A stretch of DNA of 64,000 bases, taken from positions 105,787 through 169,786 of the forward strand of contig JAUWSQ010000001.1 of assembly GCA_030609965.1 (NCBI GenBank), read 5' to 3'. Positions 1-64,000 of this stretch are shown here, one piece after another. The DNA is from Candidatus Fermentibacterota bacterium (GTDB taxonomy: Bacteria > Fermentibacterota > Fermentibacteria > Fermentibacterales > JCC-6). Within the stretch, counting starts at the first letter, position 1, and the number at the start of each line of letters is the position of its first letter. The notes beneath the pieces are model-generated. The model ran no database searches. It had not been told where the DNA came from and was given only the letters and a program-made list of their open reading frames with translations. A program made the position numbers and the translations under genes.

Positions 1-1299
1 GGGTATTTCGCTTATGCTCAGGAACCTTGTAATCTGCGGGCGGGCTGAATCTGCTGCAAGATACGCAATTCCGTCGAGGGTTGATACATAATCATCAATA
101 CTTCCGCTGATCGAAGCAGTCCTGTAACCATCAATAGCATCTTCAGGTATCATGACAGCCTGCAGCGAACGCAATTCCTCTATCATGAATGGTTCTTCAA
201 GAGTGCTGTACTGTTCCTCGATATCAGATTCGGAAACGGTAATCCGGGAGGATATCTCAATGCGGTATAAATTCTCAGATGCCAGATCGAACATATAGGA
301 GTCAGCTCCGGTTCGAAGTGTATCCAGGAGCAGCGGTGCTGCCATCTGCAGCGTATCTTCAAGAAACATGCCGAAGGAAAGGTTCTCAATAAAATAGAGT
401 TGCCATGTCAATGAAGTTGGCTGCACATGCATCCTTGATTGCAGAAAGTCTATTTCATCCCTCAGCATGGCCGCACTCCAGTTGCCCAGATCAGACTCGA
501 TAACGATTTCATCGATGAGTTCACCATTTCCAGAATAGAACTCGACAAGCCTGTTTACGGCGGCAGAATCTACTGATATCGAGTATTCCTTCTCCATGGA
601 ATTCCTGACTCCATTCAGCCATCGAGTATTTCTGCCCTGAGCGATACGGCCTGTTGCCATTTGATTACAGGCTGCGGAGTCTGCCAGCGCCCCGGCAACA
701 AGAGCAGAATCTGTTACAACGACCGAATCCAGCCTTGCGGTGATACCCGATTCGCTGCTGCCTGTCTGACCTATAGATAATGTATCAAGACAAAGAGCAA
801 GTTCAAAACTGAGTTCAGGCAGATGGTCCGGTCCTCGGGTGGCTGAGGAATCTGTATCCGGATTGAGTGTATACCATACGGTTTTTCCGATGTGATCTCT
901 GTAAAACTGAAGATCGGATGCGGTAACTGCTGCCTCAGCTGTCGATTTGAAATAATCAAGGGCTGCATCGACAGTCACTAATCTGAGCCAGGAATCCCCC
1001 CGTGATATGACAGCAGGATCTGACAGATAACCTCCGGATTCAAGTTCCAGTTGAAGGATAAGCTTTCTTTTATAGGTAGCGATGTACTCCCCGACCGGGT
1101 CAGTATTTCTCGTGAAGTATTCCCGTTGATCCTGATTCAGACCGTTCCATGCGTCTCCGATATCAGAAACCGTTACTGTATCGGTTCCGGTAATTATGAG
1201 CCAGGTATCACCACTGGCGGCGGAAGAACCGATACATCCTGAAATAAGAAATACAAGTGCTGCGACCGCAGCCATGATTGAGGTCAGAAATATTTTCAA
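1..1299 (-). CDS. Lipoprotein, possibly SurA/PrsA-like foldase; 3' end runs off the window
   Basis: Not in the ORF track. I read an open minus-strand frame from TTG at 1299 (GGGAGG at 1306-1311) to position 1 with no stop: MKIFLTSIMAAVAALVFLISGC (lipobox)...ITVSESDIEEQYSTLEEPFMIEELRSLQAV. The PPIase-chaperone resemblance is weak. Confidence 0.75.
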   Translation of the reverse strand, partial: MKIFLTSIMAAVAALVFLISGCIGSSAASGDTWLIITGTDTVTVSDIGDAWNGLNQDQREYFTRNTDPVGEYIATYKRKLILQLELESGGYLSDPAVISRGDSWLRLVTVDAALDYFKSTAEAAVTASDLQFYRDHIGKTVWYTLNPDTDSSATRGPDHLPELSFELALCLDTLSIGQTGSSESGITARLDSVVVTDSALVAGALADSAACNQMATGRIAQGRNTRWLNGVRNSMEKEYSISVDSAAVNRLVEFYSGNGELIDEIVIESDLGNWSAAMLRDEIDFLQSRMHVQPTSLTWQLYFIENLSFGMFLEDTLQMAAPLLLDTLRTGADSYMFDLASENLYRIEISSRITVSESDIEEQYSTLEEPFMIEELRSLQAVMIPEDAIDGYRTASISGSIDDYVSTLDGIAYLAADSARPQITRFLSISEIP

Positions 1300-1431
1300 G
1301 AGAAGCCTCCCTGTTGATTCATAATACAATAAAACTCAATGATGTTTCTTCATTGATGAAGCATATATACTTCAATGCACAGGGTAGGAATATACAATTC
1401 TGCTGCTATCAGCGTAACAGCGGCTTAAAAG

Positions 1432-1457
1432 AGGGAAGGGGCGTAAGCCCCTTCCCT
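1432..1457 (-). terminator. Rho-independent terminator downstream of the TWGSIK protein gene
   Basis: Hairpin AGGGAAGGGGC-GTAA-GCCCCTTCCCT followed by a T-run on the minus strand. Confidence 0.8.
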
Positions 1458-1481
1458 GTCAGTTCAAGTTGTGCCTGAGAC

Positions 1482-2324
1482 CTAGAATACGGTCTTGATG
1501 GAACCCCAGGTGTCTCTTTCGAGAGCAACAGTAACTTCCCAGCAGTAAACGCCGTCAGGTGTACCCTGTGCGAGAACCCAGAGCTGATCGGCATCGACTG
1601 TATAGTCAGCCATAGTGCATCCACCGGACGTAGGGGATTCAGGGCTGAGATCGTAGGATGCGATGAGAGCGCCTGTATCATCTATCTGATAGAGCATGCC
1701 ATCAGAAGATGCTGTTGAAGCCCACATGCAGTTGTTGCCGCTATCCCATGCTAATCCATATAGGCCGCCGTTGAGGACTGCGGTGGACCATATTGTGGAG
1801 GATGCCGCGCTGGCGGAGATGCCGTCCCAGGTTACCTGGTAGATATCCACGGCGAAACTGCCTGTGTAGAAATAGGTACCATCCCAGGCCTGTGCTCTGT
1901 TAGGGCTGACAGCGCTATGAGTGTAGTAACCGGCATACGTATAGGATGCATCGTAGTACTGCACGACACTGCTTTCGCTGCCGTACATGTGGGTGCCGTC
2001 CCAGCACATGTCACGCAGACCCCAGCTGGAGGTACCGAACTGTTCGACACTTGTAACCAGTGTATGAGGGGAACCACCGGTTACAATATGGATCATATTG
2101 TTACCTACGCCGCCGACTTCAGCGCCGTCAGTGACCCAGAAATTCGTGCCGTCGAAACCTACGCCGACACTGTAGACGGAAGCGCCCAGAGCTTCGATAT
2201 CAAAATAATCAAGCTGTGTAAGATCAGCCTCGCCAGCCCCCGGTGTACCCGGATTCGGGCTTATATCTGTATTGGATGCAAAAGCAACACCCACTATACA
2301 GATAAGAATAAACATAAAACGCAT
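1482..2324 (-). CDS. Secreted beta-rich (propeller-like) protein with C-terminal TWGSIK motif
   Basis: Signal peptide MRFMFILICIVGVAFA; repeated G-x-x-[FW]-D-G-T-x-[FM] blade-like motifs; ends VALERDTWGSIKTVF. Confidence 0.85.
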   Translation of the reverse strand: MRFMFILICIVGVAFASNTDISPNPGTPGAGEADLTQLDYFDIEALGASVYSVGVGFDGTNFWVTDGAEVGGVGNNMIHIVTGGSPHTLVTSVEQFGTSSWGLRDMCWDGTHMYGSESSVVQYYDASYTYAGYYTHSAVSPNRAQAWDGTYFYTGSFAVDIYQVTWDGISASAASSTIWSTAVLNGGLYGLAWDSGNNCMWASTASSDGMLYQIDDTGALIASYDLSPESPTSGGCTMADYTVDADQLWVLAQGTPDGVYCWEVTVALERDTWGSIKTVF

Positions 2325-2434
2325 ATCTTCTCCTTTCGTTAGTACGATTCCTATTAATACAAATATTTACTACATTTACATTGAATGTCAATACTCGTTT
2401 AAGACTCTATTCGGCTTGATCACTAAACTATTAA

Positions 2435-4297
2435 TTATTGAAGGCATCTGTTCAATCTGTCCGAATCGATTATCAAAGCCAGATCCTGTATATGGAGCTT
2501 CATAGCCTCGATCTCAGAAGCATTACCTCCTCCGCTATCGCATACGCTAAAAAGAATTTTCCAGGCTATAATAAGCATGCTCTCGGCAAGAGCTCTTTCG
2601 GATTGGGGCAGTGCCTCCGCAATAGTGACAAGCCTCCCGGCTCGGGTAACAGCCATTTCCGCTGTTTCCTGTGTCGGCGTGTATACAAACTCGCAGACGG
2701 CTTCTCCTATCATGACCAGATCCTGAACATCATCGGGAGGAAATGCTGCCGTATTCAATGCAAGAATACTTCGTTCGGGAAGGGTTATTGGAGCAACCCT
2801 GAGGGCATTCATGTATGAATCTGCCGCATCTTCGTTTCTGCCGGATGCCGTCTCGGCCAGAGCCTGAAGCATCCATCCCTTCCAGTACGCAGGATAGATG
2901 CTGTTGAACTTCCCGGCAGTATTCCCGGCAGCGAGTACCATTCCATCATTAAAATACGCCTGGGTCAGGAAAAGCCAGGTTCTCTCTTCGAACGGTATCC
3001 ATGAAGATGCCTTCTCCAGTGTCACCGCAGCGTTAGCGGCTGATCCGCTGCCGGACAAACCCAGCACTCTCCCGCGCTCGAGGAGGCTGTAGCCCCTGAT
3101 AATTATCATACTCCAGAAGAAAGCGGCAGCCAGCAGAACAAGCATTACAGGTAATGGAATATGGATCGTTCTGTCTAGAGATGGTCTGCCAAGGATAACA
3201 CCGATACAAAGGGCCAGCGGCAGAGCTCCAAGAGGAGTTGCCAGCGGAAGATCAGCTGCCATGAAAGGTAATATGCAGAATAGAAGAGCACCCTCGATAC
3301 CAGTGAAGTGTTTTTTTCGAACGATCAGCCATCCCGCAAGACAGACAAGAAGAAAGCCCCCAATTCCCCATTCCACCACGGGTGTAAGTATTTCTGAGTG
3401 AAGGTGGTCTATCCTTTTCTCAGGATCTCCCGCAAGAATCTGCACCCTGGTACCGGCATCCTGGATAAGTGTAAGTCGTGACTGACCGGTACCGGTTCCC
3501 ATCGGCAGATTCCGCATTAACTGGCCGGTTCCCGCCTGCCAGGTGCGGCATCTGATTTCGAGAGAGGGAGCTACACTTCGAGTAATATCAGGAACTGCCG
3601 TTACAAAGATCTGCCCAGCTAGAATAATCCCTATGAAAATTCCGGGATGAAGCTTCTTCCGCAGGTTCAAGGCGAACCAGAGCAGAGCCAGAATGACCGC
3701 TATCCATGAAAGGGCAAAATCAGTCATAACGAGCGCAGTGCCTGTAAGGATCGCTGCGGGAATCCTTATCCAGGCTTTTCTCGTTCCCCCGCCTGTTACT
3801 GTTATAATGAATCCTACAGCCAGAAGGGCACCCGGCCTGTTAGCATTTCCCCAGATAATATCACCAGGGACTAATATCTCGATGATCGCGGTTATTACCG
3901 ATGCTGTCATCAGTGAAATCCAGATCGATCGAGAACCAATAGCTCGTGCGATACCGGCCGCTCCGGCAATCATCAGGCCGAAGGAGATCCACTTCACGGC
4001 CGGGAGTATTCCCTGGATGGGGATGGGAGCTGTAAGTATTCCCATCAGAGGCAGAAAAGAAAGGAGGACTGCTCCTGTCACTGCCCAGACGGGAATGTGT
4101 TTTCTGCCTGCGAACAGGACAAGCAGAGCACAGATCGGATAGACTGCAAGACGGGATGTAAGAGTCGAGTCGAACAGTCCGGGAAAAACCGACAGCATCG
4201 CAAGTAAAAGAGCTGCGGTTATAGTTGTAACTCCATTTATTACAGCCGGGTTAGTGTTAGCGGAGTCAATTGAACAGTGTACCTTCTCTTGGGGCAT
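2435..4297 (-). CDS. O-antigen ligase (Wzy_C)-like membrane protein with C-terminal helical/TPR-like region
   Basis: About 12 hydrophobic segments; loop motif R..TWQAG...PMGTGTGQ...DHLHSEILTPVVEWGIGG typical of Wzy_C. Confidence 0.7.
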   Translation of the reverse strand: MPQEKVHCSIDSANTNPAVINGVTTITAALLLAMLSVFPGLFDSTLTSRLAVYPICALLVLFAGRKHIPVWAVTGAVLLSFLPLMGILTAPIPIQGILPAVKWISFGLMIAGAAGIARAIGSRSIWISLMTASVITAIIEILVPGDIIWGNANRPGALLAVGFIITVTGGGTRKAWIRIPAAILTGTALVMTDFALSWIAVILALLWFALNLRKKLHPGIFIGIILAGQIFVTAVPDITRSVAPSLEIRCRTWQAGTGQLMRNLPMGTGTGQSRLTLIQDAGTRVQILAGDPEKRIDHLHSEILTPVVEWGIGGFLLVCLAGWLIVRKKHFTGIEGALLFCILPFMAADLPLATPLGALPLALCIGVILGRPSLDRTIHIPLPVMLVLLAAAFFWSMIIIRGYSLLERGRVLGLSGSGSAANAAVTLEKASSWIPFEERTWLFLTQAYFNDGMVLAAGNTAGKFNSIYPAYWKGWMLQALAETASGRNEDAADSYMNALRVAPITLPERSILALNTAAFPPDDVQDLVMIGEAVCEFVYTPTQETAEMAVTRAGRLVTIAEALPQSERALAESMLIIAWKILFSVCDSGGGNASEIEAMKLHIQDLALIIDSDRLNRCLQ

Positions 4298-4373
4298 AGA
4301 GTAAAATCCGATCTTTAATACCTTTAACTTTAAGTTGTAATTTCAAGCACAATATTTATGCTCCCGTGTACCG

Positions 4374-5156
4374 TCAATCCTCAGTATCGATAATGCCGGA
4401 GTAGATCTCGAACCCGCAGAGTTCCAGATTTTTCAAGAGTTCTTCCGGATCACCGCCCCACAGCCCCAGCTTCCGAGATATGTGCTCTGTCCAGGAGTAA
4501 CTGTCAAAATCGAATTTTTCTTCAGTACCTTCCCGAAGTGGTATCATGTAGTTAGCTTCCCTGTAGTAGTTCTGTCTGAGGTACCCTGAATCCATTTCCT
4601 CAGCGGCTTCGGATACGGCATCATCACTGAAACAAGTGTATTTGCTCTCAAACAGGTGAAATTCCATGGGATACCTGGGTCTTACAGGGGGATCTTCCGC
4701 AGGGTATCCCATTGTTAACATCACAAGAGGGAAAATCCTGTCAGGCAGTTCGTACAGTTCCCTGATCTTCTTTACCATGAATGGAGCAGCTCCGATATAG
4801 CAGCTTCCAAGCCCCAGGCTTTCCGCGGCTATCACCATGTTCTCCGCCATATAGGCGGCATCCTGGATCCCGAACAAAAGTGTATAAATGTCAGAAGCCT
4901 TTCTCTTCCAGCCCCGCCTCTCCATGATCTTTTCCATTCTGTACACATCGACACATATGGTGAAAAGAAGTGGAGCTCTGAATACATTATGCTCAATCTC
5001 CCTGGACAGGAGAACACTGCCCATCTGCATGGCGAACGGAGCCTGCTGGCCCGCACGGACAATGGTTTCGATTACTTCATCCGAAGGCTGCTCCTCACGG
5101 TATTTCCTGATCGATCTCCTATTCATCATGGCATCAATAACAGGATTACTTATCAT
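4374..5156 (-). CDS. Nitroreductase family protein (NfsA/FRP-like)
   Basis: NRRSIRKY, AAYMAENMVIAAESLGLGSCYIG and LTMGYPAE motifs; ATG 5156 preferred over GTG 5168. Confidence 0.9.
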   Translation of the reverse strand: MISNPVIDAMMNRRSIRKYREEQPSDEVIETIVRAGQQAPFAMQMGSVLLSREIEHNVFRAPLLFTICVDVYRMEKIMERRGWKRKASDIYTLLFGIQDAAYMAENMVIAAESLGLGSCYIGAAPFMVKKIRELYELPDRIFPLVMLTMGYPAEDPPVRPRYPMEFHLFESKYTCFSDDAVSEAAEEMDSGYLRQNYYREANYMIPLREGTEEKFDFDSYSWTEHISRKLGLWGGDPEELLKNLELCGFEIYSGIIDTED

Positions 5157-5358
5157 CGATTCCCTCACCTCCCCGTGTTACTTTGCATTTCAATACTACA
5201 CACACATTGAAACAGTGTCATGGTTTCCATGCTTTGTTCAGGTGAATACATAATTGATCCATGAACAGAGGGGACTTGCCCCGGATACCCTGCTGGTTTA
5301 CATTGCATGAAATTAAATGATCAGAGATTCGCAGCAGGTTAAAGCAGAGGGGTCAGGC

Positions 5359-6069
5359 ATGACATCTTCAAGTATGGTTTCCGCACTTCTATTGATCATG
5401 GCATTTCATTGTAGCTGTGGCGAAGCCTCTGGTACGGATACAGCTGATGAACAGCTGACTGAACATGAGATTACGCGGACTGCCAGTCCGGGGTTGACGC
5501 AGTGCACGCTTTCGGTCCACAGTGATCCCGAGCTATTCGAGATATCCCTCTACTGGGTTGGTCCTCCAGACGCGGCTCCGGGCTTCCGACTGGCTCACAC
5601 CCTGACGGTAGCTCCCCTTGGAGGGGACAGCATGGTCGTATTCGATGGACTGGAATCGACCTACTATGAAAACAGTGAGCTTAAGGGTTACCTTATCGGG
5701 GAGGATATGAACTTCGACGGATATACCGATTTCCGTCTGATGCAATTCCCGACTGCAGGCCCGAATACTTACTGGTATTTCTGGCTGTTCGATCCTGATA
5801 CCGGGACGTTCTTCCGCTCGATGGAATACGAGGAGAGCAGCCTTGTTTCACCAGAATTTGATCAGGACAATGAGACGATCAAAAGTTTCCATCGTGATGG
5901 AATGGGGATATACGGAACAGAATACTACTTTGTTGAGAACGGTCACCTGCTTCTTATTAGAAGTGAGCAGACAGAATTCCAGGGTCCGGATTCATTGATA
6001 ACAACAGTAAGAGAACTGATCAATGATGAAATGGTTGTAACTGAACGGAATGTTCAGAATATGGATTAA
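5359..6069 (+). CDS. Secreted XAC2610-like protein
   Basis: Signal peptide; EDMNFDGYTDF (EF-hand-like Ca motif) followed by GPNTYWYFWLFDPDTGTF. Confidence 0.65.
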   Translation: MTSSSMVSALLLIMAFHCSCGEASGTDTADEQLTEHEITRTASPGLTQCTLSVHSDPELFEISLYWVGPPDAAPGFRLAHTLTVAPLGGDSMVVFDGLESTYYENSELKGYLIGEDMNFDGYTDFRLMQFPTAGPNTYWYFWLFDPDTGTFFRSMEYEESSLVSPEFDQDNETIKSFHRDGMGIYGTEYYFVENGHLLLIRSEQTEFQGPDSLITTVRELINDEMVVTERNVQNMD

Positions 6070-6095
6070 ACACTTCACCCATCTTGGGAGGGATT

Positions 6096-6431
6096 ATGCT
6101 TGACAGGCTGAGAGAAAAGATCATCGAATTCCGTGACCTTCGTGACTGGAAGCAGTTTCACGATCCGAAGAACCTCGCGGAGGCTATATCTATTGAATCC
6201 GCAGAACTGCTCGAGAATTTCCTGTGGAAAACCTGCGATGAAGCCAAGAATCTTGATAGTGAATCCATCAATTCGATCGGCGAAGAGATAGCCGATATAG
6301 CTATATTCCTGACTATTCTCGCCCATGAACTGCACCTGGATATAGAGCAGATCGTCAATAGAAAACTGCAGCTCAACGAAAAGAGATATCCCGTTGAAAC
6401 TTCAAGGGGCAATGCTAAGAAGCATCCCTGA
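6096..6431 (+). CDS. MazG-like nucleotide pyrophosphohydrolase (dCTPase type)
   Basis: RDWKQFHDPKNLAEAISIESAELLE and EEIADIAIFL; RBS GGGAGG before ATG 6096. Confidence 0.9.
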   Translation: MLDRLREKIIEFRDLRDWKQFHDPKNLAEAISIESAELLENFLWKTCDEAKNLDSESINSIGEEIADIAIFLTILAHELHLDIEQIVNRKLQLNEKRYPVETSRGNAKKHP

Positions 6432-6451
6432 GGTTACGGAAATAGACTGCA

Positions 6452-6862
6452 TTAGACTGTAACCTGCCACTCCTCGTCGCCGATCTGGCTAAGACCTATG
6501 CCGTTGCTCAGGAGAGAATCTCTGAACCATTCAAGGGATTTTTCGAACCCGCTTAGCAGCACAACTGAGCCATCTATGGCTTTCAGTTCAAGCAGCTTTT
6601 TGTTCTTGGCATATTTACCTCTGCTTGCCTTAAGTCCCTCCAGGGGAAAGCTTACAGGATTACCTTTAACCAGCAACATGATCAGAATGCCCAGCTGCAT
6701 ATGAAAAGGAGCCATCTTGCCAAGATCGAAGTAGACGAATCTCCGATCTGTCAGAATGCATCGCGAATAAACAGGGAATTTTATCTTTTTCCCCTGCAGT
6801 GTAGATCTTTTATTATCGACAAGTACGCTTTCTCCTGGATTCAGTTCGAACTTTTTCCCCAT
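6452..6862 (-). CDS. Hypothetical protein (possible PH-like fold)
   Basis: 136-aa ORF containing CILTDRRFVY; no firm family. Confidence 0.6.
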   Translation of the reverse strand: MGKKFELNPGESVLVDNKRSTLQGKKIKFPVYSRCILTDRRFVYFDLGKMAPFHMQLGILIMLLVKGNPVSFPLEGLKASRGKYAKNKKLLELKAIDGSVVLLSGFEKSLEWFRDSLLSNGIGLSQIGDEEWQVTV

Positions 6863-7077
6863 TTCATTCCCTTTTCTGTAAAACCTCTTCGCAGACTCAT
6901 TACCAGTTGCCGGCAGGACGATATATCTTACAGTATGATTCTGTCAATACCACGATAATCCGGATTCCCCTGCAGAACTGCAATCCGCAGCAGCTGTGGT
7001 GAAAAGCGAAACTACTCCCCTTTCGCGCGAAATTGATTATTGTACCTTTTCATGGTTCAGAAACAGGAGAGTATTAA

Positions 7078-8385
7078 GTGGAAACAACATCTGACATTGT
7101 TCCCGACCTTAAGAAGGAAAACGCTCAGCTGCAACATCAGCTTAACAGCCTTGAGCTTGTATTCCGGAACGCGGTTGATATTCTGGTGGTTGTCGATGCG
7201 GCTTCAGGAACAATACAAAGGATAAGCGATGCCGTTGAAGCTGTGCTTGGTTACAAACGCTCGAACCTGATCGGCAAAAAACTGACAGAGATCCTCCCTG
7301 ATGATAAAACATCCAATCTGAAACTGCAGGACGGCATCCCAGAGATTGTTGACGGTGTATTTCTTGATCAGAAAGTGAAATGTCATGACGGCTCCTTCAA
7401 ATCAATGGATATGACCATAAGCCTCGTGAACAGTAATGATCAAAGCGTCATCCTTCTGACATTAAGGGACACCTCCCAGAGAAAACGCCACCAGGGTGAC
7501 ATGATCAAGAAGAACAGCGCACTGGACAGTGCGCTCAGTGCCATGATAATAACCAACAGTTCCTGGAAGATAGACTATGCAAATGTAGAGGCTCTGAATT
7601 ACTGGAGGTACAGCAGAACGGATATGCTGAATCTGGACATCTCGGACCTTCTTCCATACATGGGTGACTTTGACAGCCTTATGGAGTGTATGGAAGAAAG
7701 AGGTCAATGGGATGACGAAATAGAATGTCAGCGCAGGGACAGCACAACTTTCATTGCACATGCCACTGCTATTAGAGTGGATACTGATGGCGAAGAACAA
7801 TGTTATATTTTTTCATTTCTCGATATCACCAAGCGCGTCCGTCTTGAGAAAAGGCTTACGGAACTGTCTCTGCGCGACAGCCTTACAGGTCTTTATAATA
7901 GACGGGGGTTCATGACGCTGGGCAAACAGTTGCTTGATTCTTCCCTTCGGAAACAACCGGAGATCGGTCTGCTTTACGTTGACCTCGATTACCTTAAACT
8001 GTTAAACGATAAGCTGGGTCACTCGGAGGGTGACAAGGCTCTTGTAATCACTGCAAGAGTATTGAAGAGCTGCTTCCGGGATTCGGACATCATAGCCAGG
8101 CTGGGCGGGGATGAATTCGTTGTACTCTTCCTTGATACTCCGGGCCTCACCGTAGAATCCATCAGGACTCGAATAGATAGACAGCTTAAAGAAACCGTTG
8201 ACACTAAGCCTACTCCCTTCAGGTTATCCCTCAGTATAGGATATTATTCTACCGTACTGTGTTATCAAACTCAAATCGGGATGCTTCTCAGCAGTGCCGA
8301 TTCTCTCATGTACGAAGACAAGGAAAAAAGAAGAAAATCTGTCACCGAGGCTGACATACTGCTAGGGAATGATCAGCAGACCTGA
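7078..8385 (+). CDS. PAS-PAS diguanylate cyclase
   Basis: Two PAS-like repeats; DSLTGLYNRRGF; RDSD I-site and GGDEF. Confidence 0.92.
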   Translation: METTSDIVPDLKKENAQLQHQLNSLELVFRNAVDILVVVDAASGTIQRISDAVEAVLGYKRSNLIGKKLTEILPDDKTSNLKLQDGIPEIVDGVFLDQKVKCHDGSFKSMDMTISLVNSNDQSVILLTLRDTSQRKRHQGDMIKKNSALDSALSAMIITNSSWKIDYANVEALNYWRYSRTDMLNLDISDLLPYMGDFDSLMECMEERGQWDDEIECQRRDSTTFIAHATAIRVDTDGEEQCYIFSFLDITKRVRLEKRLTELSLRDSLTGLYNRRGFMTLGKQLLDSSLRKQPEIGLLYVDLDYLKLLNDKLGHSEGDKALVITARVLKSCFRDSDIIARLGGDEFVVLFLDTPGLTVESIRTRIDRQLKETVDTKPTPFRLSLSIGYYSTVLCYQTQIGMLLSSADSLMYEDKEKRRKSVTEADILLGNDQQT

Positions 8386-8402
8386 CCCCCTTCACCTGGA
8401 AC

Positions 8403-8452
8403 TTGACATAGGCAGTTAATTGGAATACGATTCCGTATTCGAATATTTGAAT
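8403..8452 (+). promoter_or_regulatory. Sigma70 promoter with overlapping ArsR-type operator
   Basis: TTGACA (8403-08), N17, TACGAT (8426-31); inverted repeat GAATACG-N4-CGTATTC (8423-40); ATTC-N8-GAAT (8437-52). Confidence 0.75.
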
Positions 8453-8474
8453 ATCCTATCAAAGGAACAATGGA

Positions 8475-8846
8475 ATGGCATCTGATAACGAACCGGACCA
8501 GGAATATTTCTATAATAATGCTGACCTGCTCAGAGCTATGGCTCACCCGGTAAGGCTTATGATTATGGACGAGCTGCTGCGGAATCCCAGATGTGTTAGT
8601 GCCATCCATGAGATACTCGATGTCCGGCAGCCCAACATATCCCAGCACCTTACAATTCTGAAGAATTCCGGAATAGTTGCCTCGGACCGGGACGGCTCCT
8701 ACAGATGCTACTACCTTCGAAGACCCGGTCTTGTCAAAGCTGTTCTGGAAACACTGAAGAAGGACTGGCCGGAAGCGCAAATAGAAAATGTCAGAGGTAA
8801 ATTCAAACGGGCGCTGAAAAAGCGCCTGGACAAACTGGGAAAATAA
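8475..8846 (+). CDS. ArsR/SmtB family transcriptional repressor
   Basis: AMAHPVRLMI...QPNISQHLTILKNSGIV HTH. Confidence 0.9.
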   Translation: MASDNEPDQEYFYNNADLLRAMAHPVRLMIMDELLRNPRCVSAIHEILDVRQPNISQHLTILKNSGIVASDRDGSYRCYYLRRPGLVKAVLETLKKDWPEAQIENVRGKFKRALKKRLDKLGK

Positions 8847-8866
8847 CCCCGGAAGGAGACTCTTTT

Positions 8867-9220
8867 ATGGGTAAAGTAGCTTTAATCTGCAACGGTTCTG
8901 AAAAATCAAATATCTATCCTGCATTCGTTCTTGCTTCCTCGGCCGTTGCATCAGGTGACGATGTATTAATTTTCTTCACACCTGAAGCGGTTCCAGCCCT
9001 GAAACCAGGTATTCTGGAGGGCATGACAGGAAAAGGTATGCCTGATATGAAGGATCTTCTTGAGGGGTTTATGGCTCTCGGCGGACGCATGATGCTGTGC
9101 GAACTGGGGCTGGAAGCACATGATGTTACAGCTGAAGGCCTGAGGGACGATATCAATATAGGTGGAGCAACCACCTTCATGGCTGAAATTCAGGACGCGA
9201 AAACAACATTCTCATTCTAA
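8867..9220 (+). CDS. DsrE/DsrF-like sulfur carrier
   Basis: FVLASSAVASGDDVLIFFT...MMLCELGLE; DsrE fold with one Cys. Confidence 0.8.
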   Translation: MGKVALICNGSEKSNIYPAFVLASSAVASGDDVLIFFTPEAVPALKPGILEGMTGKGMPDMKDLLEGFMALGGRMMLCELGLEAHDVTAEGLRDDINIGGATTFMAEIQDAKTTFSF

Positions 9221-9238
9221 TACGGAAGGAACAATAAA

Positions 9239-9463
9239 ATGGCTTCAATAGTACTCGACGCACTAGGAATGAAATGCCCCCAGCCGATACTGAAAATAGC
9301 TATAAAGGCCAAAGAACTGCAGCCTGGCGACATGCTGGAGGTTCTCGCGGACTGCCCCTCTTTCCCGGTTGACATAAAAGCCTGGTGCGAGCGAACAGGG
9401 AAGACCCTTCTGTTCTGCGCCACTGAAGGAGACGGCAAGCACAAAGCACAAGTTCAGTTCTAA
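9239..9463 (+). CDS. tusA: TusA/SirA family sulfurtransferase
   Basis: LDALGMKCPQP signature; 74 aa. Confidence 0.85.
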   Translation: MASIVLDALGMKCPQPILKIAIKAKELQPGDMLEVLADCPSFPVDIKAWCERTGKTLLFCATEGDGKHKAQVQF

Positions 9464-9473
9464 CAGCTGGTCA

Positions 9474-9905
9474 GTGGCGATAATGAAGGATTTCGAACCA
9501 CGTATCATAGGATTTCTCTGTAACTGGTGCTCCTATGCGGGGGCAGACCTTGCCGGTACAAGCAGGCTGAAAATGCCTCCGAACCTGGTTCCGATAAAGG
9601 TCATGTGTTCCAGCAGAGTTGACCCCGAAATGGTGACAGATGCCTTTCTCCGCGGTGCGGACGGTGTGCTTATAGCCGGGTGTCACCCGGGTGACTGCCA
9701 CTACGACAAGGGAAATTATTATGCAAGGCGAAGATTCGCGGTACTGAAGAAGGTAGTCGAAAGCCTGGGTCTTGAAGCGGAAAGGTTACGCCTCTCCTGG
9801 ATTTCCGCCTCTGAGGGAGCCCGGTTTCAGCAGGTCGTTGAGGAGTTCACCGAGAATATAAGGAAGATGGGCCCGAATCCTACCGGGAAGGAAACTCTTC
9901 TATAG
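9474..9905 (+). CDS. mvhD: MvhD/FlpD [2Fe-2S] subunit
   Basis: GFLCNWCSYAGADLAG, MCSSRVDP, GCHPGDCHY (Cys, not Sec). Confidence 0.92.
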   Translation: MAIMKDFEPRIIGFLCNWCSYAGADLAGTSRLKMPPNLVPIKVMCSSRVDPEMVTDAFLRGADGVLIAGCHPGDCHYDKGNYYARRRFAVLKKVVESLGLEAERLRLSWISASEGARFQQVVEEFTENIRKMGPNPTGKETLL

Positions 9906-11185
9906 TGGCTGCCGACGTTCTCGTTATAGGGGCCGGGGTTGCTGGAATGAAGGCTTCACTCCTTCTGGCCTCGTCCGGAAGGCGAGTTCATCTGATCGAG
10001 AACTCTTCCGTAATCGGCGGCAGGCTCATCCGCTGTGAGGATATATTCCCCGCGATGGAATGCGCTACCTGTATGGTCTCACCCATGCAGCAGGACGTTC
10101 TCCGGAACGATCTCATCAATGTAGTTACACTGGCGGATATACTCTCCATTGAAGGTTCAATCGGAGATTTCCGGGTAAGGATACGTAAGCAGGCATCATG
10201 CGTAGATCCCGTAGCATGCATCGGCTGTGCCGAATGCTGGAATGCCTGCCCGGTCGAGATCAACAATGAATTCGAAGAAAACCTGTCGAAAAGAAAGGCC
10301 ATCTCAGTTCCCTGCGCAGGAGCCCTGCCGAATGTCCCCTGGATTGACAGGGAACACTGCCTCAGATGGAACGGCGATGAAAACTGCAGCCTGTGCGCTG
10401 AAGCATGTGTTTTCGCTGCGGTAGATTATACTGAGGTAGATTCGGAGTTCGAGATAACCGTATCCGATATAATACTGTCGACAGGCTATCAGCCTTCTCC
10501 CGGAGATATGATTGACAAATTCCAGTGGGGAATCTGTACCGGTGTTTTCACCGCATCGGAGTTCGAGCGGTACTACTCCTCGAACGGACCCACATCCGGA
10601 GAACTGATAACAAAGGATGGGCGCAAACCCGAGTCAGCGGCGATAATAGTTCACGCATTCGGCACGGGCAGTCACTCAAGCATTAATACAATGTACTCTT
10701 TAAAATTCCTTCATTACCTGAATGAAAAACTCCCGGATATCAGGCCTATTGTATTTCTTGATGCGGAATATGAGCCGGTTGCCCTTGAGGACAGGAACCA
10801 CCAGAAATGGCTGGCTGCAGAAGCTGATGTTGTTCTTTGCACACAGATCCCTGAGGTTCATACGGTCGGTGACAGTAATAATCTGAGTATTACCTGCACC
10901 ACGGCTGAAGGCAGCTTTCAGGCGGAGGCTGACCTGCTTGTACTCGGTACATCGATGCAGCCTTCATCGGGAACTTCAAAATTCATCAAGCTGCTTGGCA
11001 TTGAGTGCAGTAATGATGGATTTGCCGCTAAACCTGAACCAGGGCTTTCATCGGTAATAACTTCTGTCCCGGGGATATATGCCGCGGGATGCAGCGGTGG
11101 TCCGCTTGACATAGCTTCTTCTGTCACAGAAGCCGCTGCCGCGGTCGGCAGGGTGCTGTCGGATACGAACAGAGGAGGTAACTAG
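9905..11185 (+). CDS. HdrA-like flavoprotein with inserted 2x[4Fe-4S] domain
   Basis: GAGVAG FAD motif, FPAMECATC, CIGCAECWNACP, CSLCAEAC, GIYAAG. Confidence 0.85.
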   Translation: MAADVLVIGAGVAGMKASLLLASSGRRVHLIENSSVIGGRLIRCEDIFPAMECATCMVSPMQQDVLRNDLINVVTLADILSIEGSIGDFRVRIRKQASCVDPVACIGCAECWNACPVEINNEFEENLSKRKAISVPCAGALPNVPWIDREHCLRWNGDENCSLCAEACVFAAVDYTEVDSEFEITVSDIILSTGYQPSPGDMIDKFQWGICTGVFTASEFERYYSSNGPTSGELITKDGRKPESAAIIVHAFGTGSHSSINTMYSLKFLHYLNEKLPDIRPIVFLDAEYEPVALEDRNHQKWLAAEADVVLCTQIPEVHTVGDSNNLSITCTTAEGSFQAEADLLVLGTSMQPSSGTSKFIKLLGIECSNDGFAAKPEPGLSSVITSVPGIYAAGCSGGPLDIASSVTEAAAAVGRVLSDTNRGGN

Positions 11186-12396
11186 TGCCTTCTACCAGAA
11201 CCGGTGTTTTCGTCTGCAGCTGCGGCCCTAATATCGGTGACAGGATCGATATCGAGAAAATAGCAGACGAAGTTTCCAGTATCGACGGTGTAGTGCTTGC
11301 GGAAACTCACGGTTTACTCTGCTCCCCCGACGGGAAGAAATACCTGGCGTCCAGAATAACCGAATACAAGCTCGAGAGAGTAGTCATTGCAGCCTGTTCT
11401 CCACGAGAGCACGAAATAACCTTCATGAAGGTCTGCGAAACGGCAGGACTCAACCCTTTCATGATGCAGATGGCGAACATTCGTGAGCAGGTGGCATGGG
11501 TTACACCAGACAGAAATTCCGCAACGGAAAAAGCTCTCAGACTTGTACGGGGTGCCATAAACAGGACCACCCGCCATAAACCCCTTATGAAGACAAGCAT
11601 CGTATGCAACCCCGAAGTAGCGGTAATAGGCGGTGGAATATCAGGTATGTCTGCTGCTATTGTTCTTGCGGATGCAAACAGAAAAATAACGATCATAGAG
11701 AGAAAATCTTCACTGGGCGGCTATCCGGAGAATGAAAAACTTGTAGAACACCTTAAGGATACCGTAACAGGACGTACAGAAATTACTGTTATAACCGATC
11801 GTGAACCTGAGGAAATTGTCGGTTTCTTCGGAAATTTCATTATTAACCTCGGTGAAGGCACCGATGAACTGCGGGCAGGATCAATAGTACTCGCTACCGG
11901 GTGCTCAGTTGAACAAAGCGGCAGAGCTGTCGCTTCCGAAGGCTTCAGAAGAATGACTGAAATGCTTAGAATCTCAACCGATGAGTATGGTTTCCCGAAC
12001 CGTGAGCATGATTCCCTCGCGCCGGTATCGACTCTGGTCGGCGGTGTATATGTCACCGGATGTGCTGGAGGGTTCTGCAGTCTGAGGGAGGCCGTATCAC
12101 AATCGGAAGCGGTGGCAGGTACAATCCTCTCCTCTCTGATCCCTGGCAGGGAAGTCGAAACCGAACCGAGAACATCTGTTATTTCAGAAACACTCTGCCG
12201 AGGATGTAAAACCTGTCTGGAAGTTTGCGGTTACGGAGCAATTTCCTTTGATGAGGAAAGGCTTGTCTGTTCAGTGAACAGTGTTCTGTGTAAAGGGTGC
12301 GGTAACTGCGCAGCAGCATGCCCCTCCGGGGCTATCAAAGCTCAGCATTTCACACCTGATCAGATCCGCTACCAGATGGCGGGGCTTCTGAGATGA
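11185..12396 (+). CDS. HdrA-like protein (N-terminal cluster domain, FAD motif, C-terminal ferredoxin), internally shortened
   Basis: VFVCSCG..LCS..AACSP..NIREQ; GGGISG; CRGCKTCLEVC and CKGCGNCAAACP. Confidence 0.85.
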   Translation: MPSTRTGVFVCSCGPNIGDRIDIEKIADEVSSIDGVVLAETHGLLCSPDGKKYLASRITEYKLERVVIAACSPREHEITFMKVCETAGLNPFMMQMANIREQVAWVTPDRNSATEKALRLVRGAINRTTRHKPLMKTSIVCNPEVAVIGGGISGMSAAIVLADANRKITIIERKSSLGGYPENEKLVEHLKDTVTGRTEITVITDREPEEIVGFFGNFIINLGEGTDELRAGSIVLATGCSVEQSGRAVASEGFRRMTEMLRISTDEYGFPNREHDSLAPVSTLVGGVYVTGCAGGFCSLREAVSQSEAVAGTILSSLIPGREVETEPRTSVISETLCRGCKTCLEVCGYGAISFDEERLVCSVNSVLCKGCGNCAAACPSGAIKAQHFTPDQIRYQMAGLLR

Positions 12397-13424
12397 ACTC
12401 CATACTGAAAGATTTACTGAGAAAAGCTCTGGACAACGGTATTGTCAGTTCAGTGATGGTTCCATCAAAGGGACCCGGGAATTCTTTCCCCTGGACTCTG
12501 GTAAGTGATGTTTCCGCACTGCAGCGGGCTGAACCTGTTCCTCCTGTCATGTCCGTTCAGGGAGCAAAAGCACTGGCCTCCTTCACTCAATCTATGCCGG
12601 AGGGGAAGCTCCTGGCTGTTATGCGTCCATGTGAAGCCAGAGCTGCAGTAGAGCTTTCAAAACTTGAACAGATCGATCTCGACAACATCATCCTTCTCAC
12701 CATGGACTGCCCGGGTGCAGTCCCCCTTGGGGAGTATGGCGAGGATGGAATAACGGAACCTGACATCAATGATCCTGCAACCCTTCGTCCCCTCTGCAGG
12801 CAGTGTACTGGTTTCACCTCAGCGGGTGATCTGTGCCTTGCCATGCACGGAGGTCTAAATGCGGTGCTTCCCCTGACCGCCAGTGGACAGGAACTCCTCG
12901 ATTCTCTTGGATTTAAGGCGGAAGCGGACATATCAGGATGGGAAGAATGGGCGAACGCCCAAAGGGGGGAGCGTCAAGTAACCAGGGTCGAGAATATGGA
13001 GAATTTGAAGGAAGCATACAGCGGCCTGCAGGGCCTGATCGAAGTTTTCAGTGGATGCATCTCCTGCCGCAGCTGCAGAACGGTATGCCCGATCTGTTAC
13101 TGCAGACTCTGTTTCATCGACATGAAAGACAGACGATCTCCAGCTTCTGAACATCTTGAACGGTCCCGTAACGGTGGTGCGGCAAGGCTTATGTCGAATA
13201 CACTTCTTTTCCATATCGGCAGGATGGCACACATGAGCCTTTCATGTGTATCGTGCGGAATGTGCGAGGATGCCTGTCCTTCGGATATCCCGATCGGCAG
13301 GCTCATAAGCATGGTTTCTGCTGATACTACGGCTGTTTTTAATTACAGCGCCGGGAGTAACCCTGAAGATCCACTGCCCCTGAATACTTTTCTCCCGGAA
13401 GAACTACATGAATACGAAGACTGA
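12393..13424 (+). CDS. FdhB/FlxB-like (FrhB-family) 4Fe-4S protein
   Basis: AVMRPCEARA; CISCRSCRTVCPICYC; GRMAHMSLSCVSCGMCEDACP. Confidence 0.85.
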   Translation: MNSILKDLLRKALDNGIVSSVMVPSKGPGNSFPWTLVSDVSALQRAEPVPPVMSVQGAKALASFTQSMPEGKLLAVMRPCEARAAVELSKLEQIDLDNIILLTMDCPGAVPLGEYGEDGITEPDINDPATLRPLCRQCTGFTSAGDLCLAMHGGLNAVLPLTASGQELLDSLGFKAEADISGWEEWANAQRGERQVTRVENMENLKEAYSGLQGLIEVFSGCISCRSCRTVCPICYCRLCFIDMKDRRSPASEHLERSRNGGAARLMSNTLLFHIGRMAHMSLSCVSCGMCEDACPSDIPIGRLISMVSADTTAVFNYSAGSNPEDPLPLNTFLPEELHEYED

Positions 13425-13457
13425 TAACCTGCATCTGATCCCGGGAGGTGGTTTTTG

Positions 13458-14546
13458 TTGCAGAACAGTATACTGATATCCAAATAAGAAACCCGGGATA
13501 CTCTGAGACATTTACTGTGTGAACTTCTTGAGAACGGTGAGGTTGATTCAGTTTTTGCTCTCCGGGAAACCAGACAGAAGGGTAGATACTGCTATTCTCT
13601 CATATCCGATCCTTCTCTGATCGGCGAAGTGCTGCCTTTCCATCCTGTTATGCCTGTGCAGGGAGCCCGTGCCCTTTCGGACCTGACCATTACTGAACCT
13701 CTCAACCGCCCTGTTGCCGCGCTTCTGAGACCCTGCGAGATCCGGGCTTTTGTAGAGAATGTGAAGCAGACACAGGGAAACCTGGAGAATATTTTCATTA
13801 TCAGCTGCACATGCCCGGGTGTGATACCGGCATCAAAATTGCTCAGGGAAGACCGTGAAGAAATTCTAAAGAATCATTCTGAAAATATCAGAAACTCATG
13901 CGGGGCATGTCTCGAATTCGTTCCCGGGCAGCAGGCGGATATGACTGTTCTTGTTGCTTCGGATGAACCGCACAAGGGCACTGTCATTTATCTGCATACG
14001 GAAAAGGCTGTCGAAATTGCGGAAAAACTCGATTCCTGCACCCTGGAAACAGGTAAGCCTCCTGCTGAACTCACATCTGGAATCCTTGAAGCTAGAAAAA
14101 AAGCTCTGAAGGATCTGATGAGGGATATTCCAGCACCGGGGGATGGCCTGCAATCACTTGTATCGCTTTTCTCAGCATGCATAGGATGCCGCGGATGCAG
14201 AGAAGCGTGCCCATTATGCAGCTGCATTCTCTGTGATTATGAAACTGCCCGTACCCTGCATTCCCCTGAACTGGTCCGGACTGAGGCGAAACGGAAAGGA
14301 TCAATAAGGGTACCGGCGGGAACCCTCCAGTTCCAGCTCGGCAGGCTTATGCATATTTCACCCATATGCACATCATGCGGTCAGTGTAGTGATGTATGCC
14401 CAGTGGATATTCCTGTAGCTGACATATTTATCAGGGCGGCAAATCTGGTCCAGGAATCACTTGACTACGCCCCCGGCAGAGACACAGATGATACCCCCCC
14501 CATGGCAACTTATGTAGAGAAGGAGCTGCCTTCCATAACCGACTGA
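13458..14546 (+). pseudogene. Second FdhB/FlxB-like paralog, interrupted by in-frame TAA at 13485-87 (or a shorter CDS from GTG 13629)
   Basis: RBS GGAGGTG, then TTG 13458 LQNSILISK*ETRDTLRHLLCELLENGEV, aligning with the N-terminus of the upstream paralog; LLRPCEIRA; CIGCRGCREACP; CTSCGQCSDVCP. Confidence 0.6.
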
Positions 14547-14550
14547 TCTA

Positions 14551-14985
14551 TTACCTGCCTGGAGCTTCCAGCAAACAGTCGTAAGGCGCCATGTAGTAAT
14601 CCCCGAGAAGATCTTCAGGGTCTCCCTCAGCTTCAAGAGAATCCTTCCACTGGAAGTAGGATCTGGTGGTTGTGCTTACTCCGATGACGCGGAAGATGCG
14701 CATCATACCGCCGCTTTCCGGTATGTAGCTGTCGGCTTCTTCGATCTCAAGAATAACCCTTTCTCCAACGTATAATGTAAGGAAATAATCCATAAGAGGA
14801 TCAGTGGACCAGAAGGACTTAACATCTCCGTTCTCATCGCGAATGACCGGATGAATGTAGTCCCCGACTTCGTAGCCAAGGAAAATACCAACTACAGTTG
14901 AAGAATCGTACACTACATTGGGCGAAAACTCAAAGTCATCAGCAACAACACCCGTTAAAACAGCGATCATAAATACCAGGCTCAA
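14551..14985 (-). CDS. Secreted hypothetical protein
   Basis: 144 aa, short hydrophobic N-terminus, RBS GGGGAGG. Confidence 0.6.
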   Translation of the reverse strand: MSLVFMIAVLTGVVADDFEFSPNVVYDSSTVVGIFLGYEVGDYIHPVIRDENGDVKSFWSTDPLMDYFLTLYVGERVILEIEEADSYIPESGGMMRIFRVIGVSTTTRSYFQWKDSLEAEGDPEDLLGDYYMAPYDCLLEAPGR

Positions 14986-15232
14986 ATTTAACCTCCCCCC
15001 TGTTTGTGAGACTATCTGATACTATACAAACTTAATATTACTTCAGAATAGAGTCTTCGCAATGGGCTCAAGCATTACATTTTGGAAGATTGAGGATATC
15101 CCTGTCTTCCAGATCAATCTTATGACTTGTTCAAAAACATCTATCTGCGTATTATTTGTTCCTGATTATTCTCTATATTTTGTTCAATATCAGTATTAAA
15201 TCTTGAATATTAACTGTTGGAATGGGGATATA

Positions 15233-16600
15233 ATGAAATCATACGATGTTATTATCATTGGAGCCGGTCCCTCAGGAATTGTTGCGGGTATTACATCCAG
15301 AAAGCGAAATCCTGACAAGTCGTTTCTAATGATAATGGAAGAAGAAAAAGGACTTGTTCCATGCGGGATTCCTTACATCTTCCATGATCTTGAAGATATA
15401 TCACAGAACAGCATGGGACCTGCGCCATTTGTAAACGCGGGTGGCGAGGTCCTGATTGATACGGTAACCAATATCGATATCGGGAGTAAAGTTCTTCAGA
15501 CCGAGTCTGGAAAAAGTATTTCTTACGGCAAACTTGTCTTTGCGACGGGTTCAACTCCAATTATTCCGATTTTTATCAAGGGTTACGATCTGGAGAATGT
15601 TGAATACATCGCAAAGAGCTACAAATACATCAATGGGCTTATGGATCGGATAAGATCAGCGGTGAATATTGTTGTTATAGGAGGAGGGTTCATAGGTGCC
15701 GAAGTAGCTGAACAGCTTGCGAAGCACAGAGACAAGAATGTAACGCTGATCGAAAAGGAAAATCACTGTCTGTACCGTGCTTTCTCAGCTGATTTCGCAA
15801 CCCTTGCTGACAAGCATCTCAGGAATGCCGGAGTCAATGTATTGACAGGCTGTACTGTTAAGGAACTGGAAGGGAGCAGCGGGAAAATTGAGTCCGTGCT
15901 ACTGGTAGATGGAAGATCAATCAAGGCTGACCTTGTCATCTCCGCAATTGGATACAAACCATGTACTGAGCTTGCAGCCAGGGCGGGTCTTCATCTAACA
16001 AGTAACGGTACCATCAGAGTTGACAAGTATATGAGAACTGAAGAGCAGGACGTATACGCGATTGGTGATTGTTCCCAGACTTCCGGTTTTATTACAGGCA
16101 GAACGGACAATATTATGCTGGCCTCAACGGCTACGGCGGAAGCCAGAATTCTTGGTAACAATCTCTTCAGTATTAGTCTGCTTCGAACTTTTTCAGGCAC
16201 TCTATCAGTGTTTTCCACAGAACTCGATGGTTATGTATTCGCTTCTGCAGGAGCAATTGAACAATCAGCCCTTGAAGCGAACGTGGATTACGTGGTGGGA
16301 AGATTCGAAGATGTTGACCGTCATCCCGGTTCACTGCCTGGTGCGAAGAAGATAATAATCAAAATAATCGTCTCCCCTGAAAACGGTGAGATAATCGGAG
16401 GGGAGATCTACGGCGGTAAATCCGTGGGAGAGATGATAAATATCATCGGTCTCGCAATTCAGAAATACGTTACAATCTACGAGATGATATCTTTTCAGAC
16501 CGGAACGCATCCCCTGCTAACCACTGCACCCACAAAGTATGCACTGGTCAAGGCTTGCGAAAATGCCATTTCAAATATCGAAAAGCAGGCTGGAAAATAG
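15233..16600 (+). CDS. FAD-dependent pyridine nucleotide-disulfide oxidoreductase (NADH oxidase/CoA-disulfide reductase family)
   Basis: GAGPSG; single redox Cys in VPCGIPY; GGGFIG; YAIGDC; C-terminal GTHP. Confidence 0.88.
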   Translation: MKSYDVIIIGAGPSGIVAGITSRKRNPDKSFLMIMEEEKGLVPCGIPYIFHDLEDISQNSMGPAPFVNAGGEVLIDTVTNIDIGSKVLQTESGKSISYGKLVFATGSTPIIPIFIKGYDLENVEYIAKSYKYINGLMDRIRSAVNIVVIGGGFIGAEVAEQLAKHRDKNVTLIEKENHCLYRAFSADFATLADKHLRNAGVNVLTGCTVKELEGSSGKIESVLLVDGRSIKADLVISAIGYKPCTELAARAGLHLTSNGTIRVDKYMRTEEQDVYAIGDCSQTSGFITGRTDNIMLASTATAEARILGNNLFSISLLRTFSGTLSVFSTELDGYVFASAGAIEQSALEANVDYVVGRFEDVDRHPGSLPGAKKIIIKIIVSPENGEIIGGEIYGGKSVGEMINIIGLAIQKYVTIYEMISFQTGTHPLLTTAPTKYALVKACENAISNIEKQAGK

Positions 16601-16662
16601 GTCGGGTTTAACCATCTAACCGATTTGCGAAGGATTATATCGCTGAATTGATATAATTTGTT

Positions 16663-17991
16663 TTATGACAGATTCTCAATGAGGGAGTCTCCGAATATCT
16701 TGAGCATTTTCTCCATTTCATTCTTCCCTGTAACCAGGGGAGGCCACAGGTAAAGCACTGAACCCAGTGGACGGATGAAAAGCCCCTTCCCGTGGGCAGT
16801 ATCGGCAATCGCAAGAGCGGTTGCAGCGCCGCCGCTCTCTTCGCCTATCTCCAGTGCGCTCATGCACCCAAGAGCTGTGGATCCGTGAACCCCCGGAATA
16901 CTCCTGTACATATCGAATGCTTCCGTGAGCATTTCTGAAAGCATCTCGACGTTACCAAGGATATTATCCCTTTCATATACCTCTATGGCGGCGCATGCCG
17001 CAGCTGCAGCTATAGGATTACCGCAGAATGTGTGTCCATGATAGAAGGTTCTGTCTATCTGTGAATCACTTCTGAACGCATCGTAAATCTTCTCGGATGC
17101 AACTACGGCGCTCATTGGAAGAGCCCCCCCGGTAAGTCCCTTTCCAATGCACATCATGTCCGGCACTACTCCTGCAAGTTCAGAGGCGAACATTCTTCCG
17201 GTACGGCCGAATCCTACCGCAATTTCATCCAGAATAAGGAGCACTTCGTTCTCATCACACAATTTTTTCAATCGCGAAAGATATAGGGGAGGATAGATCC
17301 TCATACCCGCCGCACCCTGACATACAGGCTCCACAATCACAGCGGCGGTGCAATCCGCGTTTTCAACTACTGCCTTCTCCATGGAGGCAAAGCACTCCAG
17401 TCCGCAGTTTTCAGGCTTCCCGTGGTATCTGCAGTGAAAGCAATGCGGCGATTCAGCTGTTATTGACCTTCTCAGAACCTGCTCCACCGACTTATGAAAC
17501 CTGTTTATGTACCCCAGCCCCGCACAGCCGAGAGTATCGCCGTGGTACCCGCCGGAGAGAGATATCATCTTTCTCTTTTCCGGTCTTCCCCGGTTCCACC
17601 AGTACTGCAATGATATCCGCATTGCAGCTTCCACCGAACAGGCTCCGTCCGATGCGTAGTAGACTCTTGACAGGTTCCCGGGTGCGATGGTGGCTATCTT
17701 CTCAGATAGTCTGATTACCTCCGTATGTGACATACCGCCTGTGATCGAGTTCTGAAGCCTGCCCGACTGTTTCCTGATTGCATCTATGATATCAGGGTGG
17801 CTGTGTCCCAGATTCACGCACCACCAGGAACTGATCCCGTCAAGCAGCATGTTCCCATCTGTATCCACCAGGTATACGCCTTCAGCCTTTTCAATTACAG
17901 GGAACTCACTCCGTTCAAAAGAATTGATATCGGTATATGGATGCCAGAAATGACTGATATCCTTCCTTCGAAGGCTCTCCGTTCTGTTCAT
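16663..17991 (-). CDS. bioA: Adenosylmethionine-8-amino-7-oxononanoate aminotransferase
   Basis: FWHPYT, DGISSWW, GYHGDT, DEIAVGFGRTG, CIGKGLTGG. Confidence 0.95.
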   Translation of the reverse strand: MNRTESLRRKDISHFWHPYTDINSFERSEFPVIEKAEGVYLVDTDGNMLLDGISSWWCVNLGHSHPDIIDAIRKQSGRLQNSITGGMSHTEVIRLSEKIATIAPGNLSRVYYASDGACSVEAAMRISLQYWWNRGRPEKRKMISLSGGYHGDTLGCAGLGYINRFHKSVEQVLRRSITAESPHCFHCRYHGKPENCGLECFASMEKAVVENADCTAAVIVEPVCQGAAGMRIYPPLYLSRLKKLCDENEVLLILDEIAVGFGRTGRMFASELAGVVPDMMCIGKGLTGGALPMSAVVASEKIYDAFRSDSQIDRTFYHGHTFCGNPIAAAAACAAIEVYERDNILGNVEMLSEMLTEAFDMYRSIPGVHGSTALGCMSALEIGEESGGAATALAIADTAHGKGLFIRPLGSVLYLWPPLVTGKNEMEKMLKIFGDSLIENLS

Positions 17992-18707
17992 GGAAACTCC
18001 ATGATGCGGAGGCTTAATCCTGACATGCTTTCCATGAAAGACGGATTCCTTACTGATTCTTCGGGATTTCGCATATGCGGGATCTCCATCACCCGGACTG
18101 ATCCTCCGTATAAAGCTATAGCGCGGGGATTATCAATTGTAACCACTGAAATTTTCTCTGTAAGGTGGTTTACAACTACAGCTGCAATCTGCAGTCCGGC
18201 ATTTCTCAGAACCGCAAGTGACAGCAGGGAATGATTGATTGTACCCAGGTCTCCTCTGGCAACCAGAATTACCGGCCAGCTCAATTCAACCATAAGATCC
18301 AGCATTTTCTCGCTGTTGTTAAGCGGCACCAGAACCCCTCCAGCACCCTCGGCAACAATGAAATTGCAACTGTCATACAATTGGTTCATCTTTCCAATAA
18401 TAGCTTCTACATCAGGATGAACACCCGTCATCCTGCCAGCGAGATGAGGTGAACACGCGGGGCTGTATCGGAATGGACACATCAGATCCATAAGAGGCTC
18501 GCCTGGCTCAAGATCCGAAACTCTCAGGCTGAATTCGAGATCAGGCGCCGAGAGTATTCCATCGATCTCAAGGCACCCTGTCTGAACAGGTTTGACTGGA
18601 AGAGCGGATATTCCGCTATCTCTGAAGGCTTTCAGAAGACCGGCCGCAACCACTGTTTTTCCAACACCGGTGCCTGTACCAGTTACGAAAACCCCCCGAG
18701 TGTTCAC
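17988..18707 (-). CDS. bioD: Dethiobiotin synthase
   Basis: VTGTGTGVGKT, VKPVQTG, EGAGG, GTINHSLL. Confidence 0.95.
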   Translation of the reverse strand: MNTRGVFVTGTGTGVGKTVVAAGLLKAFRDSGISALPVKPVQTGCLEIDGILSAPDLEFSLRVSDLEPGEPLMDLMCPFRYSPACSPHLAGRMTGVHPDVEAIIGKMNQLYDSCNFIVAEGAGGVLVPLNNSEKMLDLMVELSWPVILVARGDLGTINHSLLSLAVLRNAGLQIAAVVVNHLTEKISVVTIDNPRAIALYGGSVRVMEIPHMRNPEESVRNPSFMESMSGLSLRIMEFP

Positions 18708-19510
18708 ATCTTCCTTCCGAGAATGTACAGAATTCTATACGTTGAAGAAACTTTTCCGGAGCTGTCCACTTCAAAATGCCTGCGATAGTACTTCGTCATC
18801 TTCTTCATGTCTCCGGGTTTCAGAAATGCCGGGTCCTGATCGATTCCGGCTCCAATTCCTCTTATTGCCTTCAGTACTTCAAGCGGATGATCGTATAAGC
18901 AGGAAACACTTTCAACAGAACTGGACAGGATATCCATTCCGCTGTTCTCAAACCGGGTTTTCCATTCCTCTCCGGAACTCAGATCAAGCCGACGCATCAA
19001 CGTATCAGCTCCCAGGATACAGCTTTCCACAAGCTCATGCAGCATCCCGCGAACAGGGATAGCCATGAGACACAATCCACCAGCCGGAAGCGAGGCGTAT
19101 ATGCTTTCAACAAAACGTTTTCTATAATGAAACCACTGAATTGAGCAGCTTGATACCACAAGATCGTATCTGTTTCCACTTTGGCAGTACTTTTCGGCAT
19201 CGGTAACCAGGAAGGATAAGCGCCCGGTATTGTTCAGTTTGAACCTGCAGCGGTCAACCATGCCAATGGAAATATCCAGTGCAGTCACAAAGGAAGAAGA
19301 AAAGCGATCAAGCAGCTTTTCCGTGAGGATTCCTGTACCGCAGCCGATTTCAAGGATCGATCCCAGGGCCGCGTTCGGGAGTATAAAATCCATGAGTCTA
19401 TCTGCAATTAGCCTGTGATGATCCGCATACCTGTCGTACAGAATGGCTGCTTTCGAGAAATTGTGCTCAACGGCTGTCTTATCGGGCAATGCAATATTCA
19501 CTGAATTCAT
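18704..19510 (-). CDS. bioC: Malonyl-ACP O-methyltransferase
   Basis: NFSKAAILYD, LEIGCGTG; position in the bio operon. Confidence 0.88.
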   Translation of the reverse strand: MNSVNIALPDKTAVEHNFSKAAILYDRYADHHRLIADRLMDFILPNAALGSILEIGCGTGILTEKLLDRFSSSFVTALDISIGMVDRCRFKLNNTGRLSFLVTDAEKYCQSGNRYDLVVSSCSIQWFHYRKRFVESIYASLPAGGLCLMAIPVRGMLHELVESCILGADTLMRRLDLSSGEEWKTRFENSGMDILSSSVESVSCLYDHPLEVLKAIRGIGAGIDQDPAFLKPGDMKKMTKYYRRHFEVDSSGKVSSTYRILYILGRKM

Positions 19511-20171
19511 TCAGCAGTTCCCCCACTATTTCTGGTTTTACAACAGGCAGGAGATGTCCTGCCTTCTCTATGTACACCACTCGCGAATTATCAGCATTAT
19601 GCCTGCTGATGTATTCACTGCACATCCAGGGGATTACGTTGTCATCTCTGCCATGAACCAGCATCAATGGAGCTTCACAGGTAAGCCCGGCTTCCGTATC
19701 AGACATATAATCCAGCCCTGACAATAGAGTGTTCATGGTGATGGAATCGGATTCTTCCAGCAGATTCCCAATGATCCGAGGATCTGCAATCGGAAAGAGG
19801 CACTGCGTGAAAAAAGCTCTCAGATATACTTTTCTGTTCCGCTTCAGCATAACTTTTATCTTATGCGGCGTTTGCCTGGGTACTCCCGGTCTTCCTTCGC
19901 GTTCAACAAGGCAGGCCATAGATGACACAAGGAATAGACCGGCAATACTACCGGGATTACAGGCCGCTGCCTGTAGCGCTATCTGTCCTCCCATTGACCA
20001 GCCGGCCACAATGCACCTTTCAGGATTTTTCGCTATTCTCCTGTCCAGATCACCATCGATCGCTTTCCGCCAGTCAACTTCTTCGACATCCAGTTTGTTC
20101 GTAAGAACTTTCAAAACAGGTTTCCAGACACTCCTCCTCGTTGCCCAGCCCGATAAAAGATAAAGTTTCAT
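19479..20171 (-). CDS. bioH: Pimeloyl-ACP methyl ester esterase (BioH-like)
   Basis: SGWA, GWSMGG nucleophile, HGRDD, AGHLLP; lies between bioF and bioC. Confidence 0.8.
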   Translation of the reverse strand: MKLYLLSGWATRRSVWKPVLKVLTNKLDVEEVDWRKAIDGDLDRRIAKNPERCIVAGWSMGGQIALQAAACNPGSIAGLFLVSSMACLVEREGRPGVPRQTPHKIKVMLKRNRKVYLRAFFTQCLFPIADPRIIGNLLEESDSITMNTLLSGLDYMSDTEAGLTCEAPLMLVHGRDDNVIPWMCSEYISRHNADNSRVVYIEKAGHLLPVVKPEIVGELLNEFSEYCIAR

Positions 20172-21286
20172 TTCATATCGCGATTGATAGAATTCAGGAC
20201 CTGCGCAGCATAATTGAGATCTTTCAGTGAGTGCCTGAGTGTAACTGAAAATCTTATCCGTGCAGTTCCTGCAGGTACGGTAGGTGGCCTGATGGCTACA
20301 GCCGAAATACCGTTCCTTTCGAAGTACTCCGAGAAAGCCTCAGCTTTGCGGTTCTCTCCCACTTGAACTGGCACTATCTGTGATTTCGATGGCGCAGTAG
20401 AAAAACCGGAGGATTCTATCATCACTCTGAAATCGGATGCCATATCTAACACTTTTCTTCCGGATTCAGGCTGTGATTCAATAATATCAAGGGCCGAAAG
20501 GGCAGCAGCGGGAGCTGCCGGAGGCAGCCCTGTGGAATAGATGAATGTCCTTGCTCTGTTTATCAGATACTTGATAAGCTCCGCACTGCCTGCAGCAAAC
20601 CCGCCGTAGCTTCCAAGAGCTTTGCTCAGTGTACCGATTACGGTATGGGGTTTTATCCCGTACTCCCTGCAAACTCCTCCACCGTTCCCAAAAACCCCAA
20701 TCGCATGGGCTTCATCAACTATGAGATTGCAGTCGTACCGTGCGGATAGTTCCTCCAGTTTCCGGAGCGGAGCAATATCACCGTCCATGCTGAAGAGGGA
20801 ATCGGTTACAATAAATCGGTTTCCTCTGCAGGTTCTGTTTGCCAGGAAGTACTCCAGGTGATCCGTATCGCAATGTTGGTACCGAAATACCCCCGCTCTG
20901 CTCAGCAGTGCTCCATCCACAAGACTGGCATGATTCAATCTGTCCGCAAACAAAAGATCATCCCTGGACGTAATTGAACTTAAAAGCCCTGTATTCGCCA
21001 GATATCCGCATCCGAAAAGCAGAGCTGATTTCATGCCGGTTAACCGGGCAAGACGCTTTTCCAGCTCTTCATGCATGCGGATATTACCCGACATCAGTCT
21101 GGATGCAGCAACACCAGAGCCGTACTGCTCTATCGCCCTTATGGATGCTTCTTTCAGCAGGGGATGATCTGCCAGGCCCAGATAGTCGTTCGAAGAGAAT
21201 TCCAGCACATACGGTTTTCTTACATGAAGCTTCCTTGTAAGGCCATCCCTGTCGATTCTGGCCAGATCCCCTCCGTAGGTTCTCAT
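20168..21286 (-). CDS. bioF: 8-amino-7-oxononanoate synthase
   Basis: FSSNDYLGL, DRLNHASLVDG, VDEAHAIG, GTLSKALG. Confidence 0.95.
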   Translation of the reverse strand: MRTYGGDLARIDRDGLTRKLHVRKPYVLEFSSNDYLGLADHPLLKEASIRAIEQYGSGVAASRLMSGNIRMHEELEKRLARLTGMKSALLFGCGYLANTGLLSSITSRDDLLFADRLNHASLVDGALLSRAGVFRYQHCDTDHLEYFLANRTCRGNRFIVTDSLFSMDGDIAPLRKLEELSARYDCNLIVDEAHAIGVFGNGGGVCREYGIKPHTVIGTLSKALGSYGGFAAGSAELIKYLINRARTFIYSTGLPPAAPAAALSALDIIESQPESGRKVLDMASDFRVMIESSGFSTAPSKSQIVPVQVGENRKAEAFSEYFERNGISAVAIRPPTVPAGTARIRFSVTLRHSLKDLNYAAQVLNSINRDMK

Positions 21287-22311
21287 AATGCCGGAACTCT
21301 TCCCGCAGCTTTCAGCAATTCACGATCATCCTGAAACCGTGATCCGGAGGTTGTAAGAAGATCACCGCTCATTATCCCTGTAACCCCCGCTCTGAACATC
21401 TTCTTCTCATACTCACCCAGAATTCCTCTGCCTGCACAGAGGCGCAATTCGGAATCAGGACAGACCATTCCAAACATGATAACCGTTTTAAGCATATCCA
21501 CCGCTGAAATGTGTTCCTTCCCGGGGCGGATTCCTGTGCCCTCCAGAGGGATGAGAAAATTCAGCGCAATCGAATCAACCTGCAATTCCCTGAGCTGGAA
21601 AGCCATATTCACCCTCTGATGGAGGCTCTCACCAAGTCCTATGATCCCACCGGAACAGACTTCCAGTCCGGCAGCTTTTGCATGGCGGACAGTATCGGCC
21701 CGATCCTCCCAGGTATGCGTTGTACATATCTGCGGAAAGTACGTTCTTTCGGTCTCCAGGTTATGGTGATACCGCCGAAGGCCCGCATTCTTCAGAAGCT
21801 CCAGCTGCTGCAGAGATAGAATCCCCAGGGAAGCACACCAGAAAGGTTTTTCATCTTTCCCCCTCGATATTGTATCACAGATAAAAACCAGTTCTTCTTT
21901 AGTGGGAGAACCACCGCTGGTCACAATAGAAAAATACCCGGCGCCTTGTTCACCGGCTTTCTTCCGTGCAGAAAGTATCCGGCAATCACCCATCATCGGG
22001 TATGATTTGAGAGGGACTGAACTAACGTATGACTGAGCGCAGAAGGAACAATCTTCGGTGCAGCCTCCCGATTTCGCATTTATTATACTGCAGATTGAGA
22101 TATTCCCGGAGAATCCTCCGGCAGCTCTCATTCCGCAGCTGAGTGAAAGTAATGATTCAATCCTGCCCTCAGGGGTTAACAGGATCTCCAGTGCTCCGGA
22201 TGGGCTGAGGGTCTGCATATTACGGCTATTCAGTTCAACTGCCTTGCGAAGCTCCATGCAGAGTAGCGGTCCCTGCGTAAACGAAACGTACTGAACCATC
22301 GGGAAGTTCAA
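21283..22311 (-). CDS. bioB: Biotin synthase (true start probably 22257 or 22218)
   Basis: NAKSGGCTEDCSFCAQS, YHHNLET, VCSGGIIGLGE. Confidence 0.93.
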   Translation of the reverse strand: MNFPMVQYVSFTQGPLLCMELRKAVELNSRNMQTLSPSGALEILLTPEGRIESLLSLSCGMRAAGGFSGNISICSIINAKSGGCTEDCSFCAQSYVSSVPLKSYPMMGDCRILSARKKAGEQGAGYFSIVTSGGSPTKEELVFICDTISRGKDEKPFWCASLGILSLQQLELLKNAGLRRYHHNLETERTYFPQICTTHTWEDRADTVRHAKAAGLEVCSGGIIGLGESLHQRVNMAFQLRELQVDSIALNFLIPLEGTGIRPGKEHISAVDMLKTVIMFGMVCPDSELRLCAGRGILGEYEKKMFRAGVTGIMSGDLLTTSGSRFQDDRELLKAAGRVPAL

Positions 22312-23227
22312 GCTTCAGAGCTCCATTAAGATCAATCCCAAGAGCTTTTCCTCTGACAGTTCTGTTTGCTGTTCTTACCTCAATCTGTTTATCCTTCAGC
22401 AGAGAAAAGCTGTTCCACTCATCGATGATGAATTCCAGATTTCCCTCGATCAACCACCTTTTGTATACTCTTTCGAATTCCTCAAGTAGAAATACCGCCA
22501 GCCTGACCCTTGAATACTCATTTCCAGTCTCCACAAGCAGAGAGGTGGCTTTATCCTTGATGGAATCGTCGGGGAGCTTCATGTTAATGTTAATGCCTGT
22601 ACCGACAACAACGTGATTCACCCTGTCTATCTCAGCCTTCATTTCACACAGAGTACCGCTGACCTTTCTGCCTCGGCAGTAGATATCGTTAGGCCACTTT
22701 ATCCTGAAGGGCAGATCGGAAACAGTACGCTCGAGAGCCTTGATGGAGGCCATGACTGACAAAACAGGTATCTGCGATGCGCCTGCTGGTGAAACCTCAG
22801 GTCTGAGAATAATGGAAAGATAGAGATTAGTTCCCGGGGGCGAAATCCATTCCCTTCCCAGTCTGCCCCTACCATCCGTCTGCTGATCTGCTGTAACCAC
22901 CGTACCATGTACAGCTCCCCTGGCAGCAAGTGTCATTGCAAGATTGTTGGTTGAATCCACAGAATCCATATAGACAATCTCGCTGCCGAAGCATTCAGTT
23001 TCAAGATAACGGTGGATTTCATCACTTATAGGAAGGTCAATACCCTCCGAGAGCCGGTATCCACGATTCGAGACAGCATCGATAATGTAGCCCTTATCAC
23101 GCAGTTTTCCGATGCTTTTCCATACCGCTGAACGGGAGACACCCAGTTCCGCAGATATATCCTCACCTGATATATAATCCCGATTATTCCGAAGCATTTT
23201 CAGAATTCTGGCACTCATACCGCTCAC
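22235..23227 (-). CDS. birA: Bifunctional biotin-protein ligase/repressor
   Basis: N-terminal HTH (YISGEDISAELGVSRSAVWK); QTDGRGRLGR, KWPND, KVSGTL. Confidence 0.95.
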   Translation of the reverse strand: MSGMSARILKMLRNNRDYISGEDISAELGVSRSAVWKSIGKLRDKGYIIDAVSNRGYRLSEGIDLPISDEIHRYLETECFGSEIVYMDSVDSTNNLAMTLAARGAVHGTVVTADQQTDGRGRLGREWISPPGTNLYLSIILRPEVSPAGASQIPVLSVMASIKALERTVSDLPFRIKWPNDIYCRGRKVSGTLCEMKAEIDRVNHVVVGTGININMKLPDDSIKDKATSLLVETGNEYSRVRLAVFLLEEFERVYKRWLIEGNLEFIIDEWNSFSLLKDKQIEVRTANRTVRGKALGIDLNGALKLELPDGSVRFVYAGTATLHGASQGS

Positions 23228-23295
23228 GGAATACTCTCCCTATCTAAATGATATCATGATGTTTAAGCCAGTATATAATATTCAATTCAGATGTG

Positions 23296-23349
23296 AGTAT
23301 GTTCGAAAAGACAACTATTGTCAACCACATTTACTACATAGGTTGACGA
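23296..23349 (-). promoter_or_regulatory. bio operon promoter and BirA operator
   Basis: TTGTCAACC-N14-GGTTGACGA (23318-49) matches the BirA box. Minus-strand TTGACA (23324-19), N17, CATACT (23301-296). Confidence 0.85.
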
Positions 23350-23795
23350 TTTGCCCATCCATCCCCAGGATCAGATTTCGAATCCATTCTTGTATAAGGT
23401 TTTATATCTATCAGGGGTGTTTCATCAAGGACGCTCAATCCGGATGTATATACCTTTCTTCCCTCAATTCCGAGAAGCCTCGCGACATCAAGCCCGATCG
23501 GGTTGGGTCGGTTGGGAGACCTGCTGGCAAAGAGACCGACAATTCCGCCTTTGAGGGAAGGCGGGTGAGCAACGCCTGAACCGTTATACCCCCGTGCCCT
23601 GTCCATATGGAAAAGAACAATTATGTACCTGAAACACTCAAGATCTTCAAGTGCTGTTTCATATTCCGGCAGAAGTTCCAGAACGAAGGGTCCCTCCGCA
23701 TCGCACTCTTCTGCCTGAAAAGGAGCCATATCAGAATATGGAGTGCGTATTACTCCTATAGGCCTGTATACTATTATATTCATAGATAAATCCAT
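23334..23795 (-). CDS. trmO: TrmO/TsaA (YaeB) tRNA m6t6A37 methyltransferase-like
   Basis: PIGVIRTPY, GLFASRSPNRPNPIGL, LDETPLIDIKPY. Confidence 0.85.
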   Translation of the reverse strand: MDLSMNIIVYRPIGVIRTPYSDMAPFQAEECDAEGPFVLELLPEYETALEDLECFRYIIVLFHMDRARGYNGSGVAHPPSLKGGIVGLFASRSPNRPNPIGLDVARLLGIEGRKVYTSGLSVLDETPLIDIKPYTRMDSKSDPGDGWANRQPM

Positions 23796-23969
23796 CCCGC
23801 TCTATGGCAATTCTGTGCTCTTCACGCTGTACATCCGGATGATAGAATACGATACAAACATCATTCACGCTATGGACCGGTGATTAGCACTGAAATCGGG
23901 GCTTGCCTTTGTATATGTGTAGATAGTATATGATAGTCTGATTAATTTTATTCTATATAGCAGGGATAT

Positions 23970-26414
23970 TTGAGCATGGTACATTCTAAAAAAACAAAGG
24001 ATGAACTTCTAGAGGAACTGTCAGATCTTAAAAAGCAGTTAGCAATTACTAAAGACCAGTGTGGCATCTATCCCATTGATGGATTGAATGCTGAGGAGTG
24101 CATCGATTTTTTCAAGAGCATGGTCGCCGCAATCACAGAGCCGATCCTCGTATTGAATTCCGATCTGAAATGCGTATTTGCTAACAAAAGCTTCTCCGAG
24201 ATGTTCGGAATCGAACCCTCCGGCATCAAGGATGTTTCCGTTTACGATATCGGCAATAAACTTCTTGACCTTAAAGGACTCAGGAACCTTCTTGAAGAGC
24301 TGCTTTCAATTCACAGAGATTTCGACGGGTACGAGGTCAATCTTAGACTGATCAACATAGGTGAACGTACGATGTCTCTTAACGCAACCGATATTCATCA
24401 GGAAAGCAATGCAGAGCGACTCATGCTTCTGAGCTTTTTTGATATTACGGAACAGAAAAAGGCTGAAAAAAAGCAGAAATTAAATGAACAAATGTACAGA
24501 TCCCTATATGAAACATCCCGTGATGCCATCATGACCCTTGAACCTCCTGACTGGTCCTTCACCGCCGGAAACCCCGCCACTATAAAAATGTTCGGATGCG
24601 AAAATGAAGCCGATTTCACCTCAAAGCAGCCGTGGCTTCTTTCTCCTGAGTACCAGCCTGACGGGCAGGTATCCGGCCTTAAAGCAAAAGATATGATCAA
24701 GAGAGCTGTTGAGAACGGATCAAACTATTTCGAATGGATTCACAAACGACTCAATGGGGAAGAATTCCCAGCAACCGTTCTTCTCAGCAGGGTAGAACTC
24801 AAGGGAAAAACGCTTCTTCAGGCAACGGTCCGGGATATCACCGGGCGTAAACAGGTTGAAGACGAACTCGCAATACACCGATTCCACCTTGAAGAAATAG
24901 TCAGAGAACGGACAGCCGAGCTTGAAGAAAGCGAAGGAAAGTACCGCACTCTAGTGGAGCAGAGTCATGATGGTATTTACATCTATGGAAACAACTGTTT
25001 TCTATTTGTCAATGATAGATTATGTGACCTGATGCTGTTCGGCAGAGATGAACTGCTGAAAATGAAATTCTCAGAACTCCTGCATCCCGATGACAGTGGT
25101 ATGGTCAACGAGAATGGGATCATAAAAGAAGGCTTCTCAGATGTTCCAAATGTATTTACCGTCAGGCTGATACGGGGGGATGGTGAGCTAAGGCATATCG
25201 AGTGTTCCGTTCGTAATTTCATCTACAACGGCGAAGATGCAATACTTGGAATTGCAAGGGATATCACAATCCTGAAAAAGCTGGAAGAAGAACAGAATAA
25301 GATCGAGAAACTTGAATCTCTGGGCATTCTTGCCGGAGGTATCGCCCACGATTTCAACAATTTCCTGACAGCTATAATGGGAAACATCTCGCTCGCAAGA
25401 ATGATGGTTGAACCGGGCAGTGATCTGTACGAAATCCTGACAAGCTCCGAACACGCAGCCAGCAAAGCATCCAATCTCCCCAGACAGCTCCTTACATTTT
25501 CCATGGGAGGAGACCCGGTAAAATCAAGTGTATCGATTCGCAGAATCCTCAGAGACTCAGCCGATTTCGCACTGAGCGGCTCCAATGTAACAGCTGTGTA
25601 TTCAATTGCAGATGACCTTCAACAGGTTGTGGTTGACCGAGAACAGATCGGGCAGGTCATCAGTAATATTGTTATCAATGCGCAACAGGCTATGCCGGAT
25701 GGAGGCAGTGTCAGCATCAGCGCAGAGAACACCCTGATAGCCGAGAACAATCCTTTAGCAATTCCCGAAGGCCAGTACGTTAAAATCGCGATAAAGGATG
25801 AAGGCTGCGGTATTGAAGAGAATCACCTCAACAGAGTATTCGATCCATTTTTCACAACAAAGCAGAACGGAACAGGTCTCGGTCTTGCGACTTCATTTTC
25901 GATCATCAGAAAACACAGTGGTCATCTAAAGGTCAATACGAAAGCAGGCGAAGGCAGTACATTTACTATCTACCTTCCTGCTGACCTTTCTTCTGATACC
26001 TCCGGTACTCATGAAACCGGACCGGAAAAGCTCTCAGGAGGAAATATCCTTGTAATGGATGATCAGGAAATGGTAAGAGATACCATTATAACGATGCTCA
26101 ACAGGCTTGGTTACAAAGTCGGCAGCGCGGCGGACGGAAGTGAAGCCATCTCTAAGTATTCAGCCGCCATGAACACTTCAGAACCTTATACCGCGGTAAT
26201 TCTGGATCTTACAATTCCTAACGGCATGGGAGGAATGGAAACCATGAAAGAATTGCGGAAAATAGATCCGGATGTAACAGCAATTGTATCCAGCGGGTAT
26301 TCTAACGCACCGGTTATGGCTGATTACTCCCTGTACGGCTTCGCAGGAGTAATGATGAAACCATATTCAATCACTCAACTGTCAGATCTACTGCGGGAAA
26401 TCTTTGATGAATAA
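23970..26414 (+). CDS. Cytoplasmic hybrid histidine kinase (3 PAS-HisKA-HATPase-REC)
   Basis: LAGGIAHDFNN, FFTTKQNGTGLGL, VMDDQE...ILDLTIP. Confidence 0.92.
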   Translation: MSMVHSKKTKDELLEELSDLKKQLAITKDQCGIYPIDGLNAEECIDFFKSMVAAITEPILVLNSDLKCVFANKSFSEMFGIEPSGIKDVSVYDIGNKLLDLKGLRNLLEELLSIHRDFDGYEVNLRLINIGERTMSLNATDIHQESNAERLMLLSFFDITEQKKAEKKQKLNEQMYRSLYETSRDAIMTLEPPDWSFTAGNPATIKMFGCENEADFTSKQPWLLSPEYQPDGQVSGLKAKDMIKRAVENGSNYFEWIHKRLNGEEFPATVLLSRVELKGKTLLQATVRDITGRKQVEDELAIHRFHLEEIVRERTAELEESEGKYRTLVEQSHDGIYIYGNNCFLFVNDRLCDLMLFGRDELLKMKFSELLHPDDSGMVNENGIIKEGFSDVPNVFTVRLIRGDGELRHIECSVRNFIYNGEDAILGIARDITILKKLEEEQNKIEKLESLGILAGGIAHDFNNFLTAIMGNISLARMMVEPGSDLYEILTSSEHAASKASNLPRQLLTFSMGGDPVKSSVSIRRILRDSADFALSGSNVTAVYSIADDLQQVVVDREQIGQVISNIVINAQQAMPDGGSVSISAENTLIAENNPLAIPEGQYVKIAIKDEGCGIEENHLNRVFDPFFTTKQNGTGLGLATSFSIIRKHSGHLKVNTKAGEGSTFTIYLPADLSSDTSGTHETGPEKLSGGNILVMDDQEMVRDTIITMLNRLGYKVGSAADGSEAISKYSAAMNTSEPYTAVILDLTIPNGMGGMETMKELRKIDPDVTAIVSSGYSNAPVMADYSLYGFAGVMMKPYSITQLSDLLREIFDE

Positions 26415-26541
26415 ACGCTTCACTTTCTAAATAATGAACATCAACATCCGGGAGATGGTTTGAAACTGCATCGAAATCCTCGATAGTTCCCGGTTTCAAG
26501 TTATACTGCTCCTGAGTCCTGAGTGAAGGGAGCGACCCAAC

Positions 26542-27423
26542 ATGGGAGCCGGTGAACTTGCAGCTCTTGCAACCGCCGTGTGCTGGACGGTTACAGTAAT
26601 GTCTTTCGAGACCTCGGCAAAGCGAGTAGGCTCTCTTCCTGTCAACATACTCCGTCTCTTCGCCGGACTGATTCTGCTGTCGGTATACTCCCTGATCACC
26701 AGGGGAAAGATCTTCCCTACCGATGCAGGCGGTTTCGAATGGCTCTGGCTCGGTATTTCCGGTATTGTGGGTTTCGTTATTGGAGATCTCTGCCTTTTCA
26801 GAGCCTTCATCCTTATCGGCAGCAGGATCTCAATGGTAATTTTTTCGCTTGTTCCCCCTATTACCGCAATAACAGGCCTGATGGTACTTAATGAAACCCT
26901 ATCTCTGAAACACTGGATGGGTATTATGGTGACGGTGACTGGAATCTGTATGGTCATCCTTATCAAGGGTACCGGAAAGATGAAGCTGGCGCATTCCGTT
27001 CCGGGTATTCTCCTGGCACTCGTCGGCACAGTTGCTCAAGCTTTCGGGCTCGTGCTGAGCAAATACGGTATGGGAGATTACAACGCTTTCGCGGCAACCC
27101 AGATCAGAATCATCGCAGCATTGGCAGTTTTCATAGTAATAATACCTCTCACGGGTCTCACCTGCAGAGTAAAACTGGCTCTTCGGGACAGAGGAGCAAT
27201 GAAATTCCTTGCACTTGGTTCCTTTTTCGGTCCATTTCTGGGAGTATCCCTGTCACTTGTTGCAGTTAAACTTATAGAAGTGGGTATCGCATCAACGATA
27301 ATGGCTATGGTCCCGGTTTTCATTATTCTGCCCGAAGTCCTTCTTATGGGCAAAAAAGTAAGACCCCTTGAAATTGCCGGGGCTCTTGTAGCGGTTGCGG
27401 GGGTTGCCCTGGTCAGTCTTTGA
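26542..27423 (+). CDS. DMT/EamA family transporter
   Basis: About 10 TM segments in two EamA repeats. Confidence 0.88.
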   Translation: MGAGELAALATAVCWTVTVMSFETSAKRVGSLPVNILRLFAGLILLSVYSLITRGKIFPTDAGGFEWLWLGISGIVGFVIGDLCLFRAFILIGSRISMVIFSLVPPITAITGLMVLNETLSLKHWMGIMVTVTGICMVILIKGTGKMKLAHSVPGILLALVGTVAQAFGLVLSKYGMGDYNAFAATQIRIIAALAVFIVIIPLTGLTCRVKLALRDRGAMKFLALGSFFGPFLGVSLSLVAVKLIEVGIASTIMAMVPVFIILPEVLLMGKKVRPLEIAGALVAVAGVALVSL

Positions 27424-27507
27424 AGAATCCATTAATTATTGTTTGCAGCGAAAGACCGACAGATTCATCCAGATGTAGCATTCAAGCCGGAAAGCAGGTT
27501 GATGTAA

Positions 27508-27798
27508 ATGAGGTTTTTAACAGTATTGATTCTTCTTTCATTTACCTCCGTTTACGGAGAAACGGGTATTCCCGAAAATGTATCGGATTCACTCTACACG
27601 ATAATTGTTAATAGCGGGTCAGATGCTCTGATAGAATATATCGAAGGATTCGACCCACCGCAGAGGCTTCAGCTTTACCAGCTTGCTCGTGAGGTTATGG
27701 TTTTCAGCATGTGGGAAGGGCAGAACCTGGATGACATTGTAGCGGTTTCCGAAGCGGGTATCCAGGAAGCGATGGGGCAGGGAAAAGCTTCTGGCTGA
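27508..27798 (+). CDS. Small secreted hypothetical protein (possibly truncated)
   Basis: Signal peptide MRFLTVLILLSFTSVYG; stops 4 nt before the terminator hairpin. Confidence 0.55.
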   Translation: MRFLTVLILLSFTSVYGETGIPENVSDSLYTIIVNSGSDALIEYIEGFDPPQRLQLYQLAREVMVFSMWEGQNLDDIVAVSEAGIQEAMGQGKASG

Positions 27799-27802
27799 CT
27801 GA

Positions 27803-27831
27803 AAAAGGGGAGGCAGACAGCCTCCCCTTTT
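27803..27831. terminator. Bidirectional terminator
   Basis: AAAAGGGGAGGC-AGACA-GCCTCCCCTTTT between convergent genes. Confidence 0.85.
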
Positions 27832-27853
27832 AGCACAATTCAGCTGCAAAAAC

Positions 27854-30259
27854 TTACCTTAGAACCATCATTGATTCAGCTGCGGTGTAATCAGGTGTGG
27901 AAAGCCTGACATGATAGATACCTGCTGGAACCGCACTGTTATTACCATCTGTCAGGTTCCAGACAAGGCTGTGTTCACCACCCTGCATTTCACTGTTCAG
28001 AAGGGTTACAATTTTACGGCCGCTTATATCGAATACTTCTATAGATACATTCGCTACGTTGCCAACACTGTAACTTATAACTGCGGATTCGATGGCAGGG
28101 TTTGGATACACACCGCTGAACCTGTCCGGAAACAGCGGCGACTCCGATTCTGCAACCTCGACACCTGTTACTTCAATTGTACCCTGGTAACTGTAGAAAT
28201 TTCTGCCCCACACGGTAATATTCATGGTTCCGACACTGGTGGGCTGCACATAAATATCAACCCCACCAGAAGCATTGGTTGTGGCAACCTCGTAAACTTC
28301 GCCGGTCTGCCAATCACCCTTCTGGATACAGACCCTGGCGTTCTCCACCGGTGCCCTTCCATCGGTTACCGTAACGCTGACGGTAGAGGCACCGTTTATG
28401 GATGAAGGGTGCGCAACGGACATATCTGCGGCAACCTCTGTCCACATGGGAAGTTCAGGATCTCCGAAAAGGTTGTATTCCTTCAGGCACCAGTCCATGT
28501 ATGTACTGCATGGAGGAACGTAGTAATCCATACTCGTGCCGTGAGCTATGCCGAGGTTGTAAATATCGTTCTGCCAGTGATCCTGATAGAATCTTATGCA
28601 GAGCATTTCGCTGGGGCCTGTGCAGGGACCTGCAAAATTGCCCCATCCGTAGCGGCTGTTAAAGCATCCGAATCCCCCTCCGTTGGGAGAAGCCAGCCAG
28701 GCATCGGCGCAGCATTCATTTCCGTCCAGATGCCCGATGAGGCAGGATATAGACTGCCAGAGTGCTGGCAGGCCGCCATCCTGGATGTTGGTCTGTGCCA
28801 TTATATGGGCAGTGGTGTAATCGCTGTAAGCCGAGGTCCACATCGAGGTCACGTTGCCATGGCTTGCATGGTATACATGATGAGGTCCTGCATCTATCAT
28901 GTCAATTGTGATCTGATAGCTGTTAGTGCCTGTAGATTCAAAACAGGGCTCAATTTCCCAATCGGTTGAGGGAATGAAAACCGAGATCGATTCGGCGCTT
29001 GCACTTCCTGGAATGTAAGGTGAACTCCAGAGGATTCCTGTTGTGTAGCCTACTCTCAGTTCCCTTGGCGCTGTTTCAAAGTAATCAACCGACTGTATGC
29101 CTTCGTATATGAAAACCTTGTCAACGAAGATATCGGCTTCAGATGGGGAGCTGACGCTCGCTCTTCCAACCCAGAGATCTGGATGGTAATCGACCAGGTC
29201 GTAACCCGGGGGTTGAGGATACTGGTAGGGATAAGGAACCTCTCCGTAGATACCGTTGAAATTGCGATCCCATAGATCCGCGCCAGGCGCTGTATCGTTG
29301 ATATCGACAAAATAGAGGTCTGCGGGTGCGATTTCAGTATAGCTTGAATTTCCAACCAGAAGCGCGTCTCTACATCCCACTTTATCATCGTCACCAAAAA
29401 TCAGAACGTAATCGGTACCTTCATCACGGCAGTCTGTCAGGAATGCTCGCATCTCCTGCTGAAGGTCAGTGCAGGAATACTGTGATTCCACCCAATCAGT
29501 AGTATATACGCATGCAGGTACACCTTTTGCGGTTTTCCAATCAGCAAGTTCCTGCGCCTGAGTTTCGTAATCGGGATGAGTGATTATCACATACTGCCCA
29601 TAGGCAAGATCTTTCTCAAGAACCATAGAGGCACCCGAGGAGGAGATGCCTTCAGGATTGACCACCAGTCTTTCGAGAATGCTCATGGCTTTCTCTTCGC
29701 TGGCAAGGGTTCGCCGGGTGATGAGCCTGACTGAGGGATCCTCCTCATATTCAATGCGGATTGTCATCTCGCAAAGCACCTGAAGTGTTCTGCCTGCAGG
29801 ATTCCACCTTACTGGAAATACATTCAGATACGCTACAGGAATGCCCCAGTAAACACTTGAACTGTGCAATGCAGCCATTGCTGCCGGGAAGTAGCTGCTC
29901 CTGCTGTAGATATCTTCATCCGGCAGCGCCTGACAGTAATCCATTTCCACTGAAAGCGGAACAGGCTCATTTGCCGGCATTACATCATAACCACCTCTTA
30001 AGGCTCTATAATCAGCGCTTACCACTTCTATGCGTGTTGCGATACATCCTGTGGGCATTGCGACTCTTACCGGCATTATCGGAAGACATGGGGCACCGCT
30101 GGTACTGATATATGGAAGACCCTCAGCGGTTACCGCTGTATATATCCCTTCTGCTGACAGAGATAATCCCGTCTGATCGAAGGGTACGGTTACTGTAAAC
30201 TCCCCCCCCGCTGCAAGTGCAGCGGCAGCGAAGAAGAGAATGCAAAATACTCTGTTCAT
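27854..30259 (-). CDS. Gingipain-like C25 cysteine peptidase with propeptide and FlgD/T9SS-like C-terminal domain
   Basis: YVIITHP, LWVGRAS, ASHG (His), SISCLIG (Cys), NLFGDPE, YPNP..IEVFDISGRKI..GIYHVRL; ATG 30259. Confidence 0.9.
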   Translation of the reverse strand: MNRVFCILFFAAAALAAGGEFTVTVPFDQTGLSLSAEGIYTAVTAEGLPYISTSGAPCLPIMPVRVAMPTGCIATRIEVVSADYRALRGGYDVMPANEPVPLSVEMDYCQALPDEDIYSRSSYFPAAMAALHSSSVYWGIPVAYLNVFPVRWNPAGRTLQVLCEMTIRIEYEEDPSVRLITRRTLASEEKAMSILERLVVNPEGISSSGASMVLEKDLAYGQYVIITHPDYETQAQELADWKTAKGVPACVYTTDWVESQYSCTDLQQEMRAFLTDCRDEGTDYVLIFGDDDKVGCRDALLVGNSSYTEIAPADLYFVDINDTAPGADLWDRNFNGIYGEVPYPYQYPQPPGYDLVDYHPDLWVGRASVSSPSEADIFVDKVFIYEGIQSVDYFETAPRELRVGYTTGILWSSPYIPGSASAESISVFIPSTDWEIEPCFESTGTNSYQITIDMIDAGPHHVYHASHGNVTSMWTSAYSDYTTAHIMAQTNIQDGGLPALWQSISCLIGHLDGNECCADAWLASPNGGGFGCFNSRYGWGNFAGPCTGPSEMLCIRFYQDHWQNDIYNLGIAHGTSMDYYVPPCSTYMDWCLKEYNLFGDPELPMWTEVAADMSVAHPSSINGASTVSVTVTDGRAPVENARVCIQKGDWQTGEVYEVATTNASGGVDIYVQPTSVGTMNITVWGRNFYSYQGTIEVTGVEVAESESPLFPDRFSGVYPNPAIESAVISYSVGNVANVSIEVFDISGRKIVTLLNSEMQGGEHSLVWNLTDGNNSAVPAGIYHVRLSTPDYTAAESMMVLR

Positions 30260-30495
30260 ACTGCTTTCCTTCCAGTTAAATTTCATTTGATGATGAGCAG
30301 GAGGCCAGAATTGCTGAAGATTACTCCAGTTAGATTATATTACTTAAAATACACTTGGGCAATAACATATTAATTAGGAATTAGAAGGATTTCCCGTGTA
30401 TTGATGATGTAATGACAGATCAAGTATTGCAATTAGCTGGAGAATGTGTGATAGTAACGTAAGGTAAAACTTCTTAATCAAGTGGGATACTGCTT

Positions 30496-32403
30496 ATGAA
30501 TAAAACCAATTCTGTTCTCTCATACATGACCATTGATAACGTCCTGCGGGATTCAGACGAACTCATCCTGTTTATCAGCCGTACCGGGACAATTATCCTT
30601 ATAAACGACCGTGGCAGCGAGATCCTGGGCAGTCCAACCGAGGAAATTACCGGGAAAAACTGGTTTGAGGATTTCATTTCCGATGCCTCACGGGAACATA
30701 TTTTCGATGAATTCCGATCCAATCTGAACAACTCCGAAACACCCGTTTTCAATCAGGATTACCCGATACTATGCAGTGGTGAAACCGAGAAACAAGTTTC
30801 CTTGAACAACAGGGTTGTAAAGGATGAAGATGGTATTGTCATGTGTATTCTGGTTTCGGGCCATATGGTTAATGAATCAGGTGATATAAAGCCTGAACTG
30901 ACAGAGAGTACAGACATATACAGATCAGTCGTTGAAAACAGCAGTGATTCCATAATAGTATACAAAGATGGGATAATCATCTTCGTCAACGACACAGCCA
31001 GGAGGATAACCGGTTATCTGGAAGAAGAGTTTTATGGGTCGAGCATTCTGGATTTTATATCGACTGATTACAAACCAGTAATGCTGAGATACATGAATGA
31101 CAGAATAGCGGGGAAGAACTCTCCCACATTGTACGATATCGAGATTCTGAGAAAGGATGGCGATATCATTCCTGCCGAGATCAGTGTTTCGACAATTCTC
31201 TTTGAAGATGAACAGGTTCATATGGCTGTCCTAAGGGATCTATCCACCAGGCATTCTCTTGAGGAACAGTTACGCCAATCTCAGAAGATGGAGGCGGTAG
31301 GACAGCTTGCCGGAGGTGTCGCACATGATTTCAACAACATTATTCAGGTAATTAACGGTTATACAGAATTAGCTCAGGGATCACTTGAAGAAAATGATCC
31401 GGTCCAGGAAATGCTGCAGCAGGTTTCACACGCTGGTGAGAGGGCAAAGTCCCTTGTCAGCCAGCTTCTAACGTTCAGCCGCAACCAGCAGATCGTAACC
31501 AGGGTGCTGGATCTGAACGAAATCATAAATGAGCATATGACTTTGCTGCAAAGGGTCATAGGAGAGAGTATCGTACTTGAATTTCTGGCATCCAGTGAAA
31601 ACATATACATCAACGGTGACCAGGACATGATAGGACAGATACTCCTGAACATCTTTCTGAATGCCAGGGATGCTATGCCGGATGGCGGGAAGATCATTGT
31701 TAAGACCAAGCGGGTTTTTCTTGACCGCGGATTCTCTGCAATTAACTCCACTGAACAGGGTTATTACGCCATGCTGTCCATATCCGATACTGGCTGTGGT
31801 ATGGATAAAGGAACTCTCAGCAAAATATTCGAGCCTTTCTTCAGCACAAAGGGAATCACTGCCGGTACAGGACTTGGACTCTCGACTGTTTACGGAATAG
31901 TATCACAGCACGACGGGATAATAGTTGCCACAAGCATACCTGAAAAAGGTTCAATATTCCGTATTTACCTCCCCATAGTTAAAAAGGATTCTATAATCGA
32001 GGAACTGCTTCCTGAGCACGAAGTTATTCCCGAAGCATCCAGAACTATCGTTATCACAGAGGACGATGAGAGTGTTAAAAATCTGGTCAGTGATGTTCTA
32101 TCTGAGGCGGGTCACGAAGTTATCACAGCATCCAACGGCGAAGAAGCTGTAATTCTGATCAGCGATTCTCCAGACAGTGTCGATCTTGTCGTACTTGATG
32201 TGATAATGCCGGTCCTCGGCGGTTACGAAGCGGCCGACAGGATTCGCGAGATACGGCCTGATATACCGCTTATATTCTGCAGCGGATACAAAGAGGAGCA
32301 GAACCAGAAAGACATACTGGAAAAGTCCAGGTTCCTGGCAAAACCTTATTCAATGGCACAACTTCTACACACTATAAACGAGCTGTTTGCCGAAATAAGA
32401 TAA
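30496..32403 (+). CDS. Cytoplasmic hybrid histidine kinase (2 PAS-HisKA-HATPase-REC)
   Basis: QKMEAVGQLAGGVAHDFNN, GTGLGLS, VVLDVIMP. Confidence 0.92.
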   Translation: MNKTNSVLSYMTIDNVLRDSDELILFISRTGTIILINDRGSEILGSPTEEITGKNWFEDFISDASREHIFDEFRSNLNNSETPVFNQDYPILCSGETEKQVSLNNRVVKDEDGIVMCILVSGHMVNESGDIKPELTESTDIYRSVVENSSDSIIVYKDGIIIFVNDTARRITGYLEEEFYGSSILDFISTDYKPVMLRYMNDRIAGKNSPTLYDIEILRKDGDIIPAEISVSTILFEDEQVHMAVLRDLSTRHSLEEQLRQSQKMEAVGQLAGGVAHDFNNIIQVINGYTELAQGSLEENDPVQEMLQQVSHAGERAKSLVSQLLTFSRNQQIVTRVLDLNEIINEHMTLLQRVIGESIVLEFLASSENIYINGDQDMIGQILLNIFLNARDAMPDGGKIIVKTKRVFLDRGFSAINSTEQGYYAMLSISDTGCGMDKGTLSKIFEPFFSTKGITAGTGLGLSTVYGIVSQHDGIIVATSIPEKGSIFRIYLPIVKKDSIIEELLPEHEVIPEASRTIVITEDDESVKNLVSDVLSEAGHEVITASNGEEAVILISDSPDSVDLVVLDVIMPVLGGYEAADRIREIRPDIPLIFCSGYKEEQNQKDILEKSRFLAKPYSMAQLLHTINELFAEIR

Positions 32404-32438
32404 CTACCCGCAAAAAAGGGTTCTTTCAAGGAGGAACA

Positions 32439-33011
32439 ATGAGGCTGCAAACAACAATTGCTGCGCTTTCTTTGACACTGATGATGACCACCATGTCGTC
32501 ATATGCAATGGAAATGAACGATATTGAGTTTCCCGATGCGATAGCAGTAAACGGAGTCGATCTGCTTCTGAACGGCCTCGGTAAACGCGAAGCTACGATT
32601 TTCAATGTGGACGTCTACATTGCAGCACTTTACCTTGAACATACCCAAAGCGATGGGTACGCTATCTGTGAATCGGACCAGACAAAACGCCTCATTCTGC
32701 ATTTTGTTCGAGACGTCAGCGGCGGAGATATTGCAGGCGCATGGGCGGAAGGATTCATTAAGAACAGCGGGGATGACGCAACCGTTTATGAGAGCAGGAT
32801 CGTATCTCTGAACTCATGGATGTCTGAGATGAAGGATGGTGAGGAAATGATGTTCACCTACATTCCCGACACCGGCCTCGAAGTTTCGGTTAGGGGTACA
32901 TACATGGGCACCATTGAGGGAAGTGATTTCGCCACTGTATTCTTCTCCATATGGCTGGGAGATGATCCTCCGAATGGAGGTCTCAGGAGAGGTCTTCTCG
33001 GGCTGAACTGA
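32439..33011 (+). CDS. Chalcone isomerase-like secreted protein
   Basis: Signal peptide; LNGLGKREATIFNVDVYIAALYL; FFSIWLGDDP. Confidence 0.85.
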   Translation: MRLQTTIAALSLTLMMTTMSSYAMEMNDIEFPDAIAVNGVDLLLNGLGKREATIFNVDVYIAALYLEHTQSDGYAICESDQTKRLILHFVRDVSGGDIAGAWAEGFIKNSGDDATVYESRIVSLNSWMSEMKDGEEMMFTYIPDTGLEVSVRGTYMGTIEGSDFATVFFSIWLGDDPPNGGLRRGLLGLN

Positions 33012-33109
33012 CTCAGCCATCGGGAAGATGGACAGCAAATGAGCATCCCTGCCGCAGTATGCTCTGAGGCTGCCGTATAATTTATGCTGCCACGCTTCAA
33101 TAAAGTCGC

Positions 33110-34261
33110 TCATTTAATCTCCCGCATCCACTCCTCAACAGCCTGCAGACCCTCATCCGGAAAGAAATGCCCCCCATCGTATTCAAAGAACGTAACATCG
33201 TACCCGGCATCAGCAAGAAGATCTTTCGCATTTATTGCCCTGTCGTCTTCCTGCATACCTCTGCCGATGAATACCGGAACGACGGATGCTGATTGAATCA
33301 CTCCCTCCTGATAAAGTTCTTCGTCTATAACCCCGCTGTAAGTGGCGATACCCGCGAAGAGAGATGGATTCCCAAAACCGGTCCAGTATGCCATGATGCC
33401 ACCCTGGCTGAATCCGAGCAGGTAAATCCTGTCGATTCTGTACTGGCTCTTAATCATATCCAGGCATGCAAGGATCATATCCGAAGATAATTCCATGGAA
33501 TATCTGAACATCTCCTGCTTCTGTTCGAGGGGCATATCCCCCCCATCCCACTGACTTGAACCGTGGACTGTCCAGCTGTATACCGTTCTATCGCCCAACT
33601 CGAAGGCGTAGGGTGCCTGAAGAGATGCAAAAATAAAGTTCCCTTCATCGAATACAGCCCATCTGGAGGAAAACTCGGTAACATCCCCTCCGTAACCATG
33701 AAGTGCCAGAACAAGATCATAGTGCTCCTGAGGGTCATAGTTCTCGGGTAAATGAACTCTTGCCGTCTGCATTGAAGGAAATTCAAGGTACAGCCTCTCG
33801 CCAAGCACTGCCATGCTCCTGTGCTCCCTTGCTGCTTCAATGACAGACATGGCTTCATCCACATACTCATTGAACACTTCGTTACCCATCAAAGATGATA
33901 GATCGGTGTCGGTCTCTATATGCTCAGGTCTGTCGAATCCCGCAAGGGCAGACTGCAGCAGAGCTTTACCGGCAAGCTCCGGCTCATCGAGAAGTCCATA
34001 ACAGCATGCAAGGTTGAAAAGGGCTATGGGATTATCATCCAGATCCGCCTGAAGGGCCAGAATGTAGTACTCGGCAGCTTTCTCATAATCACCATCCATG
34101 TAGCATAATGCTGCGTCCTGAACAAGAAATCCAGGTTGAATCTCATAGGATTCAAAGAGTTCTGAAGATAGTTCTCCAAGCGTAACTGAGTCCTCAAGCG
34201 CAGATGCTTGCGAAATAAATAAGACTGAAACAATCAAGAGCGTAAAAGTCAAGCACTTCAT
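33110..34261 (-). CDS. Secreted TPR + alpha/beta-hydrolase (esterase)
   Basis: FNLACCYGLL TPR; ALHGYGG, GFSQGG, GGHFF. Confidence 0.82.
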   Translation of the reverse strand: MKCLTFTLLIVSVLFISQASALEDSVTLGELSSELFESYEIQPGFLVQDAALCYMDGDYEKAAEYYILALQADLDDNPIALFNLACCYGLLDEPELAGKALLQSALAGFDRPEHIETDTDLSSLMGNEVFNEYVDEAMSVIEAAREHRSMAVLGERLYLEFPSMQTARVHLPENYDPQEHYDLVLALHGYGGDVTEFSSRWAVFDEGNFIFASLQAPYAFELGDRTVYSWTVHGSSQWDGGDMPLEQKQEMFRYSMELSSDMILACLDMIKSQYRIDRIYLLGFSQGGIMAYWTGFGNPSLFAGIATYSGVIDEELYQEGVIQSASVVPVFIGRGMQEDDRAINAKDLLADAGYDVTFFEYDGGHFFPDEGLQAVEEWMREIK

Positions 34262-34530
34262 TCAGAGACCGCCTTTCCGGAATACTGATACTCTATAAGT
34301 ATATTTCCATTTGATATTTTGTCAAAAACTTCATACTCATTTCTGACAACGACTCGGCTGATGTTCTTGCTGCTTCGGAATTTACAATCCGCGAACTCAT
34401 GAGAATTATACTGTCTGGAAAAACACCCGGAGGAATTTGTAATACTGTTGCATTTAGGAACAGGCTGGAACATAATGTAGATATAGAAATAGCGAATTAC
34501 CGGAATCCGGTTTTCATCATGGGAGATATA

Positions 34531-35712
34531 ATGCAAAGGATATACCTGGATCACAACGCTACAACACCTCTCCATCCTGAGGTAAAAAAGGCAATAATCG
34601 AATCAATCGATGTCTTCGGAAACCCTTCCAGTCTTCATGAGGATGGAAGGCTGGCCAGAATTCTTATCGAGACGGCCAGAGAAAAAGTTGCCGCACTTAT
34701 TAACGCTGATCCGGAAGAGATCATGTTCGTTGGAAGCGGTTCGGAGGCAAATAATACTGTACTTTCACTGGTAAGCTGCAGCGGAGCCCGCTGCAGCCTG
34801 CATTCCCCTGCTGACAGTGATCTAATAACATCGACCATAGAACACCCATGTATCCTTGAGACGTCAAAGTGTCTTGAGAACAGGGGAACAAAAGTCTGGC
34901 GCGTAGGTGTGGATAACAGAGGTCTTGTGAAAATGGACGATCTTGAACAGGCGGTGTCTGAGAATACATCACTTGTGTCCATTATGATGGTGAACAACGA
35001 AACAGGTGCGATTCAGGATGTTGAAAGAGCCCTGAAAATAGCTCATAACTCAGGAGCCATGTTCCATACAGACGCAGTGCAGGCGGTTGGTAAACTGCCC
35101 CTGGATGTCAAAAAGCTGGATGTTGACTTCCTGACGATATCAGCCCACAAGATCTATGGCCCCAAGGGGGTCGGAGCTCTATACGTAAGGAAAGGTACTC
35201 CCTTCTGTCCACTTATCAGAGGCGGCCACCAGGAGATGGGTCGGCGTGCAGGTACCGAGAACACGCTTGGCATTGTAGGCCTCGGAAGAGCGGTTGAACT
35301 CCGTGCCTCCGAGATGGATACCGAGACTGAACGCCTGGCACAGCTCAATAGATTGCTGAGGGAGGGAATAGAAAGCCGGATAGAGAACATCCATTTCAAC
35401 AGTGATCCTGCATGCTGCCTTCACTCTACAATCAACGTTTCCTTTGAAGGGGTTGAAGGGGAGGCACTTCTTCTGTACCTTGATTATGAGGGGGTGGAAG
35501 TTTCAACAGGTTCCGCATGCGCATCAGGATCACTCGACCCATCACATGTCCTCCTGGAGATGCATCTGCCTGTTGAATTTGCGCACGGCTCCCTGCGAAT
35601 GAGTATGGGAAGATCAACAACCCGCGAAGAGATTGATCATGTTTTGGATGTTCTTCCTGATATCGTAAATAAATTGCGCAGAATGTCTACCGTTTACGGA
35701 GGTGCACGATGA
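34531..35712 (+). CDS. nifS: Cysteine desulfurase (NifS/IscS group I)
   Basis: IYLDHNATT, HTDAVQ, SAHKIYGPKG, STGSACASG; ATG 34531 with GGGAG RBS. Confidence 0.93.
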   Translation: MQRIYLDHNATTPLHPEVKKAIIESIDVFGNPSSLHEDGRLARILIETAREKVAALINADPEEIMFVGSGSEANNTVLSLVSCSGARCSLHSPADSDLITSTIEHPCILETSKCLENRGTKVWRVGVDNRGLVKMDDLEQAVSENTSLVSIMMVNNETGAIQDVERALKIAHNSGAMFHTDAVQAVGKLPLDVKKLDVDFLTISAHKIYGPKGVGALYVRKGTPFCPLIRGGHQEMGRRAGTENTLGIVGLGRAVELRASEMDTETERLAQLNRLLREGIESRIENIHFNSDPACCLHSTINVSFEGVEGEALLLYLDYEGVEVSTGSACASGSLDPSHVLLEMHLPVEFAHGSLRMSMGRSTTREEIDHVLDVLPDIVNKLRRMSTVYGGAR

Positions 35713-36329
35713 ACTCCTGGCTTTACACGGATAAGGTCAAAGATCACTTCATGAACCCCAGGAACATCATGTTCGACGATGCGGAGTTCCAGTACGATGC
35801 CGAGGGCAGGACCGGCAATATAAAGTGCGGTGATGAGATGATCTTCTATTTAAAGGTTGATCCTGATACTCTCACGATTACTGATTGCAGATGGAAGACT
35901 TTCGGATGCGCAAGCGCCATAGCCAGCACATCGGTTCTATCTGAAATGATAAAGGGCATGACCCTCGAAGATGTCCGCAATATTTCAAACGTGGATATTA
36001 TGAACGAACTGGGCGGGCTTCCGGATAACAAGGTTCACTGCTCCGTGCTTGGTGATAAGGCCCTTGAGGAAGCCATCAACAACTACTACCGCGAACATGG
36101 TATGTTCGAAAAGGTCCGCGATACCGAATCAAGGATAGTCTGCGAATGTCTGAATGTCTCTGAGGAGGAAATCGAGCATGCCGTGCTTGAGGGAGCTCGT
36201 AATTACTATCAGCTTCAGGAGATGACAAAGATAGGTACCTCCTGCGGCAAGTGCTCCGAGGACGCGAAGGAACGACTTTCATTTTTCCTGGACAAACATG
36301 TCGGTATTAAGGTATGTGTTCAACCTTGA
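35709..36329 (+). CDS. nifU: Fe-S scaffold IscU/NifU with BFD-like [2Fe-2S] domain, no Nfu domain
   Basis: KCGD, FGCASA, VHCS; then VCECLNV...GTSCGKC. Confidence 0.88.
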   Translation: MNSWLYTDKVKDHFMNPRNIMFDDAEFQYDAEGRTGNIKCGDEMIFYLKVDPDTLTITDCRWKTFGCASAIASTSVLSEMIKGMTLEDVRNISNVDIMNELGGLPDNKVHCSVLGDKALEEAINNYYREHGMFEKVRDTESRIVCECLNVSEEEIEHAVLEGARNYYQLQEMTKIGTSCGKCSEDAKERLSFFLDKHVGIKVCVQP

Positions 36330-36354
36330 GGAACATCCCGGGAAACAGTATTAA

Positions 36355-36382
36355 AATGGGGCGGTCGAACGACCGCCCCATT
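36355..36382. terminator. Terminator hairpin between convergent genes
   Basis: AATGGGGCGGTC-GAAC-GACCGCCCCATT. Confidence 0.8.
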
Positions 36383-36396
36383 CTGATATAGGACTG

Positions 36397-37395
36397 TTAG
36401 CGGATTATTGTCAGCTGGCGTTTGATCATTTCACCGCCGCTGGTGATAAGCTGCACGAAGTATACTCCGCTTTCCTCGATGAACGCACTTGTAACTCCAT
36501 CAGCGGGAAAACTCTCAACAACTCTTCCTGCTATGTCAAATACCTGAACCGTTCCCGTTTCCTCTGCGGGAAGCAGACAGTTAATTGAAATGTTTCCATC
36601 GCTCGGATTTGGACCAACGGTAAGCAGCGCAGTTGCTGGTATGAATCCGGTCTCATCACCGAATATACCTGTGGGGGTATCCGGAAGGTCCATGAAGTTT
36701 GCATTGAGAACTTCCCTTGTTCCCGAAGTGTACTGAACGAAAGTGGCTACATTCAGGTTATTGAACGGGTGCACACTCGGATTCAGCGTATAGGAGCCGG
36801 CAACACTGATGGTCTGTGGATATGGCCCTGTAAAACTAAGATACTCTCCCTGGGAACCAAGTGGATACGCAACCGGAATCCACATCATCTCCTGCCCGCT
36901 GTATCCGCCCCATGCGGAAGATGCTATCTCGTGATCCTCGAGTATGACAGAATATACTTTTATGGGATAAGTCTGAGCGGGCTCCTGCTCGGCAGTAACG
37001 CTGATGTAAGCCATGCCTCCTGAGGCATCACCAACATAATTGATATCAAAATCGATATACGCAGGTACCGCAAGCCTGTTGTTGATGGCTGCAGCGTACG
37101 TTGATGGAGTATAGCTTGCAGTCAACCCGTCAATCCTCACCGTGGGAGTGTATGTAAGTGAGTAAAAATTCCATCTTCCCGAGTTGAATGAATTTGCCGC
37201 AGGACCGTTCAGGAACATATAAAGTGGAGCAATATCTTCCGAGGTTACAAAGGGATTGAGAGCAGTCTTAACAGCTGACCAGCTGCTTATACATAAGGGT
37301 CAACCAGTCTGGGTGAAGTACTCCCAGAGAACAACCCTTTCCGCGGAGAAGGACAGTGCTGCGAAAACCAGAAGAAATAGTGCCAGGATTTTCAT
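36397..37395 (-). CDS. Secreted Omp28/thioredoxin-like selenoprotein (UxxC) with T9SS-like C-terminal domain, 332 aa
   Basis: RBS AGGAG, ATG 37395: MKILALFLLVFAALSFSAERVVLWEYFTQTG-TGA(37302-300)-PLC continues in frame into the listed ORF 36397..37218; YTPTVRIDG; GPNPS..VFDIAGRVV..GVYFVQL. Confidence 0.85.
37270..37287 (-). promoter_or_regulatory. Bacterial SECIS-like hairpin
   Basis: Minus strand AGCAGCT-GGTC-AGCTGTT; the loop begins 19 nt after the TGA and starts with G. Confidence 0.7.
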
Positions 37396-37785
37396 ATTAT
37401 CTCCTTTCAATATATACATAGCTAGTTACTATGTATTTGTAAAGGCAATCGTTACCTTACTCAAATTTCCATAAAAACATTCAGTAGGTCCGGGTGCCCC
37501 GGATTGCCGGACAATCCGGAGCGTAAGCTCCAGGGAAAAAGGTTAATCTCAGAGCTTTTACAATACTCGTGAAGCTACTCATCCGTCAGTATCATATACT
37601 CTTATGCAGTAATACCCTACGCGAACAACTGCCCCATCTGACTCCAGACAGTTCCAATGGAATGAACAGCAAATCAAACTAACTCACACAAATCACGAGA
37701 ATTGTAATTGAAAATGAATATTGCACGTTTCTAGAAACGCGTCAAGAACCGTTTTTCGCATAATATCCCGAAAGAACTCTTCGCC

Positions 37786-39084
37786 TTGATAATTCTTTTC
37801 ATAATCGGCATATTAGAAGTTGAAATTTACTGGAGGAAACTCAAAGTGGAAAATAATAATAATTTCTGTTTCGGTGAGGATATAAATCCCGTTATAACCC
37901 TCATGAAAAACGCACTCGGGGATATACTTTATTCACTTGATATATCTCTTGATAATCCCAAGGATGTCTACAAAAAACTGAAGATAGATAAAAAGCTTGG
38001 TTGGAAGATCTACAACGTAGCTTGTGAGGTTGATCCTTTCATTGCAGCACAGTTCGTACCGGGCAAAGCTGCCTGCACGAGTTTCATGAAATGCTGCAGA
38101 AAACTCGGTACACCTAAAAAACTCCTTCAGAAAGCAAAGGAAGCCTGCCAGCAATTCGACCTGATGGTCGAAAAGCACGCTGACAGCAGGAAGGAATTCG
38201 ACCTGATGCTGCTGTCCTGTTCTGATAAGGGTCGGTCCAAAGCCTACCTGTCTCAGCAGAAGGCAGCCTTTACCGCTTACAGCCATCTTCTCGGAGCGCA
38301 GGCCGGCACACAGCTGTGTACATGGATTTTTGCTCCGTCAGCCAGCGGTGAATTTCATGATATAGCAAGCATCAGGGGCTTCATCGATTTAAGAAGGAAC
38401 AGGCCTAATGTCCCCTGGCTGCTTGAATGGGCTTACTTCACAGATGACGACAACGTTCCGAAAAGCATGGTAAAGGTCAAACCAATTGAAAAAAGAGAAC
38501 CTGATAAGAGCAACCCCATGGGTGTGCCGTTTTACTACAGTTTCTGTTCTGATCCTCTGCCGAGTGTTATCAGTTCCCGCAAACGGGCTGGAAGAACTGT
38601 ACATGAACTTGAGGAAGCTCCTATCGGCAATACAGAGTCAATTACTTGCATTACTGGTCAGATAACAAGGGATGTCTTCAAAAGCTACAGAACCAGAGAG
38701 GACAGGTACAGAGAGCTTCTGGTCAGAGCAAGAACGCCGGTGGAAAGGCTTGTTTTCGACCAGATAGTTCACCTGGATCTGATTGGTCCCCTTGAACCTG
38801 AGCTTTTCATATTCGGTGAGTTTACTGGATACGACTGGTCATTGCCGGCGGAATACCGAAATCCCCACAGCTGCCTCCCTATGGATATTTCCATTCACAA
38901 ACTTGGAATGGGGATAAAGGCTACGTATACACCATACATACAATGGTACACTGACATGATAGAGGATGTCTTCCACAGACTTCAGTGGGATCCTGCAAAG
39001 TTCAGGACCTACAGGGTTGTTATCGACTATCCCGTTATCCCTTCGACAATCAACATGAGATCACTGCTCCCGGAGAAACAGTAA
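37786..39084 (+). CDS. Uncharacterised cytoplasmic protein (possible N-terminal HTH); start may be GTG 37846
   Basis: 432-aa ORF; LKIDKKLGWKIYNV segment; no recognised catalytic motif. Confidence 0.75.
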   Translation: MIILFIIGILEVEIYWRKLKVENNNNFCFGEDINPVITLMKNALGDILYSLDISLDNPKDVYKKLKIDKKLGWKIYNVACEVDPFIAAQFVPGKAACTSFMKCCRKLGTPKKLLQKAKEACQQFDLMVEKHADSRKEFDLMLLSCSDKGRSKAYLSQQKAAFTAYSHLLGAQAGTQLCTWIFAPSASGEFHDIASIRGFIDLRRNRPNVPWLLEWAYFTDDDNVPKSMVKVKPIEKREPDKSNPMGVPFYYSFCSDPLPSVISSRKRAGRTVHELEEAPIGNTESITCITGQITRDVFKSYRTREDRYRELLVRARTPVERLVFDQIVHLDLIGPLEPELFIFGEFTGYDWSLPAEYRNPHSCLPMDISIHKLGMGIKATYTPYIQWYTDMIEDVFHRLQWDPAKFRTYRVVIDYPVIPSTINMRSLLPEKQ

Positions 39085-39159
39085 CCTGAAGCATTCTTAG
39101 TTACGCTCCCATGATCAGTGCAGAATGCACCGGGAACATTGAGATTCGAGATTATTCAG

Positions 39160-41259
39160 CTAGCCCGGTTTCAAATCGCTTACGATATTCTGAATACACT
39201 CGCTCAATCCAATGATGTTGAAAGGCTTTTTGATAATACCCTTGAATCCATAATCCTTAAAATTGGCCATGATTGGGCTGTTGGAGTATCCGCTTGAAAC
39301 TATAGCCTTTATGTCCGGGTCTATTTCAAGCAGCCTTCTTATAGTTTCCTGTCCCCCCATGCCTCCCCGTATTGTAAGATCAATTATGACACCATCAAAT
39401 GGGTCTCCCGATTCCAGCGCAGCCTTAAAAAGCTCTATAGTTTCGTTCCCGTCACTGGCAGTGACAGCACTGAATCCCAATTTATCCAGCATCTGGAAGG
39501 TTACCTTCCTCACAGATTCATCATCATCCATTACCAGGATTTTCCCCTGGCCTCTTTCTGGATACTCCTCTTTTTCATCTACTTCGTAAGGTTCTTTTTC
39601 AGAAGCGGGAACATAGATAGTAAACATGGTACCTAAGCCGATTTCAGATTCCACGGTAATCAAACCATCATGCTTCTTGATAATTGAATATGTGGTTGCG
39701 AGACCAAGACCGCTTCCTCCGTCTTTTGTTGTGAAATAAGGGTCGAATATGTTCTGAAGATCATTTTTGGATATTCCAACTCCCTGGTCTTTTATGATAA
39801 GCTTCACATACCTTTTCTTACTGAGTGGAAGTGACTTAACGTCATGTTCATCAATGTTATCCGCCTCTATAGAGAAAATACCCCCGTTCGGCATCGCCTG
39901 ATTCGCATTAATGGTTAGATTCTCGATCACCTGCCTGAACTGCACCACATCAATGTCGACAGGCCACAGATCAGCAGGCAGCGAATAATCACACATTATA
40001 CTTGAACCACTGAGGACAAAATTGACGGAATCGGTAATAATCTCAGCCAGCTTTGTAGGTTGGGTCAGCGGAACACCGCCCTTGGAGAAAGTAAGCAGCT
40101 TCTGTGTCAGTTCTTTCGCCCTGTTTGATGCACTATGGGCATTTTCAAGAAATTGGTATTCTTCACTTTCGCTATTGGAGTATGCGATGGCAAGTTCAAT
40201 ATTTCCAAGAATACCGGTAAGAATATTATTGAAATCATGAGCGATTCCACCGGCAAGGATGCCCAGGGATTCAATTTTCTGCACCTTGATAAGTTCTTTC
40301 TCCATCTTCTTCCGCTCGGAAATATCAATGGCAACTATCTGAACTGCAGACCTGTCCTGGAAGATGAAGGGAATTACCACAATCTCCGTATCAACGGTGG
40401 AACCATCGATCCTTCTGAATCTTGCCTCCATGAGGGAAGTTTCATAATGATTCTCCATTGTTTCCCTGATCATCGTCCTGATTCCATCCTGGTCCTCTGG
40501 ATGAATAAACTCCATCGACGGATGATCGATTACTTCTTCAGGATTTTCAGCACCAAGCAGTTTTAACCCGGCATTATTTGCAAATGCTATTCGACTGTCG
40601 CAGCAGACAAAAATGGATTCCGGTGAAGATTGAACAAGATTACGGTATCTTCCCTCTGATTTCAGCAATGCAATTTCAGCTTCTTTTCGGCTGACAATAT
40701 CAATGAAAACACTCAGCGAACTCTCCAGAACATCACGGTCCTTCTCTTCAAATGGACGGCGGAACACCCTGTCCTCTGTTGCATTACCCAGAAGGAGGGC
40801 TATATCATCATGATGGTTGAAGGTCCAAAGCAGATAGGGTGACGAAATGGCTTCTCGAAGGGAATTAACCGTTGAATCCGGCTGGGTCTCTGAATTTACA
40901 AACATGAAATCAGGGATGGAATTACTGAATCTGTGAAGATTCCTCGGAGTCATTGCCAGCTCTGAGCCAAGAAAACACTTCGGTATGAATTTATTGGATG
41001 CCTTGTCATATCGAAGAATCATAGCTCGGTCAACCGACATTGTACTGAGGATTACCTGGAGAAATCGTCTCTGAATCTGATCTATGGTTACATCATGATT
41101 GATAAGCTCATAGGTCCTGCGAATAAGAGCTGTTGTAGTGCGGGAACGCTTGGCATCACCATGAATACAGGTTAGTTCCCTCTGTAATTGCAGCACACGC
41201 CCACCCAGATCATCTGACTGTCGACGGTAAAAGTCTTTTTCAGTTTTCAGGTCATCCAT
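39160..41259 (-). CDS. Cytoplasmic hybrid histidine kinase (coiled coil-GAF-like-PAS-HisKA-HATPase-REC)
   Basis: LAGGIAHDFNN, FTTKDGGSGLGL, VMDDDE...IIDLTIRG; no TM segment. Confidence 0.92.
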   Translation of the reverse strand: MDDLKTEKDFYRRQSDDLGGRVLQLQRELTCIHGDAKRSRTTTALIRRTYELINHDVTIDQIQRRFLQVILSTMSVDRAMILRYDKASNKFIPKCFLGSELAMTPRNLHRFSNSIPDFMFVNSETQPDSTVNSLREAISSPYLLWTFNHHDDIALLLGNATEDRVFRRPFEEKDRDVLESSLSVFIDIVSRKEAEIALLKSEGRYRNLVQSSPESIFVCCDSRIAFANNAGLKLLGAENPEEVIDHPSMEFIHPEDQDGIRTMIRETMENHYETSLMEARFRRIDGSTVDTEIVVIPFIFQDRSAVQIVAIDISERKKMEKELIKVQKIESLGILAGGIAHDFNNILTGILGNIELAIAYSNSESEEYQFLENAHSASNRAKELTQKLLTFSKGGVPLTQPTKLAEIITDSVNFVLSGSSIMCDYSLPADLWPVDIDVVQFRQVIENLTINANQAMPNGGIFSIEADNIDEHDVKSLPLSKKRYVKLIIKDQGVGISKNDLQNIFDPYFTTKDGGSGLGLATTYSIIKKHDGLITVESEIGLGTMFTIYVPASEKEPYEVDEKEEYPERGQGKILVMDDDESVRKVTFQMLDKLGFSAVTASDGNETIELFKAALESGDPFDGVIIDLTIRGGMGGQETIRRLLEIDPDIKAIVSSGYSNSPIMANFKDYGFKGIIKKPFNIIGLSECIQNIVSDLKPG

Positions 41260-42470
41260 TATTCCCGTTCATTGTTGAACACAGTAAGTATTCCTGTCCA
41301 GTTCAGTGGACGGCTGCGCCCAAGAAACGGTGCAATCTCCATACCAGAATAAAAACCCAGCAGTGGGATTTCCTTCCTGATCGACTTTCTGATAATATTA
41401 GCTTCCTCTATTCTAGAACTGCTGAAATCACGTGTTCTCCCGGCACAGTCAATATAGAAGGCCAATTCGTGTTGCCCTTTTCTTATACTTCCAAGTAATT
41501 CTTCTGTTCCTCTCTTCGTAGATTCCAGCATAAAGTTGTTGTTCCTTGTCATTATCTGAACTACTGTTCCCTTCTGGAAATCAGTATCGAGGAGTGTTAT
41601 GCTGCCATCTTCGGTATTTGAATTTATTATAAGGCTGTTTACATACACCTGTTCGCTGTAGGGAGCGAATTGATCACCATACTTTTTACCCAGTGTGATT
41701 GTGAACGGGATTATCACTTCTTGTCCAAATTCACTATCCCCCCCCAGCATTTCATGGAAGACATCTGTCGCCCTCCGTCCGTTGAGTTCATAGACCACTG
41801 GACCTTCTATTCTGGTAATCTCCATAAATGAGCTTACGGGAGTGCATCCATGCATAATTGTTGTATATGGAGAAAGAGTTCCAGGCATAATTAATGCAAG
41901 AACTGAATGTTCAACAACCTCAGAACCGCCGAAAAGAAAACAAGGAAAGAAATTGAAATCACCTACCAGACCGGCACCTATAATATTGAGGGGTTTCTTG
42001 TCCAGAACTGTGTACAGACCATCCAGAAGGCTGCTGCCAGTGAATAGCTCCAGCGGTGGCATCGATTTAAGCTGGTCGAAAAGGATGAGAACTGTATCAC
42101 CTTCTTCTGCCTGGTTATTCAATTCCAGCGCAAGCTCTTTCCCTGCGTTAAATTCACCAGAATCCATATTGATGAGAATTGCGTGCGGTTCTGGCACCGG
42201 GGTCGTAAATACGGCTAAACCGCATTCATAACCGGTATATCCAAGAAGATTATTCGTGATTACTCCACAGACAGACCCGCCATAAATCTTTACATTACCA
42301 AGTTCAGCTCTAATACCCTTCAAAAGTTCTTCAGGATCTTGCCTTCCGCCGCAGAATGCCATTACCCAGGAAACCGATTCACCATCTTGCATCCGCTGCT
42401 TTGCCATACTCGCCGCTTCACGGCCGGCCAGTTCAGATTCAGTACTCTGGCTATTTCCAATGTATGCCAT
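41259..42470 (-). CDS. Stand-alone FIST (NosP-like) sensor protein
   Basis: YGGSVCGVI, IIGAGLVGD, IMHGCTP, VYELNGRRA, FYIDCAGR, LLGFYSGMEI; stop overlaps the kinase ATG. Confidence 0.88.
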   Translation of the reverse strand: MAYIGNSQSTESELAGREAASMAKQRMQDGESVSWVMAFCGGRQDPEELLKGIRAELGNVKIYGGSVCGVITNNLLGYTGYECGLAVFTTPVPEPHAILINMDSGEFNAGKELALELNNQAEEGDTVLILFDQLKSMPPLELFTGSSLLDGLYTVLDKKPLNIIGAGLVGDFNFFPCFLFGGSEVVEHSVLALIMPGTLSPYTTIMHGCTPVSSFMEITRIEGPVVYELNGRRATDVFHEMLGGDSEFGQEVIIPFTITLGKKYGDQFAPYSEQVYVNSLIINSNTEDGSITLLDTDFQKGTVVQIMTRNNNFMLESTKRGTEELLGSIRKGQHELAFYIDCAGRTRDFSSSRIEEANIIRKSIRKEIPLLGFYSGMEIAPFLGRSRPLNWTGILTVFNNERE

Positions 42471-42562
42471 TTTTCATAATCCTAACGCTTGTTGCTGAAA
42501 ATGGGCGAAACTCCTTCTCGGTAATCGAAGATGTCAAATCAGGGCTTAGTCCCAATTCAAAA

Positions 42563-44047
42563 CTAATTCAGACGATATTTCCTATGCTTCCTTTCAAGGT
42601 TCCATAAACGATATCGGTTATAACCAGTCAGTTTGTAGATAATATCTCTTCGCATGATGTTAGTCCATACGGGGTTTTTTATTCTGATCAGAGAATATAT
42701 TCTTTTAAGAGTCCTGGCAAGGACGGATTCGTCGGTATTGTCCTGAAGGTTGATATAGTTGCAGTGGGTAATGACTTCCCTGTTGATAAGGTAAAGCATC
42801 CTTTCAGTGCTTACACCTTCCGGCTGGAACCAGAATGGCCGCAAAATGTCGGTGTCCTCCGGTATTCCGCCCTTCTCAAGGGCATAGCTGTAAAGTGGTG
42901 AGCCGGGAAATATTCTTATTCCACTGGTAATGAAAACCAGATCCTTTTTTCTGATATTTTCTTCGATGAAATCGAATGTTTCTTTTATTGTAGTCTCATC
43001 TTCTCCTGGACCGCCGAAAAGAAAGTACCAGACTACAGGTAAATCAACTTTTCTTAAGCATTCTGCCGCTCGCCGTACATCATCAAGAGTAAAATTCTTC
43101 CCAAGGGATTCAAGCATTCTCGCGGAACCGGATTCGGGGGTACAGGATATTTCCATGAAATTAGCAGCCTTCATCAGGATGGCAAACTCTTCGGTAACGT
43201 TCGCGGGGTTGATTCCCATTGTGTTGAAGGATACCCGTATATTCCGCTTCACTATTTCCCTGCAGATCGCCATCGCATGATCCAGTGGAATGTTGAAAGT
43301 GGAGTCTGTAAATTCAATAACCAGAGGATTGCAGTTAGCAACAATATCTTCAATCTCGTCTACAACCGACTCAGGATCTCTCAGTCTGTACTGCCGTCCT
43401 TCTATGTTGTTGTAGACGCAATAGCTGCATTTCAGAGCGCATCCTCTTTTAGTCTGAACAGGATAGGGTGTATAGTTGAGCCGGTACTTACCCCAGTCTA
43501 CCCACCTGTAAATCCTGGGCGGAGCCAGTTCGTCCAGTTCTTTGATCCTGATTATTGGATTCCTGATTATTCTGTTACTTTTTCTGTACAGCAAACCATT
43601 TACTGTTGAAACATCAGCTTCCCGTTCCTGGTACCGGACAAACTGCACCATTGCATCCTCACCCTCACCGGATATTGCGTAATCCACACCAAGATAATCC
43701 ATTATCCTTTCAGGCATCACGCTGACTGCTGAACCTCCGATCACCAGTGGCGCGCTGCTCGATTTTTTGACTGGTTCTATTACCTTCTCAATTACCTCTT
43801 CCAGATAAAAGAATGGATCCTGCTGATCAACATTATCAATATTCCGTATGGAAATACCTACAAGATCAGGCTGATACTGATCGATACAGGCAGTTATCAT
43901 GCTGGCGGGGTTGTCAGAATAGAGAATGTCCAGAAGCTGAACCTCGTATCCCGATTTCTCAAGGCCCGAAGCGGTGTAACATGCCCCGATCGGCAGTACC
44001 GGCCACGGATGTCTTTCTCTGTTGGATGAAATCAGAAGAACCTTCAT
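42563..44047 (-). CDS. B12-binding radical SAM protein (lipid-biosynthesis-associated type)
   Basis: PDLVGISIRNIDN B12 domain; QTKRGCALKCSYC; FTDSTFN; YFLFGGPGE. Confidence 0.88.
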   Translation of the reverse strand: MKVLLISSNRERHPWPVLPIGACYTASGLEKSGYEVQLLDILYSDNPASMITACIDQYQPDLVGISIRNIDNVDQQDPFFYLEEVIEKVIEPVKKSSSAPLVIGGSAVSVMPERIMDYLGVDYAISGEGEDAMVQFVRYQEREADVSTVNGLLYRKSNRIIRNPIIRIKELDELAPPRIYRWVDWGKYRLNYTPYPVQTKRGCALKCSYCVYNNIEGRQYRLRDPESVVDEIEDIVANCNPLVIEFTDSTFNIPLDHAMAICREIVKRNIRVSFNTMGINPANVTEEFAILMKAANFMEISCTPESGSARMLESLGKNFTLDDVRRAAECLRKVDLPVVWYFLFGGPGEDETTIKETFDFIEENIRKKDLVFITSGIRIFPGSPLYSYALEKGGIPEDTDILRPFWFQPEGVSTERMLYLINREVITHCNYINLQDNTDESVLARTLKRIYSLIRIKNPVWTNIMRRDIIYKLTGYNRYRLWNLERKHRKYRLN

Positions 44048-44050
44048 AGG

Positions 44051-46021
44051 TTATCTTAACCTCATTTCCGGATAGTAACTGCTAAGAATGTCTTTCATTT
44101 CTGCTGACAGGTTGTCAAACAGGCTGTTTCCGCTTTTGCTGAGATTCGTGATGTAGTCCGTGCAGTACAGTTTTCCCTGTTTAGGCAGCTCACTCAGAAT
44201 CCGCTCTTTTATCTGCCTGCGATCGCTAACATAGAAGTATTCAAACAGAACAGGATTTCTTTTCTGAATTTCCTCCGCGCTGGTTTCGAGGCAAAGATGC
44301 ATCGGCACCGCAGGAGCTCCATTAACTGAATCGCAACGCTTGACTTCTCCTATTCGATTGAAACCGAATTCCTTCTGATAGTATTTACTGTGATGGGGAT
44401 TTATCATCATGCAGTAATCTGTGCAGCCCAGGATGTCATGACTAAGTATAAAGGCATGCTTGAAGAGAGACATCATGATGTCTCTGCTTTCCACAGGCGA
44501 CATGGATGCATCCAACGCTAACCCGGACAGTTCACATATAAGGGACTTCTCGGTGCGGATTCTACCAATCTCATCTCCGAACAGCTTTTCGATAGGGAGC
44601 CCCGAGCAGTTTTCCCTGATTACGGTAAGCGTGCCTGAAACCCTCCCTTTCCTTTTTACGACCATAGGATAGCTTACAGGGAGAAGGTTATGATAACGGA
44701 TTCTCAACAGAGAGGGGTCAATTCTCTGAAGGCCGGATACGAGGTAGTTGTCATAGATTAAGTGGAATACTTCTTTCATATCATCTATGGTGTCAGGGAA
44801 CATCGGATACGATAATATTTCATTTTCAGTTCCACTGTTACCAGCTGGTTCAGACAGGCAGTAGGTACTTTCTATCTCCGATGGACATGAAAAGGGTTTC
44901 GTGATGGTTTTCTTTAATCCGGCAGTTTTTTCGTGCAATACCGCCAAGGATGTACGTGCTCTCGCGATATACGAATAGAGAATCGCTTCGAGTGATCCTT
45001 TGAGTTCATGTGGAGATTGATTGCAGCCGGAACAGATGGAACCGCTCATAAACATTTCCTTGTTTTCCATCAGCGTATCAATTGAGTCGTACATGATGTT
45101 ACCGTTAGGGCACCGTACAGTCTGATCGTTACAGCAAATTGAACTTCCGTCTGCGGCAATGAAGAAGTTTGCGTTCCATAGACAGGGGAATCTGAAACTC
45201 CTTATAAGATCCGCAATCTCTCCTGCGTTGACGAAGAACCGCTTAAGCACCAATTTCATCCTGATTTTCACATCATTAACGATACGATCGTTGTAGTGTT
45301 TGAACAGGTCCTTGTACATATCGACTCTGATAACGGAACTGCGTACAAGACCGGATCGGTTGCTGATTGCAGGGAAGAGAATCATTTCGATTTCCTCAAG
45401 TCCGTTCCTGTTAGCTATACTCGTCAGAAAGTCCACTGTTTCAGGAAAATCACTTCTTATTATCTCTGTTTCCGGAGGTGAGATGTGAAAACAGAGCTTC
45501 GAAAGATACCCCTCTGCTCTCAGCATCATCGCTTTCTCTATATTGGGCAGCACCACGGACAGCATAGATGCCCCTCTACTCGAATCACCGGCCATAATCG
45601 CACCGTAGGATTCTGGCTTAATTGTTGGAAGGGATATTATCAGAGTCATTGTGTTCTCAGTGAATGAATCCTCAATCCCGGGTAGATGCAGTCGTGAACC
45701 ATTAGTGACTATTGATACTTCGGGTGATGGAATGCCGGGAAAATCCCATTCTCTGAGCATCGAACCGAACATTCCAATCCTGCTTCTGAACTCAGGATGA
45801 AGTGTTGGTTCACCGTCGCCGGAATTGGTGATATAGCGTATGTACACTCCGGAACGAGCGGATTCCCTGATACGCCGCATAAGAGTTTTTGTCACTTCGA
45901 ATGGCTGATATTCCTTCGGACCGTTGTACGTTGCTTTATTTATACTGCATAATCTGCAGGAATAGTTACATATGCCATGAACCAGACTGTTGTTTATTGA
46001 TATAGCTCGATGTGTTTTCAT
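44051..46021 (-). CDS. Radical SAM/twitch domain fused to a FeeM-like N-acyl amino acid synthase (GNAT) domain
   Basis: CNYSCRLC, SGDGEPTLHP, FPC..DGSSICC..CSGC; C-terminal VFHLIYDNYL..GTLTVIRENCSGLP..CELSGLA..MINPHHSKYY..FGF..G....SVNGAPAV. Confidence 0.75.
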   Translation of the reverse strand: MKTHRAISINNSLVHGICNYSCRLCSINKATYNGPKEYQPFEVTKTLMRRIRESARSGVYIRYITNSGDGEPTLHPEFRSRIGMFGSMLREWDFPGIPSPEVSIVTNGSRLHLPGIEDSFTENTMTLIISLPTIKPESYGAIMAGDSSRGASMLSVVLPNIEKAMMLRAEGYLSKLCFHISPPETEIIRSDFPETVDFLTSIANRNGLEEIEMILFPAISNRSGLVRSSVIRVDMYKDLFKHYNDRIVNDVKIRMKLVLKRFFVNAGEIADLIRSFRFPCLWNANFFIAADGSSICCNDQTVRCPNGNIMYDSIDTLMENKEMFMSGSICSGCNQSPHELKGSLEAILYSYIARARTSLAVLHEKTAGLKKTITKPFSCPSEIESTYCLSEPAGNSGTENEILSYPMFPDTIDDMKEVFHLIYDNYLVSGLQRIDPSLLRIRYHNLLPVSYPMVVKRKGRVSGTLTVIRENCSGLPIEKLFGDEIGRIRTEKSLICELSGLALDASMSPVESRDIMMSLFKHAFILSHDILGCTDYCMMINPHHSKYYQKEFGFNRIGEVKRCDSVNGAPAVPMHLCLETSAEEIQKRNPVLFEYFYVSDRRQIKERILSELPKQGKLYCTDYITNLSKSGNSLFDNLSAEMKDILSSYYPEMRLR

Positions 46022-46026
46022 TATTC

Positions 46027-47459
46027 AGATGCCTCCGTCAGAACCCAGCCATTATATAGCAAGCCGGAATTGATTATTTTCATTCCAACAGATATTTTTC
46101 TCTCTAAGCTGGAAATACCTCCAGTTCGACCTGATTTGATCCCGGATTGTGCGCAAACAGCCCTCAATTATGGCAGAGAGCGTCTCTTCTGAGTTCCAGT
46201 GTACCCGTTGCCTTACATATTCACATGATTTCTCACTCCTGGCCGCCTGAAGGATATTCCATCCCGCTATCTTAAGTAGTATCACATTGAAGACGCTCGG
46301 CTTACCTCGAACTCGAAGCCTGCTCATACCCGTTCGCTGTTTGATTCCGCTGTTGGTCGCTTCTATGCCGGCACGTTTCCGATACTTCTCCTGAAAGGCA
46401 TCGGTCTTCTCATAACGACGGCACTTAGCCAAACGAAGTTCTTTGCTGGTAAATTCAAAGCGACAATCGTTACGCTTTCTCTCTATAGGACATTCGCTGC
46501 GATGTTCGCATGAACTGCATACTGTAATCGGCATTACGGTTCGTGTTATTTCCTTCTCGGGATCGTACTCGGACTTAAGCGGTTCATGACCAGCGGGACT
46601 GGCCAGATTCATTCCGTCACCTGAAGCATTCTGCACTTTATCATCGTGCCATAGGATGTATCAGCAAGCATCTGCTCGGGAAGATTATCCGACTCCCTGA
46701 GTTCCTCGCGTACTTTCTCAACTGCGTCCGTGTCCTCAACTCCTCCGGAAGAGATTCATATACCTTCTTGTTATGACGTTTCACCCGAGTAAGGAATTTC
46801 TTGAATGTTACATCAATCATACGAGTGCGGCCGTATATGGCCATATTGCTGAATACATGCGCGGAATCAAGCCGCTGCTCAGTGATGATCTGATCCAATA
46901 GTTCAACAAGACGCATTGTTACATCGTGCATGACCTGCCTTGCAGGCTCATTTTCTCTGAATATCCTCTGATAACGTTCGATGGTTCGGGTACTCATGCT
47001 CCGGGCTCCGGGGGTCAGATTAAGCGCGTACCAGATATCTGTGTGAAACATATACGCCTGCGCAGCCTGTTCAATTGTCCAATCAAGGAACTCACTAATA
47101 AAGATCAGCCCAGCCATCGAGTAAAGTTCCCTGGTCGGTCGTCCTGTTGCTGGATGGAACTTGCCTGCGATGGCCTGTACCGGTAACAATTCGAGAATGA
47201 CATGTCGAAACAGTCCCTGCCATCCCTCTTGGATAATCTTGGTTGCAAGTAACCTGAACAGGCGCTCAAATGGGTCAAACAGGTGTTTTTGTCCTGGGTC
47301 CTTAATGTGCCGCATAATGAGTCTATATCCTTATTTGATAAGTGATTATCATAGTTAATAGGCACATCATTATCAATGGCCAAAACAACACTTATATTGC
47401 AACATAATATAACTTCACAAGGTTTCTACAAATGGTTTTGACTTTTGTCGGTGTCGTCT
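46027..47459 (-). mobile_element. Decayed IS1182-like insertion sequence with imperfect terminal inverted repeats and 4-bp ATTC target duplication
   Basis: Ends AGATGCCTCCGTCAGAA and reverse-complemented AGACGACACCGACAAAA (12/17 identical); ATTC at 46023-26 and 47460-63. Confidence 0.75.
46052..47315 (-). pseudogene. IS1182-family DDE transposase pseudogene
   Basis: GRPTRELYSM, QRLDSAHV, LADTSYG (in a third frame), CSSCEHRSECP, YRKRAGIEATNS; an internal deletion near 46740 and a frameshift near 46645. Confidence 0.85.
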
Positions 47460-47659
47460 ATTCTGCTTAATGTAAATGAAACAATTTCAGTTAAAGCATA
47501 TAATACTACTAAGGGATATATTATCAACATTCATTCCCGGTGATCATAATCAGAAGATATTGTCGTTAGTCCTTGCAGATACTATGCCGAATTAATTCAG
47601 ATCTTCTGAATTCAAGCAGGTGGTGTTTCTGAGTACTGTATATTATTAACTGGAAGAGA

Positions 47660-49114
47660 TTAATACGACTCCGGTTTTACAAATCCTGAGGTGAATTTAG
47701 AAATTAGTTTTGCAAATTGAATCAATTCCGGTTCGCTCCAATATGGCCCGATTACTTGAACTCCCACCGGTAATCCATCTTCACCAATCCCCAGCGGTAA
47801 ATTCATTCCGGGATGTCCGCTTGCATTAAAACAAGCTACATAGGGCCAGGCATATTTAATATAGGTGTGCTCTTTTTCGTCGTAATGAATCGGAGTGCCA
47901 GTTTTGCACCGTTTATAGGCTGGGCCTATACTCATCGGACACACGAGAAAATCAAATTTTTCAAAGTACTGTTCCCATTCATTCACAATACCCGCTCTGA
48001 TACCCATTGTCTCTGAGTAATGAATGAAACTGTCTTTAAATCCTTTATTAAACTCCCAATGAAATTTTTCCATTCCTTTTAGAAAACCATTCTTTATTTC
48101 CATTTTCATGAACGGTCTGATAAACCGTGGGACATCCTGGGAGACCAATTGAGTGAACAATCTCATATAAAGAGAAAGCGAGCGTTCGTGCAAATTATCT
48201 CCGGGGCCGGTATTTTCAGTTATACAATTATTCTGAGTAAGTTGATCGATAAAATTCCGGATCACCAATTTGGTCTGGATACCTGTCTCATAACCAGGCC
48301 AGCCGTCAACCCAGGCTACTTTGTAATCACCTAATGCTTTACAATCCGCTTTTCTCCATTCAATTCTGGGCGTATTTCTATCGCTTTTATGCGGTCCCAG
48401 GATTGTTTTCCATACCAGTTCAAGATCTTCCGGGTTTCGTGCCATGGGACCAGCCTGGGCCATGTGCAGAGCAAAGCCTTTGTTCCCTTCGGGTATAGGT
48501 ACCATTCCATGTCTGGGCACTGTGTCCTCAGTAGGCTTCATTCCCCAAAGACCACAATAATTAGAAGGAATGCGTATCGAGCCACCGAAATCGCAACCTA
48601 CTTCTATGGGAATCATACCGGACGCAAGAGCTGCGGATGCGCCGCCACTGCTTCCGCCGGGTGAAAACGCCAGGTTGTATGGGTTCTTGCATTCGCGATA
48701 TATATCGCCACTAACCTGATAATCTGCCAGGTTTCTGGACACATTGGTTTTTCCAAGAATAACAGCACCTGCTTTTCTGAGCCTGTCGACGATTACAGCA
48801 TCCTCCGTGGCTGTCCAGTCTTTCAGTCTGCTGAAATTTAACGTGGATTTAGTTCCTTTCACCCAATACTGCTCTTTGACGGTCATGGGTACGCCGTGAA
48901 GTGGTCCTCTGAACTTTCCCTGGGCCGTTTCAGCATCGCACCGAGCGGCCGTTTTCAGTGCTTCATCCTCTACTAATATTACAACCGCATTCAATGTTGA
49001 ATTGTGTCTTTTAATTTGCTCAAGATGATCTTTCACTATTTCCGTTGAAGTCGCTTTTCGATTCCTTACAAATTCAGCTAGTTCTATCGCTGATTTGTAA
49101 ATAAAATCACCCAT
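47660..49114 (-). CDS. Amidase signature family protein
   Basis: LHGVPMTVKE, ILGKTN, PGGSSGG, DFGGSIRIP. Confidence 0.92.
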   Translation of the reverse strand: MGDFIYKSAIELAEFVRNRKATSTEIVKDHLEQIKRHNSTLNAVVILVEDEALKTAARCDAETAQGKFRGPLHGVPMTVKEQYWVKGTKSTLNFSRLKDWTATEDAVIVDRLRKAGAVILGKTNVSRNLADYQVSGDIYRECKNPYNLAFSPGGSSGGASAALASGMIPIEVGCDFGGSIRIPSNYCGLWGMKPTEDTVPRHGMVPIPEGNKGFALHMAQAGPMARNPEDLELVWKTILGPHKSDRNTPRIEWRKADCKALGDYKVAWVDGWPGYETGIQTKLVIRNFIDQLTQNNCITENTGPGDNLHERSLSLYMRLFTQLVSQDVPRFIRPFMKMEIKNGFLKGMEKFHWEFNKGFKDSFIHYSETMGIRAGIVNEWEQYFEKFDFLVCPMSIGPAYKRCKTGTPIHYDEKEHTYIKYAWPYVACFNASGHPGMNLPLGIGEDGLPVGVQVIGPYWSEPELIQFAKLISKFTSGFVKPESY

Positions 49115-49476
49115 TTATAGTTTAATCCTTCCACCCGATATGACATCATGGTATGCCGGGAGTGATACCAACCGTTTTCCTAAAGTAGAGGAGATCCTCT
49201 GAGAATCTATATTAATAACATATTAATATTATTACGGCATCGACCAGCGCGCCAGGGTGATGTTTCTCTGTATTATCAATTCTGATCGTGAAATAGTTCA
49301 CACCGTAATATGAAAGCTGATCCGGAATTCCTTCTCAAAGCAATTTATCCTGACCGGCTGGAACGGTCTTGTGTATTTCAGCAGGAAATCAGCTCAGGAT
49401 ATTTGAATGATACTCAGTTGTGTCTGATTTAAACGCTAAGGGGCTGCCACGATTGACAGCCCCAGGTGAACCTATC

Positions 49477-51042
49477 CTACCTTGATGATTCTTCAAGCAA
49501 AATGGAAAAGGTTCCTTCTCCCGAGGAATACTTCCCGACGATAAGGAAACTGTCTCCGGCCTGGTTTTCATTTACGGTGAAATTCAGAAGGGAGTTGGTA
49601 TCATCCCCGCCGTCATCGTCGTAAAGGTTCGCTCCGTCGGGCAGAATCAATGTCACTACAGTATCCAGTTCATCACTTCCAACGGATATGGAGTAGCTTG
49701 TACCTGCCTGAAGATTGAGTCTGTAAATAATGCTCTCGGTTTCATAGGACGCGTAAGCTTCCGTTGACCTGCCGACTCTGAGGGTGTTTATGCCCTCTTC
49801 ATCTTCGGACCATGAGAATATCACTTCGTCTTCACTCGAACCGCTGTAGGGTGATACAAGGGCAATGTAATCACCCGGAAGGAGGGGATTGATAATCCTT
49901 GAGTCAGAGCCGAGATCCGGGTAATCATCGTTTGAGGCGATGTACTGTATATTGCCTTCAGCATCTCTCTTGAGGAGAGTAAGGCATACATCTAAATAAC
50001 CGGAAGCGGTCAATTCGTAAACTGAAGTAGTTTCTACAGTAAATGTAAAAGCCGCCACAGGAGTGAAGGGAGTGAGAAACCCGGGCACTTCCCAATTGTC
50101 TGCCATACCGGACCACCAGGCAATAGCGAAATTTCTGTCAGGAATTATTTCAGTTCTGTACTCCACATCCATCAATGGTGCGGTGATTTCTACTTTTTCC
50201 AGTGCTTCCTCATCGATGACTTCCATCGAGAGAGTAAATCTACCCTGACTGCCGGCTCCGTAGGGCATGACAAGTGCTATGTAATCTCCGCAATCCAGTT
50301 CTCTTACTATTCTGGAGTAGGAACCGCTGTAATCATCGTTGGATTCAACGAATGTATAAGTTCCATCCTCAACTGCCAGTAGAACCAGATAGGGATCAAA
50401 TTCATCGGATTCAAGTGATATTGAAACCAGTTCTTCGTTCTCTACTGTGAAAGGAAAGAGTTCCGCCTGGGAGTAGTTGTAAATGTAGACATCGTTTTCA
50501 AGAGCTTCTCTCAGTATGGTGCTAAGGTAAGCATTGTAGCTGTCCGCTTCGATCCACCCCGTTATCGTTCCACTGGAGAAATCGGTGACATCGATGAAAG
50601 CTTCGAGATCCTCTGGAGTTCCTTCTTCAATAATAACGTCGTAAAGACCCCTGGTATCATCAGGTGAGAAGATCAGGAGTTTTCCCCCTGTTGGAGCGCC
50701 ATCAAGTACGATCCTGACGCTGGTTCCTTTCCAGCTGATGCTGAAGGCAACAGGATTTCCCTCTCCGTCGATTACCACGGCTATGGGGTCAAAATCGTGG
50801 CTTCTTACATCAATAACAATTATCCCGCTTCCGGATATATCATGCACAGCGGTATAGGTATCCGGTTGTACAGGGCAACCCTGGGCAAAAAGAGCAGTGC
50901 TGGCCATCGGCCAGGCGTCGGTGAGCGTATGTGTTTTCTCCGGCAGTGCACTTCTTATTACGTTGCCTGGGGTCGCGACTCCGTTTCCGCAGGCTGCTGT
51001 CATCATAGACAGCACTATTAAAAAGGTCAGCAGTGTTTTCAT
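49477..51042 (-). CDS. Lipoprotein with repeated PPC-like (pre-peptidase C-terminal) domains
   Basis: MKTLLTFLIVLSMMTAAC lipobox; repeated FDPYLVL...NDD....SRI units. Confidence 0.8.
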   Translation of the reverse strand: MKTLLTFLIVLSMMTAACGNGVATPGNVIRSALPEKTHTLTDAWPMASTALFAQGCPVQPDTYTAVHDISGSGIIVIDVRSHDFDPIAVVIDGEGNPVAFSISWKGTSVRIVLDGAPTGGKLLIFSPDDTRGLYDVIIEEGTPEDLEAFIDVTDFSSGTITGWIEADSYNAYLSTILREALENDVYIYNYSQAELFPFTVENEELVSISLESDEFDPYLVLLAVEDGTYTFVESNDDYSGSYSRIVRELDCGDYIALVMPYGAGSQGRFTLSMEVIDEEALEKVEITAPLMDVEYRTEIIPDRNFAIAWWSGMADNWEVPGFLTPFTPVAAFTFTVETTSVYELTASGYLDVCLTLLKRDAEGNIQYIASNDDYPDLGSDSRIINPLLPGDYIALVSPYSGSSEDEVIFSWSEDEEGINTLRVGRSTEAYASYETESIIYRLNLQAGTSYSISVGSDELDTVVTLILPDGANLYDDDGGDDTNSLLNFTVNENQAGDSFLIVGKYSSGEGTFSILLEESSR

Positions 51043-51365
51043 GTCATCTCCCGATTCTGTGAAAGTCATTCATATGTTAAGATAATACCAAACAGGCACA
51101 GATACTATTCCATCAGAGGTGCCACCGGTTTCGTCAGTCTGTCAGAAGATGCATTTACCGCAACGTTGTAGTTCTGGTAGCAGTTTCGGGACCAAGGAAT
51201 TATTTTCAAGCTGCTGCGTATAAATGTATTTATATGTTTAAGCTATTGTGTATTTCATATAAAAGCGACTTAACTCTTTGTCAGTACTCGAATTACTTTA
51301 CTTATTGACAATGCCGGAGTATAATCATTTGAATGATATCACTCACTAGAAAGAAGAGGTGTATT

Positions 51366-53774
51366 GTGAGAATAATCACTGTTTTGCTTGTGCTGTTCAG
51401 TATGGCCATGGCGGAATGGGTCGACTTCGGCACTTCCGACCTGGATCATGCCAGCCTGGAAGTGGTGGAGTGTACCGCCTCCGGTTTTGTAGTGGATATC
51501 ATCCTTCCAGGATTCGGGAACAATTCCTTTTCCGAGGATGGATTGATATTCAACGCCATCAGTGTAGCCTCCCTTACACCGTACGCTGAAGCGGAGGGAG
51601 CTCCAATGCTTCCAAAGGCATCCTTCATGGCTGCAATTCCGAATAATCCCAATGTCTCCATAAGCGTGGAGGCACTTGAAACACCCATCGTTATAAGGAA
51701 CATCACTCCTTCACCCATGCAGCCGATCCCGATTGAAAGCTCATACGATCCGGTCCCCTTCACTTACCTGCCGGAAGCCTACAGTCATGGATCGTATCCT
51801 GCTTCGGAAGCTGTATTCGAGAATTCAGGAACCATTCGCGGAGTGAATATCGGCAGGTTCACAGTGATTCCTTTCCATTGGGATGCACAAACAGGTGATC
51901 TTACCGTCACCCCCAAGCTACGTGTAACTGTGGATCTGGGCGGAAGTGTAAGTATCGATCCAAGGCTTCGGAGCAGGTTCTTCACGAACACTTACAGAAC
52001 CCTTATCAATGCAGAAATACTCGGTGAACCCGAAAGAACAATAAGCTCAGAAACCAGTGAGCCAATAAGGGCCACCAATATCAGACAGGCAAGGGAAATC
52101 ACCGAGGCAGATCTGCTGATAATTGCCGGTGATGACTTTGTCGATACCATGATGGATGCTTTCATTGATGCGAAAATGGATCAGGGTTACCTCACTGCGA
52201 TAGTTGCCGCTGGCAGCTGGACCCAGACGGAGATCAAGGACTACATACAGAATGCCTACGATAACTGGGTTATACCTCCAAGTTTCATTCTTTTCGTTGG
52301 AGATCAGGAGGATCTTACCAGTTTCAGCGCCCCGGGCATGTACAGCGACAATCGCTACGTCTGCATGGATGGGCCCAGTGATTATCAGGCCGACATCTTC
52401 AACGCTAGATTCGTAACTCCCACAAGCCACTACCCCATTGTGGAGGAGAAAATTCTCAAATGGGAATACGACCCTCTGATGGACACGGATTTCTGGGGAA
52501 ACGTTCTCTGTGCAGGAATGCTCCAGGCACTTGGTGGTACAGTTGCAGACCGCTGGTTCTGCTTCACCTGTGAAACGGTCCGCGACACTTACATGAACAT
52601 CTACGGAAAGACCGTTCAGAGGGAATACACCAAGGACACTTCGGCTCCACCTCCTTATTACTACAGAAACGACCTTCCCAGCGCAGGGCAGGAGATTCCC
52701 AGTGATATTGTCTGGGACGGTAATGCTGCAGGTATTCTTGAAAGTGTGAATGATGGAGTTTTCCTGGTTCAGCACCGAGACCATGGCGGCGTTTCAGGCT
52801 GGGGAGACCCTGCTTTCTATATATCGGACCTCGCAGGCTTAACGAACGGTGAGAAAACTCCAATGGTGATGAGCGTCAACTGCCTTACAGGAAAATTCAG
52901 CCTTGACTGTTTTGCTGAAAACCTGTTCAGAATGGAGGGCGGGGCGGTCGGTGTCCTTGCAGCAACTGAAGTCAGCTACAGCTATTGGAATGATTACGTC
53001 TGTTACGGTCTTTACAAATCCTTCAACGATGAGTACACGAGCCCCCCTGCGCTGTACACTGATCCCACTGGTAATTACCTTACCGGCCAGGCTCTTATGT
53101 GCGCTAAAATTGAAATGGAAACATCCGCACCATTTTGCCCGTATCCAACTAACAGGGCAGAAACCGAGTGGGATCTTTTCCACTGGTTCGGCGACCCGAC
53201 AATGGATATGAGAACCGATGTTCCTCACAGTATAAATGTAACAGCTCCTGTAAATCTGCCTGTCGGTTCCACCCAGGCTATTTTCTCTGTGAGCGATCCC
53301 GAGGGTGTTGTAGATAACGCTCTTGTATGCATTACGCATGACAGTCTCTGGGCAAGCGGTGTCACCGACACAACAGGCAGCGTTACGCTTACTTTCGATC
53401 CCATCGGAGGCCTGACCGACATATGCTGGATGGTGACCGCTCATAATGCACTTCCAGAAGAGGGCGTTATTAACGGAATGGGAATCGAGGGTGATCCAGA
53501 GGGAACTTTAACATCCATTGTAGGATTACCTCATCCAAACCCGGCAAGCGGCAATGTTATCTTCCCGGTCACGCTCTCAACCGGAGGTCAGTTCGAGATG
53601 ACTATCTACGATACCGCCGGAAGAGCTGTTGAAATGATACATTCAGGGGAACTTGAAGCCGGCTCTCATTTCCTTATCTGGAATACGCAGGAAATGCCTC
53701 AGGGCATCTATATGATTCGATCCATCGACCCGACAGGCTCGATTACAACAAACAGACTTGTTGTGTGCAGATAA
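51366..53774 (+). CDS. Gingipain-like C25 cysteine peptidase with propeptide and T9SS-like C-terminal domain
   Basis: GTG 51366; LLIIAGD, RDHG (His), SVNCLTG (Cys), FHWFGDP, PHPNP..IYDTAGRAV..GIYMIR. Confidence 0.9.
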   Translation: MRIITVLLVLFSMAMAEWVDFGTSDLDHASLEVVECTASGFVVDIILPGFGNNSFSEDGLIFNAISVASLTPYAEAEGAPMLPKASFMAAIPNNPNVSISVEALETPIVIRNITPSPMQPIPIESSYDPVPFTYLPEAYSHGSYPASEAVFENSGTIRGVNIGRFTVIPFHWDAQTGDLTVTPKLRVTVDLGGSVSIDPRLRSRFFTNTYRTLINAEILGEPERTISSETSEPIRATNIRQAREITEADLLIIAGDDFVDTMMDAFIDAKMDQGYLTAIVAAGSWTQTEIKDYIQNAYDNWVIPPSFILFVGDQEDLTSFSAPGMYSDNRYVCMDGPSDYQADIFNARFVTPTSHYPIVEEKILKWEYDPLMDTDFWGNVLCAGMLQALGGTVADRWFCFTCETVRDTYMNIYGKTVQREYTKDTSAPPPYYYRNDLPSAGQEIPSDIVWDGNAAGILESVNDGVFLVQHRDHGGVSGWGDPAFYISDLAGLTNGEKTPMVMSVNCLTGKFSLDCFAENLFRMEGGAVGVLAATEVSYSYWNDYVCYGLYKSFNDEYTSPPALYTDPTGNYLTGQALMCAKIEMETSAPFCPYPTNRAETEWDLFHWFGDPTMDMRTDVPHSINVTAPVNLPVGSTQAIFSVSDPEGVVDNALVCITHDSLWASGVTDTTGSVTLTFDPIGGLTDICWMVTAHNALPEEGVINGMGIEGDPEGTLTSIVGLPHPNPASGNVIFPVTLSTGGQFEMTIYDTAGRAVEMIHSGELEAGSHFLIWNTQEMPQGIYMIRSIDPTGSITTNRLVVCR

Positions 53775-53790
53775 TCCCTGTTAGCTGAAT

Positions 53791-53818
53791 GAAAAGCGGA
53801 GCAAATGCTCCGCTTTTC
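53791..53818. terminator. Bidirectional terminator
   Basis: GAAAAGCGGAGCA-AA-TGCTCCGCTTTTC. Confidence 0.88.
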
Positions 53819-53836
53819 TGTAGCAGCAAAAAGACT

Positions 53837-54271
53837 TTACTGCTTTGTTAACACGAACGGGTTAGTTCCGAAACCAGAAGGCCCGACTGTGTCACCAAAA
53901 TCACTGAGAGCCAGAGTACAGGCAGTGGCTGTGGAGTTCAGCGCGTATATTCCAAGGGCTGTCAGTCCATTGTAGCTGCTGTCTGGGCTGGTGGCGCATA
54001 AAAGATCAATGTTTTTCGGAGTAGTTGTTGTATTCAATACGAAAGTACCTGTATAAGTACATGTTGTGTCCTGGTCAGACCAGTACTCCTCAAGAACTGT
54101 CCAGTTTGAACCTGAAAAGGTGAAGGATATTTGGAAAAGAGAATCGGAGTCGGACCAAGTACCTTCCAATTCAGTTCCCACTTGCCCAGGGCCTGTTGAA
54201 CTAGAACCGCAGCCCCAGAATGCGACTATTCCTGTAAGAACAGCCAGCATAATCAGCCATCTAAGTTTCAT
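53837..54271 (-). CDS. Small lipoprotein, TIGR03067-like
   Basis: RBS GGAGG, ATG 54271; AFWGC lipobox; LEGTW..TPKNIDL..LGIYAL. Confidence 0.7.
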   Translation of the reverse strand: MKLRWLIMLAVLTGIVAFWGCGSSSTGPGQVGTELEGTWSDSDSLFQISFTFSGSNWTVLEEYWSDQDTTCTYTGTFVLNTTTTPKNIDLLCATSPDSSYNGLTALGIYALNSTATACTLALSDFGDTVGPSGFGTNPFVLTKQ

Positions 54272-54454
54272 AGCAACCTCCTGTTCTGTTAATATTCTTC
54301 TCCGATTTCTGCCTGAAGTTGAGCATACTGCCCGAAACCCCCCCATGTCAACAAAACCAGCAGGGAATAAGCTCGGTCTGGTAAGATTAATATTGAGACT
54401 CAGCCTGGCTAGAAGAAAACAGTTGTACCCTCGCGCTACTCGTGCTTCCAGAAG

Positions 54455-55477
54455 TCAGGGGGGCTTTACAAACACGTCTCGTCTGCCGTCCTGCCACTGC
54501 TGGTACCGTTTAAATATGATCTCCATGATTCGCTCGCAGCTATGATCATCATCATATGCGACACAACAGTGCAGCAGTCTTAGCAGATCGTCCGTGGTTT
54601 CGTATCCGTCAAGGAACACCCCGATGTTATCGACATTCCCGAAGAACGTCCCGCATTGAAAGGCAGCAACATTCTTGAGTCGCCAACGAGGAGCCTCGAA
54701 GTTGTACCGCGCCTTGATGAATAAGACCGGCTTGTCCATGGAGATCGCAGTAATCATTGTGCTGGCAATGTCAGAAATGAATAAGTCGCAGGCGGTTATC
54801 AGCTCGAGCGCTCTCGAGCCGTCGAAGCAGCGGACACCCCGGTGAAACCGCGCATACGTCCTAAACCTGTTGACTGCCTTCTGCGCCTCTCGGTGGTCAC
54901 AGATGTTGAAGTGAAGGCAGAAAATGAACTCGCATGGTCCAATATCGTCGCGGATCTTCTCGTAGATAGGGATCGCCCGGCGCTGGTTGCCCCTGAACAG
55001 CTGGTTGGGAGCTGTCGGATAGAAAACGATCCAGGGAACCGCTGGATCGAGGCCGGTATCATTGACAATCTCCTGGCGCCTACGGGCCACATTGAAACGC
55101 TCGTGGAAGATGGTGTCCCATTTCGCGTATCCGCCGATGACAAAGCGTGGGTTGTTCCTGTCAACGCCGTTATTGTTCAGGATCAGTTTTCCGCTGATAA
55201 CGCACAGATCCGCGTCGACAAAGCTATAGGGAGTACCCTTCAGGCCCGTGAGATTGTGCGGCAACAGCACCTTGAATACCTGGGCCCGCTTCTCTCCGAG
55301 CTCTTCGAGTACCCTGGGGTCACAGGACACAACTACATCTCCTGGCGCGATGATCTCCGGTTGTAGCTCCTCGAACGCTACGTGGGGGATGTTGTTCGCC
55401 TGGCAGTACTCAACCATATACCCGAGATGATCCGATAATATTTTCGATTGGGATAGGTAAAACTGGAGCATCACCAC
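54455..55477 (-). CDS. CDP-glycerol glycerophosphotransferase (TagF)-like GT-B protein
   Basis: HNLTGLK, GYAKWD, FYPT, LH, ACDLFISDIASTMITAISMDKPV. Confidence 0.7.
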   Translation of the reverse strand: MVMLQFYLSQSKILSDHLGYMVEYCQANNIPHVAFEELQPEIIAPGDVVVSCDPRVLEELGEKRAQVFKVLLPHNLTGLKGTPYSFVDADLCVISGKLILNNNGVDRNNPRFVIGGYAKWDTIFHERFNVARRRQEIVNDTGLDPAVPWIVFYPTAPNQLFRGNQRRAIPIYEKIRDDIGPCEFIFCLHFNICDHREAQKAVNRFRTYARFHRGVRCFDGSRALELITACDLFISDIASTMITAISMDKPVLFIKARYNFEAPRWRLKNVAAFQCGTFFGNVDNIGVFLDGYETTDDLLRLLHCCVAYDDDHSCERIMEIIFKRYQQWQDGRRDVFVKPP

Positions 55478-56030
55478 CTCGTCAACGCAGCGAGCAAGCC
55501 GCCGACATTACCTCTGATTGAAACTGGATCGCTCTGGCCACGATCCTGATTACGGGGATTGGAATCATAGAGTAGTTTTCAAGGTCAAAGCGACCTGGAG
55601 CAAACTGAATCTTCATTATAAACCATTCAGCAAATCCCCCAAAACAACGTGTTCTTTCAAACAACCTCCGATTCCTACCTGAAACTCACAATACAACCTG
55701 ATAAAGCTGTAGTCAACCAATGTTGCCATCAATTGCGTCGGGATGTCATCCTGTCAGGATGTGTAATCCGCTCAGGATTCACACACCAGTTCCATAGGTT
55801 CAGGAGGTGACCTGGGATCTTCCCAGAGATCAAGGTGTTTTTGACTTAGTCAAGCTCCCCATGCAACCGGCAATGCTGGTGTCAGGATACACCTGATGGT
55901 TGAAGGCTGCTCTATGAAAGAGATGCCTTTGCAAGCGGGGCGGCATCATTTTCTCACCGCACTTCGGGTACTTCAGGGCATGGTTGTCGAATGCAACATA
56001 GAAGGTTATCTTGACAAAAATAATCAACTA

Positions 56031-56059
56031 TTGACCAATTTTGCTAATGTGTGTAAAAT
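56031..56059 (+). promoter_or_regulatory. Sigma70 promoter of the rSAM-peptide operon
   Basis: TTGACC-N17-TAAAAT, 59 nt upstream of ATG 56118. Confidence 0.65.
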
Positions 56060-56117
56060 ACGGTATAGGATTAGTGTGGTTTCTGATGATATCAAGACTA
56101 AAACCAGGAATAGGAAA

Positions 56118-57329
56118 ATGAGCAAAACGCGCTCAGAACCAAAACTTGAGTCTGTATCCACGATTGAAAAAACTCCTCGTAAGCGTAAAAAGATATTCTC
56201 AGTAGTTTTTATGCCTACATTGGCTTGTAATTGCAGATGCTCCCATTGTTTTGAGGAATTAGCCGAGGGGAATGCGGAAGATCACAACTGGGAACTTCAC
56301 TTCACTGAGATGCGCAGGCTGGCTGAGACGCTTAAATGCAATACGCTGAAAGTGTACTGGCAAGGCGGCGAGGTCCTTTGCTTGCATCCGGATACCGTCC
56401 AGTGCGCACTTGATATTGGGGCTGCAGTTTTTAAAGATAGTGATATTACTCTTGAACATCATCTACAAACGAACTTGCTCCTCTATGAAACGTCCAGATG
56501 GAAGGAAGTAATCTCCAATTTTTTCCTCGGCAGTATAAGCTCCTCTATTGATCTGCCGAATCTCTTCCGCCTCACGCCAACCCTGGGTGTGGATGAATAC
56601 AACCGGGCGTGGCTCAAGAAAAAAGATATGGCTGAAAGAGACGGGTTCACCGTCAGTGTAGTCAGCTTACCGAACCATAAAACCCTGGAACTTGGCGCCG
56701 AGCGCTTCTACCGATTCTTCCGGGATGAAGCACTGTTGAAAAACGTGCAGGTCAACTTCCCATTCCCTGGAAATAGCGGTTTGGAACCGCTGGATCTCAA
56801 AAAGCTGGCCGGATTTATGACCGATTTGTACAAGATATGGGTCGCATCAGGCAGAGACCTTAATCTGAGCCCGTTTAGGGCAATGGAAGACAGGCTGTTA
56901 CGAGGTAGAGGCGCGCTTCCCTGCTGCTGGACGTACAGCTGCGCTTCCATCCTTCTGTCGATCGGCCCGAACGGTGGTGTAGGCCAGTGTGATTGCTGGG
57001 TAGCCACTTATAGTGATCATAACTTCGGAACGACCGATCAGCCCGTTGAGCAGCTCTTGGATTCGGATCAGCGGCAGCCGTTTTTGAACAGACCCCTCAA
57101 ACTGATGCGGGATACCAAGTGTGGTGAGTGCAAGTTCTGGGGAATTTGTTTTGGTGGTTGTCCGATTCGCGCGTTTGCATTCACAGGCAACCTGATGGAT
57201 GTCGATCACTATTGCCCAGTTTATTATGAAATGTTCTCAATCATTCTGGATCAAGCAGAGCATGAAAGCCAGTTAGAGTATGAATTCAGTGAGGAGGTAG
57301 AATTCAGTTCGTCGGAGAAAGGTGGGTAG
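56118..57329 (+). CDS. Radical SAM/SPASM peptide maturase (anSME-like)
   Basis: PTLACNCRCSHC, WQGGEV, LQTNLL; SPASM CCWTYSC..GQC..CGECKFWGICFGGCP..YC. ATG 56118 preferred over 55896. Confidence 0.9.
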   Translation: MSKTRSEPKLESVSTIEKTPRKRKKIFSVVFMPTLACNCRCSHCFEELAEGNAEDHNWELHFTEMRRLAETLKCNTLKVYWQGGEVLCLHPDTVQCALDIGAAVFKDSDITLEHHLQTNLLLYETSRWKEVISNFFLGSISSSIDLPNLFRLTPTLGVDEYNRAWLKKKDMAERDGFTVSVVSLPNHKTLELGAERFYRFFRDEALLKNVQVNFPFPGNSGLEPLDLKKLAGFMTDLYKIWVASGRDLNLSPFRAMEDRLLRGRGALPCCWTYSCASILLSIGPNGGVGQCDCWVATYSDHNFGTTDQPVEQLLDSDQRQPFLNRPLKLMRDTKCGECKFWGICFGGCPIRAFAFTGNLMDVDHYCPVYYEMFSIILDQAEHESQLEYEFSEEVEFSSSEKGG

Positions 57330-57361
57330 TTTCTCATCAAGTATGAAGGGAGGAGAATGGT

Positions 57362-57802
57362 ATGACTCTGGAAAAGCAACCAGATGGAAGAAAAGAGAAG
57401 AAGAAAACAAAGAAAGAAGACGACAGCATTGACAGACGCGAAGCGCTGAAGAGAATTGGCCGGTACTCGGCCATCGTGGCCGCCGCGCTTACAACCGGCA
57501 TTCTCAAGACAGGCTGCGGGAGCAATCCTACCGCCCCATGGTCGGATGCGTACAGCGACTGGAACAACACCTACAGCGACTGGAATGACGGTTACAGCGA
57601 CTGGAATGACGGTTATAGCGACTGGAATGACGGTTATAGCGACTGGAGCAACGCCTGGTCCGACTATAGCGACTGGAGCAACACCTGGTCCGACTATAGC
57701 GACTGGAGCAACACCTGGTCCGACTATAGCGACTGGAGCAACTGGTCTGACTCTTATAGTGATTGGAATAATTTCTGGGGAAATTGGATGCAGTCGTGGT
57801 AG
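57362..57802 (+). CDS. Putative precursor peptide/lipoprotein with Trp/Tyr-Ser-Asp repeat core
   Basis: RBS GGAGG; DRREALK + hydrophobic stretch + KTGC; residues 60-146 contain 17 W, 9 Y, 1 F. Confidence 0.85.
   Translation: MTLEKQPDGRKEKKKTKKEDDSIDRREALKRIGRYSAIVAAALTTGILKTGCGSNPTAPWSDAYSDWNNTYSDWNDGYSDWNDGYSDWNDGYSDWSNAWSDYSDWSNTWSDYSDWSNTWSDYSDWSNWSDSYSDWNNFWGNWMQSW
57551..57772 (+). repeat. Coding tandem repeats: 4 x 21 nt, then 3 x 30 nt plus shortened copies
   Basis: TAYAGCGACTGGAA(TGACGGT/CAACACC) x4 (57551-634); TATAGCGACTGGAGCAAC(G/A)CCTGGTCCGAC x3 (57635-724); a 27-nt copy and a diverged copy follow. Confidence 0.95.
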
Positions 57803-57844
57803 GTTGTTAGCACTGTAACTCAAGACGCATAGTTTGCACATCAA

Positions 57845-59818
57845 TTGATGGGTAATATGAAGATAAATCAGAGATGTGCATATCCAGAAATACAAAGCGC
57901 ATCTGTATTAATCGTTGCACCGTACGGATATTTCTCTCTCGCAACAGGCTTCTTTCTTGAAACGCTTAAGGCCTGCCTTAAAGAAGTAAAGAATGTAAGA
58001 TTCCTGACCCGAAGTTACCCCAGGATACATACCGAGGTTGATATCTCCTTCGTCAGGGACATGTTGCTCCTTAAACCAAATGTTATCGGTTTCTCCAATT
58101 TCTTCTGGAATCTCGAACAGAACATAAAGCTTGCCCTGCTGGCAAAATCCCTCCTTCCAGATACATTTGTTATTTTCGGTGGACCCCAGGTTGGGGATAC
58201 CAGCTACGCAGCCGATCTCCTGGAGAAGCATAATTGTATCGATGCAATTCTCCGTGGTGAAGCTGATTTTACGTTTCCAGAACTGGTTCGTCAGATCTTT
58301 GCAGATGAAAAGATTGGTGGACTTGCCGGTCTCGTGCTTAGGGACAGGAACGGTATAAGTGCCGAACAGGGCCAGTGTTACGTTCAGGATATTAACACAC
58401 TCCCCATCGTCTTCCATTCTGAAAGCGAATATGCGGCTAAATATCTTAATGTAAACAACATTATTCCCCTGCAAACCTTGCGCGGTTGCCGCCAAACATG
58501 CTCTTACTGCCTTTATTGCACCAGTACGCCGCGGGTATTCTCCCTTGAACGCGTCGAGAAAGAGGTTGAATTCCTATGCCAACACGGCGCGCGATATGTG
58601 CGTGTATGTGACAGTCATTTTGGAGGGTCGAAGAAACGCGCTATGGATCTTTTTAATGTTATCCGGTACCATAACACTGAAACGATGTTCAGTATTTATC
58701 CTGATCCCCGACATCTCGACCTGGATTACATTCGAGCAGCCGGCAGTGCAAATTGCAGGATTATTTCACTTGGTGTTGAAGCATTGGACCCGGCCGTTTC
58801 ATCGGAAGTTAACCGTGACTCAACCGGCACCGAATTTCTGGATACCCTCCATCTCCTGAACGAGTACGGGGCTGTTCCGCAATTGGATATGATGTTCGGG
58901 CTGCCGAAGCAATCCGATCGGAGTTTTCAGAAGGATCTGATACATCTCAAGCTTGAAGGGGCGCGCAATATATTATTTTCCCCTCTGATGGTTTTCCCTG
59001 GAACCGAGTTGGACTCCACCATGAACGATAAAGGTATATCGACTCTGAGAATCCCCCAGCAGTATGGATATGATAAAACGCTCGGCTTGGGCGAGTATAC
59101 CGCAATGATTGTTACAAGTATATGCTACCGGCTTCTATACATGTTTCCGCGCATGGATTATTATGCTCGATTCATTAGTAGCGACAAGACGAAGTACAAA
59201 GAGAGGCTTGAAATATGGTTCTCCGAAGCAACCGCATCGAACCGGGCCGATCTGCTCACGCTGTATGATGAACTAGGTACGTGTTCGGAATATATAAGAG
59301 CAAATGCGGACTCACTTTCAGATAGGGCCAATAAGTTTTTCAGCAGTTTTCTACATGATCGGTACGATAAGCCTGAGTTTCTTGACGGAATAGCACACAT
59401 GGATATTATGGAAATAGCAATGAAACAGCGCAGAGATGAGTTGGCAAGGGATATATATCCTCATCCAGGTTCAGTAAGCGTTATTTCAGAAGGTGATTTT
59501 GCGAAGCTGGCATGGGTGCTCAGTAAAGATGCCTGGCTTGAAATCCATGCTGTGCCGTATCAGTTCGCATCAATGGGACGAGGTCATCCTTCCGGGAGAC
59601 CTTCTGACAAAGTCTATTGTATTTACTTCTGTCCAACTTGCAAGGTCTTTTATATTGACAAAAATGAGTTCGAATTTCTTCAACGTTTTACACAAGCAAA
59701 GCCACTGTCCGACAGCGAGATTGACTATTCGTCTGAATACATGCAGAAGGTTGGCAGGTGGGGGCGCATAGGAATCCTTGTGATTGACTCACCATCTCAT
59801 CAACCTGGCCTGGTTTAA
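57845..59818 (+). CDS. B12-dependent (class B) radical SAM enzyme
   Basis: PNVIGFSNFFWN..VIFGGPQV..GEAD B12 domain; TLRGCRQTCSYC; SLGVE; MFGLP; long C-terminal extension. Confidence 0.88.
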   Translation: MMGNMKINQRCAYPEIQSASVLIVAPYGYFSLATGFFLETLKACLKEVKNVRFLTRSYPRIHTEVDISFVRDMLLLKPNVIGFSNFFWNLEQNIKLALLAKSLLPDTFVIFGGPQVGDTSYAADLLEKHNCIDAILRGEADFTFPELVRQIFADEKIGGLAGLVLRDRNGISAEQGQCYVQDINTLPIVFHSESEYAAKYLNVNNIIPLQTLRGCRQTCSYCLYCTSTPRVFSLERVEKEVEFLCQHGARYVRVCDSHFGGSKKRAMDLFNVIRYHNTETMFSIYPDPRHLDLDYIRAAGSANCRIISLGVEALDPAVSSEVNRDSTGTEFLDTLHLLNEYGAVPQLDMMFGLPKQSDRSFQKDLIHLKLEGARNILFSPLMVFPGTELDSTMNDKGISTLRIPQQYGYDKTLGLGEYTAMIVTSICYRLLYMFPRMDYYARFISSDKTKYKERLEIWFSEATASNRADLLTLYDELGTCSEYIRANADSLSDRANKFFSSFLHDRYDKPEFLDGIAHMDIMEIAMKQRRDELARDIYPHPGSVSVISEGDFAKLAWVLSKDAWLEIHAVPYQFASMGRGHPSGRPSDKVYCIYFCPTCKVFYIDKNEFEFLQRFTQAKPLSDSEIDYSSEYMQKVGRWGRIGILVIDSPSHQPGLV

Positions 59819-59971
59819 TGACAATGAATACGGTTTGCATATTAGCTTCCTGAATTCATTCGAGAATTACTGAGTATTTTGCACCTGGGCGAGCCGACTA
59901 CGGGTGCAAATTTCGAAGAGTATCTTGCGAGATACAGGAAAGCTCTTTCCGGAATCGTGTTCAAAACGTAA
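59818..59971 (+). pseudogene. Collapsed remnant of a paralog of the first rSAM domain of the downstream gene
   Basis: MTMNTVCILAS* versus MKVNSVHVLIS; LGEPTTGANFEEYLA versus MGEPTLDPDFEEYLA; exact 19-nt match 59944-62 = 60943-61. Confidence 0.7.
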
Positions 59972-59989
59972 GCGCAGCTTTTAAACCTC

Positions 59990-60018
59990 TTGCCCGGGTT
60001 TTAAAAGAAAAATTATAA
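59990..60018 (+). promoter_or_regulatory. Internal sigma70 promoter
   Basis: TTGCCC-N17-TATAAT. Confidence 0.65.
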
Positions 60019-60182
60019 TACTACGCGTGATTTGAAATATTTAGGGGAAGGTAAACGGTTTTCTCGGTGTTCTCAACGATACGGAACACCGGGAGGAGGT
60101 ACTGGCGGTATCATCCTAACACATTCGGCAAACCCAACCCGAAGGGGAGGGGCATGCCGATATCAATTATTGAAGTGAAATA

Positions 60183-62261
60183 ATGAAAGTAAACAGTGTA
60201 CATGTATTAATCTCTAAATCCTGCCCAAACAACTGTATATTCTGTACTGTTGCTGGCCGGAGGAGAAGACAGATTTTCCCGGAAAAGAAAGAGATCATCC
60301 GCTTCATGAGGGATTCTGCGGCGGCGGGGACCCGGAGTCTGGTTTTCTCCGGCATGGGGGAGCCCACTCTAGATCCTGATTTCGAAGAATACCTTGCATT
60401 AGCAGAGGAATTGGGATTTGACAGCATCAGCCTTTTTACGAATGGTTATGGCCTTAAGGCAGAAGACGTCCGCCGCTGGAAAGATTATGGCCTTTCATCA
60501 GTCTTAATTTCCATGCATGGAATGGAAGACGGCCACGATCGCAATGTTCAGCGAAAGGGGTCTTTCAGGGAGGCTGTTTCCGCTATACGGCTATATTCAG
60601 AGTATGATATCTTGGTTACCGTCAACACATGCCTGACCCGGCTTAACCTTCCCGAGATACCGAGGCTGTGCGAATTCCTTGCTGGCTTTCGGGTGATAAC
60701 ACACACGCTCACATTCCCTGAGTGGTCAGGTAACGTGCCACTCTACGAAGAAAATATTCTCGATTACCACGAAGTCAGTGAAGTAGCGGGTGATCTGATC
60801 CCTGAAGGGAATATGATAGCAATGTTCGAGGATATGCCATATTGCCTGGTTCGTAATAAAACTCGCGAGATGCAGAATCGGGGAATTGTCGGGCTGCTCG
60901 ATGGTACCGGAGAGCATGAATTTGACGGGAACGCAAGGAAGATCTTTCCGGAATCGTGTTCGGGTCGCGGGTGCGTATTCCAAACCGTTTGTTCAGGTTT
61001 TGAGAGGAACTACATCAAAGCCCGGGGTTGGCAGGATCTCAAGGAAAGGGTTGGTCGGTTTCTTGATCTTCTCAATGATCCTGAGCACGGGGATACAATA
61101 TTAGCAGAATTACCCGATCACCCTCGTACGCGCAGATCCCCGAAAGGAAGCCGACGCAGGTCCGACCGTGGACCTCATAACAGCCAGGTCGTGATCGTTA
61201 AACCAACCAGCCGGTGTAACGCAGGTTGCCGATATTGCTCAAGCTATAAAGAATCGCAACCACCCGATATGTCGCCTGACTTCCTCGACAAGATGTATGC
61301 GGAGCTGTTCGAATATGCAGCGCTCCAGGGCAAAAAATACATTACATTCTTGTGGCATGGGGGAGAACCATTACTCATGGGCAAATCCTTCTATGACCGC
61401 GCATGGGGTCTGACAACCACCGTTAAAGATCTGAGAATCACACATATCCTCCAGAGCAACATGCTGCTTCTGGATAATGATTGGGTGGAGCTGCTCAGCC
61501 GGTACAATGTACACATCAGCAGTTCTGTTGACCCGATTGGTCAAGACCGTATTCTCAAGGATGGTCGTCAGCAATATCCCGACTGGCTTGACAAGTTCAT
61601 CCTGGCTGCTTCCGGCGGCCTGCACTTAGGATTAGTGTTTACGGTCACCCCGAGCCATATTGATAGGTATGCTGACGTTTATCATTTCTTTAAGAACCTG
61701 CAAACCCTGTCAGCAAGACCCCTGGGCGTTCGCTTGAATCCGGTCTACCCGGCCGGGGCCGCTAAAGGGCTGGACCCTGGGGAGTTGATCGACCCAGCCG
61801 ATTACGGTGAATTTCTTTGCCGGCTATGGGATCTCTGGTGTAATGATGGGAAATCTTTCCCGCTCTCACCGTTTACAGATTGGAGTGAGGGGAAAGGAAC
61901 AACATGTGAATTCTCCGGACGATGCCAGGATAATTTCATAGAGGTTAGCGGCAATGGTGATATTCACCACTGCGGAAGGTTTACAGACGCAGGTTTGGTG
62001 CTGGGGAACATTACTAACGCCAAGCTTGTGGATATACTGAAACACCCTCAGATGAAAGAAATTCGTCGGCGTTCAGAGCTGCTGAAAGATGGATCGTGTA
62101 AAGGATGCCCTTTCTGGGAACTTTGCATGGGTGGCTGCCCTTGTCACGCTTATACTACATTCGGAGAAATAACGCGCGAAACCCCCTACTGCCCCGCCTA
62201 CAAAATGTTCTTTGCTTCGAGCGGCCTGGGCAGTGTTGAAGATAAGCTGGAGGTTAATTGA
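60183..62261 (+). CDS. Tandem radical SAM fusion: rSAM (HxsC-like) + rSAM/SPASM
   Basis: CPNNCIFC..SGMGEPT..CSGRGCVFQTVC; linker; KPTSRCNAGCRYC..WHGGEP..LQSN..CEFSGRC..HHC..CKGCPFWELCMGGCP..YC. Confidence 0.88.
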   Translation: MKVNSVHVLISKSCPNNCIFCTVAGRRRRQIFPEKKEIIRFMRDSAAAGTRSLVFSGMGEPTLDPDFEEYLALAEELGFDSISLFTNGYGLKAEDVRRWKDYGLSSVLISMHGMEDGHDRNVQRKGSFREAVSAIRLYSEYDILVTVNTCLTRLNLPEIPRLCEFLAGFRVITHTLTFPEWSGNVPLYEENILDYHEVSEVAGDLIPEGNMIAMFEDMPYCLVRNKTREMQNRGIVGLLDGTGEHEFDGNARKIFPESCSGRGCVFQTVCSGFERNYIKARGWQDLKERVGRFLDLLNDPEHGDTILAELPDHPRTRRSPKGSRRRSDRGPHNSQVVIVKPTSRCNAGCRYCSSYKESQPPDMSPDFLDKMYAELFEYAALQGKKYITFLWHGGEPLLMGKSFYDRAWGLTTTVKDLRITHILQSNMLLLDNDWVELLSRYNVHISSSVDPIGQDRILKDGRQQYPDWLDKFILAASGGLHLGLVFTVTPSHIDRYADVYHFFKNLQTLSARPLGVRLNPVYPAGAAKGLDPGELIDPADYGEFLCRLWDLWCNDGKSFPLSPFTDWSEGKGTTCEFSGRCQDNFIEVSGNGDIHHCGRFTDAGLVLGNITNAKLVDILKHPQMKEIRRRSELLKDGSCKGCPFWELCMGGCPCHAYTTFGEITRETPYCPAYKMFFASSGLGSVEDKLEVN

Positions 62262-63151
62262 TGCATGTTTTCCCAAAGAATACCCTGGTGAATACTCCGT
62301 GCGAAACTATGCTGGATGGCGAATGTTCTGTTTCCGTACGAATTAGCACACCTGATTCCGTTCCTCGTATACGTGAGTTTTACGGCAAGAGACTATTCAA
62401 CCTGGAAATTGAAGGTGAGTTGATAAAAGATATTGATCTTATACGTGCAATTGATGTAAACCGTGTCCGGATCATACTAGGAGACATCAACATACTTGAG
62501 GTTGAAGGCAGGTTGATAGAAGCATTGCAGAAAATGGGGGCTCAATCCGTGTTCGAGATTAACCCGGATAAGAAGCTTTTAAGAAACATCAACTTCCTCA
62601 CAGGCCTTGATATATTAGTGCATATTGATATGACAAAACCGGTCCAGGATGAAAACGCACTGCTGCAAGCGGTCGATTTCTATCTTCACAATCCTATGTT
62701 AAGAACACCGATTGAACCCATACATAACCTGCTTGTAACGATGAACCGAAGGCGGGGGCGTACATTGTGGAGTACGGAACTGGAAAACGTGAAGACTAAC
62801 TTTTACGTTAGTGATCAAGGGGAGGTTTCTCTTTCGAGTCGGTGGATAGAGAATGACATGAAATACGGTACGTTGGATGATTCCGTTAAGGATTTCATGA
62901 AATCAGAGCTATACAATAAATTGGCAACCTTGAAAGAAGAAATGTTCCGAAGTAAGAGTTCTTGTGTTTTCTGTGGAAATCTGGATGTATGCAAAGGCTT
63001 CCTGCGCGCAATTGACTCGGAATGGCCATGTGATATCTGGAAGAAGGTCTTCAATATTCTTCAAGGTGCGGTGCGGGAAGGAAAGGATCTCCTGAGGAAA
63101 ATTGATCAACAGAAGGAACTGGCAAAATCGCCGGATGAACAGGTTACATAG
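62258..63151 (+). CDS. Accessory protein with SPASM-like C-terminal Cys cluster and no CxxxCxxC
   Basis: 4-nt overlap with the upstream gene; CVFCGNLDVCKG..WPC. Confidence 0.75.
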   Translation: MMHVFPKNTLVNTPCETMLDGECSVSVRISTPDSVPRIREFYGKRLFNLEIEGELIKDIDLIRAIDVNRVRIILGDINILEVEGRLIEALQKMGAQSVFEINPDKKLLRNINFLTGLDILVHIDMTKPVQDENALLQAVDFYLHNPMLRTPIEPIHNLLVTMNRRRGRTLWSTELENVKTNFYVSDQGEVSLSSRWIENDMKYGTLDDSVKDFMKSELYNKLATLKEEMFRSKSSCVFCGNLDVCKGFLRAIDSEWPCDIWKKVFNILQGAVREGKDLLRKIDQQKELAKSPDEQVT

Positions 63152-64000
63152 TCCCGGAATCAGGTTTCATGATGTTTCAGGATAAGCATGTCCCAAAACA
63201 GCGAAATGGTGCCTGTTTATACGCCGTTTGTTGACGATGCATTTTCTGCTGCTTTTATCCAGTGTATCGACGGTGAAGTCGGGGCGTTCACCTTGTCCGG
63301 TGCACCAAAGCTAAGAGTTCCCAGTTCCGGTCAACATTTTCCTGTTAGAGTGAGATTATGTGCTTGGATTCCGGTTTTAATGGTAATCGAAGCGTACCTG
63401 TTATTTGATACATTCGGTAATGAGACGTATTTTCTTCGACTTGTAATTCAGTTTCCATTTATCATGCTCAACTTTGAACAAAGGCCTGAAGTAATTCTCA
63501 GAACGAGACACACCGTTTAGATTGATTGCATCGGGATACATCATCCTCTGAAGCATGTTCCCATTCATATTAATGTACGCCATCAATCTAATACTCTACG
63601 GACTTTCCTTATACATACGTCTGATATTTCCTTAGTTACTAAGCATTTACGGATAATACGAGTGGGTCATATATGACGTACAGTTGTTTCATGTTGTACA
63701 TTAGAGCTTTACGCTCGATGAATTGGATTAACTCTAATGTTCAAATAAACAGTCTGTGCATAAGGTGGAACTGCATATAGAATTTACATAATAACTAACG
63801 TTAACTGATTCACTATGTTTATCATAAGATATATATATATTATGATGTTAACTATATATCATCTATAAAAAAGGTTTTATATTCCGATTTCAAATCTATA
63901 TTGTTCATGTAAAACAAATATTCTATATAAATGTATTCAATAGAATCTTTAGATATCTCCATATCACTGATTATATAATCTATAAATTGTTCTTTTGTAT

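Follow-up and report, generated by a model that had tools for sequence, protein, structure and literature searches.

The window, by which we mean the whole 64,000-nucleotide stretch of DNA that was analysed, originates from Candidatus Aegiribacteria, an uncultured presumed fermenter of sulfide lakes and sediments. A single tightly packed operon of eight genes occupies positions 8475–14546 on the plus strand, in the order two-Cys ArsR-type repressor, DsrE, TusA, MvhD, HdrAc, HdrAn and FdhB/ElpB-like proteins 1 and 2. It links the two sulfur carriers with a reduced relative, devoid of HdrBC, of the heterodisulfide-reductase machinery of methanogens. The features of the operon and its flanks are as follows.

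7078–8385, plus strand: PAS-PAS-GGDEF diguanylate cyclase (Pfam GGDEF, 1e-35, and PAS domains)
8403–8452, plus strand: promoter-like site and palindrome (promoter scan, palindrome and pattern search)
8475–8846, plus strand: ArsR/SmtB-family repressor (PF01022, 1.3e-13; NF033788, 77 bits, above cut-off)
8867–9220, plus strand: DsrE-family sulfur carrier, 117 aa, soluble (PF13686, 4.7e-12, 46.6 bits, above cut-off)
9239–9463, plus strand: TusA sulfur carrier, 74 aa (PF01206, 3.9e-18)
9474–9905, plus strand: MvhD-type [2Fe-2S] electron-transfer subunit (PF02662, 4.1e-55; VhuD model, 1.2e-35)
9905–11185, plus strand: HdrAc, the HdrA "core" paralogue, 426 aa (aligns to 5odc_A residues 146–562, E 3e-62)
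11185–12396, plus strand: HdrAn, the HdrA "N/C" paralogue, 403 aa (alignments to 8rvu_a and 5odc_A)
12393–13424, plus strand: FdhB/ElpB-like Fe-S protein 1, 343 aa (phmmer to 9t1s_M, 1.2e-26; also 8rvu_E and 7bkb_E)
13458–14546, plus strand: FdhB/ElpB-like Fe-S protein 2 (phmmer to 9t1s_M, 1.5e-25)
15203–16600, plus strand: CoA-disulfide-reductase/NADH-oxidase-class flavoprotein (PF07992, 1.5e-59)

The original prediction described seven of these genes (dsrE, tusA, mvhD, two hdrA-like and two FdhB-like) as one tightly coupled operon. All seven are found on the plus strand at the positions above, and the spacings from DsrE to the last gene (18, 10, −1, −1, −4 and 33 bases) indicate that the tight coupling holds. 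Two elements are added here: the ArsR-family gene, which heads the operon together with a promoter and a putative operator, and an in-frame TAA in the last gene. The diguanylate cyclase gene is located 5' of the ArsR gene in most loci of the genus that have enough flanking sequence, and is a conserved upstream neighbour there that probably does not belong to the operon.

No genes for HdrB, HdrC or their paralogues, a hydrogenase or a lipoate-binding protein are present in the operon, and no CCG-domain (HdrB-type) protein is encoded in the operon or the rest of its contig. The genome is 80.7% complete and gene absences are provisional. A canonical hdrC-hdrB-hdrA-mvhD...mvhG-mvhA locus is located on a separate contig (C12), and no other CCG-domain protein than the one encoded there was detected in the assembly. 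The predicted lack of HdrBC therefore describes the operon and not the organism. The downstream flavoprotein, which had been proposed as an alternative electron partner, has a single active-site cysteine in the motif V-P-C-G-I-P-Y and scored 218 bits with CoA-disulfide-reductase models, under the cut-off of 458. Such a gene is adjacent only in one genome of a close relative in the genus (L020/L043) and at L056, L057, and L061, all three from Thermoplasmata. It is a loose neighbour rather than a constant component of the cassette, and the proposed partnership was not upheld.

The promoter-like site is composed of TTGACA, 17 bases and TACGAT, followed by an ATTC-N8-GAAT palindrome at 8437–8452. 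This box, which overlaps the promoter, recurs in the orthologous promoters of L043, L046, and L050; the pattern by itself is not rare (3 in the window versus 2.4 expected). The box corresponds to the deduced SqrR recognition site (PMC9774250) and is the likely operator of the ArsR-type repressor. The two cysteines of the repressor, C40 ("RCV") and C78 ("RCY"), are invariant in the alignment, and the protein is a candidate thiol or persulfide sensor. It resembles the persulfide-responsive repressors SqrR, BigR and YgaV (PMC9774250) in the ArsR fold, in the position of the first cysteine ("CV" of helix 3) and in the ATTC-N8-GAAT box overlapping the promoter. In contrast to these repressors, its second conserved cysteine (C78) is placed in the beta-wing and not in the C-terminal helix, and its score with the BigR model (55.6 bits) is far under the cut-off of 155.

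Alignments indicated that both carriers retain their active-site cysteines. Cys78 of DsrE does not vary among 15 sequences drawn from several phyla; the closest solved structure (2qs7_A) matched the protein only with an E value of 0.48. TusA has the canonical Cys13 in the G-L-K-C-P-Q-P motif (CPxP) and a second cysteine, Cys39, and both are invariant. Compared with copies from other phyla, TusA has a median identity of 69%, the highest among the cassette proteins, MvhD one of 67%, and the HdrA and FdhB subunits are at 36–43%. TusA is thus conserved as well as MvhD across phyla, which fits a protein touching the complex. TusA and DsrE also act in biosynthetic sulfur transfer. DsrC is the usual Dsr acceptor of TusA sulfur; it was not found in the assembly (80.7% complete), and this acceptor is therefore not evident. 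The pairing of TusA with a DsrE-like protein is shared with the YTD (YedE-TusA-DsrE) clusters, for which a role in sulfur disproportionation has been proposed (PMC12998232). YeeE/YedE-type sulfur transporters and an MBL-rhodanese protein are encoded 10–19 kb upstream on the same contig, and the transporters are part of the likeness. Unlike in YTD clusters, however, the transporters lie outside the operon, none of the conserved hypothetical YTD partners was seen here, and the two carriers form part of a redox operon.

HdrAc consists of a thioredoxin-reductase-type FAD domain with an inserted ferredoxin domain, and has neither the N-terminal domain nor the C-terminal ferredoxin domain. Comparison of its cysteines with those of 13 homologues indicated that the equivalents of Cys194/Cys197 are retained (C53 and C56) and that the thioredoxin-reductase domain has lost its four-Cys motif. 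HdrAn consists of an N-terminal Fe-S domain, a minimal FAD-binding domain and a C-terminal 2×[4Fe-4S] ferredoxin domain; the Cys197 region and the inserted ferredoxin domain are missing. A multiple alignment that included the ~560-aa counterparts from other phyla showed that the HdrAn of the genus also lacks a middle domain of ~170 residues. In the predicted model (pLDDT 78), residues 140–325 superpose on HdrA cores (8rwn_A, Z 27.1, rmsd 1.6 Å for 183 residues) and also on the FAD domain of thioredoxin reductases. Neither Aegiribacteria paralogue keeps the cluster cysteines of the thioredoxin-reductase domain. In methanogen HdrA this cluster leads to HdrBC (PMC9012536), and the loss of this route from HdrAc and HdrAn fits an HdrBC-independent enzyme. 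The reduced forms are common to all members of the genus (54–87% identity) with intact reading frames, which suggests an old, maintained state. The sequences of the pair fit the asymmetric-heterodimer pattern of the tandem HdrAs of ANME, for which a heterodimer logic was proposed (PMC9012536). As in HdrA5/6 and HdrA12/13, one partner has Cys197 and lacks the N-terminal domain, the C-terminal ferredoxin domain is distributed in a complementary manner, and FdhB-like and MvhD genes are close by. Unlike those of the ANME archaea, the present pair comes from a bacterium and has relatives in many phyla that do not cycle methane, is fixed beside DsrE and TusA, and is devoid of the thioredoxin-reductase-domain cluster cysteines in both paralogues of the genus.

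The designation of the last two proteins as FdhB-like is borne out by the matches to solved FdhB/ElpB chains and by the predicted fold. FdhB-like 1 has an FrhB-family N-terminal part and a cysteine-rich C-terminal dicluster part, and 12 of its 17 cysteines are invariant in the family. Its model (pLDDT 81, pTM 0.83) gave a Foldseek TM score of 0.75 to both ElpB (8rvu_E) and FdhB (7bkb_E). For the window's own Fe-S copies, Pfam detected nothing beyond 4Fe-4S dicluster matches. FdhB-like 2 is 33% identical to paralogue 1 and has a TTG start after a GGGAGG site. Its in-frame TAA at 13485–13487 (codon 10) is TCA in four close orthologues, and the orthologues are unbroken (363–374 aa). F420 serves as substrate for the closest solved relatives of these subunits but is unlikely to do so here, because CofD, a marker of F420 biosynthesis, was not found in 26 genomes of the genus. 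The operon shares MvhD, an HdrA flavoprotein and FdhB/ElpB-type cluster proteins, the last nearest to ElpB/FdhB in sequence and predicted fold, with the ElpABC-HdrABC and FdhAB-MvhD-HdrABC complexes of methanogens (8RVU/8RVY, 9T1S, 7BKB; PMC12350162). It differs from these F420-using relatives, beyond the missing CofD, in the absence of HdrB/HdrC and FdhA/ElpA, the split of HdrA into two complementary paralogues, the presence of two FdhB-like paralogues instead of one, and the inclusion of sulfur carriers and a repressor.

The full order ArsR-DsrE-TusA-MvhD-HdrAc-HdrAn-FdhB1-FdhB2 was found by genome search at 8 loci of the genus, throughout which the gene order is kept, and at further Fermentibacteria loci. 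Loci outside Fermentibacteria were chosen by HdrAc similarity alone; among those with enough upstream sequence, MvhD was present in 51 of 51, TusA in 44 of 51 and DsrE in 40 of 51, and those with enough downstream sequence had a second HdrA in 48 of 48 and both FdhB paralogues in 44 of 48. These loci come from Thermoplasmata, Dehalococcoidia, Aminicenantes, Cloacimonadota, WOR-3 and further groups. Conservation of dsrE and tusA as neighbours, on which the original prediction depended, thus extends across the genus and more than 10 phyla. The core module can also exist without the carriers: a second paralogous cassette in the genus lacks them, and at five Cloacimonadota-type loci the place directly 5' of the module is taken by hdrCBA-mvhD instead. 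At two loci, L086 and L112, a single array combines hdrCBA, dsrE-tusA and the module. HdrB- or HdrC-like genes occur within 10 kb in approximately one-fifth of the other-phyla loci, and none in about 80%. No description of the cassette was found in the searchable literature.

The best reading of the operon, to which we assign a probability of roughly 45%, is a persulfide-induced soluble complex that would reduce sulfane sulfur on TusA/DsrE. We infer an iron-sulfur flavoprotein complex built on the asymmetric HdrA heterodimer, in which HdrAc would provide the flavin and the inserted ferredoxin domain, and MvhD and the two FdhB/ElpB-like cluster proteins would form a second electron arm. Electrons would move between low-potential cytoplasmic carriers (ferredoxin from fermentation and perhaps another donor) and sulfane sulfur, which DsrE-Cys78 would pass on to TusA-Cys13 and which would leave as H2S. 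Such a complex would be a cytoplasmic carrier-persulfide reductase with no need for HdrBC, and persulfide or polysulfide probably switches on its expression via the two-Cys ArsR-type repressor on the SqrR-like operator. The suggested electron flow to TusA/DsrE persulfides is consistent with the conserved dsrE/tusA synteny and active-site cysteines, but no catalytic site for S–S or persulfide cleavage was identified in the operon proteins. In known Hdr enzymes, S–S cleavage is carried out by the non-cubane clusters of HdrB, and their absence from the operon counts against this reading. The biosynthetic roles of TusA and DsrE, the modules without carriers, the loci with HdrB- or HdrC-like genes nearby, the improbability of F420 as a substrate and the early stop in FdhB-like 2 also speak against it. 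The missing DsrC, the sulfur-related genes upstream and the setting of the organism favour it: Candidatus Aegiribacteria was described from a lake rich in sulfide and polysulfide and is presumed to ferment (PMC4846661).

The cassette may instead be an electron-input or -output arm, like ElpABC or FdhAB-MvhD, that works with the HdrABC of contig C12, where HdrB would handle carrier-bound sulfur or another disulfide. The complete locus on that contig, the Cloacimonadota-type arrangement and the two combined arrays would accord with such an arm, as would the affinity of the FdhB-like subunits to ElpB and FdhB, both of which attach to Hdr via MvhD (PMC12350162). It is nevertheless unlikely: most other-phyla loci have no HdrB- or HdrC-like gene nearby, the canonical locus already has its own MvhD and hydrogenase, and the cassette itself supplies an HdrA pair, which in the genus is devoid of the cysteines and domain of the cluster linking the flavin to HdrC. 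TusA-family proteins donate sulfur in pathways of cofactor and tRNA thiolation, and TusA/DsrE might accordingly be maturation factors for Fe-S clusters or a special sulfur cofactor in a complex with sulfur-unrelated substrates, such as one for ferredoxin/NAD(P)H transhydrogenation. The many clusters expected from the Cys motifs and the carrier-less paralogous cassettes are in line with this role. We consider it quite improbable, as dedicated maturation factors are seldom the most conserved proteins of an operon, a thiol-sensor-like repressor with an SqrR-type box heads this one, and equally cluster-rich canonical Hdr/Mvh loci, including that of the same genome, carry no such carriers.

The known precedent for an Hdr-like complex fed by TusA/DsrE is the sHdr-LbpA system of sulfur oxidisers, which includes a TusA/DsrE3 transfer cascade. 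It runs in the oxidative direction and likewise has TusA and DsrE-family carriers genetically fixed to an Hdr-type flavoprotein system (PMC11094781). The present complex might also run this way, with sulfane sulfur coming from TusA/DsrE and the electrons passing to ferredoxin or NAD(P)+. However, the HdrB1/B2/C1/C2 and lipoate-binding proteins of sHdr are missing from the operon, while MvhD and the FdhB-like subunits are absent from sHdr (PMC11094781). The hosts are presumed fermenters of sulfidic anoxic settings, and reduction of low-potential carriers by sulfane sulfur would be energetically unfavourable without a strong acceptor, so that this direction seems very improbable. Decay of the operon in the present genome is also distinctly doubtful. 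The early stop and the reduced HdrA pair could be signs of loss of function, and a restart at the next canonical start (GTG 13629) would cost ~57 codons from TTG 13458, including ~45 conserved residues. On the other hand, the reduced HdrA forms are genus-wide, the rest of FdhB-like 2 is intact with 83–85% identity to its nearest orthologues, and the one C-to-A difference, seen in a metagenome bin, may reflect the assembly or variation within the population.

Reduction of carrier persulfides by an HdrA-based soluble complex is the preferred reading. The gene set is found in many uncultured anaerobes, both bacterial and archaeal, which makes carrier-bound sulfur a testable candidate substrate for such enzymes outside methanogens.

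The DsrE, TusA, MvhD, HdrA-like and FdhB-like genes form a tightly spaced run on the plus strand, as the original prediction described, but the operon begins one gene earlier, at an ArsR-family gene. The two HdrA-like proteins are designated HdrAc (core) and HdrAn (N/C), and the two Fe-S proteins FdhB1 and FdhB2. The stretch described here spans 7078-16600, followed by a biotin-type cluster.

7078-8385, plus strand: PAS-GGDEF gene, at the start of the stretch
8475-8846, plus strand: ArsR-family gene
8867-9220, plus strand: DsrE-family gene
9239-9463, plus strand: tusA
9474-9905, plus strand: mvhD (PF02662, 4.1e-55)
9905-11185, plus strand: HdrA-like gene (HdrAc)
11185-12396, plus strand: HdrA-like gene (HdrAn)
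12393-13424, plus strand: Fe-S protein gene (FdhB1)
13458-14546, plus strand: paralogous Fe-S protein gene (FdhB2)
15203-16600, plus strand: CoA-disulfide-reductase-class flavoprotein gene, after a 0.65-kb gap
16663-20171, minus strand: biotin synthesis-type cluster, downstream of the operon

Successive genes of the operon, ArsR to FdhB2, are separated by 20, 18, 10, -1, -1, -4 and 33 bases, and a sigma-70-like promoter (TTGACA, 17 bases, TACGAT; 8403-8431) lies ahead of the ArsR gene. The product of the first listed gene is of PAS-PAS-GGDEF type, and the gene occupies the same place 5' of the ArsR gene in many genomes of the genus; its retained position may hint at cyclic-di-GMP signalling tied to the operon. 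The CoA-disulfide-reductase-class protein has a single-Cys active-site motif, and its gene lies beside the cassette only in one relative within the genus and in three Thermoplasmata loci. The biotin-type cluster encodes a class-III aminotransferase (BioA-like), a dethiobiotin synthetase-like AAA_26 protein, a methyltransferase (BioC-like) and an alpha/beta hydrolase (BioH-like). The assembly, a bin with 80.7% completeness, totals 2.62 Mb in 81 contigs, and the closest homologues are named Candidatus Aegiribacteria or Candidatus Fermentibacteria. PMC4846661 describes Candidatus Aegiribacteria as a presumed fermenter from a lake whose hypolimnion and sediment are rich in both sulfide and polysulfide.

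A profile search found no CCG domain in any operon protein. The two CCG domains of HdrB are the site of disulfide reduction, and in canonical HdrABC(-MvhAGD) both HdrB and HdrC are encoded with HdrA; the operon shares the MvhD-type [2Fe-2S] subunit with that system but encodes neither HdrB nor HdrC. HdrBC is lacking from the operon alone; the genome carries a canonical Hdr/Mvh set on another contig (C12). The sole CCG-domain protein found in the assembly and a second MvhD are both encoded there.

Contig C12, 129-8789, minus strand: canonical locus (L005) with hdrC, hdrB, hdrA (651 aa, full length) and mvhD

After mvhD, this locus continues with genes for a 247-aa Fe-S protein and a 565-aa FAD_binding_2 (fumarate-reductase-type) flavoprotein, followed by mvhG and mvhA; upstream of the locus is a gene for a hydrogenase maturation protease.

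Canonical HdrA combines an N-terminal, a thioredoxin-reductase, an inserted ferredoxin and a C-terminal ferredoxin domain in one protein, while here the domains are divided over two genes. The alignment of HdrAc (426 aa) to the solved HdrA 5odc_A covers residues 146-562 of the latter. HdrAc comprises the FAD and inserted ferredoxin domains, with C53 and C56 aligned to Cys194 and Cys197 of 5odc_A, and has neither the N-terminal nor the C-terminal ferredoxin domain. In alignments, HdrAn retains the N-terminal domain and has lost both the Cys194/197 stretch and the inserted ferredoxin domain. Judged from these alignments, the predicted pair is complementary, with the N-terminal domain on one protein and Cys197 on the other. 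HdrAc and HdrAn thereby resemble the adjacent HdrA5/6-type paralogues of ANME archaea, for which this pattern was the basis for proposing a heterodimer (PMC9012536). The HdrAn model contains a compact FAD-binding domain, residues 140-325 of which superpose on 8rwn_A (Z 27.1, rmsd 1.6 Å over 183 residues) and on thioredoxin reductases (Z ~20); its GxGxxG and related glycine positions are invariant in the alignment. HdrAn-type proteins of other phyla are about 560 aa long and keep a middle domain with a C...C..CC motif; the entire domain, about 170 residues, is missing from Aegiribacteria HdrAn. The same four-Cys motif occurs in HdrAc homologues of other phyla and is replaced in all Fermentibacteria-type copies; by position it is part of the thioredoxin-reductase domain, where its cysteines probably bind a cluster. 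An extra conserved cysteine (I-R-C-E-D) occurs at HdrAc residue 44 in Fermentibacteria-type copies, nine residues before the Cys194 equivalent. This position is F or Y in other phyla, and the gain of the cysteine coincides with loss of the four-Cys motif.

In the two Fe-S proteins of the window, Pfam detects nothing but dicluster domains. The FrhB_FdhB domains (including PF04432) were not detected in these copies, so the family assignment rests on sequence matches to solved structures and on the fold; of 30 family members taken from other genomes, 24 show PF04432. Both are similar in sequence to the beta subunits of the Fdh-Hdr and Elp-Hdr complexes of methanogens (9t1s_M, 1.2e-26 and 1.5e-25; also 8rvu_E and 7bkb_E). 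The FdhB1 model (pLDDT 81, pTM 0.83) superposes best on ElpB and FdhB (Foldseek TM 0.75 to 8rvu_E and 7bkb_E) and less well on FrhB, the Pyrococcus sulfhydrogenase I beta subunit, Fsr and HCAR. The operon has in common with Elp-Hdr and Fdh-Hdr an FdhB/ElpB-type subunit, with an FrhB-family fold and a cluster domain, but those complexes also have FdhA or a truncated ElpA, and no molybdopterin-oxidoreductase-type protein is encoded among the operon genes. ElpB and FdhB oxidise F420H2 and contain FAD together with four [4Fe-4S] clusters (PMC12350162). F420 is an unlikely substrate for the FdhB-like subunits here, because CofD (TIGR01819) was not found in 26 genomes of the genus, 15 of these at least 90% complete, and PF01996 (CofE-like, F420 ligase family) gave only a weak half-length match of 33-42 bits to a protein of ~230 aa in 21 of the 26 (genomes G002-G024 of our set).

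TusA is the best conserved component, with MvhD close behind.

Median identity of the cassette proteins to their counterparts in other phyla.
TusA: 69%
MvhD: 67%
DsrE: 51%
HdrAc: 43%
HdrAn: 43%
FdhB1: 40%
FdhB2: 36%

TusA (PF01206, 65.5 bits against a cut-off of 28.6) has an intact CPxP-motif active-site cysteine, C13, within an invariant K-C-P-Q-P, and a second invariant cysteine, C39. The DsrE-family protein scores above the PF13686 cut-off and has an invariant C78 at the active-site cysteine position; among the subgroups considered (DsrE2-5), the DsrE2 model gave 37 bits against a cut-off of 210. From their sequences, both carriers look functional and under strong constraint. Two YeeE/YedE-type sulfur-transporter loci and a metallo-beta-lactamase-rhodanese gene are located 10-19 kb upstream, outside the window on the same contig (C51).

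L120 (sulfur-handling neighbourhood), 4944-7587 and 13389-14579: YeeE/YedE-type transporter of 396 aa; split YeeE-like pair of 234 and 247 aa

The metallo-beta-lactamase protein of this neighbourhood has two rhodanese domains, and a 75-aa ORF beside the upstream YeeE-like gene is not TusA-like. DsrC was considered as an acceptor and set aside, since none was found in the 80.7%-complete assembly.

The ArsR-family protein has two invariant cysteines in the alignment, C40 at the expected "CV" position and C78 in the wing, and no Cys beyond residue 78. The polysulfide-bridging pair of SqrR/BigR is placed in helix 2/3 and the C-terminal helix. BigR/SqrR equivalog identity was rejected, because the second Cys is in the wing rather than the last helix and the BigR model gave 55.6 bits against a cut-off of 155. 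The promoter of the ArsR gene does match the SqrR/BigR-type operator arrangement: an ATTC-N8-GAAT palindrome at 8437-8452, 3' of the -10 element and overlapping the -10 region, recurs at three orthologous promoters, and ATTC-N8-GAAT is the deduced SqrR site (PMC9774250). By itself the pattern is no rarity in the window, which has 3 against 2.4 expected, so the box draws its weight from position and conservation. It is a reasonable reading of these sequence features that the ArsR-type protein acts as a thiol- or persulfide-responsive switch.

Eight loci of the genus with sufficient flanking sequence (protein identities 51-99%), Candidatus Aegiribacteria MLS_C among them, have the complete order ArsR-DsrE-TusA-MvhD-HdrAc-HdrAn-FdhB1-FdhB2, and three more have the same order broken only by a contig end. 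A scan with an HdrAc alignment, one genome per species, gave 80 loci, 61 of them usable outside Fermentibacteria. The carrier counts are not circular, since loci were selected on HdrAc only.

Genes flanking HdrAc in loci with enough flank, outside Fermentibacteria.
MvhD upstream: 51 of 51
TusA upstream: 44 of 51
DsrE upstream: 40 of 51
Second HdrA downstream: 48 of 48
Both FdhB paralogues downstream: 44 of 48
Trailing second MvhD: 30 of 48

The claim that dsrE and tusA are conserved neighbours was therefore borne out, within the genus and in most loci outside Fermentibacteria. The host bins belong to Thermoplasmata, Dehalococcoidia, Aminicenantes, Cloacimonadota, WOR-3, Aerophobetes, Armatimonadota, Clostridia and Deltaproteobacteria. 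What sets the window's cassette apart is that its HdrA pair is reduced and lacks the thioredoxin-reductase-domain cysteines, that no second MvhD trails it, that an ArsR gene heads it and that FdhB2 has an early stop. Many Aegiribacteria genomes also have a carrier-free paralogous cassette (L029, 6294-17032; also L030-L035) with the order MvhD-HdrAc'(434 aa)-HdrAn'(572 aa)-FdhB1'-FdhB2'-MvhD-HdrA(~1020 aa, fusion)-MvhD-FdhB(321 aa), which was not found in the present assembly. A small ArsR gene at times lies upstream of it. Two further loci (L086 and L112) hold hdrCBA, dsrE-tusA and the module in a single array. No description of this gene combination was found in the searchable open literature, a limited coverage with subscription journals outside it.

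The proteins may form a soluble complex built on a putative HdrAc/HdrAn heterodimer. One flavin site would be linked to the inserted ferredoxin domain via an N-terminal cluster completed by C56 of HdrAc, and by way of the C-terminal ferredoxin domain also to MvhD and the FdhB-like cluster proteins. Carrier-bound sulfane sulfur is the substrate to which the data point, because TusA and DsrE are fixed, highly conserved and intact in their cysteines and a sensor-like repressor heads the operon. This sulfur would be reduced to H2S with electrons derived from ferredoxin. We favour that direction because the hosts are fermentative and the habitats sulfidic; a complex working in the oxidative direction is a rival reading, and the sHdr-LbpA system likewise has TusA and DsrE-family carriers genetically linked to it. 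That system, however, has two HdrB/HdrC pairs and LbpA, and the operon proteins have no CCG or glycine-cleavage-H-type domain.

Alternatively, the cassette may cooperate with canonical HdrBC, which the genome encodes on C12. In five Cloacimonadota-type loci (L076, L087, L088, L097 and L107), hdrC-hdrB-hdrA-mvhD stands directly 5' of MvhD-HdrAc-HdrAn-FdhB-FdhB, with DsrE and TusA missing. According to PMC9012536, the thioredoxin-reductase-domain cluster of methanogen HdrA leads electrons towards HdrBC; that both paralogues have lost the four-Cys motif is consistent with an enzyme no longer supplying HdrBC. TusA and DsrE could instead serve maturation; cassettes without carriers exist. Local decay of the operon would account for an in-frame TAA (13485-13487) in codon 10 of FdhB2, whose next canonical start is GTG 13629. 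Four close orthologues have TCA at this position in uninterrupted genes (363-374 aa); with a TAA stop here and TCA in the orthologues, read-through by selenocysteine or another code was rejected. The TAA may reflect a true nonsense mutation, variation within the population or a fault of the assembly. To return to sulfane-sulfur reduction, we give a probability of about 0.3 to the joint proposal that the cassette is a previously unrecognised, HdrBC-independent class of cytoplasmic sulfur reductase based on an HdrA heterodimer and possibly electron-bifurcating. Its "heterodisulfide" would be a persulfide or an intramolecular di- or trisulfide of the two-cysteine TusA, and gene transfer would have carried the enzyme into many uncultured anaerobes, both bacteria and archaea. 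As a naturally minimal version, the Aegiribacteria form would let the high-potential substrate react near the HdrAc flavin, because the cluster branch to HdrBC is lost.

Hdr-type flavoproteins are found widely among non-methanogenic anaerobes, where, to our knowledge, their physiological substrates are largely unknown. The fixed position of TusA and DsrE beside an HdrA pair without HdrBC points to a definite and testable substrate in carrier-bound sulfane sulfur. With fewer clusters and smaller subunits, the reduced Aegiribacteria form is a good target for expression and structural studies. Among the abundant uncultured lineages that have the cassette are Aegiribacteria, Dehalococcoidia, Aminicenantes, Thermoplasmata and Cloacimonadota; if the proposal is true, the cassette would illustrate the re-wiring of a bifurcating HdrA module and bring to sulfur cycling in sediments and digesters a soluble pathway for reducing sulfur or removing reactive sulfur.

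Follow-up and report, generated by a model that had tools for sequence, protein, structure and literature searches.

HdrA is a model flavin-based electron-bifurcating flavoprotein, and residues of the E356/K409 type are taken as marks of bifurcating flavins. To our knowledge, the cluster HA4 is the only one close to the HdrA flavin. HA4 belongs to the high-potential branch that leads to HdrC and HdrB (PMC12350162; PMC9012536), in agreement with the placement on the HdrC branch given in the initial annotation of the DNA described here, and HA3 shuttles electrons to HA5/HA6 (PMC12350162; PMC6019823; PMC9012536). Tandem or fused HdrA paralogs of ANME archaea (HdrA5/6, HdrA12/13 and the fused HdrA3/4) are proposed to form heterodimers (Chadwick et al. 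2022, PMC9012536), and the classes A6 and A12 belong to a 2025 classification of HdrA in which the sHdrA of sulfur oxidisers is the minimal form, class A0 (PMC12054007); sHdrA has been described as an Fe/S flavoprotein (PMC11094781). In sulfate reducers, QmoA and QmoB are two HdrA paralogs in one complex, with an MvhD-type module, no HdrB and a place in sulfur metabolism (PMC3333476).

The window analyzed here, a stretch of 64,000 nucleotides from a Candidatus Fermentibacterota bacterium, contains an operon of the order arsR-dsrE-tusA-mvhD-hdrA-hdrA followed by two FdhB-like genes, all on the forward strand. The first gene (8475-8846) encodes an ArsR-family regulator (Pfam HTH_5, E=1.3e-13), and many related loci likewise have a gene of this family upstream of the cluster. 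Next comes a DsrE-like sulfur-carrier protein of 117 aa (8867-9220; Pfam DrsE_2, E=4.7e-12, and DsrE, E=6e-07), whose Cys78 is present in every one of 41 orthologues; in the DsrE family a single conserved cysteine is the sulfur-binding residue (PMC11094781). The gap between dsrE and mvhD holds the ORF of a 74-aa TusA sulfur carrier with a CPxP motif (9239-9463; Pfam TusA, E=3.9e-18). The single mvhD of the operon (9474-9905; Pfam FlpD, E=4.1e-55) encodes an MvhD/FlpD-type [2Fe-2S] electron-transfer protein with five cysteines that are conserved in 107 homologues. Its final base is the first base of hdrA paralog 1 (9905-11185), which is followed by paralog 2 (11185-12396) and by X1, a 343-aa FdhB-like flavo-iron-sulfur protein (12393-13424); start and stop codons overlap among mvhD, both hdrA genes and X1. 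A profile built from 19 orthologues of X1 matched the PDB chain 9t1s_M (E=1.2e-46) as well as 8rvu_E and 7bkb_E, all of them FdhB chains, and PF04432 was present in 13 of the 19, with ESM Atlas pointing to the same family. The last gene, X2 (13629-14546), was assigned by FdhB homology and encodes 305 aa as the ORF stands, compared with about 365 aa in its orthologues. The two hdrA genes would be co-transcribed and translationally coupled with those for ArsR, DsrE, TusA, MvhD and the two FdhB-like proteins.

Paralog 1 is an A6-type core of 426 aa that matches positions 140-557 of NCBIfam HdrA2 (E=8.5e-87) and, in phmmer, PDB 5odc_A (E=3e-62), with 5odc_A, 8rvu_a and 8rvv_A all at E of about 1e-62. 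[quoted passage not shown] Opposite the CVGSRD...YCSxxCCMYxxK segment of solved HdrA, residues 245-267 (10637-10705) read AAIIVHAFGTGSHSSINTMYSLK, which has cysteine at none of the four positions aligned with C386, C399, C403 and C404 of 5odc_A, as assigned by counting along the printed phmmer alignment. The initial annotation had reported a motif with no cysteine, and the alignments to 5odc_A, 8rvu_a and 8rvv_A confirm it. E221, R222 and K267 are invariant; E221 and K267 correspond to the flavin N5 residues E356 and K409. The AF2 model of paralog 1 (pLDDT 76) still predicts a strand-loop-helix-strand architecture around the lost HA4 site.

Paralog 2 is an A12-type shell of 403 aa, matched in two stretches by NCBIfam HdrA2 (E=1.9e-88). 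It has an N-terminal cluster domain (with CxCG, CS and AACSP motifs, and without Cys197), a bare FAD-binding domain and a C-terminal 2x[4Fe-4S] ferredoxin domain. In the alignment with PDB 8rvu_a (E=2e-72), residues 3-221 correspond to chain positions 11-241 and are followed directly by residues 249-400 on chain positions 503-651; because the match jumps from 241 to 503, both the inserted ferredoxin domain and the NAD-like subdomain with the HA4 motif are absent. IVLATG (residues 234-239) stands 21 residues before LRISTDEYGF (residues 261-270), so that the earlier observation that one motif passes almost directly into the other, with the domain absent, was borne out. Alignment with orthologues of 560 aa and with canonical HdrA places the junction at 11884-11994; the approximately 165 residues missing there are the NAD-like subdomain with HA4 and the equivalents of E356/K409. 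Despite this excision the shell is predicted to fold still, with an AF2 pLDDT of 85.8 and a Foldseek TM of 0.80 to 8rvy_A. The HdrA fold and the FAD-binding Rossmann motif (GxGxxG ... E ... GG) are present in both paralogs.

The HA4 site is thus missing from both proteins, as the initial annotation had claimed: paralog 1 retains none of the four cysteines and paralog 2 lacks the whole subdomain. That annotation treated the two genes as parallel paralogs, a description that has to be replaced. Because paralog 1 has the Cys197-type ligand together with the inserted ferredoxin domain and lacks the two terminal domains, whereas paralog 2 shows the opposite pattern, their domain contents are complementary, and the proteins are predicted to be the two halves of one asymmetric heterodimer. 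Indirect signs that the two proteins would associate are the overlapping start and stop codons of their genes and the strict co-occurrence of these genes in 61 loci.

Comparison with the described systems places this pair within the HdrA family and apart from each of them. [quoted passage not shown] In the window, however, these parts are divided between two proteins, HA4 is missing, the locus has no HdrBC, the operon has no FdhA or hydrogenase, and F420 biosynthesis genes were not found; a search of the 81%-complete MAG yielded no CofE and no CofH above the cut-off, which speaks against an F420-dependent module, though a MAG of such completeness may have missed the genes. The ANME HdrA5/6 type resembles the window pair in having one partner with Cys197 and without the N-terminal domain, and in having MvhD and FdhB/FrhB-like genes alongside. 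The ANME, A6 and A12 classes are defined by the gain or loss of whole domains, whereas here the cluster of the TrxR domain is gone from both partners, and an A12 partner with a bare FAD-binding domain is not among the described A6/A12 classes that we found. The host is, moreover, a fermenting bacterium without methane metabolism, and its operon starts with DsrE and TusA. The class "A9-TRX-C" (PMC12054007), whose name is unexplained there, may represent a related loss in ANME-1. Like the window pair, sHdrA (PDB 6TJR) belongs to the HdrA family of flavoproteins and has a link to DsrE and TusA, but it works with homologues of HdrB and HdrC, neither of which the window operon has, and its pattern is reversed here: the peripheral clusters are kept and the flavin-side cluster is lost. 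Qmo differs in that its QmoB is fused to an MvhD domain and in that it includes QmoC, a membrane subunit with haem b and Fe-S; the window operon encodes MvhD separately, lacks any gene resembling QmoC or HdrE, and has FdhB-like proteins where Qmo has QmoC. In our literature searches we came across no account of either this operon or an HdrA pair lacking HA4.

The loss of HA4 is fixed and is neither a chance nor a sporadic event. All four cysteines are absent in 47 of 47 sequence clusters of the clade, and the HA4-less form is found in one Candidatus Aegiribacteria-type genus, in about 20 of its 25 species, whereas the four cysteines are kept in all 64 other short-HdrA clusters. Within the clade C386 is replaced by His (47/47), C399 by H, Y or F, C403 by N or S, and C404 by T or S. 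The initial annotation had allowed for substitute ligands; the clade alignment shows no conserved replacement cysteine in the site or its surroundings. By itself, the His that invariably replaces C386 cannot ligate a cubane. Cys44, present in 94% of the clade, was also considered and rejected as a replacement ligand, since the 4-Cys and 3-Cys sister groups already have it, and a second, independent lineage that has lost HA4 does not. All other cluster ligands are 100% conserved in the 47 clusters, with Cys53/56, the cysteines of the inserted ferredoxin, E221 and K267 invariant. Conservation within paralog 1 is highest in the FAD-N and inserted-ferredoxin regions and lowest in the NAD-like subdomain, whose identity ratio is 0.75 compared with 0.92 in relatives. 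The pair can be regarded as a natural knock-out of the high-potential branch in which the other cofactor sites and the flavin-tuning residues remain under selection.

In the tree the HA4-less clade has 100% support and is nested within HA4-positive relatives, with 4-Cys and 3-Cys sister groups, and it therefore arose by secondary loss. An A12 protein from a sister genus (564 aa, 54-58% identical) retains its four HA4 cysteines. Contigs of the 3-Cys intermediates (P0047, P0050-52, P0060) were not recovered in a metagenome scan. A recent duplication of the full version within the phylum was considered as the source of the reduced operon and rejected, because the Fermentibacterota full copies are placed far off in the tree. 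The window operon branched off, at the level of one genus of Aegiribacteria-type Fermentibacterota, from an operon with a wide distribution among anaerobes. The parent form, dsrE-(tusA)-mvhD-hdrA(A6)-hdrA(A12, 560 aa)-2x fdhB-like-mvhD, has the same gene order and gene families, with core proteins 38-46% identical to those of the window; it differs in having HA4 in both halves, a 560-aa shell and two mvhD genes, and it often adjoins an 800-1100-aa NuoG-like/tandem-HdrA protein. In 54 related operons, drawn from over ten phyla, neither half has lost any of the four HA4 cysteines; this family of sulfur-carrier-linked HdrA operons is spread among the anaerobes of sediments and digesters. The second mvhD went missing together with HA4: one mvhD is present in 6 of 6 reduced loci and in the window, compared with at least two in 39 of 42 full loci. 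This co-loss is a single evolutionary event, and is therefore not a statistical association.

What the remaining cofactor sites would allow can be read from their distribution. All ligands of the low-potential route (HA3-HA5-HA6) are present, and the high-potential route (HA4-HdrC-HdrB) is absent at the operon. The reduced pair would accordingly carry five [4Fe-4S] clusters (HA1, HA2, HA3, HA5 and HA6) and one or two FAD, compared with six [4Fe-4S] in each subunit of canonical HdrA. The core of paralog 1 would hold the only complete flavin site of the pair (E221, K267) next to the inserted ferredoxin domain with HA5/HA6, and its cysteine would complete the N-terminal cluster of the partner shell. 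The excision in paralog 2 would then have removed a flavin site that no electron arm served, and the substitutions in paralog 1 would have closed the only near exit from the one complete site. The loss of HA4 would leave the flavin without a cluster on its high-potential side and so rule out canonical bifurcation (FAD to HA4 to HdrC to HdrB); the absence of HA4 from both paralogs upholds the earlier view that this is not a standard bifurcating HdrA. We propose instead an HA4-less, asymmetric heterodimer that acts as a non-bifurcating, single-path, ferredoxin-linked relay tied to sulfur carriers, a mechanism deduced from the genes to which we would give about an even chance. Electrons would pass from one or both FdhB-like modules to MvhD, through the clusters of the shell arm to the core FAD and HA5/HA6, and on to ferredoxin, with the chemistry taking place at the FdhB-like subunits and being tied to TusA- and DsrE-bound sulfur. 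The retained E356/K409-type residues, as marks of bifurcating flavins, are ill-matched to a plain relay and count against this proposal. For annotation purposes, we caution that the label "heterodisulfide reductase subunit A" at this locus implies neither bifurcation nor heterodisulfide reduction.

The same invariant E221 and K267 favor a rather unlikely alternative in which the pair still bifurcates, with a two-electron acceptor (a TusA or DsrE persulfide, or NAD(P)+) meeting the core FAD in the Rossmann-like pocket vacated by HA4 and the low-potential electron leaving through the arm to HA5/HA6 and ferredoxin. In the TrxR family NADPH binds at the corresponding Gly-rich loop, and the strand-loop-helix-strand element at residues 245-286 is kept here with such a loop (GTGS in the window). 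The operon also encodes sulfur carriers, and a CoA-disulfide-reductase-like gene lies downstream both in the window and in a related locus (L005). Yet the loop is variable within the clade (GSDS, GTDN, NRGN and others) and its spacing is unlike the canonical GxGxxG; the lowered identity ratio of the subdomain suggests relaxation rather than a new binding site; and Cys44, the sole clade-typical new cysteine, is older than the loss of HA4. If true, a direct two-electron reaction at the flavin would give flavin-based bifurcation a new wiring and would serve as a pointer to the substrate of the whole family of sulfur-carrier-linked HdrA operons.

It is also unlikely that a cluster supplied in trans replaces HA4, for example through the HdrC-like dicluster domain of an FdhB-like subunit bound at the HdrC docking site and thereby brought near enough to the flavin. 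X1 and X2 do carry an HdrC-type Fer4_8 dicluster domain, all cysteines of the two proteins are invariant in the reduced and full clades, and the second lineage (L017 with P0057, P0063, P0065 and P0073) has independently lost the core HA4 while keeping the rest. In solved Hdr complexes, however, the HdrC clusters sit beyond HA4 and not adjacent to the FAD, and X1 and X2 showed no compensating change when the reduced and full clades were compared.

We further considered whether the reduced operon is a decaying duplicate, drifting toward loss while a full operon carried by the same genomes performs the function, and regard this as quite improbable. At least 14 genomes of the genus do carry both versions (also L004 with L045, and L007 with L049), the NAD-like subdomain is relaxed, and in the window MAG the 5' end of X2 is interrupted: the native TTG start, after GGAGG, is followed by nine codons and then by TAA at about 13490, and the homologous frame runs on to the GTG at 13629. 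Selenocysteine insertion or other recoding at this break was rejected, as the stop is TAA and not TGA and the substitutions are TCA TCA to TAA GAA; because of this nonsense codon near its start, the X2-containing module may be impaired in this MAG. Against decay of the operon as a whole, the core-gene ORFs are intact and syntenic in about 20 species at 54-87% identity, the remaining cluster ligands show no erosion in any of the 47 clusters, MvhD is the operon's most conserved component (88-98% identical across the clade), and the paralog 2 excision is clean and yields a confident AF2 model. A comparison of the reduced and full complexes from one organism could reveal the roles of HA4 and of the second MvhD.

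The explanation offered in the initial annotation, that HA4 was lost for want of an HdrBC to feed, is highly improbable and did not hold up: neither HdrB nor HdrC is encoded in or beside the window operon, as it would expect, but the 54 related operons keep the four cysteines in both halves and HdrB is adjacent in only 4 of the 42 with adequate flanks, so that HA4 has a role without adjacent HdrBC, and the window genome itself carries a canonical hdrC-hdrB-hdrA on contig 12 with its HA4 motif intact.

On the + strand, the window has an operon of closely spaced genes, comprising arsR (8475-8846; ArsR HTH by Pfam/NCBIfam), a dsrE-like gene (8867-9220; DsrE/DrsE_2 by Pfam/NCBIfam), tusA (9239-9463; 74 aa, with a CPxP motif, Pfam TusA E=3.9e-18), mvhD (9474-9905; FlpD/MvhD E=4e-55), two hdrA genes encoding paralog 1 (9905-11185; 426 aa, HdrA2 model E=8.5e-87) and paralog 2 (11185-12396; 403 aa, HdrA2 model E=1.9e-88), and two genes for FdhB homologues, X1 (12393-13424; 343 aa) and X2 (13629-14546). 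From mvhD through the two hdrA genes to X1, stop and start codons overlap. The nearest homologues are found in MAGs of Candidatus Aegiribacteria and Fermentibacteria. Because tusA fills what had seemed an empty interval separating dsrE from mvhD, the operon has both sulfur carriers; Cys78 of DsrE is shared by all 41 orthologues compared. No other product of the operon is nearly as conserved as MvhD, which is 88-98% identical between the window and loci L003-L009, the related loci in those MAGs, against 54-87% for the HdrA halves. Downstream (15203-16600, +) lies a flavoprotein of the CoA-disulfide-reductase/NADH-oxidase family with a VPCGIPY active-site motif, syntenic in L005 at 88% identity; a homologue stands upstream of dsrE in a Thermoplasmatales locus of the full-version type described below (L011).

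The initial annotation held that both HdrA paralogs lack HA4, the FAD-proximal [4Fe-4S] cluster, and alignment to solved structures bears this out. Paralog 1 aligned with 5odc_A over chain residues 146-562 (E=3e-62), which sets its residues 245-267 (window 10637-10705) opposite the CVGSRD...YCSxxCCMYxxK stretch of solved HdrA chains; counting along the printed alignment to C386, C399, C403 and C404 of 5odc_A, we found none of the four cysteines. The equivalents of E356 and K409, residues credited with tuning the surroundings of flavin N5 (PMC12054007), are present as E221 and K267. Paralog 2 aligned with 8rvu_a in two blocks (chain residues 11-241 and 503-651, E=2e-72), and only 21 residues separate its IVLATG and LRISTDEYGF segments; the HA4-bearing NAD-like subdomain and the inserted ferredoxin domain are therefore both missing. 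The placing of HA4 on the HdrC branch agrees with the literature, in which the high-potential electron passes from FAD through HA4 to HdrC and HdrB, and the low-potential electron reaches HA5/HA6, the clusters of the inserted ferredoxin domain, through HA3, the "shuttle cluster" of the C-terminal domain (PMC12350162; PMC6019823; PMC9012536).

The two paralogs are, by their complementary domains, the predicted halves of one asymmetric heterodimer. [quoted passage not shown] Crystallography shows the N-terminal cluster of an HdrA being completed by Cys197 of its partner (PMC9012536). Exactly the same complementarity was proposed by Chadwick et al. for the tandem HdrA5/6 and 12/13 of ANME (PMC9012536), and the window pair corresponds to classes A6 (paralog 1, the core) and A12 (paralog 2, the shell) of the 2025 classification (PMC12054007). 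[quoted passage not shown] The model of paralog 2 (pLDDT 85.8, pTM 0.73; top structural match HdrA 8rvy_A, TM 0.80) confidently predicts an FAD-binding domain at residues 137-320 without the NAD-like subdomain, which points to a clean domain excision. That of paralog 1 has a pLDDT of 76, low at the cofactor-free Cys loops. The pair has one complete flavin site, every arm and exit cluster intact, and no HA4.

We asked how widely the site is missing by comparing 120 clusters of short (about 425 aa) HdrA. All 47 clusters nearest the query (47-93% identity) lack the four HA4 cysteines, and 64 of 64 more distant clusters retain them. Within the clade, C386 is replaced by His in 47 of 47, C399 by H, Y or F, C403 by N or S, and C404 by T or S; Cys53/56, the cysteines of the inserted ferredoxin domain, C137 and C152 show 100% conservation in either group. 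At the level of sequence, the HA4 site appears to have no substitute ligands that could hold a cluster, because the paralog 1 clade comparison yielded no cysteine specific to the HA4-less state: Cys44, although typical of the clade, already occurs in 4-Cys sister sequences and is missing from a second lineage of loss. The NAD-like subdomain is the least conserved region of the reduced clade (identity relative to the whole protein 0.75, versus 0.92 in HA4-positive relatives), the most conserved being FAD-N (1.24) and the inserted ferredoxin domain (1.28).

Scans of species-representative genomes (80 loci) and metagenomes (21 loci) showed that the order (arsR)-dsrE-mvhD-A6-A12-X1-X2-mvhD recurs in Thermoplasmatota, Cloacimonadota, Chloroflexota (Dehalococcoidia), Aminicenantes, WOR-3, Krumholzibacteriota, KSB1, Latescibacterota, Spirochaetota, Bacillota and Fermentibacterota. 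In these full-version loci A12 is about 560 aa, and A6 and A12 both have the four HA4 cysteines and the E/K pair; the reduced state was confined, among recovered loci, to the window and L003-L009, all from Aegiribacteria/Fermentibacteria MAGs. In a maximum-likelihood tree the HA4-less sequences form one clade (100% support, long stem) nested in HA4-positive relatives, adjoining a 4-Cys group (P0046, whose locus, L087, is full-version) and a 3-Cys group (P0047, P0050, P0052); full-version copies of Fermentibacterota lie far from it. The 564-aa A12 of a sister genus shares 54-58% identity with paralog 2 and retains the four cysteines. This A12 and the nesting of the clade together indicate that the HA4-less state of the window is a secondary, probably stepwise, loss. 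The sister-genus A12 (L108:2714-4408, -; cluster P0121, same family) has lost the K409-type lysine (CCDATLN), so it may be a transitional form; the contig ends within its A6 partner. A separate lineage (Spirochaetales MAG locus L017, with P0057, P0063, P0065 and P0073) has independently lost HA4 in A6 only, keeping an A12 partner with HA4 and two mvhD genes at the locus.

About 20 of 25 other species genomes of the window's genus contain a contiguous 400-aa A12 (60-86% identity), at least 14 of these with a full-version A12 too. The window's own assembly (2.6 Mb, 81% complete) showed no HdrA beyond the reduced pair and a single canonical copy. Within the phylum, some canonical-size or long HdrA homologues (G029:C274, G038:C4:63977-64669 and G069:C21:4022-4714) have one in-frame TGA each, which would fit a selenocysteine-containing HdrA.

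The heterodimer principle for tandem HdrA (PMC9012536), the HdrA domain classes and the frequent gain and loss of Fe-S domains (PMC12054007) are already published; the class list includes an "A9-TRX-C", its name left unexplained there. Unlike the published heterodimers and classes, the window lineage has the flavin-side cluster in neither partner and a shell cut to a bare FAD-binding domain, a combination of which we found no description in the literature.

We infer that the swinging arm (the MvhD [2Fe-2S] and HA2/HA3 of paralog 2) would be the core flavin's only partner in electron exchange and that HA5/HA6 would be the sole exit. Such wiring would connect the FdhB-like modules with ferredoxin by one route only and would exclude canonical bifurcation, in keeping with the earlier proposal that this is not a standard bifurcating HdrA. 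The sulfur carriers and the ArsR regulator suggest that the chemistry of the operon concerns carrier-bound sulfane sulfur. Rivals to this single-path mechanism are a direct two-electron partner at the vacated HA4 pocket, where the paralog 1 model retains strand 245-248, a loop, helix 259-275 and strand 282-286; a stand-in cluster that another subunit of the complex contributes in trans; and a decaying duplicate operon. The earlier reading that the loss of HA4 fits the absence of HdrBC is contradicted by the full-version distribution, HdrB adjoining only 4 of 42 such loci with adequate flanks, all 42 HA4-positive.

The organism has a standard Hdr as well, since contig 12 of the same assembly (L001, L084) encodes a canonical hdrC-hdrB-hdrA whose 651-aa HdrA has an intact CAGSRD...YCSKICC; a gene for a hydrogenase maturation protease immediately precedes the set. 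What accompanies the loss of HA4 is the number of mvhD genes, at least two in 39 of 42 full loci and just one in the window and all 6 reduced loci, and a neighbouring protein of 800-1100 aa (NuoG/HoxU-like N-terminus with tandem HdrA) that reduced operons lack. Because this is a single evolutionary event, the association is a lead rather than a statistic. Full-version operons are often flanked by mvhD and the large protein (L091:2010-5276, L087:5396-8449, L042:12774-15284 and others); a domain scan of the L091 protein gave two HdrA-like halves joined to a NuoG/HoxU-like N-terminus of [2Fe-2S]/[4Fe-4S] type.

Both X1 and X2 are homologous to FdhB. When 19 orthologues of X1 were combined into a profile, it matched FdhB chains from Fdh-Hdr complexes over their whole length (9t1s_M, E=1e-46; 8rvu_E; 7bkb_E), PF04432 is found in 13 of the 19, and ESM Atlas is concordant. 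The Cys patterns of X1 and X2 are invariant in reduced and full clades alike. F420 appears an unlikely substrate, since in the genome (81% complete as assembled) CofE was not found and nothing passed the cut-off for CofH. In this MAG the X2 gene is disrupted at its 5' end (about 13440-13630, +): the native TTG start behind GGAGG is followed by nine codons and then TAA, the window reading TAA GAA where orthologues in L003 and L004 read TCA TCA. The homologous frame runs on at about 80% protein identity to the first usable GTG at 13629, a start that would cost about 60 N-terminal residues; the TAA could have arisen by recent nonsense mutation, could be one variant in the population or could be an error in the consensus.

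Follow-up and report, generated by a model that had tools for sequence, protein, structure and literature searches.

A Fermentibacterota operon combining a radical-SAM–FeeM enzyme set with a FIST–hybrid kinase pair: a candidate for make-and-sense signalling

Organization of the locus

The window, a stretch of DNA of 64,000 nucleotides, derives from an uncultured anaerobe of Candidatus Aegiribacteria (phylum Fermentibacterota), in which a single operon combines a rare enzyme set with a cytoplasmic sensor-kinase pair. We found no description of this operon or of its enzyme set in the literature searched. ORF coordinates bear out the initial annotation of four co-oriented genes, all on the minus strand: genes 1 and 2 lie 3 nt apart, genes 2 and 3 lie 92 nt apart, and genes 3 and 4 overlap by 1 nt. 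The domains it had assigned were likewise recovered by Pfam (Radical_SAM and FeeM; B12-binding and Radical_SAM; FIST_N and FIST_C; PAS, HisKA, HATPase_c and REC). In the direction of transcription, the locus comprises the following features.

47660..49114, minus strand: amidase-signature enzyme, co-oriented and directly upstream (Pfam Amidase, 300 bits)
47464..47659, minus strand: native upstream region, with a sigma-70-like promoter (TTGATA-16-TATTAT) at 47527-47500
46019..47463, minus strand: decayed IS1182-like element (Pfam, NCBIfam, GAATA duplication)
44051..46021, minus strand: gene 1, radical-SAM::FeeM fusion, 656 aa
44912-46021, minus strand: radical-SAM (rSAM) domain of gene 1, ~residues 1-370, followed by a disordered linker (residues 374-399)
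44051-44794, minus strand: FeeM domain of gene 1, ~residues 410-656
42563..44047, minus strand: gene 2, B12-binding radical-SAM enzyme (class B), TIGR04072-like, 494 aa
41259..42470, minus strand: gene 3, stand-alone FIST_N+FIST_C sensor protein, 403 aa
39160..41259, minus strand: gene 4, soluble PAS hybrid histidine kinase, 699 aa (Pfam: PAS 204-315, HisKA 335-393, HATPase_c 437-552, REC 574-687)
40660-41259, minus strand: unclassified N-terminal domain of the kinase, residues 1-200
39058..39087, minus strand: terminator-like hairpin 3′ of the kinase gene, the likely end of the transcription unit

The 92-nt gap between genes 2 and 3 holds no terminator-like site and several weak promoter-like matches. 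The IS1182-like element, which lies outside the system, consists of two transposase fragments (46052-46636 and 46641-47315). It was inserted immediately 5′ of the gene 1 ATG and cuts the operon off from its native promoter; the closest relative (L111) has an empty site at this position. Comparison of the upstream regions of six congeners showed that the sigma-70-like promoter is kept. The amidase gene occupies the same position in L111 and is missing there in other congeners. Together with the operon it shares low dS in the comparison with L111 (0.08, versus 0.24-0.57 in the flanks), which makes it a possible, weakly linked accessory gene for amide hydrolysis.

The enzyme genes and their relatives in other phyla

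Gene 1 is the only FeeM gene in the genome. In its C-terminal half, residues 417-576 match the FeeM family (Pfam PF21926) at 121.8 bits, where the cut-off is 27, and the Radical_SAM match at its N-terminus is weak (residues 16-143, motif CNYSCRLC). In the AF2 model (pLDDT 89.6), the top Foldseek matches of the C-terminal domain are FeeM chains of 2G0B (TM 0.79-0.82, E 1e-11), with LasI (1RO5) as a weaker match, while the N-terminal domain neighbours SuiB, anSME and MoaA, which are dehydrogenase-type or crosslinking SPASM/twitch enzymes. This rSAM domain belongs to a tiny, unannotated family. Across 112 homologues, the cluster motif C18-x3-C22-x2-C25 and the SAM-binding, GGE-like SGDGEPTLHPEF are nearly invariant, and the auxiliary cysteines C280, C296, C330 and C333 are invariant. 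A full SPASM domain has seven cysteines for two clusters and a twitch domain a single cluster; the four cysteines found here would fit one auxiliary cluster of the twitch-like kind, not a full SPASM.

Gene 2 contains the SIRNIDN motif noted initially (within GISIRNIDNVD). Among NCBIfam models it scores highest against TIGR04072, 'lipid biosynthesis B12-binding/radical SAM protein' (321 bits, E 1e-95), with BzaD in second place; because 321 bits falls below the TIGR04072 cut-off of 360, gene 2 represents a sister lineage of this family, not a member. Its relatives in the PDB are TsrM, CysS, TokK and OxsB, and it is probably a tailoring C-methyltransferase. The gene is truncated in two congeners (G011 and G023) and missing from a further locus (L026).

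Fused or adjacent rSAM and FeeM domains recur in Fermentibacterota, Planctomycetota, Victivallales, Kiritimatiellae and Desulfobulbia, spanning at least four phyla, and these host lineages are mostly known as anaerobes. In PVC phyla, B12-rSAM orthologues (37-41% identity) are neighbours of rSAM-FeeM or are joined to it in one protein. They adjoin it at five loci (L036, L043, L045, L066 and L083). A FabF-like ketosynthase follows in L043 and L052. One planctomycete encodes all three enzymes in a single 1215-aa ORF with B12-binding, rSAM, rSAM and FeeM domains. From these fusions, the three enzymes are functionally coupled. Outside Fermentibacterota the enzymes neighbour sigma-54 activators, ECF sigma/FecR genes and two-component systems, often with one regulator per paralogous copy. 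A nitroreductase-family flavin desaturase and a ThiF-like cyclase are absent from the operon by Pfam, and neither recurs in 58 related loci.

The FIST protein and its kinase

Gene 3 retains the FIST family invariants H207, K263, Y339, C342, R345, E378 and W391, and its AF2 model (pLDDT 92.2) finds its best fold match in the FIST domain of FBXO22; the PDB yielded no bacterial FIST structure on which ligand residues could be mapped. Against the NosP model NF041558, gene 3 scores 18.9 bits (E 6.6e-4; cut-off 450), which rules it out as a NosP orthologue.

The N-terminal domain of the kinase gave zero matches in Pfam and PDB searches. In other phyla, all kinases encoded after a FIST protein of the same subfamily nevertheless keep it, at 36-43% identity. 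In all of the 20+ loci examined, a stand-alone FIST_N+FIST_C gene is co-cistronic with a histidine kinase, and FIST plus a kinase with the matching N-terminus forms a widespread two-gene module, mostly without enzymes. Pairs of this subfamily (45-51% identity) stand alone in five of the seven other-phylum contexts examined and also in genome G016; the ligand in those cases therefore cannot be the product of the operon's enzymes. No response regulator, Hpt protein or autoregulated promoter linking the kinase back to the operon was found, and a search for Hpt in the 81%-complete genome gave none.

Coupling of enzymes and sensor across genomes

Among 70 Fermentibacterota genomes, 18 encode both the enzymes and FIST, 51 encode neither, none has the enzymes only, and the single FIST-only genome is 73% complete. 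The enzymes adjoin the FIST-kinase pair in 17 of the 18 genomes possessing both. The gene order recurs in about 17 species-level Fermentibacterota genomes and in a second phylum, which is far beyond chance; the synteny, whose conservation the initial annotation had left to be checked, is thus conserved and clearly not unique to this genome. In that second phylum it is the order rSAM-FeeM, FIST, kinase that is found, in a MAG; the genes flanking it there share only 31-47% identity with those of this genome, which places the MAG outside Fermentibacterota. At an independent locus (L110), a FIST-kinase pair is linked to an FAD oxidase and to another kind of FeeM, one that carries a cNMP-binding domain in the same protein. 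Within Fermentibacterota, the linkage between enzymes and FIST-kinase survives at different chromosomal sites in clades A and B.

Phylogenetic analysis revealed that the operon has a composite history. The kinase core supports clade A at 100/99, whereas AU tests reject this clade for FIST (6e-9), the kinase N-terminus (0.002), FeeM (6e-4) and B12 (2e-6). Crossovers fall inside the rSAM domain, near residue 280, and inside the kinase, near residue 190. The block from FeeM through B12 and FIST to the kinase N-terminus recombines as a cassette whose history differs from that of the kinase core and flanks, and the enzyme and sensor parts share their gains, losses and exchanges. A deeply divergent 'type I' allele is present in this genome and in G017: identity is 52-62% for its FeeM, FIST and kinase N-terminus, although it is 75-92% for the flanks. 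Most congeners carry a type II cassette. The two types may constitute specificity groups. Co-segregation of FeeM, FIST and kinase N-terminus could also be mere physical linkage, with crossovers landing in the best-conserved anchors.

The operon genes are under purifying selection (dN/dS 0.17-0.36). In G017, FIST has been lost and the kinase is split. Given these losses, the broken B12-rSAM in two congeners and the IS element at the 5′ end, the system is dispensable and possibly silent here.

Collectively, co-occurrence, synteny, recurrence in a second phylum and co-recombination provide good support for functional coupling of the enzymes with the FIST-kinase pair. Synthase and candidate-receptor genes are genetically linked and co-inherited, as in a quorum-sensing locus.

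Proposed mechanism and alternative explanations

We propose that this self-contained accessory cassette comprises a three-enzyme pathway and a cytoplasmic FIST-kinase sensor, the two halves being joined by a make-and-sense relationship, a reading to which we assign a probability of roughly 0.5. The FeeM domain would acylate an amino acid with a fatty acyl group taken from acyl-ACP or acyl-CoA. The twitch-like rSAM domain fused to it would then carry out an O2-independent radical step on the N-acyl amino acid, most likely oxidation or desaturation. In function only, it would be the anaerobic equivalent of the flavin desaturase on which the Tyz/NasY N-acyl-dehydrotyrosine pathways rely and which needs O2. 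The B12-rSAM enzyme may add optional tailoring, probably C-methylation. On the sensory side, FIST is predicted to dock on the kinase N-terminal domain and set its autophosphorylation, as NosP does on NosK, NahK and VpsS, with phosphate passing to the kinase's own REC domain and into an onward relay. The favoured link is a membrane-permeable acyl amide, or a pathway intermediate, serving as ligand of FIST or of the kinase N-terminus. We infer the step chemistries, the ligand and the direction of control from the genes. The initial annotation had proposed that the enzymes build a radical-modified acyl amide which the FIST-kinase pair detects; the idea of a single functional unit is supported, while detection of the product by FIST is plausible at somewhat less than even odds.

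A serious competitor, to which we give a considerable though clearly smaller than even chance, has the FIST-kinase pair respond, in the manner of NosP, to a cue unrelated to the pathway: NO, heme, redox state or a free amino acid. The enzymes would only be co-expressed with the pair or stand under its control. What they make would then be an effector rather than the ligand, for example a lipo-amino acid that acts as an antimicrobial or modulates biofilms, a surfactant or a membrane aminolipid. Such a role would accord with the wide distribution of the FIST and kinase-N-terminus module without enzymes and with the known FIST sensors, which are heme/NO sensors controlling an adjacent kinase (PMC12570481, PMC6769237); the invariant His207 and Cys342 could ligate a cofactor. 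Known N-acyl tyrosines are antibiotics or biofilm modulators (PMC7293339), and the sigma-54 activators and ECF sigma/FecR genes near the enzymes in other phyla are typical of regulated biosynthetic clusters. Within the phylum, however, FIST occurs without the enzymes in just 1 of 19 genomes, an incomplete one, and the NosP score lies far under its cut-off. Moreover, if the cue were generic, there would be no reason to expect FeeM, FIST and the kinase N-terminus to come in deeply divergent alleles that are inherited as a set, and a hybrid kinase without local DNA-binding output would be an odd dedicated regulator.

Maturation of a ribosomal peptide or protein, in which rSAM and B12-rSAM would act as in SuiB, anSME and PoyC and the GNAT-fold domain would acylate to yield a lipopeptide RiPP, is improbable. 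The rSAM domain's best structural neighbours, SuiB and anSME, are indeed peptide- or protein-modifying, RiPP clusters often encode B12-rSAM C-methyltransferases (NCBIfam list), and some homologues carry the JGI label 'AslB'. But the operon leaves no space for a precursor gene (gaps of 3, 92 and -1 nt; the ~200-nt upstream region holds the promoter), and across the 58 loci neither a small ORF nor a gene for a protease, an exporter or an RRE was seen to recur. The auxiliary cysteines number four rather than SPASM's seven, the acyltransferase domain is specifically closest to FeeM, and the ketosynthase neighbour points to fatty-acyl chemistry. Even less credible, and disfavoured, is a chance neighbourhood of an unrelated enzyme operon and FIST-kinase operon, kept as neighbours by common descent within a single genus. 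Most examples do come from one family of one phylum, and an internal promoter could sit in the 92-nt gap; against this stand the patchy co-presence and co-absence over 70 genomes, linkage kept at the distinct sites of clades A and B, its recurrence in the second phylum and in L110, and the co-transfer of both halves in one recombination tract.

Returning to make-and-sense, we regard the operon as a testable candidate for an undescribed form of such signalling, its enzymes probably making a modified fatty-acyl amino acid. A more far-reaching version, which we consider speculative and rather unlikely, casts rSAM-FeeM as an O2-independent autoinducer synthase of anaerobes and FIST plus the kinase N-terminus as an intracellular receptor for its radical-tailored acyl-amino-acid product. 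Type I and II cassettes would then be pherotype-like specificity alleles exchanged between species, and the sigma-54 activators and ECF/FecR pairs the receptors in PVC bacteria. Cell-cell signalling would thereby come to light in Fermentibacterota.

If make-and-sense is true, the operon would represent a new family of small-molecule signal synthases working without oxygen. It would also add a non-heme ligand class, beside heme/NO, for the widespread and poorly understood FIST domain, and would imply chemical communication in uncultured anaerobes of Fermentibacterota, Planctomycetota, Kiritimatiellae and Victivallales; the literature searched contained no report of such communication in these groups, and to our knowledge none is known. 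Even if the product were an effector, rSAM-FeeM(-B12) would be a compact pathway, as yet uncharacterised, by which three enzymes make new lipo-amino acids. Its chemistry seems to parallel that of Tyz/NasY, but anaerobically, where the latter depends on O2. With its two divergent cassette types, the operon lends itself naturally to swaps of specificity.

Comparison with known systems

The FeeM/NasY/TyzA pathways (the fee cluster, stieleriacines and the acyl-oxazolones of M. tuberculosis TyzACB) yield bioactive lipo-amino acids (PMC10404671, PMC12479983, PMC7293339). As in those pathways, a FeeM-fold acyltransferase (PF21926, 2G0B match) is partnered with a redox tailoring enzyme predicted to act on an N-acyl amino acid. 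Unlike their O2-dependent nitroreductase-family flavin desaturase and ThiF-like cyclase, the partners here are a fused, twitch-like radical-SAM domain and a B12-rSAM; the genes share their operon with a sensor kinase pair, and the product is a predicted one.

Control of a co-cistronic cytosolic hybrid kinase by a FIST accessory sensor has precedent, all characterised FIST sensors (NosP) bind heme and NO, and the V. cholerae NosP-VpsS pair feeds a quorum-sensing phosphorelay (PMC12570481, PMC6769237). As in NosP-NosK/NahK/VpsS, where the kinase is often a hybrid one, the FIST_N+FIST_C gene lies just 5′ of, and is translationally coupled to, a soluble kinase without a classical input domain. In contrast to NosP systems, this kinase begins with a dedicated domain of 200 residues that is unclassified, biosynthetic genes are firmly tied to the pair, and the operon lacks a c-di-GMP response regulator.

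The polymorphic synthase-receptor quorum-sensing loci agrBDCA of staphylococci and comQXPA of Bacillus use modified-peptide signals and membrane kinases. By contrast, this operon would signal through an acyl amide, its cytoplasmic sensor is split between FIST and a kinase domain, and it has no cognate response regulator. What is shared is the architecture: the signal-making gene and the sensor half of the kinase form a divergent allelic block, with conserved flanks (the kinase catalytic core), that is incongruent with the species tree.

The PEP-CTERM/exosortase N-acyl amino acid synthase, with its PrsK/PrsR sigma-54 two-component system, has been proposed as an autoinducer-like synthase (NCBIfam/TIGRFAMs descriptions). 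Unlike the rSAM-FeeM operon, that system lacks a radical-SAM partner and FIST and is tied to exopolysaccharide/protein-sorting loci. Its placement of a FeeM/LuxI-like acyltransferase beside a dedicated sensor and sigma-54 regulator is nonetheless paralleled by the PVC relatives of rSAM-FeeM, which adjoin sigma-54 activators.

Organization of the operon

Inspection of the open reading frames bore out the four-gene arrangement proposed in the initial annotation: the genes are real, their positions match exactly, and all lie on the minus strand.

44051-46021, minus strand: gene 1, rSAM-FeeM fusion, 656 aa
42563-44047, minus strand: gene 2, B12-rSAM, 494 aa; 3-nt gap after gene 1
41259-42470, minus strand: gene 3, FIST, 403 aa; 92-nt gap after gene 2
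39160-41259, minus strand: gene 4, hybrid histidine kinase, 699 aa; 1-nt overlap with gene 3
40660-41259, minus strand: kinase N-terminal domain, residues 1-200 (~200 aa), with invariant Y11, G19, F66, N122, N159, E162 and D163

Pfam and NCBIfam searches matched gene 1 strongly to FeeM (121.8 bits) and weakly to Radical_SAM, at residues 16-143 with the motif CNYSCRLC. Gene 2 comprises B12-binding and Radical_SAM domains; the model scoring highest is TIGR04072, "lipid biosynthesis B12-binding/radical SAM protein" (321 bits, slightly below the cut-off of 360), followed by BzaD. Gene 3 consists of FIST_N and FIST_C and scores 18.9 bits against the NosP model, whose cut-off is 450. In gene 4, a 200-residue N-terminus without assignment precedes PAS, HisKA, HATPase_c and REC domains, and a membrane segment is absent. 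No terminator-like site was found in the 92-nt gap between genes 2 and 3, and a hairpin lies 3′ of the kinase gene.

The rSAM-FeeM enzyme and its pathway

The N-terminal domain of gene 1 defines a very small radical-SAM family with a sharp boundary: a search of 1.84 billion representative proteins matched only 34 clusters at E<1e-10, followed by a score gap and then generic rSAM matches. No functional name was found on any family member. The three cluster cysteines hardly vary among 112 members and four more (C280, C296, C330 and C333) are invariant, a pattern that would fit one auxiliary cluster. Neither the rSAM domain nor FIST gave a useful match when searched by sequence against PDB chains. 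In the AlphaFold model of gene 1 (pLDDT 89.6, pTM 0.83), the C-terminal domain is nearest in the PDB to FeeM 2G0B (TM 0.80, E 1e-11), and the N-terminal domain to the SPASM/twitch enzymes SuiB, anSME and MoaA, of which anSME is an rSAM dehydrogenase.

Family members share 44-60% identity across Fermentibacterota, Planctomycetota, Kiritimatiellae, Victivallales, Desulfobulbia/Desulfomarina and Spirochaetes, and the same range holds for FCPU426, Goldbacteria and Chitinivibrionales. At most loci FeeM is fused to the rSAM domain or encoded by the next gene after it; in the genus of the window genome, some species have the fusion and others separate genes. FeeM itself is a rare family, matched in 1 of 14 control genomes, and a word-indexed search queried with just the FeeM domain returned near relatives only.

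Orthologues of the B12-rSAM are 37-41% identical, closer than any paralogue in the window genome, and adjoin the rSAM-FeeM pair in Victivallales, Planctomycetota and Kiritimatiellae. One locus of a Planctomycetota MAG, RA.bin114, joins all three enzymes in a single frame, preceded by a divergent sigma-54 activator and followed by a FabF-like ketosynthase.

L052, 8447-12094: triple fusion, 1215-aa ORF, B12-binding + rSAM + rSAM + FeeM

L052 is one of two loci at which a FabF-like ketosynthase lies downstream of the enzyme module. Given this adjacency, the 1215-aa fusion and the ketosynthase neighbours, the three enzymes make up a single pathway whose substrate is fatty-acyl. The B12-rSAM step is optional in it: the gene is truncated in two congeneric genomes (G011 and G023) and missing from a further homologous locus, L026.

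The FIST protein and the kinase N-terminus

A word-indexed search recovered 946 FIST homologues, with 45-51% identity in Omnitrophota, Chloroflexota, Desulfobacterota and others. A histidine kinase gene directly follows FIST in all seven contexts examined outside Fermentibacterota. These kinases and gene 4 are homologous over their first ~200 residues (36-43% identity), whereas their cores are far more divergent, falling as low as 22-31%. This retention of the pairing and of N-terminal homology while the cores diverged marks FIST and a kinase with this N-terminus as an old two-gene sensor module. The domain, a candidate for FIST docking or ligand binding, matched no Pfam family, nor any PDB family by profile, beyond an insignificant GAF hint. 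In several phyla, every kinase that follows a FIST of this subfamily carries it.

The predicted FIST fold (pLDDT 92.2) best matches the FIST domain of eukaryotic FBXO22, with chorismatase and "Toblerone" amide hydrolases among the subsequent matches; the PDB yielded no bacterial FIST structure. Gene 3 retains the family invariants, including H207 and C342. By profile comparison (hhalign probabilities ≤1.2% throughout), the kinase N-terminus and FIST do not resemble each other, and neither resembles the ~420-aa N-terminus found on sigma-54 activators in PVC genomes. Likewise, a 311-aa protein preceding rSAM at FCPU426, Goldbacteria and one unclassified-MAG loci resembles neither FeeM nor the kinase N-terminus.

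Co-occurrence and linkage of enzymes and sensor

To determine the phyletic pattern, we counted both components over 70 species-level Fermentibacterota genomes.

Occurrence of rSAM-FeeM and FIST in 70 Fermentibacterota genomes
Both present: 18 genomes
FIST without rSAM-FeeM: 1 genome (G016, 73% complete)
rSAM-FeeM without FIST: 0 genomes
Neither: 51 genomes

The distribution is patchy (15/26 in the genus, 3/34 in the rest of the family, 0/10 elsewhere in the phylum), and 17 of the 18 genomes having both keep the two genes side by side. Gene order is unchanged even though the cassette occupies different chromosomal sites in two clades. The linkage recurs in a second phylum: a MAG labelled Desulfobulbia carries rSAM-FeeM, FIST and kinase at 46-50% identity, and its flanking genes are merely 31-47% identical to those of the window genome. 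At one further locus, a different FeeM lineage is tied to the same FIST/kinase-N-terminus module.

L110 (ENA contig_58513), 6001-13212, one direction: FIST, PAS kinase, FAD_binding_4 oxidase, FeeM::cNMP-binding, REC, REC-GGDEF

Three further histidine kinases lie upstream of this set.

Mosaic evolution of the cassette

Two clades emerge from the kinase core (residues 201-699) and the flanking genes: clade A (G000, G010, G011, G014, G017 and G023; support 100/99) and clade B (G013, G019 and G024; support 100/100). Clade A is rejected in AU tests on FIST (p 6e-9), FeeM (6e-4), B12-rSAM (2e-6) and the kinase N-terminus (0.002), whereas the rSAM domain does not reject it (0.098). Sliding windows placed crossovers near rSAM-domain residue ~280 in G023 and near kinase residue ~190 in G023, G010, G011 and G014.

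In the window genome and in G017 the block is of a divergent "type I". Its FeeM is 62% identical between these two and 52-57% identical to the others; the kinase N-terminus shows 62% and 57-59%, respectively. Type I FIST stands at 56-61% identity, G017 being without FIST at the locus. The flanking genes of type I carriers are nevertheless 75-92% identical to those of species with the alternative "type II" allele. The layout is that of a divergent synthase/sensor block between conserved anchors, incongruent in its distribution with the species tree. Co-segregation by itself is no proof of co-adapted specificity, given the physical linkage of the genes and the expectation that crossovers fall in the best-conserved stretches.

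State of the locus and its neighbours

The following features surround the operon.

46019-47463: decayed IS1182-like element directly before the gene 1 ATG, transposase in two fragments, GAATA duplication
47527-47500: sigma-70-like promoter, TTGATA-16-TATTAT, in a region conserved in congeners
47660-49114 (528-1982 in L111): amidase-signature enzyme, co-oriented, directly upstream; window genome and L111 only
34399-36329, opposite strand: NifS-like cysteine desulfurase and NifU-like scaffold, ~3 kb beyond the kinase, conserved in congeners
24897-26408: paralogous PAS hybrid histidine kinase, ~13 kb away, ~817-aa open frame, 43% identical to the kinase core

The IS end provides a GGAGG ahead of the gene 1 ATG, and the element puts 1.44 kb between the operon and the conserved promoter region. 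In L111, an ENA contig from the closest relative (92% protein identity), the insertion site is empty, rSAM-FeeM starts with GTG, and the order amidase, rSAM-FeeM, B12, FIST, kinase is kept. Relative to L111, dN/dS is 0.17-0.36 in the operon genes and 0.07-0.13 in the flanks, which shows purifying but somewhat relaxed selection on the operon. Lower dS in the operon (0.10-0.17) and amidase (0.08) than in the flanks (0.24-0.57) gives this block a more recent common ancestor than its surroundings. The amidase-signature family includes fatty-acid amide hydrolases, and we speculate that the enzyme might hydrolyse the acyl amide. The system is accessory. Its decay is seen in other congeners too: the B12 gene truncations in G011 and G023, and in G017 the loss of FIST from the locus and a split kinase.

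The NifS-like and NifU-like genes probably serve housekeeping Fe-S assembly outside the cassette; together with secreted peptidases they make up the clade A flanks, which we judged unrelated to the system, as we did the clade B flanks, whose proteins looked lytic transglycosylase/LysM-like and TPR-like when their sequences were read by eye. Synteny of the paralogous kinase is conserved in clade A genomes at same-genus loci. We found no Hpt domain in the window genome (81% complete) and no regulator gene in the operon flanks.

Regulators beside the enzymes in other phyla

At no fewer than 10 loci (≥10), the enzyme module adjoins a divergently transcribed ~780-aa sigma-54 activator with an unassigned ~420-aa N-terminus. 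Some PVC MAGs hold at least six paralogous enzyme copies; in the CALGYR01 MAG (loci L048, L053, L055, L056 and L060), each of the six copies examined has its own such activator. Of 11 loci, 5 have sigma-54-like -24/-12 elements ahead of the synthase gene; at no Fermentibacterota locus did we find a sigma-54 promoter before the operon, the conserved sigma-70-like promoter standing there. Other lineages pair the enzymes with different regulators: an NtrC-type regulator, a REC protein and a 7TM-GAF kinase at FCPU426, Goldbacteria and one unclassified-MAG loci; an ECF sigma factor within or beside the operon in Victivallales, with a FecR-type anti-sigma protein too in locus L066; and a dCache kinase with a sigma-54 regulator in Desulfomarina.

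The Kiritimatiellae MAGs SLKS01 and SLMC01 are among the PVC genomes with six to eight or more rSAM(-FeeM) copies. Several of the CALGYR01 copies are flanked by ~900-aa proteins, with faint PcRGLX-like matches in the related locus L023.

Probable coupling of synthesis to sensing

Five lines of evidence agree that a lipo-amino-acid pathway is coupled to a dedicated FIST-kinase sensor (probability about 0.8): the phyletic pattern, the different chromosomal sites, the second phylum, the separate FeeM lineage of L110 and the mosaic evolution. Against them, the view that enzymes and FIST-kinase pair are mere neighbours is the least credible of those considered. Scarcely more probable is a role of the enzymes in peptide or protein maturation; we rejected its RiPP form, as we saw no precursor gene in the operon and no recurrent RiPP accessory gene in 58 loci.

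That a private sensor has been recruited repeatedly speaks for one of two things, product sensing or tight control by a cue. We tentatively prefer the former, in which what the pathway makes is itself perceived by FIST or the kinase N-terminus, at odds somewhat short of even. That the sensor instead reads another cue (NO, heme, redox or an amino acid), with the product as effector, is a serious contender at slightly longer odds.

Comparison with known systems

The superfamilies are familiar, and so is the logic of a synthase beside its sensor. Neither the enzyme family, nor what it is fused to, nor its link to FIST is known to have been described. Our literature search found no description of FeeM paired with a radical-SAM enzyme in such a system.

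The agr and comQXP specificity loci have the same layout, a divergent block between anchors that runs against the species tree.

In the NAS pathways of TyzACB (PMC10404671) and NasY (PMC12479983), N-acyl tyrosine is tailored by an O2-dependent flavin desaturase and a ThiF-like cyclase. Their redox step is flavin-based and O2-dependent, whereas here a twitch-type rSAM takes its proposed place and may represent its oxygen-free counterpart. On the sensing side, the FIST protein NosP binds its kinase (NosK, NahK or VpsS) and sets autophosphorylation (PMC12570481, PMC6769237), an architecture shared, as judged from the genes, by the FIST and kinase-N-terminus module described here.

Follow-up and report, generated by a model that had tools for sequence, protein, structure and literature searches.

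A five-gene cassette that encodes four radical SAM (rSAM) domains around an aromatic repeat protein is real and conserved and, judging by the literature searched, apparently undescribed. It lies in a 64,000-nucleotide stretch of DNA (the window) from a Ca. Aegiribacteria MAG. In the reading that we favor, and hold to be somewhat the more probable outcome, the tail of the repeat protein would receive three-residue, cyclophane-type cross-links and probably C-methyl groups in the cytoplasm, after which the protein would cross the membrane through Tat and be held there by a lipid anchor.

Organization and conservation of the cassette

The five genes that an earlier note on this DNA had proposed, for an rSAM/SPASM enzyme (here enzyme A), a peptide, a B12-type rSAM, a dual rSAM and a Cys-cluster protein, were all found as ORFs on the plus strand (Table 1). 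The spacing is also as the note had described it, with short gaps or overlaps apart from the region at 59.8 to 60.2 kb; in order, the genes are separated by gaps of 32, 42 and 364 nt and a 4-nt overlap. Four CxxxCxxC motifs, kept in homologues, and the Radical_SAM, SPASM and B12-binding signatures from Pfam and NCBIfam bear out its count of four rSAM domains. The long spacer is missing in relatives, in which the B12 and double-rSAM genes overlap. Its first part is a degraded duplicate of the 5' end of the double-rSAM gene. A sigma-70-like match was noted at 59990-60019, and a search of Rfam gave no match.

Table 1. Features of the cassette and of its substrate gene (window coordinates)
Feature	Position	Strand	Remarks
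rSAM/SPASM enzyme A	56118-57329	+	403 aa; ORF opens at 55896, start at 56118 backed by homologues
Substrate (repeat peptide/protein)	57362-57802	+	146 aa
Substrate, predicted signal part (residues 1-52)	57362-57517	+	Lys-rich n-region, DRREALK, conserved G-R-Y-S-A-I-x-A-A h-region, lipobox KTG-C52
Substrate, core tail (residues 60-146 and stop codon)	57539-57802	+	24 non-overlapping aromatic-x-Asp/Asn triplets
B12-rSAM (class B)	57845-59818	+	657 aa
Spacer between B12-rSAM and double rSAM	59819-60182		364 nt
Double rSAM	60183-62261	+	692 aa
Cys-cluster partner	62258-63151	+	297 aa

The cassette enzymes all score below the curated cut-offs of the NCBIfam families, and no description of the cassette was found in full-text literature searches, in keeping with the note, which knew of no described cluster of this composition. 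As to the functions that the note had listed as missing, a scan of the five cassette proteins and four flanking ORFs detected neither a PqqD/RRE domain nor an ABC exporter. Contrary to the note, the window is not strictly free of proteases, since a C25 peptidase with a T9SS tail is encoded at 51333-53774, 2.3 kb upstream of the cassette. This peptidase is not conserved with the cassette elsewhere, its gene is missing from the sister locus L010, and neither a protease nor an exporter is conserved among the approximately 10 cassette loci. No family match pointing to a sulfatase was found among the cassette proteins, the flanking ORFs scanned and the called genes of related loci. Lipid-type rSAM genes (TIGR04072-like and TIGR04190-like) also lie near the cassette and are not conserved with it. 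The cassette of locus L006 is surrounded by restriction-modification, Shedu-like and DUF1016 genes. PADLOC gave only generic matches.

The cassette recurs in about 10 independent metagenomic or MAG loci assigned to Fermentibacterota, Poribacteria, Myxococcota and "Deltaproteobacteria"; 40 relatives of the host lack it. Eight neighborhoods (L005, L006, L007, L009, L010, L012, L029 and L033) contain the double-rSAM, partner, enzyme A, substrate and B12 genes together, in one of two circularly permuted orders. The double rSAM has some 30 full-length homologues with 36 to 85% identity, and a class B rSAM gene was found in every complete homologous locus. The earlier note had named homologous clusters without such a peptide as a refutation of its proposal. 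The proposal withstood this test: a substrate gene of the same kind was found in 9 loci, which represent several phyla and both gene orders, and it lies between the SPASM (enzyme A) and B12 genes in every locus that is not cut off. It is therefore hard to see the repeat protein as an ordinary lipoprotein in the neighborhood of rSAM enzymes acting on, for instance, a lipid or cofactor. Although the nearby lipid-type rSAM genes fit such an arrangement, their lack of conservation with the cassette, the fixed position of the substrate gene and the relationship of the SPASM enzymes to a clade that modifies proteins and peptides make it very improbable.

Predicted export signal of the substrate

Judged by its sequence, the "leader" of the substrate appears to be a twin-arginine lipoprotein signal. 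Of the 15 family members, 14 have the twin-arginine motif, the exception being the L006 protein with NK instead of RR; by inspection the motif reads DRREALK in the window protein and SRRSFLQ, DRRNFLK or DRRSFLM among other members. A lipobox, [G/A/S]-C, follows the h-region in all 15. Tat-signal HMMs remained below threshold (TIGR01409, 12.3 bits with a cut-off of 16.7; weak matches for TIGR02811). The same genome encodes lgt (140 bits) and lspA (97 bits), both over the cut-off, and an extra (second) tatC outside the genus-conserved context is found, together with tatA, 3 to 4 kb downstream of the cassette, just past the end of the window. In L010, tatA is located directly 3' of the cassette; such proximity of tat genes is confined to the Aegiribacteria lineage (2 related loci), the other loci being without them. 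A dedicated protease and exporter would then be missing because the "leader" is a secretion signal of this kind.

The mature part of the window substrate is predicted to comprise 95 residues, so that the earlier proposal of a heavily modified product of more than 80 residues is reasonable as to size, while its frame has to be changed from a classical released RiPP to the maturation of a protein tail. Eleven of the 15 substrates are 226 to 285 aa long and have a middle region of approximately 100 to 150 residues between signal and tail. In one of them this region was confidently modeled as a PPC/collagen-binding-like β-sandwich, the mark of an exported protein, and most of the long forms probably contain such a domain. 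A folded domain in the substrates of most relatives would argue for protein-tail maturation.

The alternative is that the RR region serves only as a leader and that an unlinked protease cuts the cross-linked tail into one or more small cyclophane peptides similar to dynobactin or the triceptides, which are released, e.g., as an antibiotic. We consider this unlikely, as the lipobox Cys is kept in every substrate, the middle region is common and in the modeled case folded, and no protease or exporter accompanies the cassette across loci, the C25 gene being missing even from L010. On the other side stand the nearest enzymes, which are DynA, DarE and triceptide maturases, the observation that all characterized triceptides are proteolytically matured (PMC12912966), the C25 peptidase upstream of the cassette and the pump genes beside related short precursors in L025, described below. 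A short precursor of the triceptide type with a leader cut before the first motif was rejected for the family on the basis of the RR-type signal with lipobox (15/15), the length of 11/15 members and the lack of a conserved protease.

Aromatic triplets of the substrate tail

The 24 triplets of the window tail (9 YSD, 5 WSD, 4 WSN, 3 WND, 2 WNN and 1 WGN) are found among 27 aromatic residues at positions 60 to 146, whereas 2,000 shuffles of the same tail contained 8.9 on average and never more than 17. The tail has 17 acidic residues, no basic residue, no His and no Cys, and it ends in WGNWMQSW; the DNA of the gene contains 21-nt and 30-nt tandem repeats. Both the motif and the C terminus are conserved in homologues. 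Among the 10 tails analyzed, none of which contains a Cys, the pairing was Y..D in 62 triplets, W..N in 59 and W..D in 21, and the triplet counts were higher than in all 2,000 shuffles for 9 tails and equal to the maximum for 1. The second residue (X2) differs widely among Trp triplets (S, N, G, T, E, D, V or K) and is Ser in 57 of 79 Tyr triplets, whereas the third (X3) stays Asp or Asn and the first stays aromatic. A variable X2 after Trp with a fixed X3 is as expected for a cross-link between residues 1 and 3.

Putative maturation enzymes and the partner protein

In enzyme A the CxxxCxxC motif is formed by C37/C41/C44, and a GGE motif and eight SPASM cysteines, all conserved, are also present. 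The enzyme and the C-terminal half of the double rSAM are paralogues (25 to 27% identity). The N-terminal domain of the double rSAM (residues 1 to ~280) is HxsC4/NirJ/AhbD-like; C14/C18/C21 make up its RS motif, and C221, C259, C264 and C270 are auxiliary cysteines. A basic linker connects this domain to a DynA/anSME/ChlB-like C-terminal domain (residues ~335 to 692) with C345/C349/C352 and a full SPASM domain. The best NCBIfam matches of enzyme A were DynA (88.9 bits), TIGR04083, DarW and anSME, all far below their cut-offs. For the two SPASM enzymes, scores were 181.4 and 88.9 bits for DynA (cut-off, 450) and 158.6 and 68 bits for anSME (TIGR03942; cut-off, 349), followed by YhhB (116, cut-off 445), AmcB (97, cut-off 425), FxsB (93, cut-off 370) and GrrM/OscB (88, cut-off 310); the XyeB cyclophane synthase was also matched below its cut-off. 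A PDB search gave anSME (1e-21) as the best match and ChlB at 4.5e-15. By these comparisons, the nearest relatives of the cassette SPASM domains are DynA, anSME and the cyclophane synthases of the ChlB type, in a common clade and with membership in none of these families. Membership in anSME itself was rejected on its score, the lack of a sulfatase match among the proteins scanned and the called genes of related loci, and the lack of a sulfatase-type C/S-x-P/A-x-R motif in the window tail, and a daropeptide (DarE-type) assignment was rejected on DarE scores of 85.6 and 66.8 bits (cut-off, 650) and zero [WYF]-x-[WYF] motifs in that tail.

Because the DynA and anSME scores are close (181 versus 159 bits) and all are far below the cut-offs, sequence does not fix the type of reaction. 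The same substrate and export route could be combined with another chemistry, such as anSME-like conversion of Ser to formylglycine or another C-β oxidation, ether or C-N links, or epimerization. In addition to the anSME scores, the frequency of Ser at X2 of the Tyr triplets and the ability of clade enzymes to form C-O and C-N links (PMC11499958, PMC9055067) are compatible with this alternative, to which we give a minor though real chance. Varied X2 residues after Trp next to a constant X3 and a constant aromatic residue 1 fit a 1-3 cross-link better than Ser oxidation, however, and the tail shows neither the sulfatase-type motif nor the aromatic-x-aromatic motif of daropeptide ethers. As the cassette enzymes appear to be distant members of the anSME/DynA/ChlB clade and of the class B rSAMs, they probably carry out variants of reactions already described.

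The class B enzyme is a probable C-methyltransferase. Its NCBIfam matches were KedN5, TIGR03975 (RiPP C-methyltransferase) and ApyD, all below the cut-offs, and its best PDB matches were TokK (5e-17) and CysS (2e-15). In Pfam, Radical_SAM (53 bits) was over the cut-off, and B12-binding scored 26.5 bits (cut-off, 32.1). Like TokK, CysS, KedN5, ApyD and TIGR03975 proteins, it appears to have an N-terminal cobalamin-binding domain and an rSAM core; only the first ~270 residues align, and a 250-residue C-terminal part is without a match.

The partner protein models as a degenerate rSAM-like α/β domain without CxxxCxxC, followed by a partial SPASM motif of four invariant cysteines (C236, C239, C245 and C258). 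Its predicted fold (pLDDT, 71.6) weakly matched SuiB and anSME as top hits (Foldseek E value, ~2e-3; TMq, ~0.46). The cluster thus holds four active-looking domains and one pseudo domain. The partner domain is also fused to HxsC-like, DynA-like and CXXX-repeat maturases, and in two other architectures (L024 and L025) it again occurs beside RR-leader peptides with aromatic-x-Asn/Asp motifs. In L025 (Aminicenantes), a related minimal system, the 70-aa precursors adjoin an OEP/MFP/MacB-type pump.

Discussion

On the best reading of these sequences, the cassette joins chemistry of the triceptide type to the overall plan of the HXS antiphage system. Triceptides provide the precedent for three-residue cyclophane formation by rSAM/SPASM enzymes (PMC11499958, PMC12912966), and the anSME-like clade of their maturases (XyeB, YhhB, GrrM/OscB, FxsB, AmcB, ChlB and MicB, as well as DynA of dynobactin) gives the best HMM and PDB matches here. 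As in triceptides, the third residue is fixed in the aromatic-X-X triplets that make up the cassette substrate, one substrate contains several motifs, and no RRE/PqqD domain was detected in the proteins scanned. In contrast to triceptides, enzyme scores are far below the family cut-offs, up to 24 motifs are located on a protein tail, a predicted twin-arginine lipoprotein signal without a conserved protease takes the place of a cleaved leader, and three further rSAM-type domains (HxsC-like, class B and pseudo-rSAM) are obligatory partners. The pairing of Tyr-Ser-Asp with Trp-x-Asn/Asp is not among the motif sets described in the two papers cited.

The HXS antiphage system (HxsA-D, TIGR03976-03979) has an rSAM-matured periplasmic HxS-repeat effector (Li et al., Nat Commun 2026, PMC13128918). 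As is proposed for the cassette, HXS uses two different rSAMs and a non-rSAM partner to process an exported protein that consists of a signal, a binding domain and tripeptide repeats and that then acts in the envelope. The N- and C-terminal domains of the double rSAM match the HxsC4 and HxsB models, respectively. Membership in HXS was rejected: the scores were 77.4 bits for HxsB (cut-off, 370) and 85.7 bits for HxsC4 (cut-off, 500), neither HxsD nor HxsA was matched, and the window tail lacks His. Moreover, the two rSAMs are fused in the cassette and accompanied by a further SPASM enzyme and by one of the B12 type, and the substrate has a predicted Tat lipoprotein signal and no peptidoglycan-binding domain. 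Since its repeats are acidic and aromatic (17 acidic and 0 basic residues) instead of basic His-x-Ser, DNA capture by charge is unlikely for the cassette product.

SPASM rSAMs that introduce several intramolecular cross-links into a protein-sized substrate in the cytoplasm, ahead of its transfer to its final location, are also known from QhpD/QhpC (quinohemoprotein amine dehydrogenase) and CrpC/CrpA (PMC13692751). These links are Cys thioethers, whereas the cassette tail is without Cys, and the QhpD model scored only 31 bits. The export routes, that of QHNDH included, also differ from the one proposed here.

Under the favored reading of cross-linking before Tat export, the two DynA/anSME/ChlB-like domains (enzyme A and the C-terminal domain of the double rSAM) would abstract a C-β hydrogen from the third residue in the cytoplasm and join this carbon to the aromatic ring of the first residue, yielding up to 24 three-residue cyclophanes. 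At a guess, the two SPASM domains may divide the sites between them, one acting on Tyr-x-Asp and the other on Trp-x-Asn/Asp. The HxsC-like domain and the class B rSAM would introduce further changes, most likely C-methylation, and the pseudo-rSAM four-Cys partner would act as a substrate-holding or scaffolding subunit, possibly by reading the unusually conserved RRxFLxxxG(K/R)(Y/F)SA signal region. The rigid, modified protein would then leave through Tat, which accepts folded cargo, and Cys52 would be lipidated by Lgt/LspA, so that an acidic, aromatic and protease-resistant tail stays on the envelope. By analogy, an envelope-protective role, e.g., in antiphage defense, is one possibility. More speculatively, and with odds that we put well below those of the mechanism itself, the cassette may belong to a large class of systems, as yet without a name, and be its most elaborate form; in this class a twin-arginine signal would double as an rSAM-maturase leader read by the pseudo-rSAM four-Cys domain. 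Instead of a secreted peptide, the product would be an envelope-anchored "poly-cyclophane" protein whose acidic tail of 95 residues bears some two dozen rings. Such a tail could form a covalently stiffened barrier at the surface or in the periplasm, for instance one that keeps phages out as HXS does, or a coat that binds metal or withstands proteases.

In summary, with one substrate, four rSAM domains and a rule that sets Tyr-Ser-Asp against Trp-x-Asn/Asp, the cassette offers a testable system that could reveal how maturases share sites, and the partner domain is widespread, occurring in 447 representative proteins. RiPP-like clusters with a "missing" protease or exporter may be explained by general secretion signals. 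If the proposed mechanism is true, rSAM cyclophane chemistry would not be confined to small secreted natural products but would also be used to staple the tails of exported lipoproteins covalently. Tat would be the means of exporting a substrate that is already rigid, and a second, chemically different rSAM-matured envelope repeat protein would stand beside HXS.

Results

The five genes of the cassette (see the table) form a run of ORFs in one orientation, with intergenic spacings of 32, 42 and 364 nt followed by a 4-nt overlap. The earlier note had read them as genes for an rSAM/SPASM enzyme, a peptide, a B12-rSAM, a dual rSAM and a Cys-cluster protein, all on the plus strand, and the ORF listing together with Pfam and NCBIfam searches bore this out. 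Its count of four rSAM domains also stands, as homologue alignments revealed four CxxxCxxC motifs that are, like the GGE motif and the SPASM cysteines, invariant or nearly so. The top NCBIfam matches are DynA, TIGR04083, DarW, anSME and DarE for the first SPASM enzyme, here referred to as enzyme A, and KedN5, TIGR03975 and ApyD for the B12-rSAM, which is closest in the PDB to TokK and CysS. The double rSAM is HxsC4/NirJ/AhbD-like in residues 4-225 and resembles DynA (181 bits), anSME (159 bits), TIGR04083, YhhB, AmcB and FxsB in residues 335-680. No match of these three enzymes reached a curated NCBIfam family cut-off.

Table. Coordinates of the cassette, its surroundings and features of related loci (L002 is contig DNA around and past the window end)
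Feature	Position	Strand	Description
C25 peptidase gene	window 51333-53774	+	gingipain family, T9SS C-terminal sorting domain
Enzyme A	window 56118-57329	+	403 aa; rSAM/SPASM
Substrate	window 57362-57802	+	146 aa; GGAGG ribosome-binding site ahead
B12-rSAM	window 57845-59818	+	657 aa; B12-binding domain
Insert	window 59819-60182		364 nt
Sigma-70-like match	window 59990-60019		inside insert
Double rSAM	window 60183-62261	+	692 aa; two Radical_SAM domains, one SPASM domain
Partner	window 62258-63151	+	297 aa
B12-type rSAM gene	window 63852-64000, running on into L002 739-2853	-	704 aa
tatC	L002 3185-3898	-	194 bits, over cut-off
tatA	L002 4196-4402	+
Further rSAM module	L002 4700-8280 and 8340-9827	- and +
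Split double-rSAM gene	L010 9399-11479		overlapping 171-aa and 544-aa frames
Poribacteria cassette	L006 1-7300
Minimal relative	L025 269-7782		Aminicenantes MAG

The 364-nt insert between the B12-rSAM and double-rSAM genes opens with a degenerate copy of the 5' end of the double-rSAM gene and holds a sigma-70-like match. Unlike in the window, the two genes overlap (TAATG-type coupling) in the related loci L010, L029 and L033. This suggests that the insert is a local duplication or rearrangement that divides the operon into two transcription units. An Rfam scan of positions 55000-64000, spacer included, detected no riboswitch and no RNA family.

A search of 5.8 billion proteins yielded about 30 full-length homologues of the double rSAM, with 36 to 85% identity. 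Neighbourhoods were recovered for a sister lineage with about 80% identity (L010), a Poribacteria MAG (L006), a Sandaracinaceae MAG (L007, the same record as L011), a "Deltaproteobacteria" MAG (L012) and loci L005, L029, L033, L008 (the same record as L034) and L009 (the same record as L032); L027, L028, L030 and L031 are fragments. Two of the further loci came from GTDB species genomes and eight from a metagenome scan, so that co-occurrence statistics rest on approximately 10 loci. The order enzyme A, substrate, B12-rSAM, double rSAM, partner is found in the window, L010, L029 and L033, and the order double rSAM, partner, enzyme A, substrate, B12-rSAM in L005, L006, L009 and L012 and, in part, in L030; the two are circular permutations of each other. 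In L007, the B12-rSAM gene is inverted and lies upstream of the double-rSAM gene. The double-rSAM gene of L010 is split, which may reflect a frameshift or an assembly error, and this copy may be inactive.

A six-frame scan detected one aromatic-x-Asp/Asn-rich gene per complete locus, always between the genes for enzyme A and the B12-rSAM. The proposal in the earlier note of a peptide belonging to these enzymes would have failed if homologous clusters lacked such a gene, and it was present in every complete locus. L008 alone shows none; this locus is truncated where its contig ends, and its B12-rSAM gene is inverted. The partner gene of the cassette subfamily is present in 2 of 185,579 GTDB species genomes, and the cassette is thus rare yet spread over several phyla.

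Fifteen members of the substrate family were collected. Their N termini are Lys rich, and 14 of the 15 contain a twin-arginine motif (DRREALK in the window; SRRSFLQ, DRRNFLK and DRRSFLM elsewhere), the corresponding residues in L006 being NK. The motif is accompanied by an h-region, G-(K/R)-(Y/F)-S-A-x-A-A, that is unusually conserved between phyla, and by a [G/A/S]-Cys lipobox in all 15 proteins. A middle region of approximately 100 to 150 residues, in which Pfam finds no domain, is present in 11 of the 15 substrates; one such region was predicted to fold as a β-sandwich (pLDDT of about 95), most similar to the pre-peptidase C-terminal/collagen-binding domain of ColG (TM of about 0.7). The tail is predicted to be disordered, is made up of Tyr-Ser-Asp and Trp-x-Asn/Asp triplets, and ends in one of two conserved ways, AWGNWMQSW or WYNGEWDDGWLNYGYY. 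The window substrate has no middle domain and the longest tail of the family, with 24 nonoverlapping triplets, 27 aromatic residues and no Cys, and its mature part of 95 residues contains 17 acidic and no basic residues.

Over ten tails, the triplet pairs are Y..D (62), W..N (59) and W..D (21). Ser occupies the second position in 57 of 79 Tyr triplets, whereas many different residues occur there after Trp. The motif count exceeded that of all 2,000 composition-preserving shuffles in nine of the ten tails and equalled the maximum in L007. Fixed first and third residues around a free second one would be the signature expected for a 1-to-3 side-chain cross-link.

The partner contains four cysteines, C236, C239, C245 and C258 (CxxCx5Cx12C), that are invariant in seven orthologues and form a partial SPASM pattern; a weak SPASM match is its sole NCBIfam hit. 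In its AlphaFold model (pLDDT of 71.6), β/α units alternate and lead into a hairpin and the Cys region, and Foldseek placed SuiB and anSME first, along with TIM barrels, as weak matches (TMq of about 0.46; E of about 2e-3). We consider the partner, with moderate confidence, to be a degenerate rSAM/SPASM domain in which the SAM cluster has been lost. In an exhaustive profile search, 447 representative proteins matched the partner domain, and 47 of these matches were below 1e-30. The domain is fused to HxsC-like rSAMs (P0075, P0092, P0099 and P0037), to DynA-like SPASM enzymes (P0098 and P0151) and to a bona fide CXXX-repeat maturase (P0096; TIGR04115, 476 bits, over cut-off), and P0040 carries it too (hhalign probability of 98.3%).

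The neighbourhoods of two other partner-domain architectures, L024 and L025, both encode aromatic-repeat substrates with an RR leader. The L024 substrate reads TRRQFMLKGAKWS... and then WRNYSNWRNYYNYYNW..., and L025 encodes two 70-aa peptides, SRREALKKVGLFSTAAA...GC-WYDDWYNYSDWYDYGDWANWWNN, adjoining an OEP/MFP/MacB-type pump. L025 is a minimal relative, in which RR-leader/lipobox peptides with a YSDW-type tail and the pump are accompanied by one partner-domain-rSAM fusion protein, and it may be a peptide-releasing version of the system. The partner domain and the RR-leader type thus travel together in at least three enzyme architectures, and we therefore propose that the partner is a substrate-holding subunit.

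Tat HMMs match the substrate signal under threshold only, and it is therefore the motif that underlies its assignment to Tat. Both lgt and lspA were found in the host genome (a 2.6-Mb MAG, 81% complete), as were two tatC genes. One of these shares 76% identity with the housekeeping tatC of another contig, C28; it is located with tatA in variable DNA on the downstream side of the cassette, about 2.3 to 3.4 kb beyond the window end. The housekeeping copy has a genus-conserved context (permease, 3-dehydroquinate synthase, tatC, glycosyltransferase), whereas the cassette-side copy does not, and tatC is a single-copy gene in 10 of 12 genus-mates. In L010, tatA is located directly 3' of the partner gene. 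Tat genes are not a general feature of the cassette, being near it in the window genome and L010 but not in L005 to L009, L012 or L029. Since none is nearby in any of the other phyla, we view this dedicated copy as a reinforcement specific to the lineage and not as a component of the system.

On contig C51 of the host genome, the window occupies positions 105787-169786, and TatC orthologue clusters give the relatives of this host as Candidatus Aegiribacteria/Fermentibacteria. No copy of the double rSAM turned up in 40 relatives, including 24 genus-mates, and none of a flanking 340-aa gene in 25 genus-mates; in these searches the host genome alone had a match to either, which places the cassette in variable DNA. 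The 704-aa B12-type rSAM gene at the window end lies within a low-GC stretch (0.37 versus about 0.47 around it) and best matches the lipid-type family TIGR04072, under cut-off; other loci do not have it beside the cassette, and it was probably acquired separately. The rSAM module farther downstream encodes a TIGR04190-like B12/rSAM (312 bits; cut-off, 500), a PqqE-like rSAM/SPASM enzyme, a 205-aa CxxC protein and an MFS transporter and is unrelated to the conserved cassette. As the rSAM genes at L002 739-2853 and 4700-7663 are absent from homologous loci, they were rejected as cassette members. The C25 peptidase gene, 2.3 kb upstream, is not kept with the cassette in other loci.

Discussion

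DynA makes Trp-to-Asn C-β links, and the class B relatives of TokK and CysS are methyltransferases acting on unactivated carbons. Within the anSME-like SPASM clade, some enzymes take a hydrogen from C-β and link this position to an aromatic ring at aromatic-X-X motifs, yielding triceptides (PMC11499958, PMC12912966). Enzyme A and the C-terminal domain of the double rSAM would most likely form up to 24 cyclophanes on the window substrate in the cytoplasm, and further modifications would come from the HxsC-like domain and from the B12-rSAM. Thioether chemistry of the sacti- or ranthipeptide type is excluded since the tails are Cys free, and daropeptide ethers are excluded since there is no aromatic-x-aromatic motif. 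The sequences could also accommodate anSME-like Ser oxidation, C-O or C-N links, or epimerization in place of cyclophanes. Following cyclophane formation, the product would be exported by Tat, which carries folded cargo, and lipidated at Cys52.

Similar to the triceptide pathway, the cassette shows the motif logic and the enzyme clade; however, it fails the leader/proteolysis feature and reaches no family cut-off. The HxsA-D antiphage system (HXS) likewise uses paired rSAMs and a partner to mature an exported repeat protein with a binding domain; the cassette falls outside Hxs, and the tail of its substrate is acidic instead of basic. In HXS, the non-rSAM partner HxsD forms a core complex with HxsC (PMC13128918). 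In the Poribacteria MAG, type I restriction-modification, DUF6119, DUF1016/YhcG and Shedu SduA_C-like genes immediately precede the cassette, a single case that hints at a defence island. The PADLOC library gives no support for a defence role, returning generic viperin and PDC-M51A radical SAM matches and nothing specific.

In summary, the cassette is real and conserved, and no description of it was found in the literature searched; a full-text search on rSAM enzymes with lipobox or Tat precursors likewise found nothing relevant. By inference as to both chemistry and role, it would combine triceptide-type chemistry with HXS-type protein maturation, and what sets it apart is the substrate-export design together with a four-plus-one set of rSAM domains.
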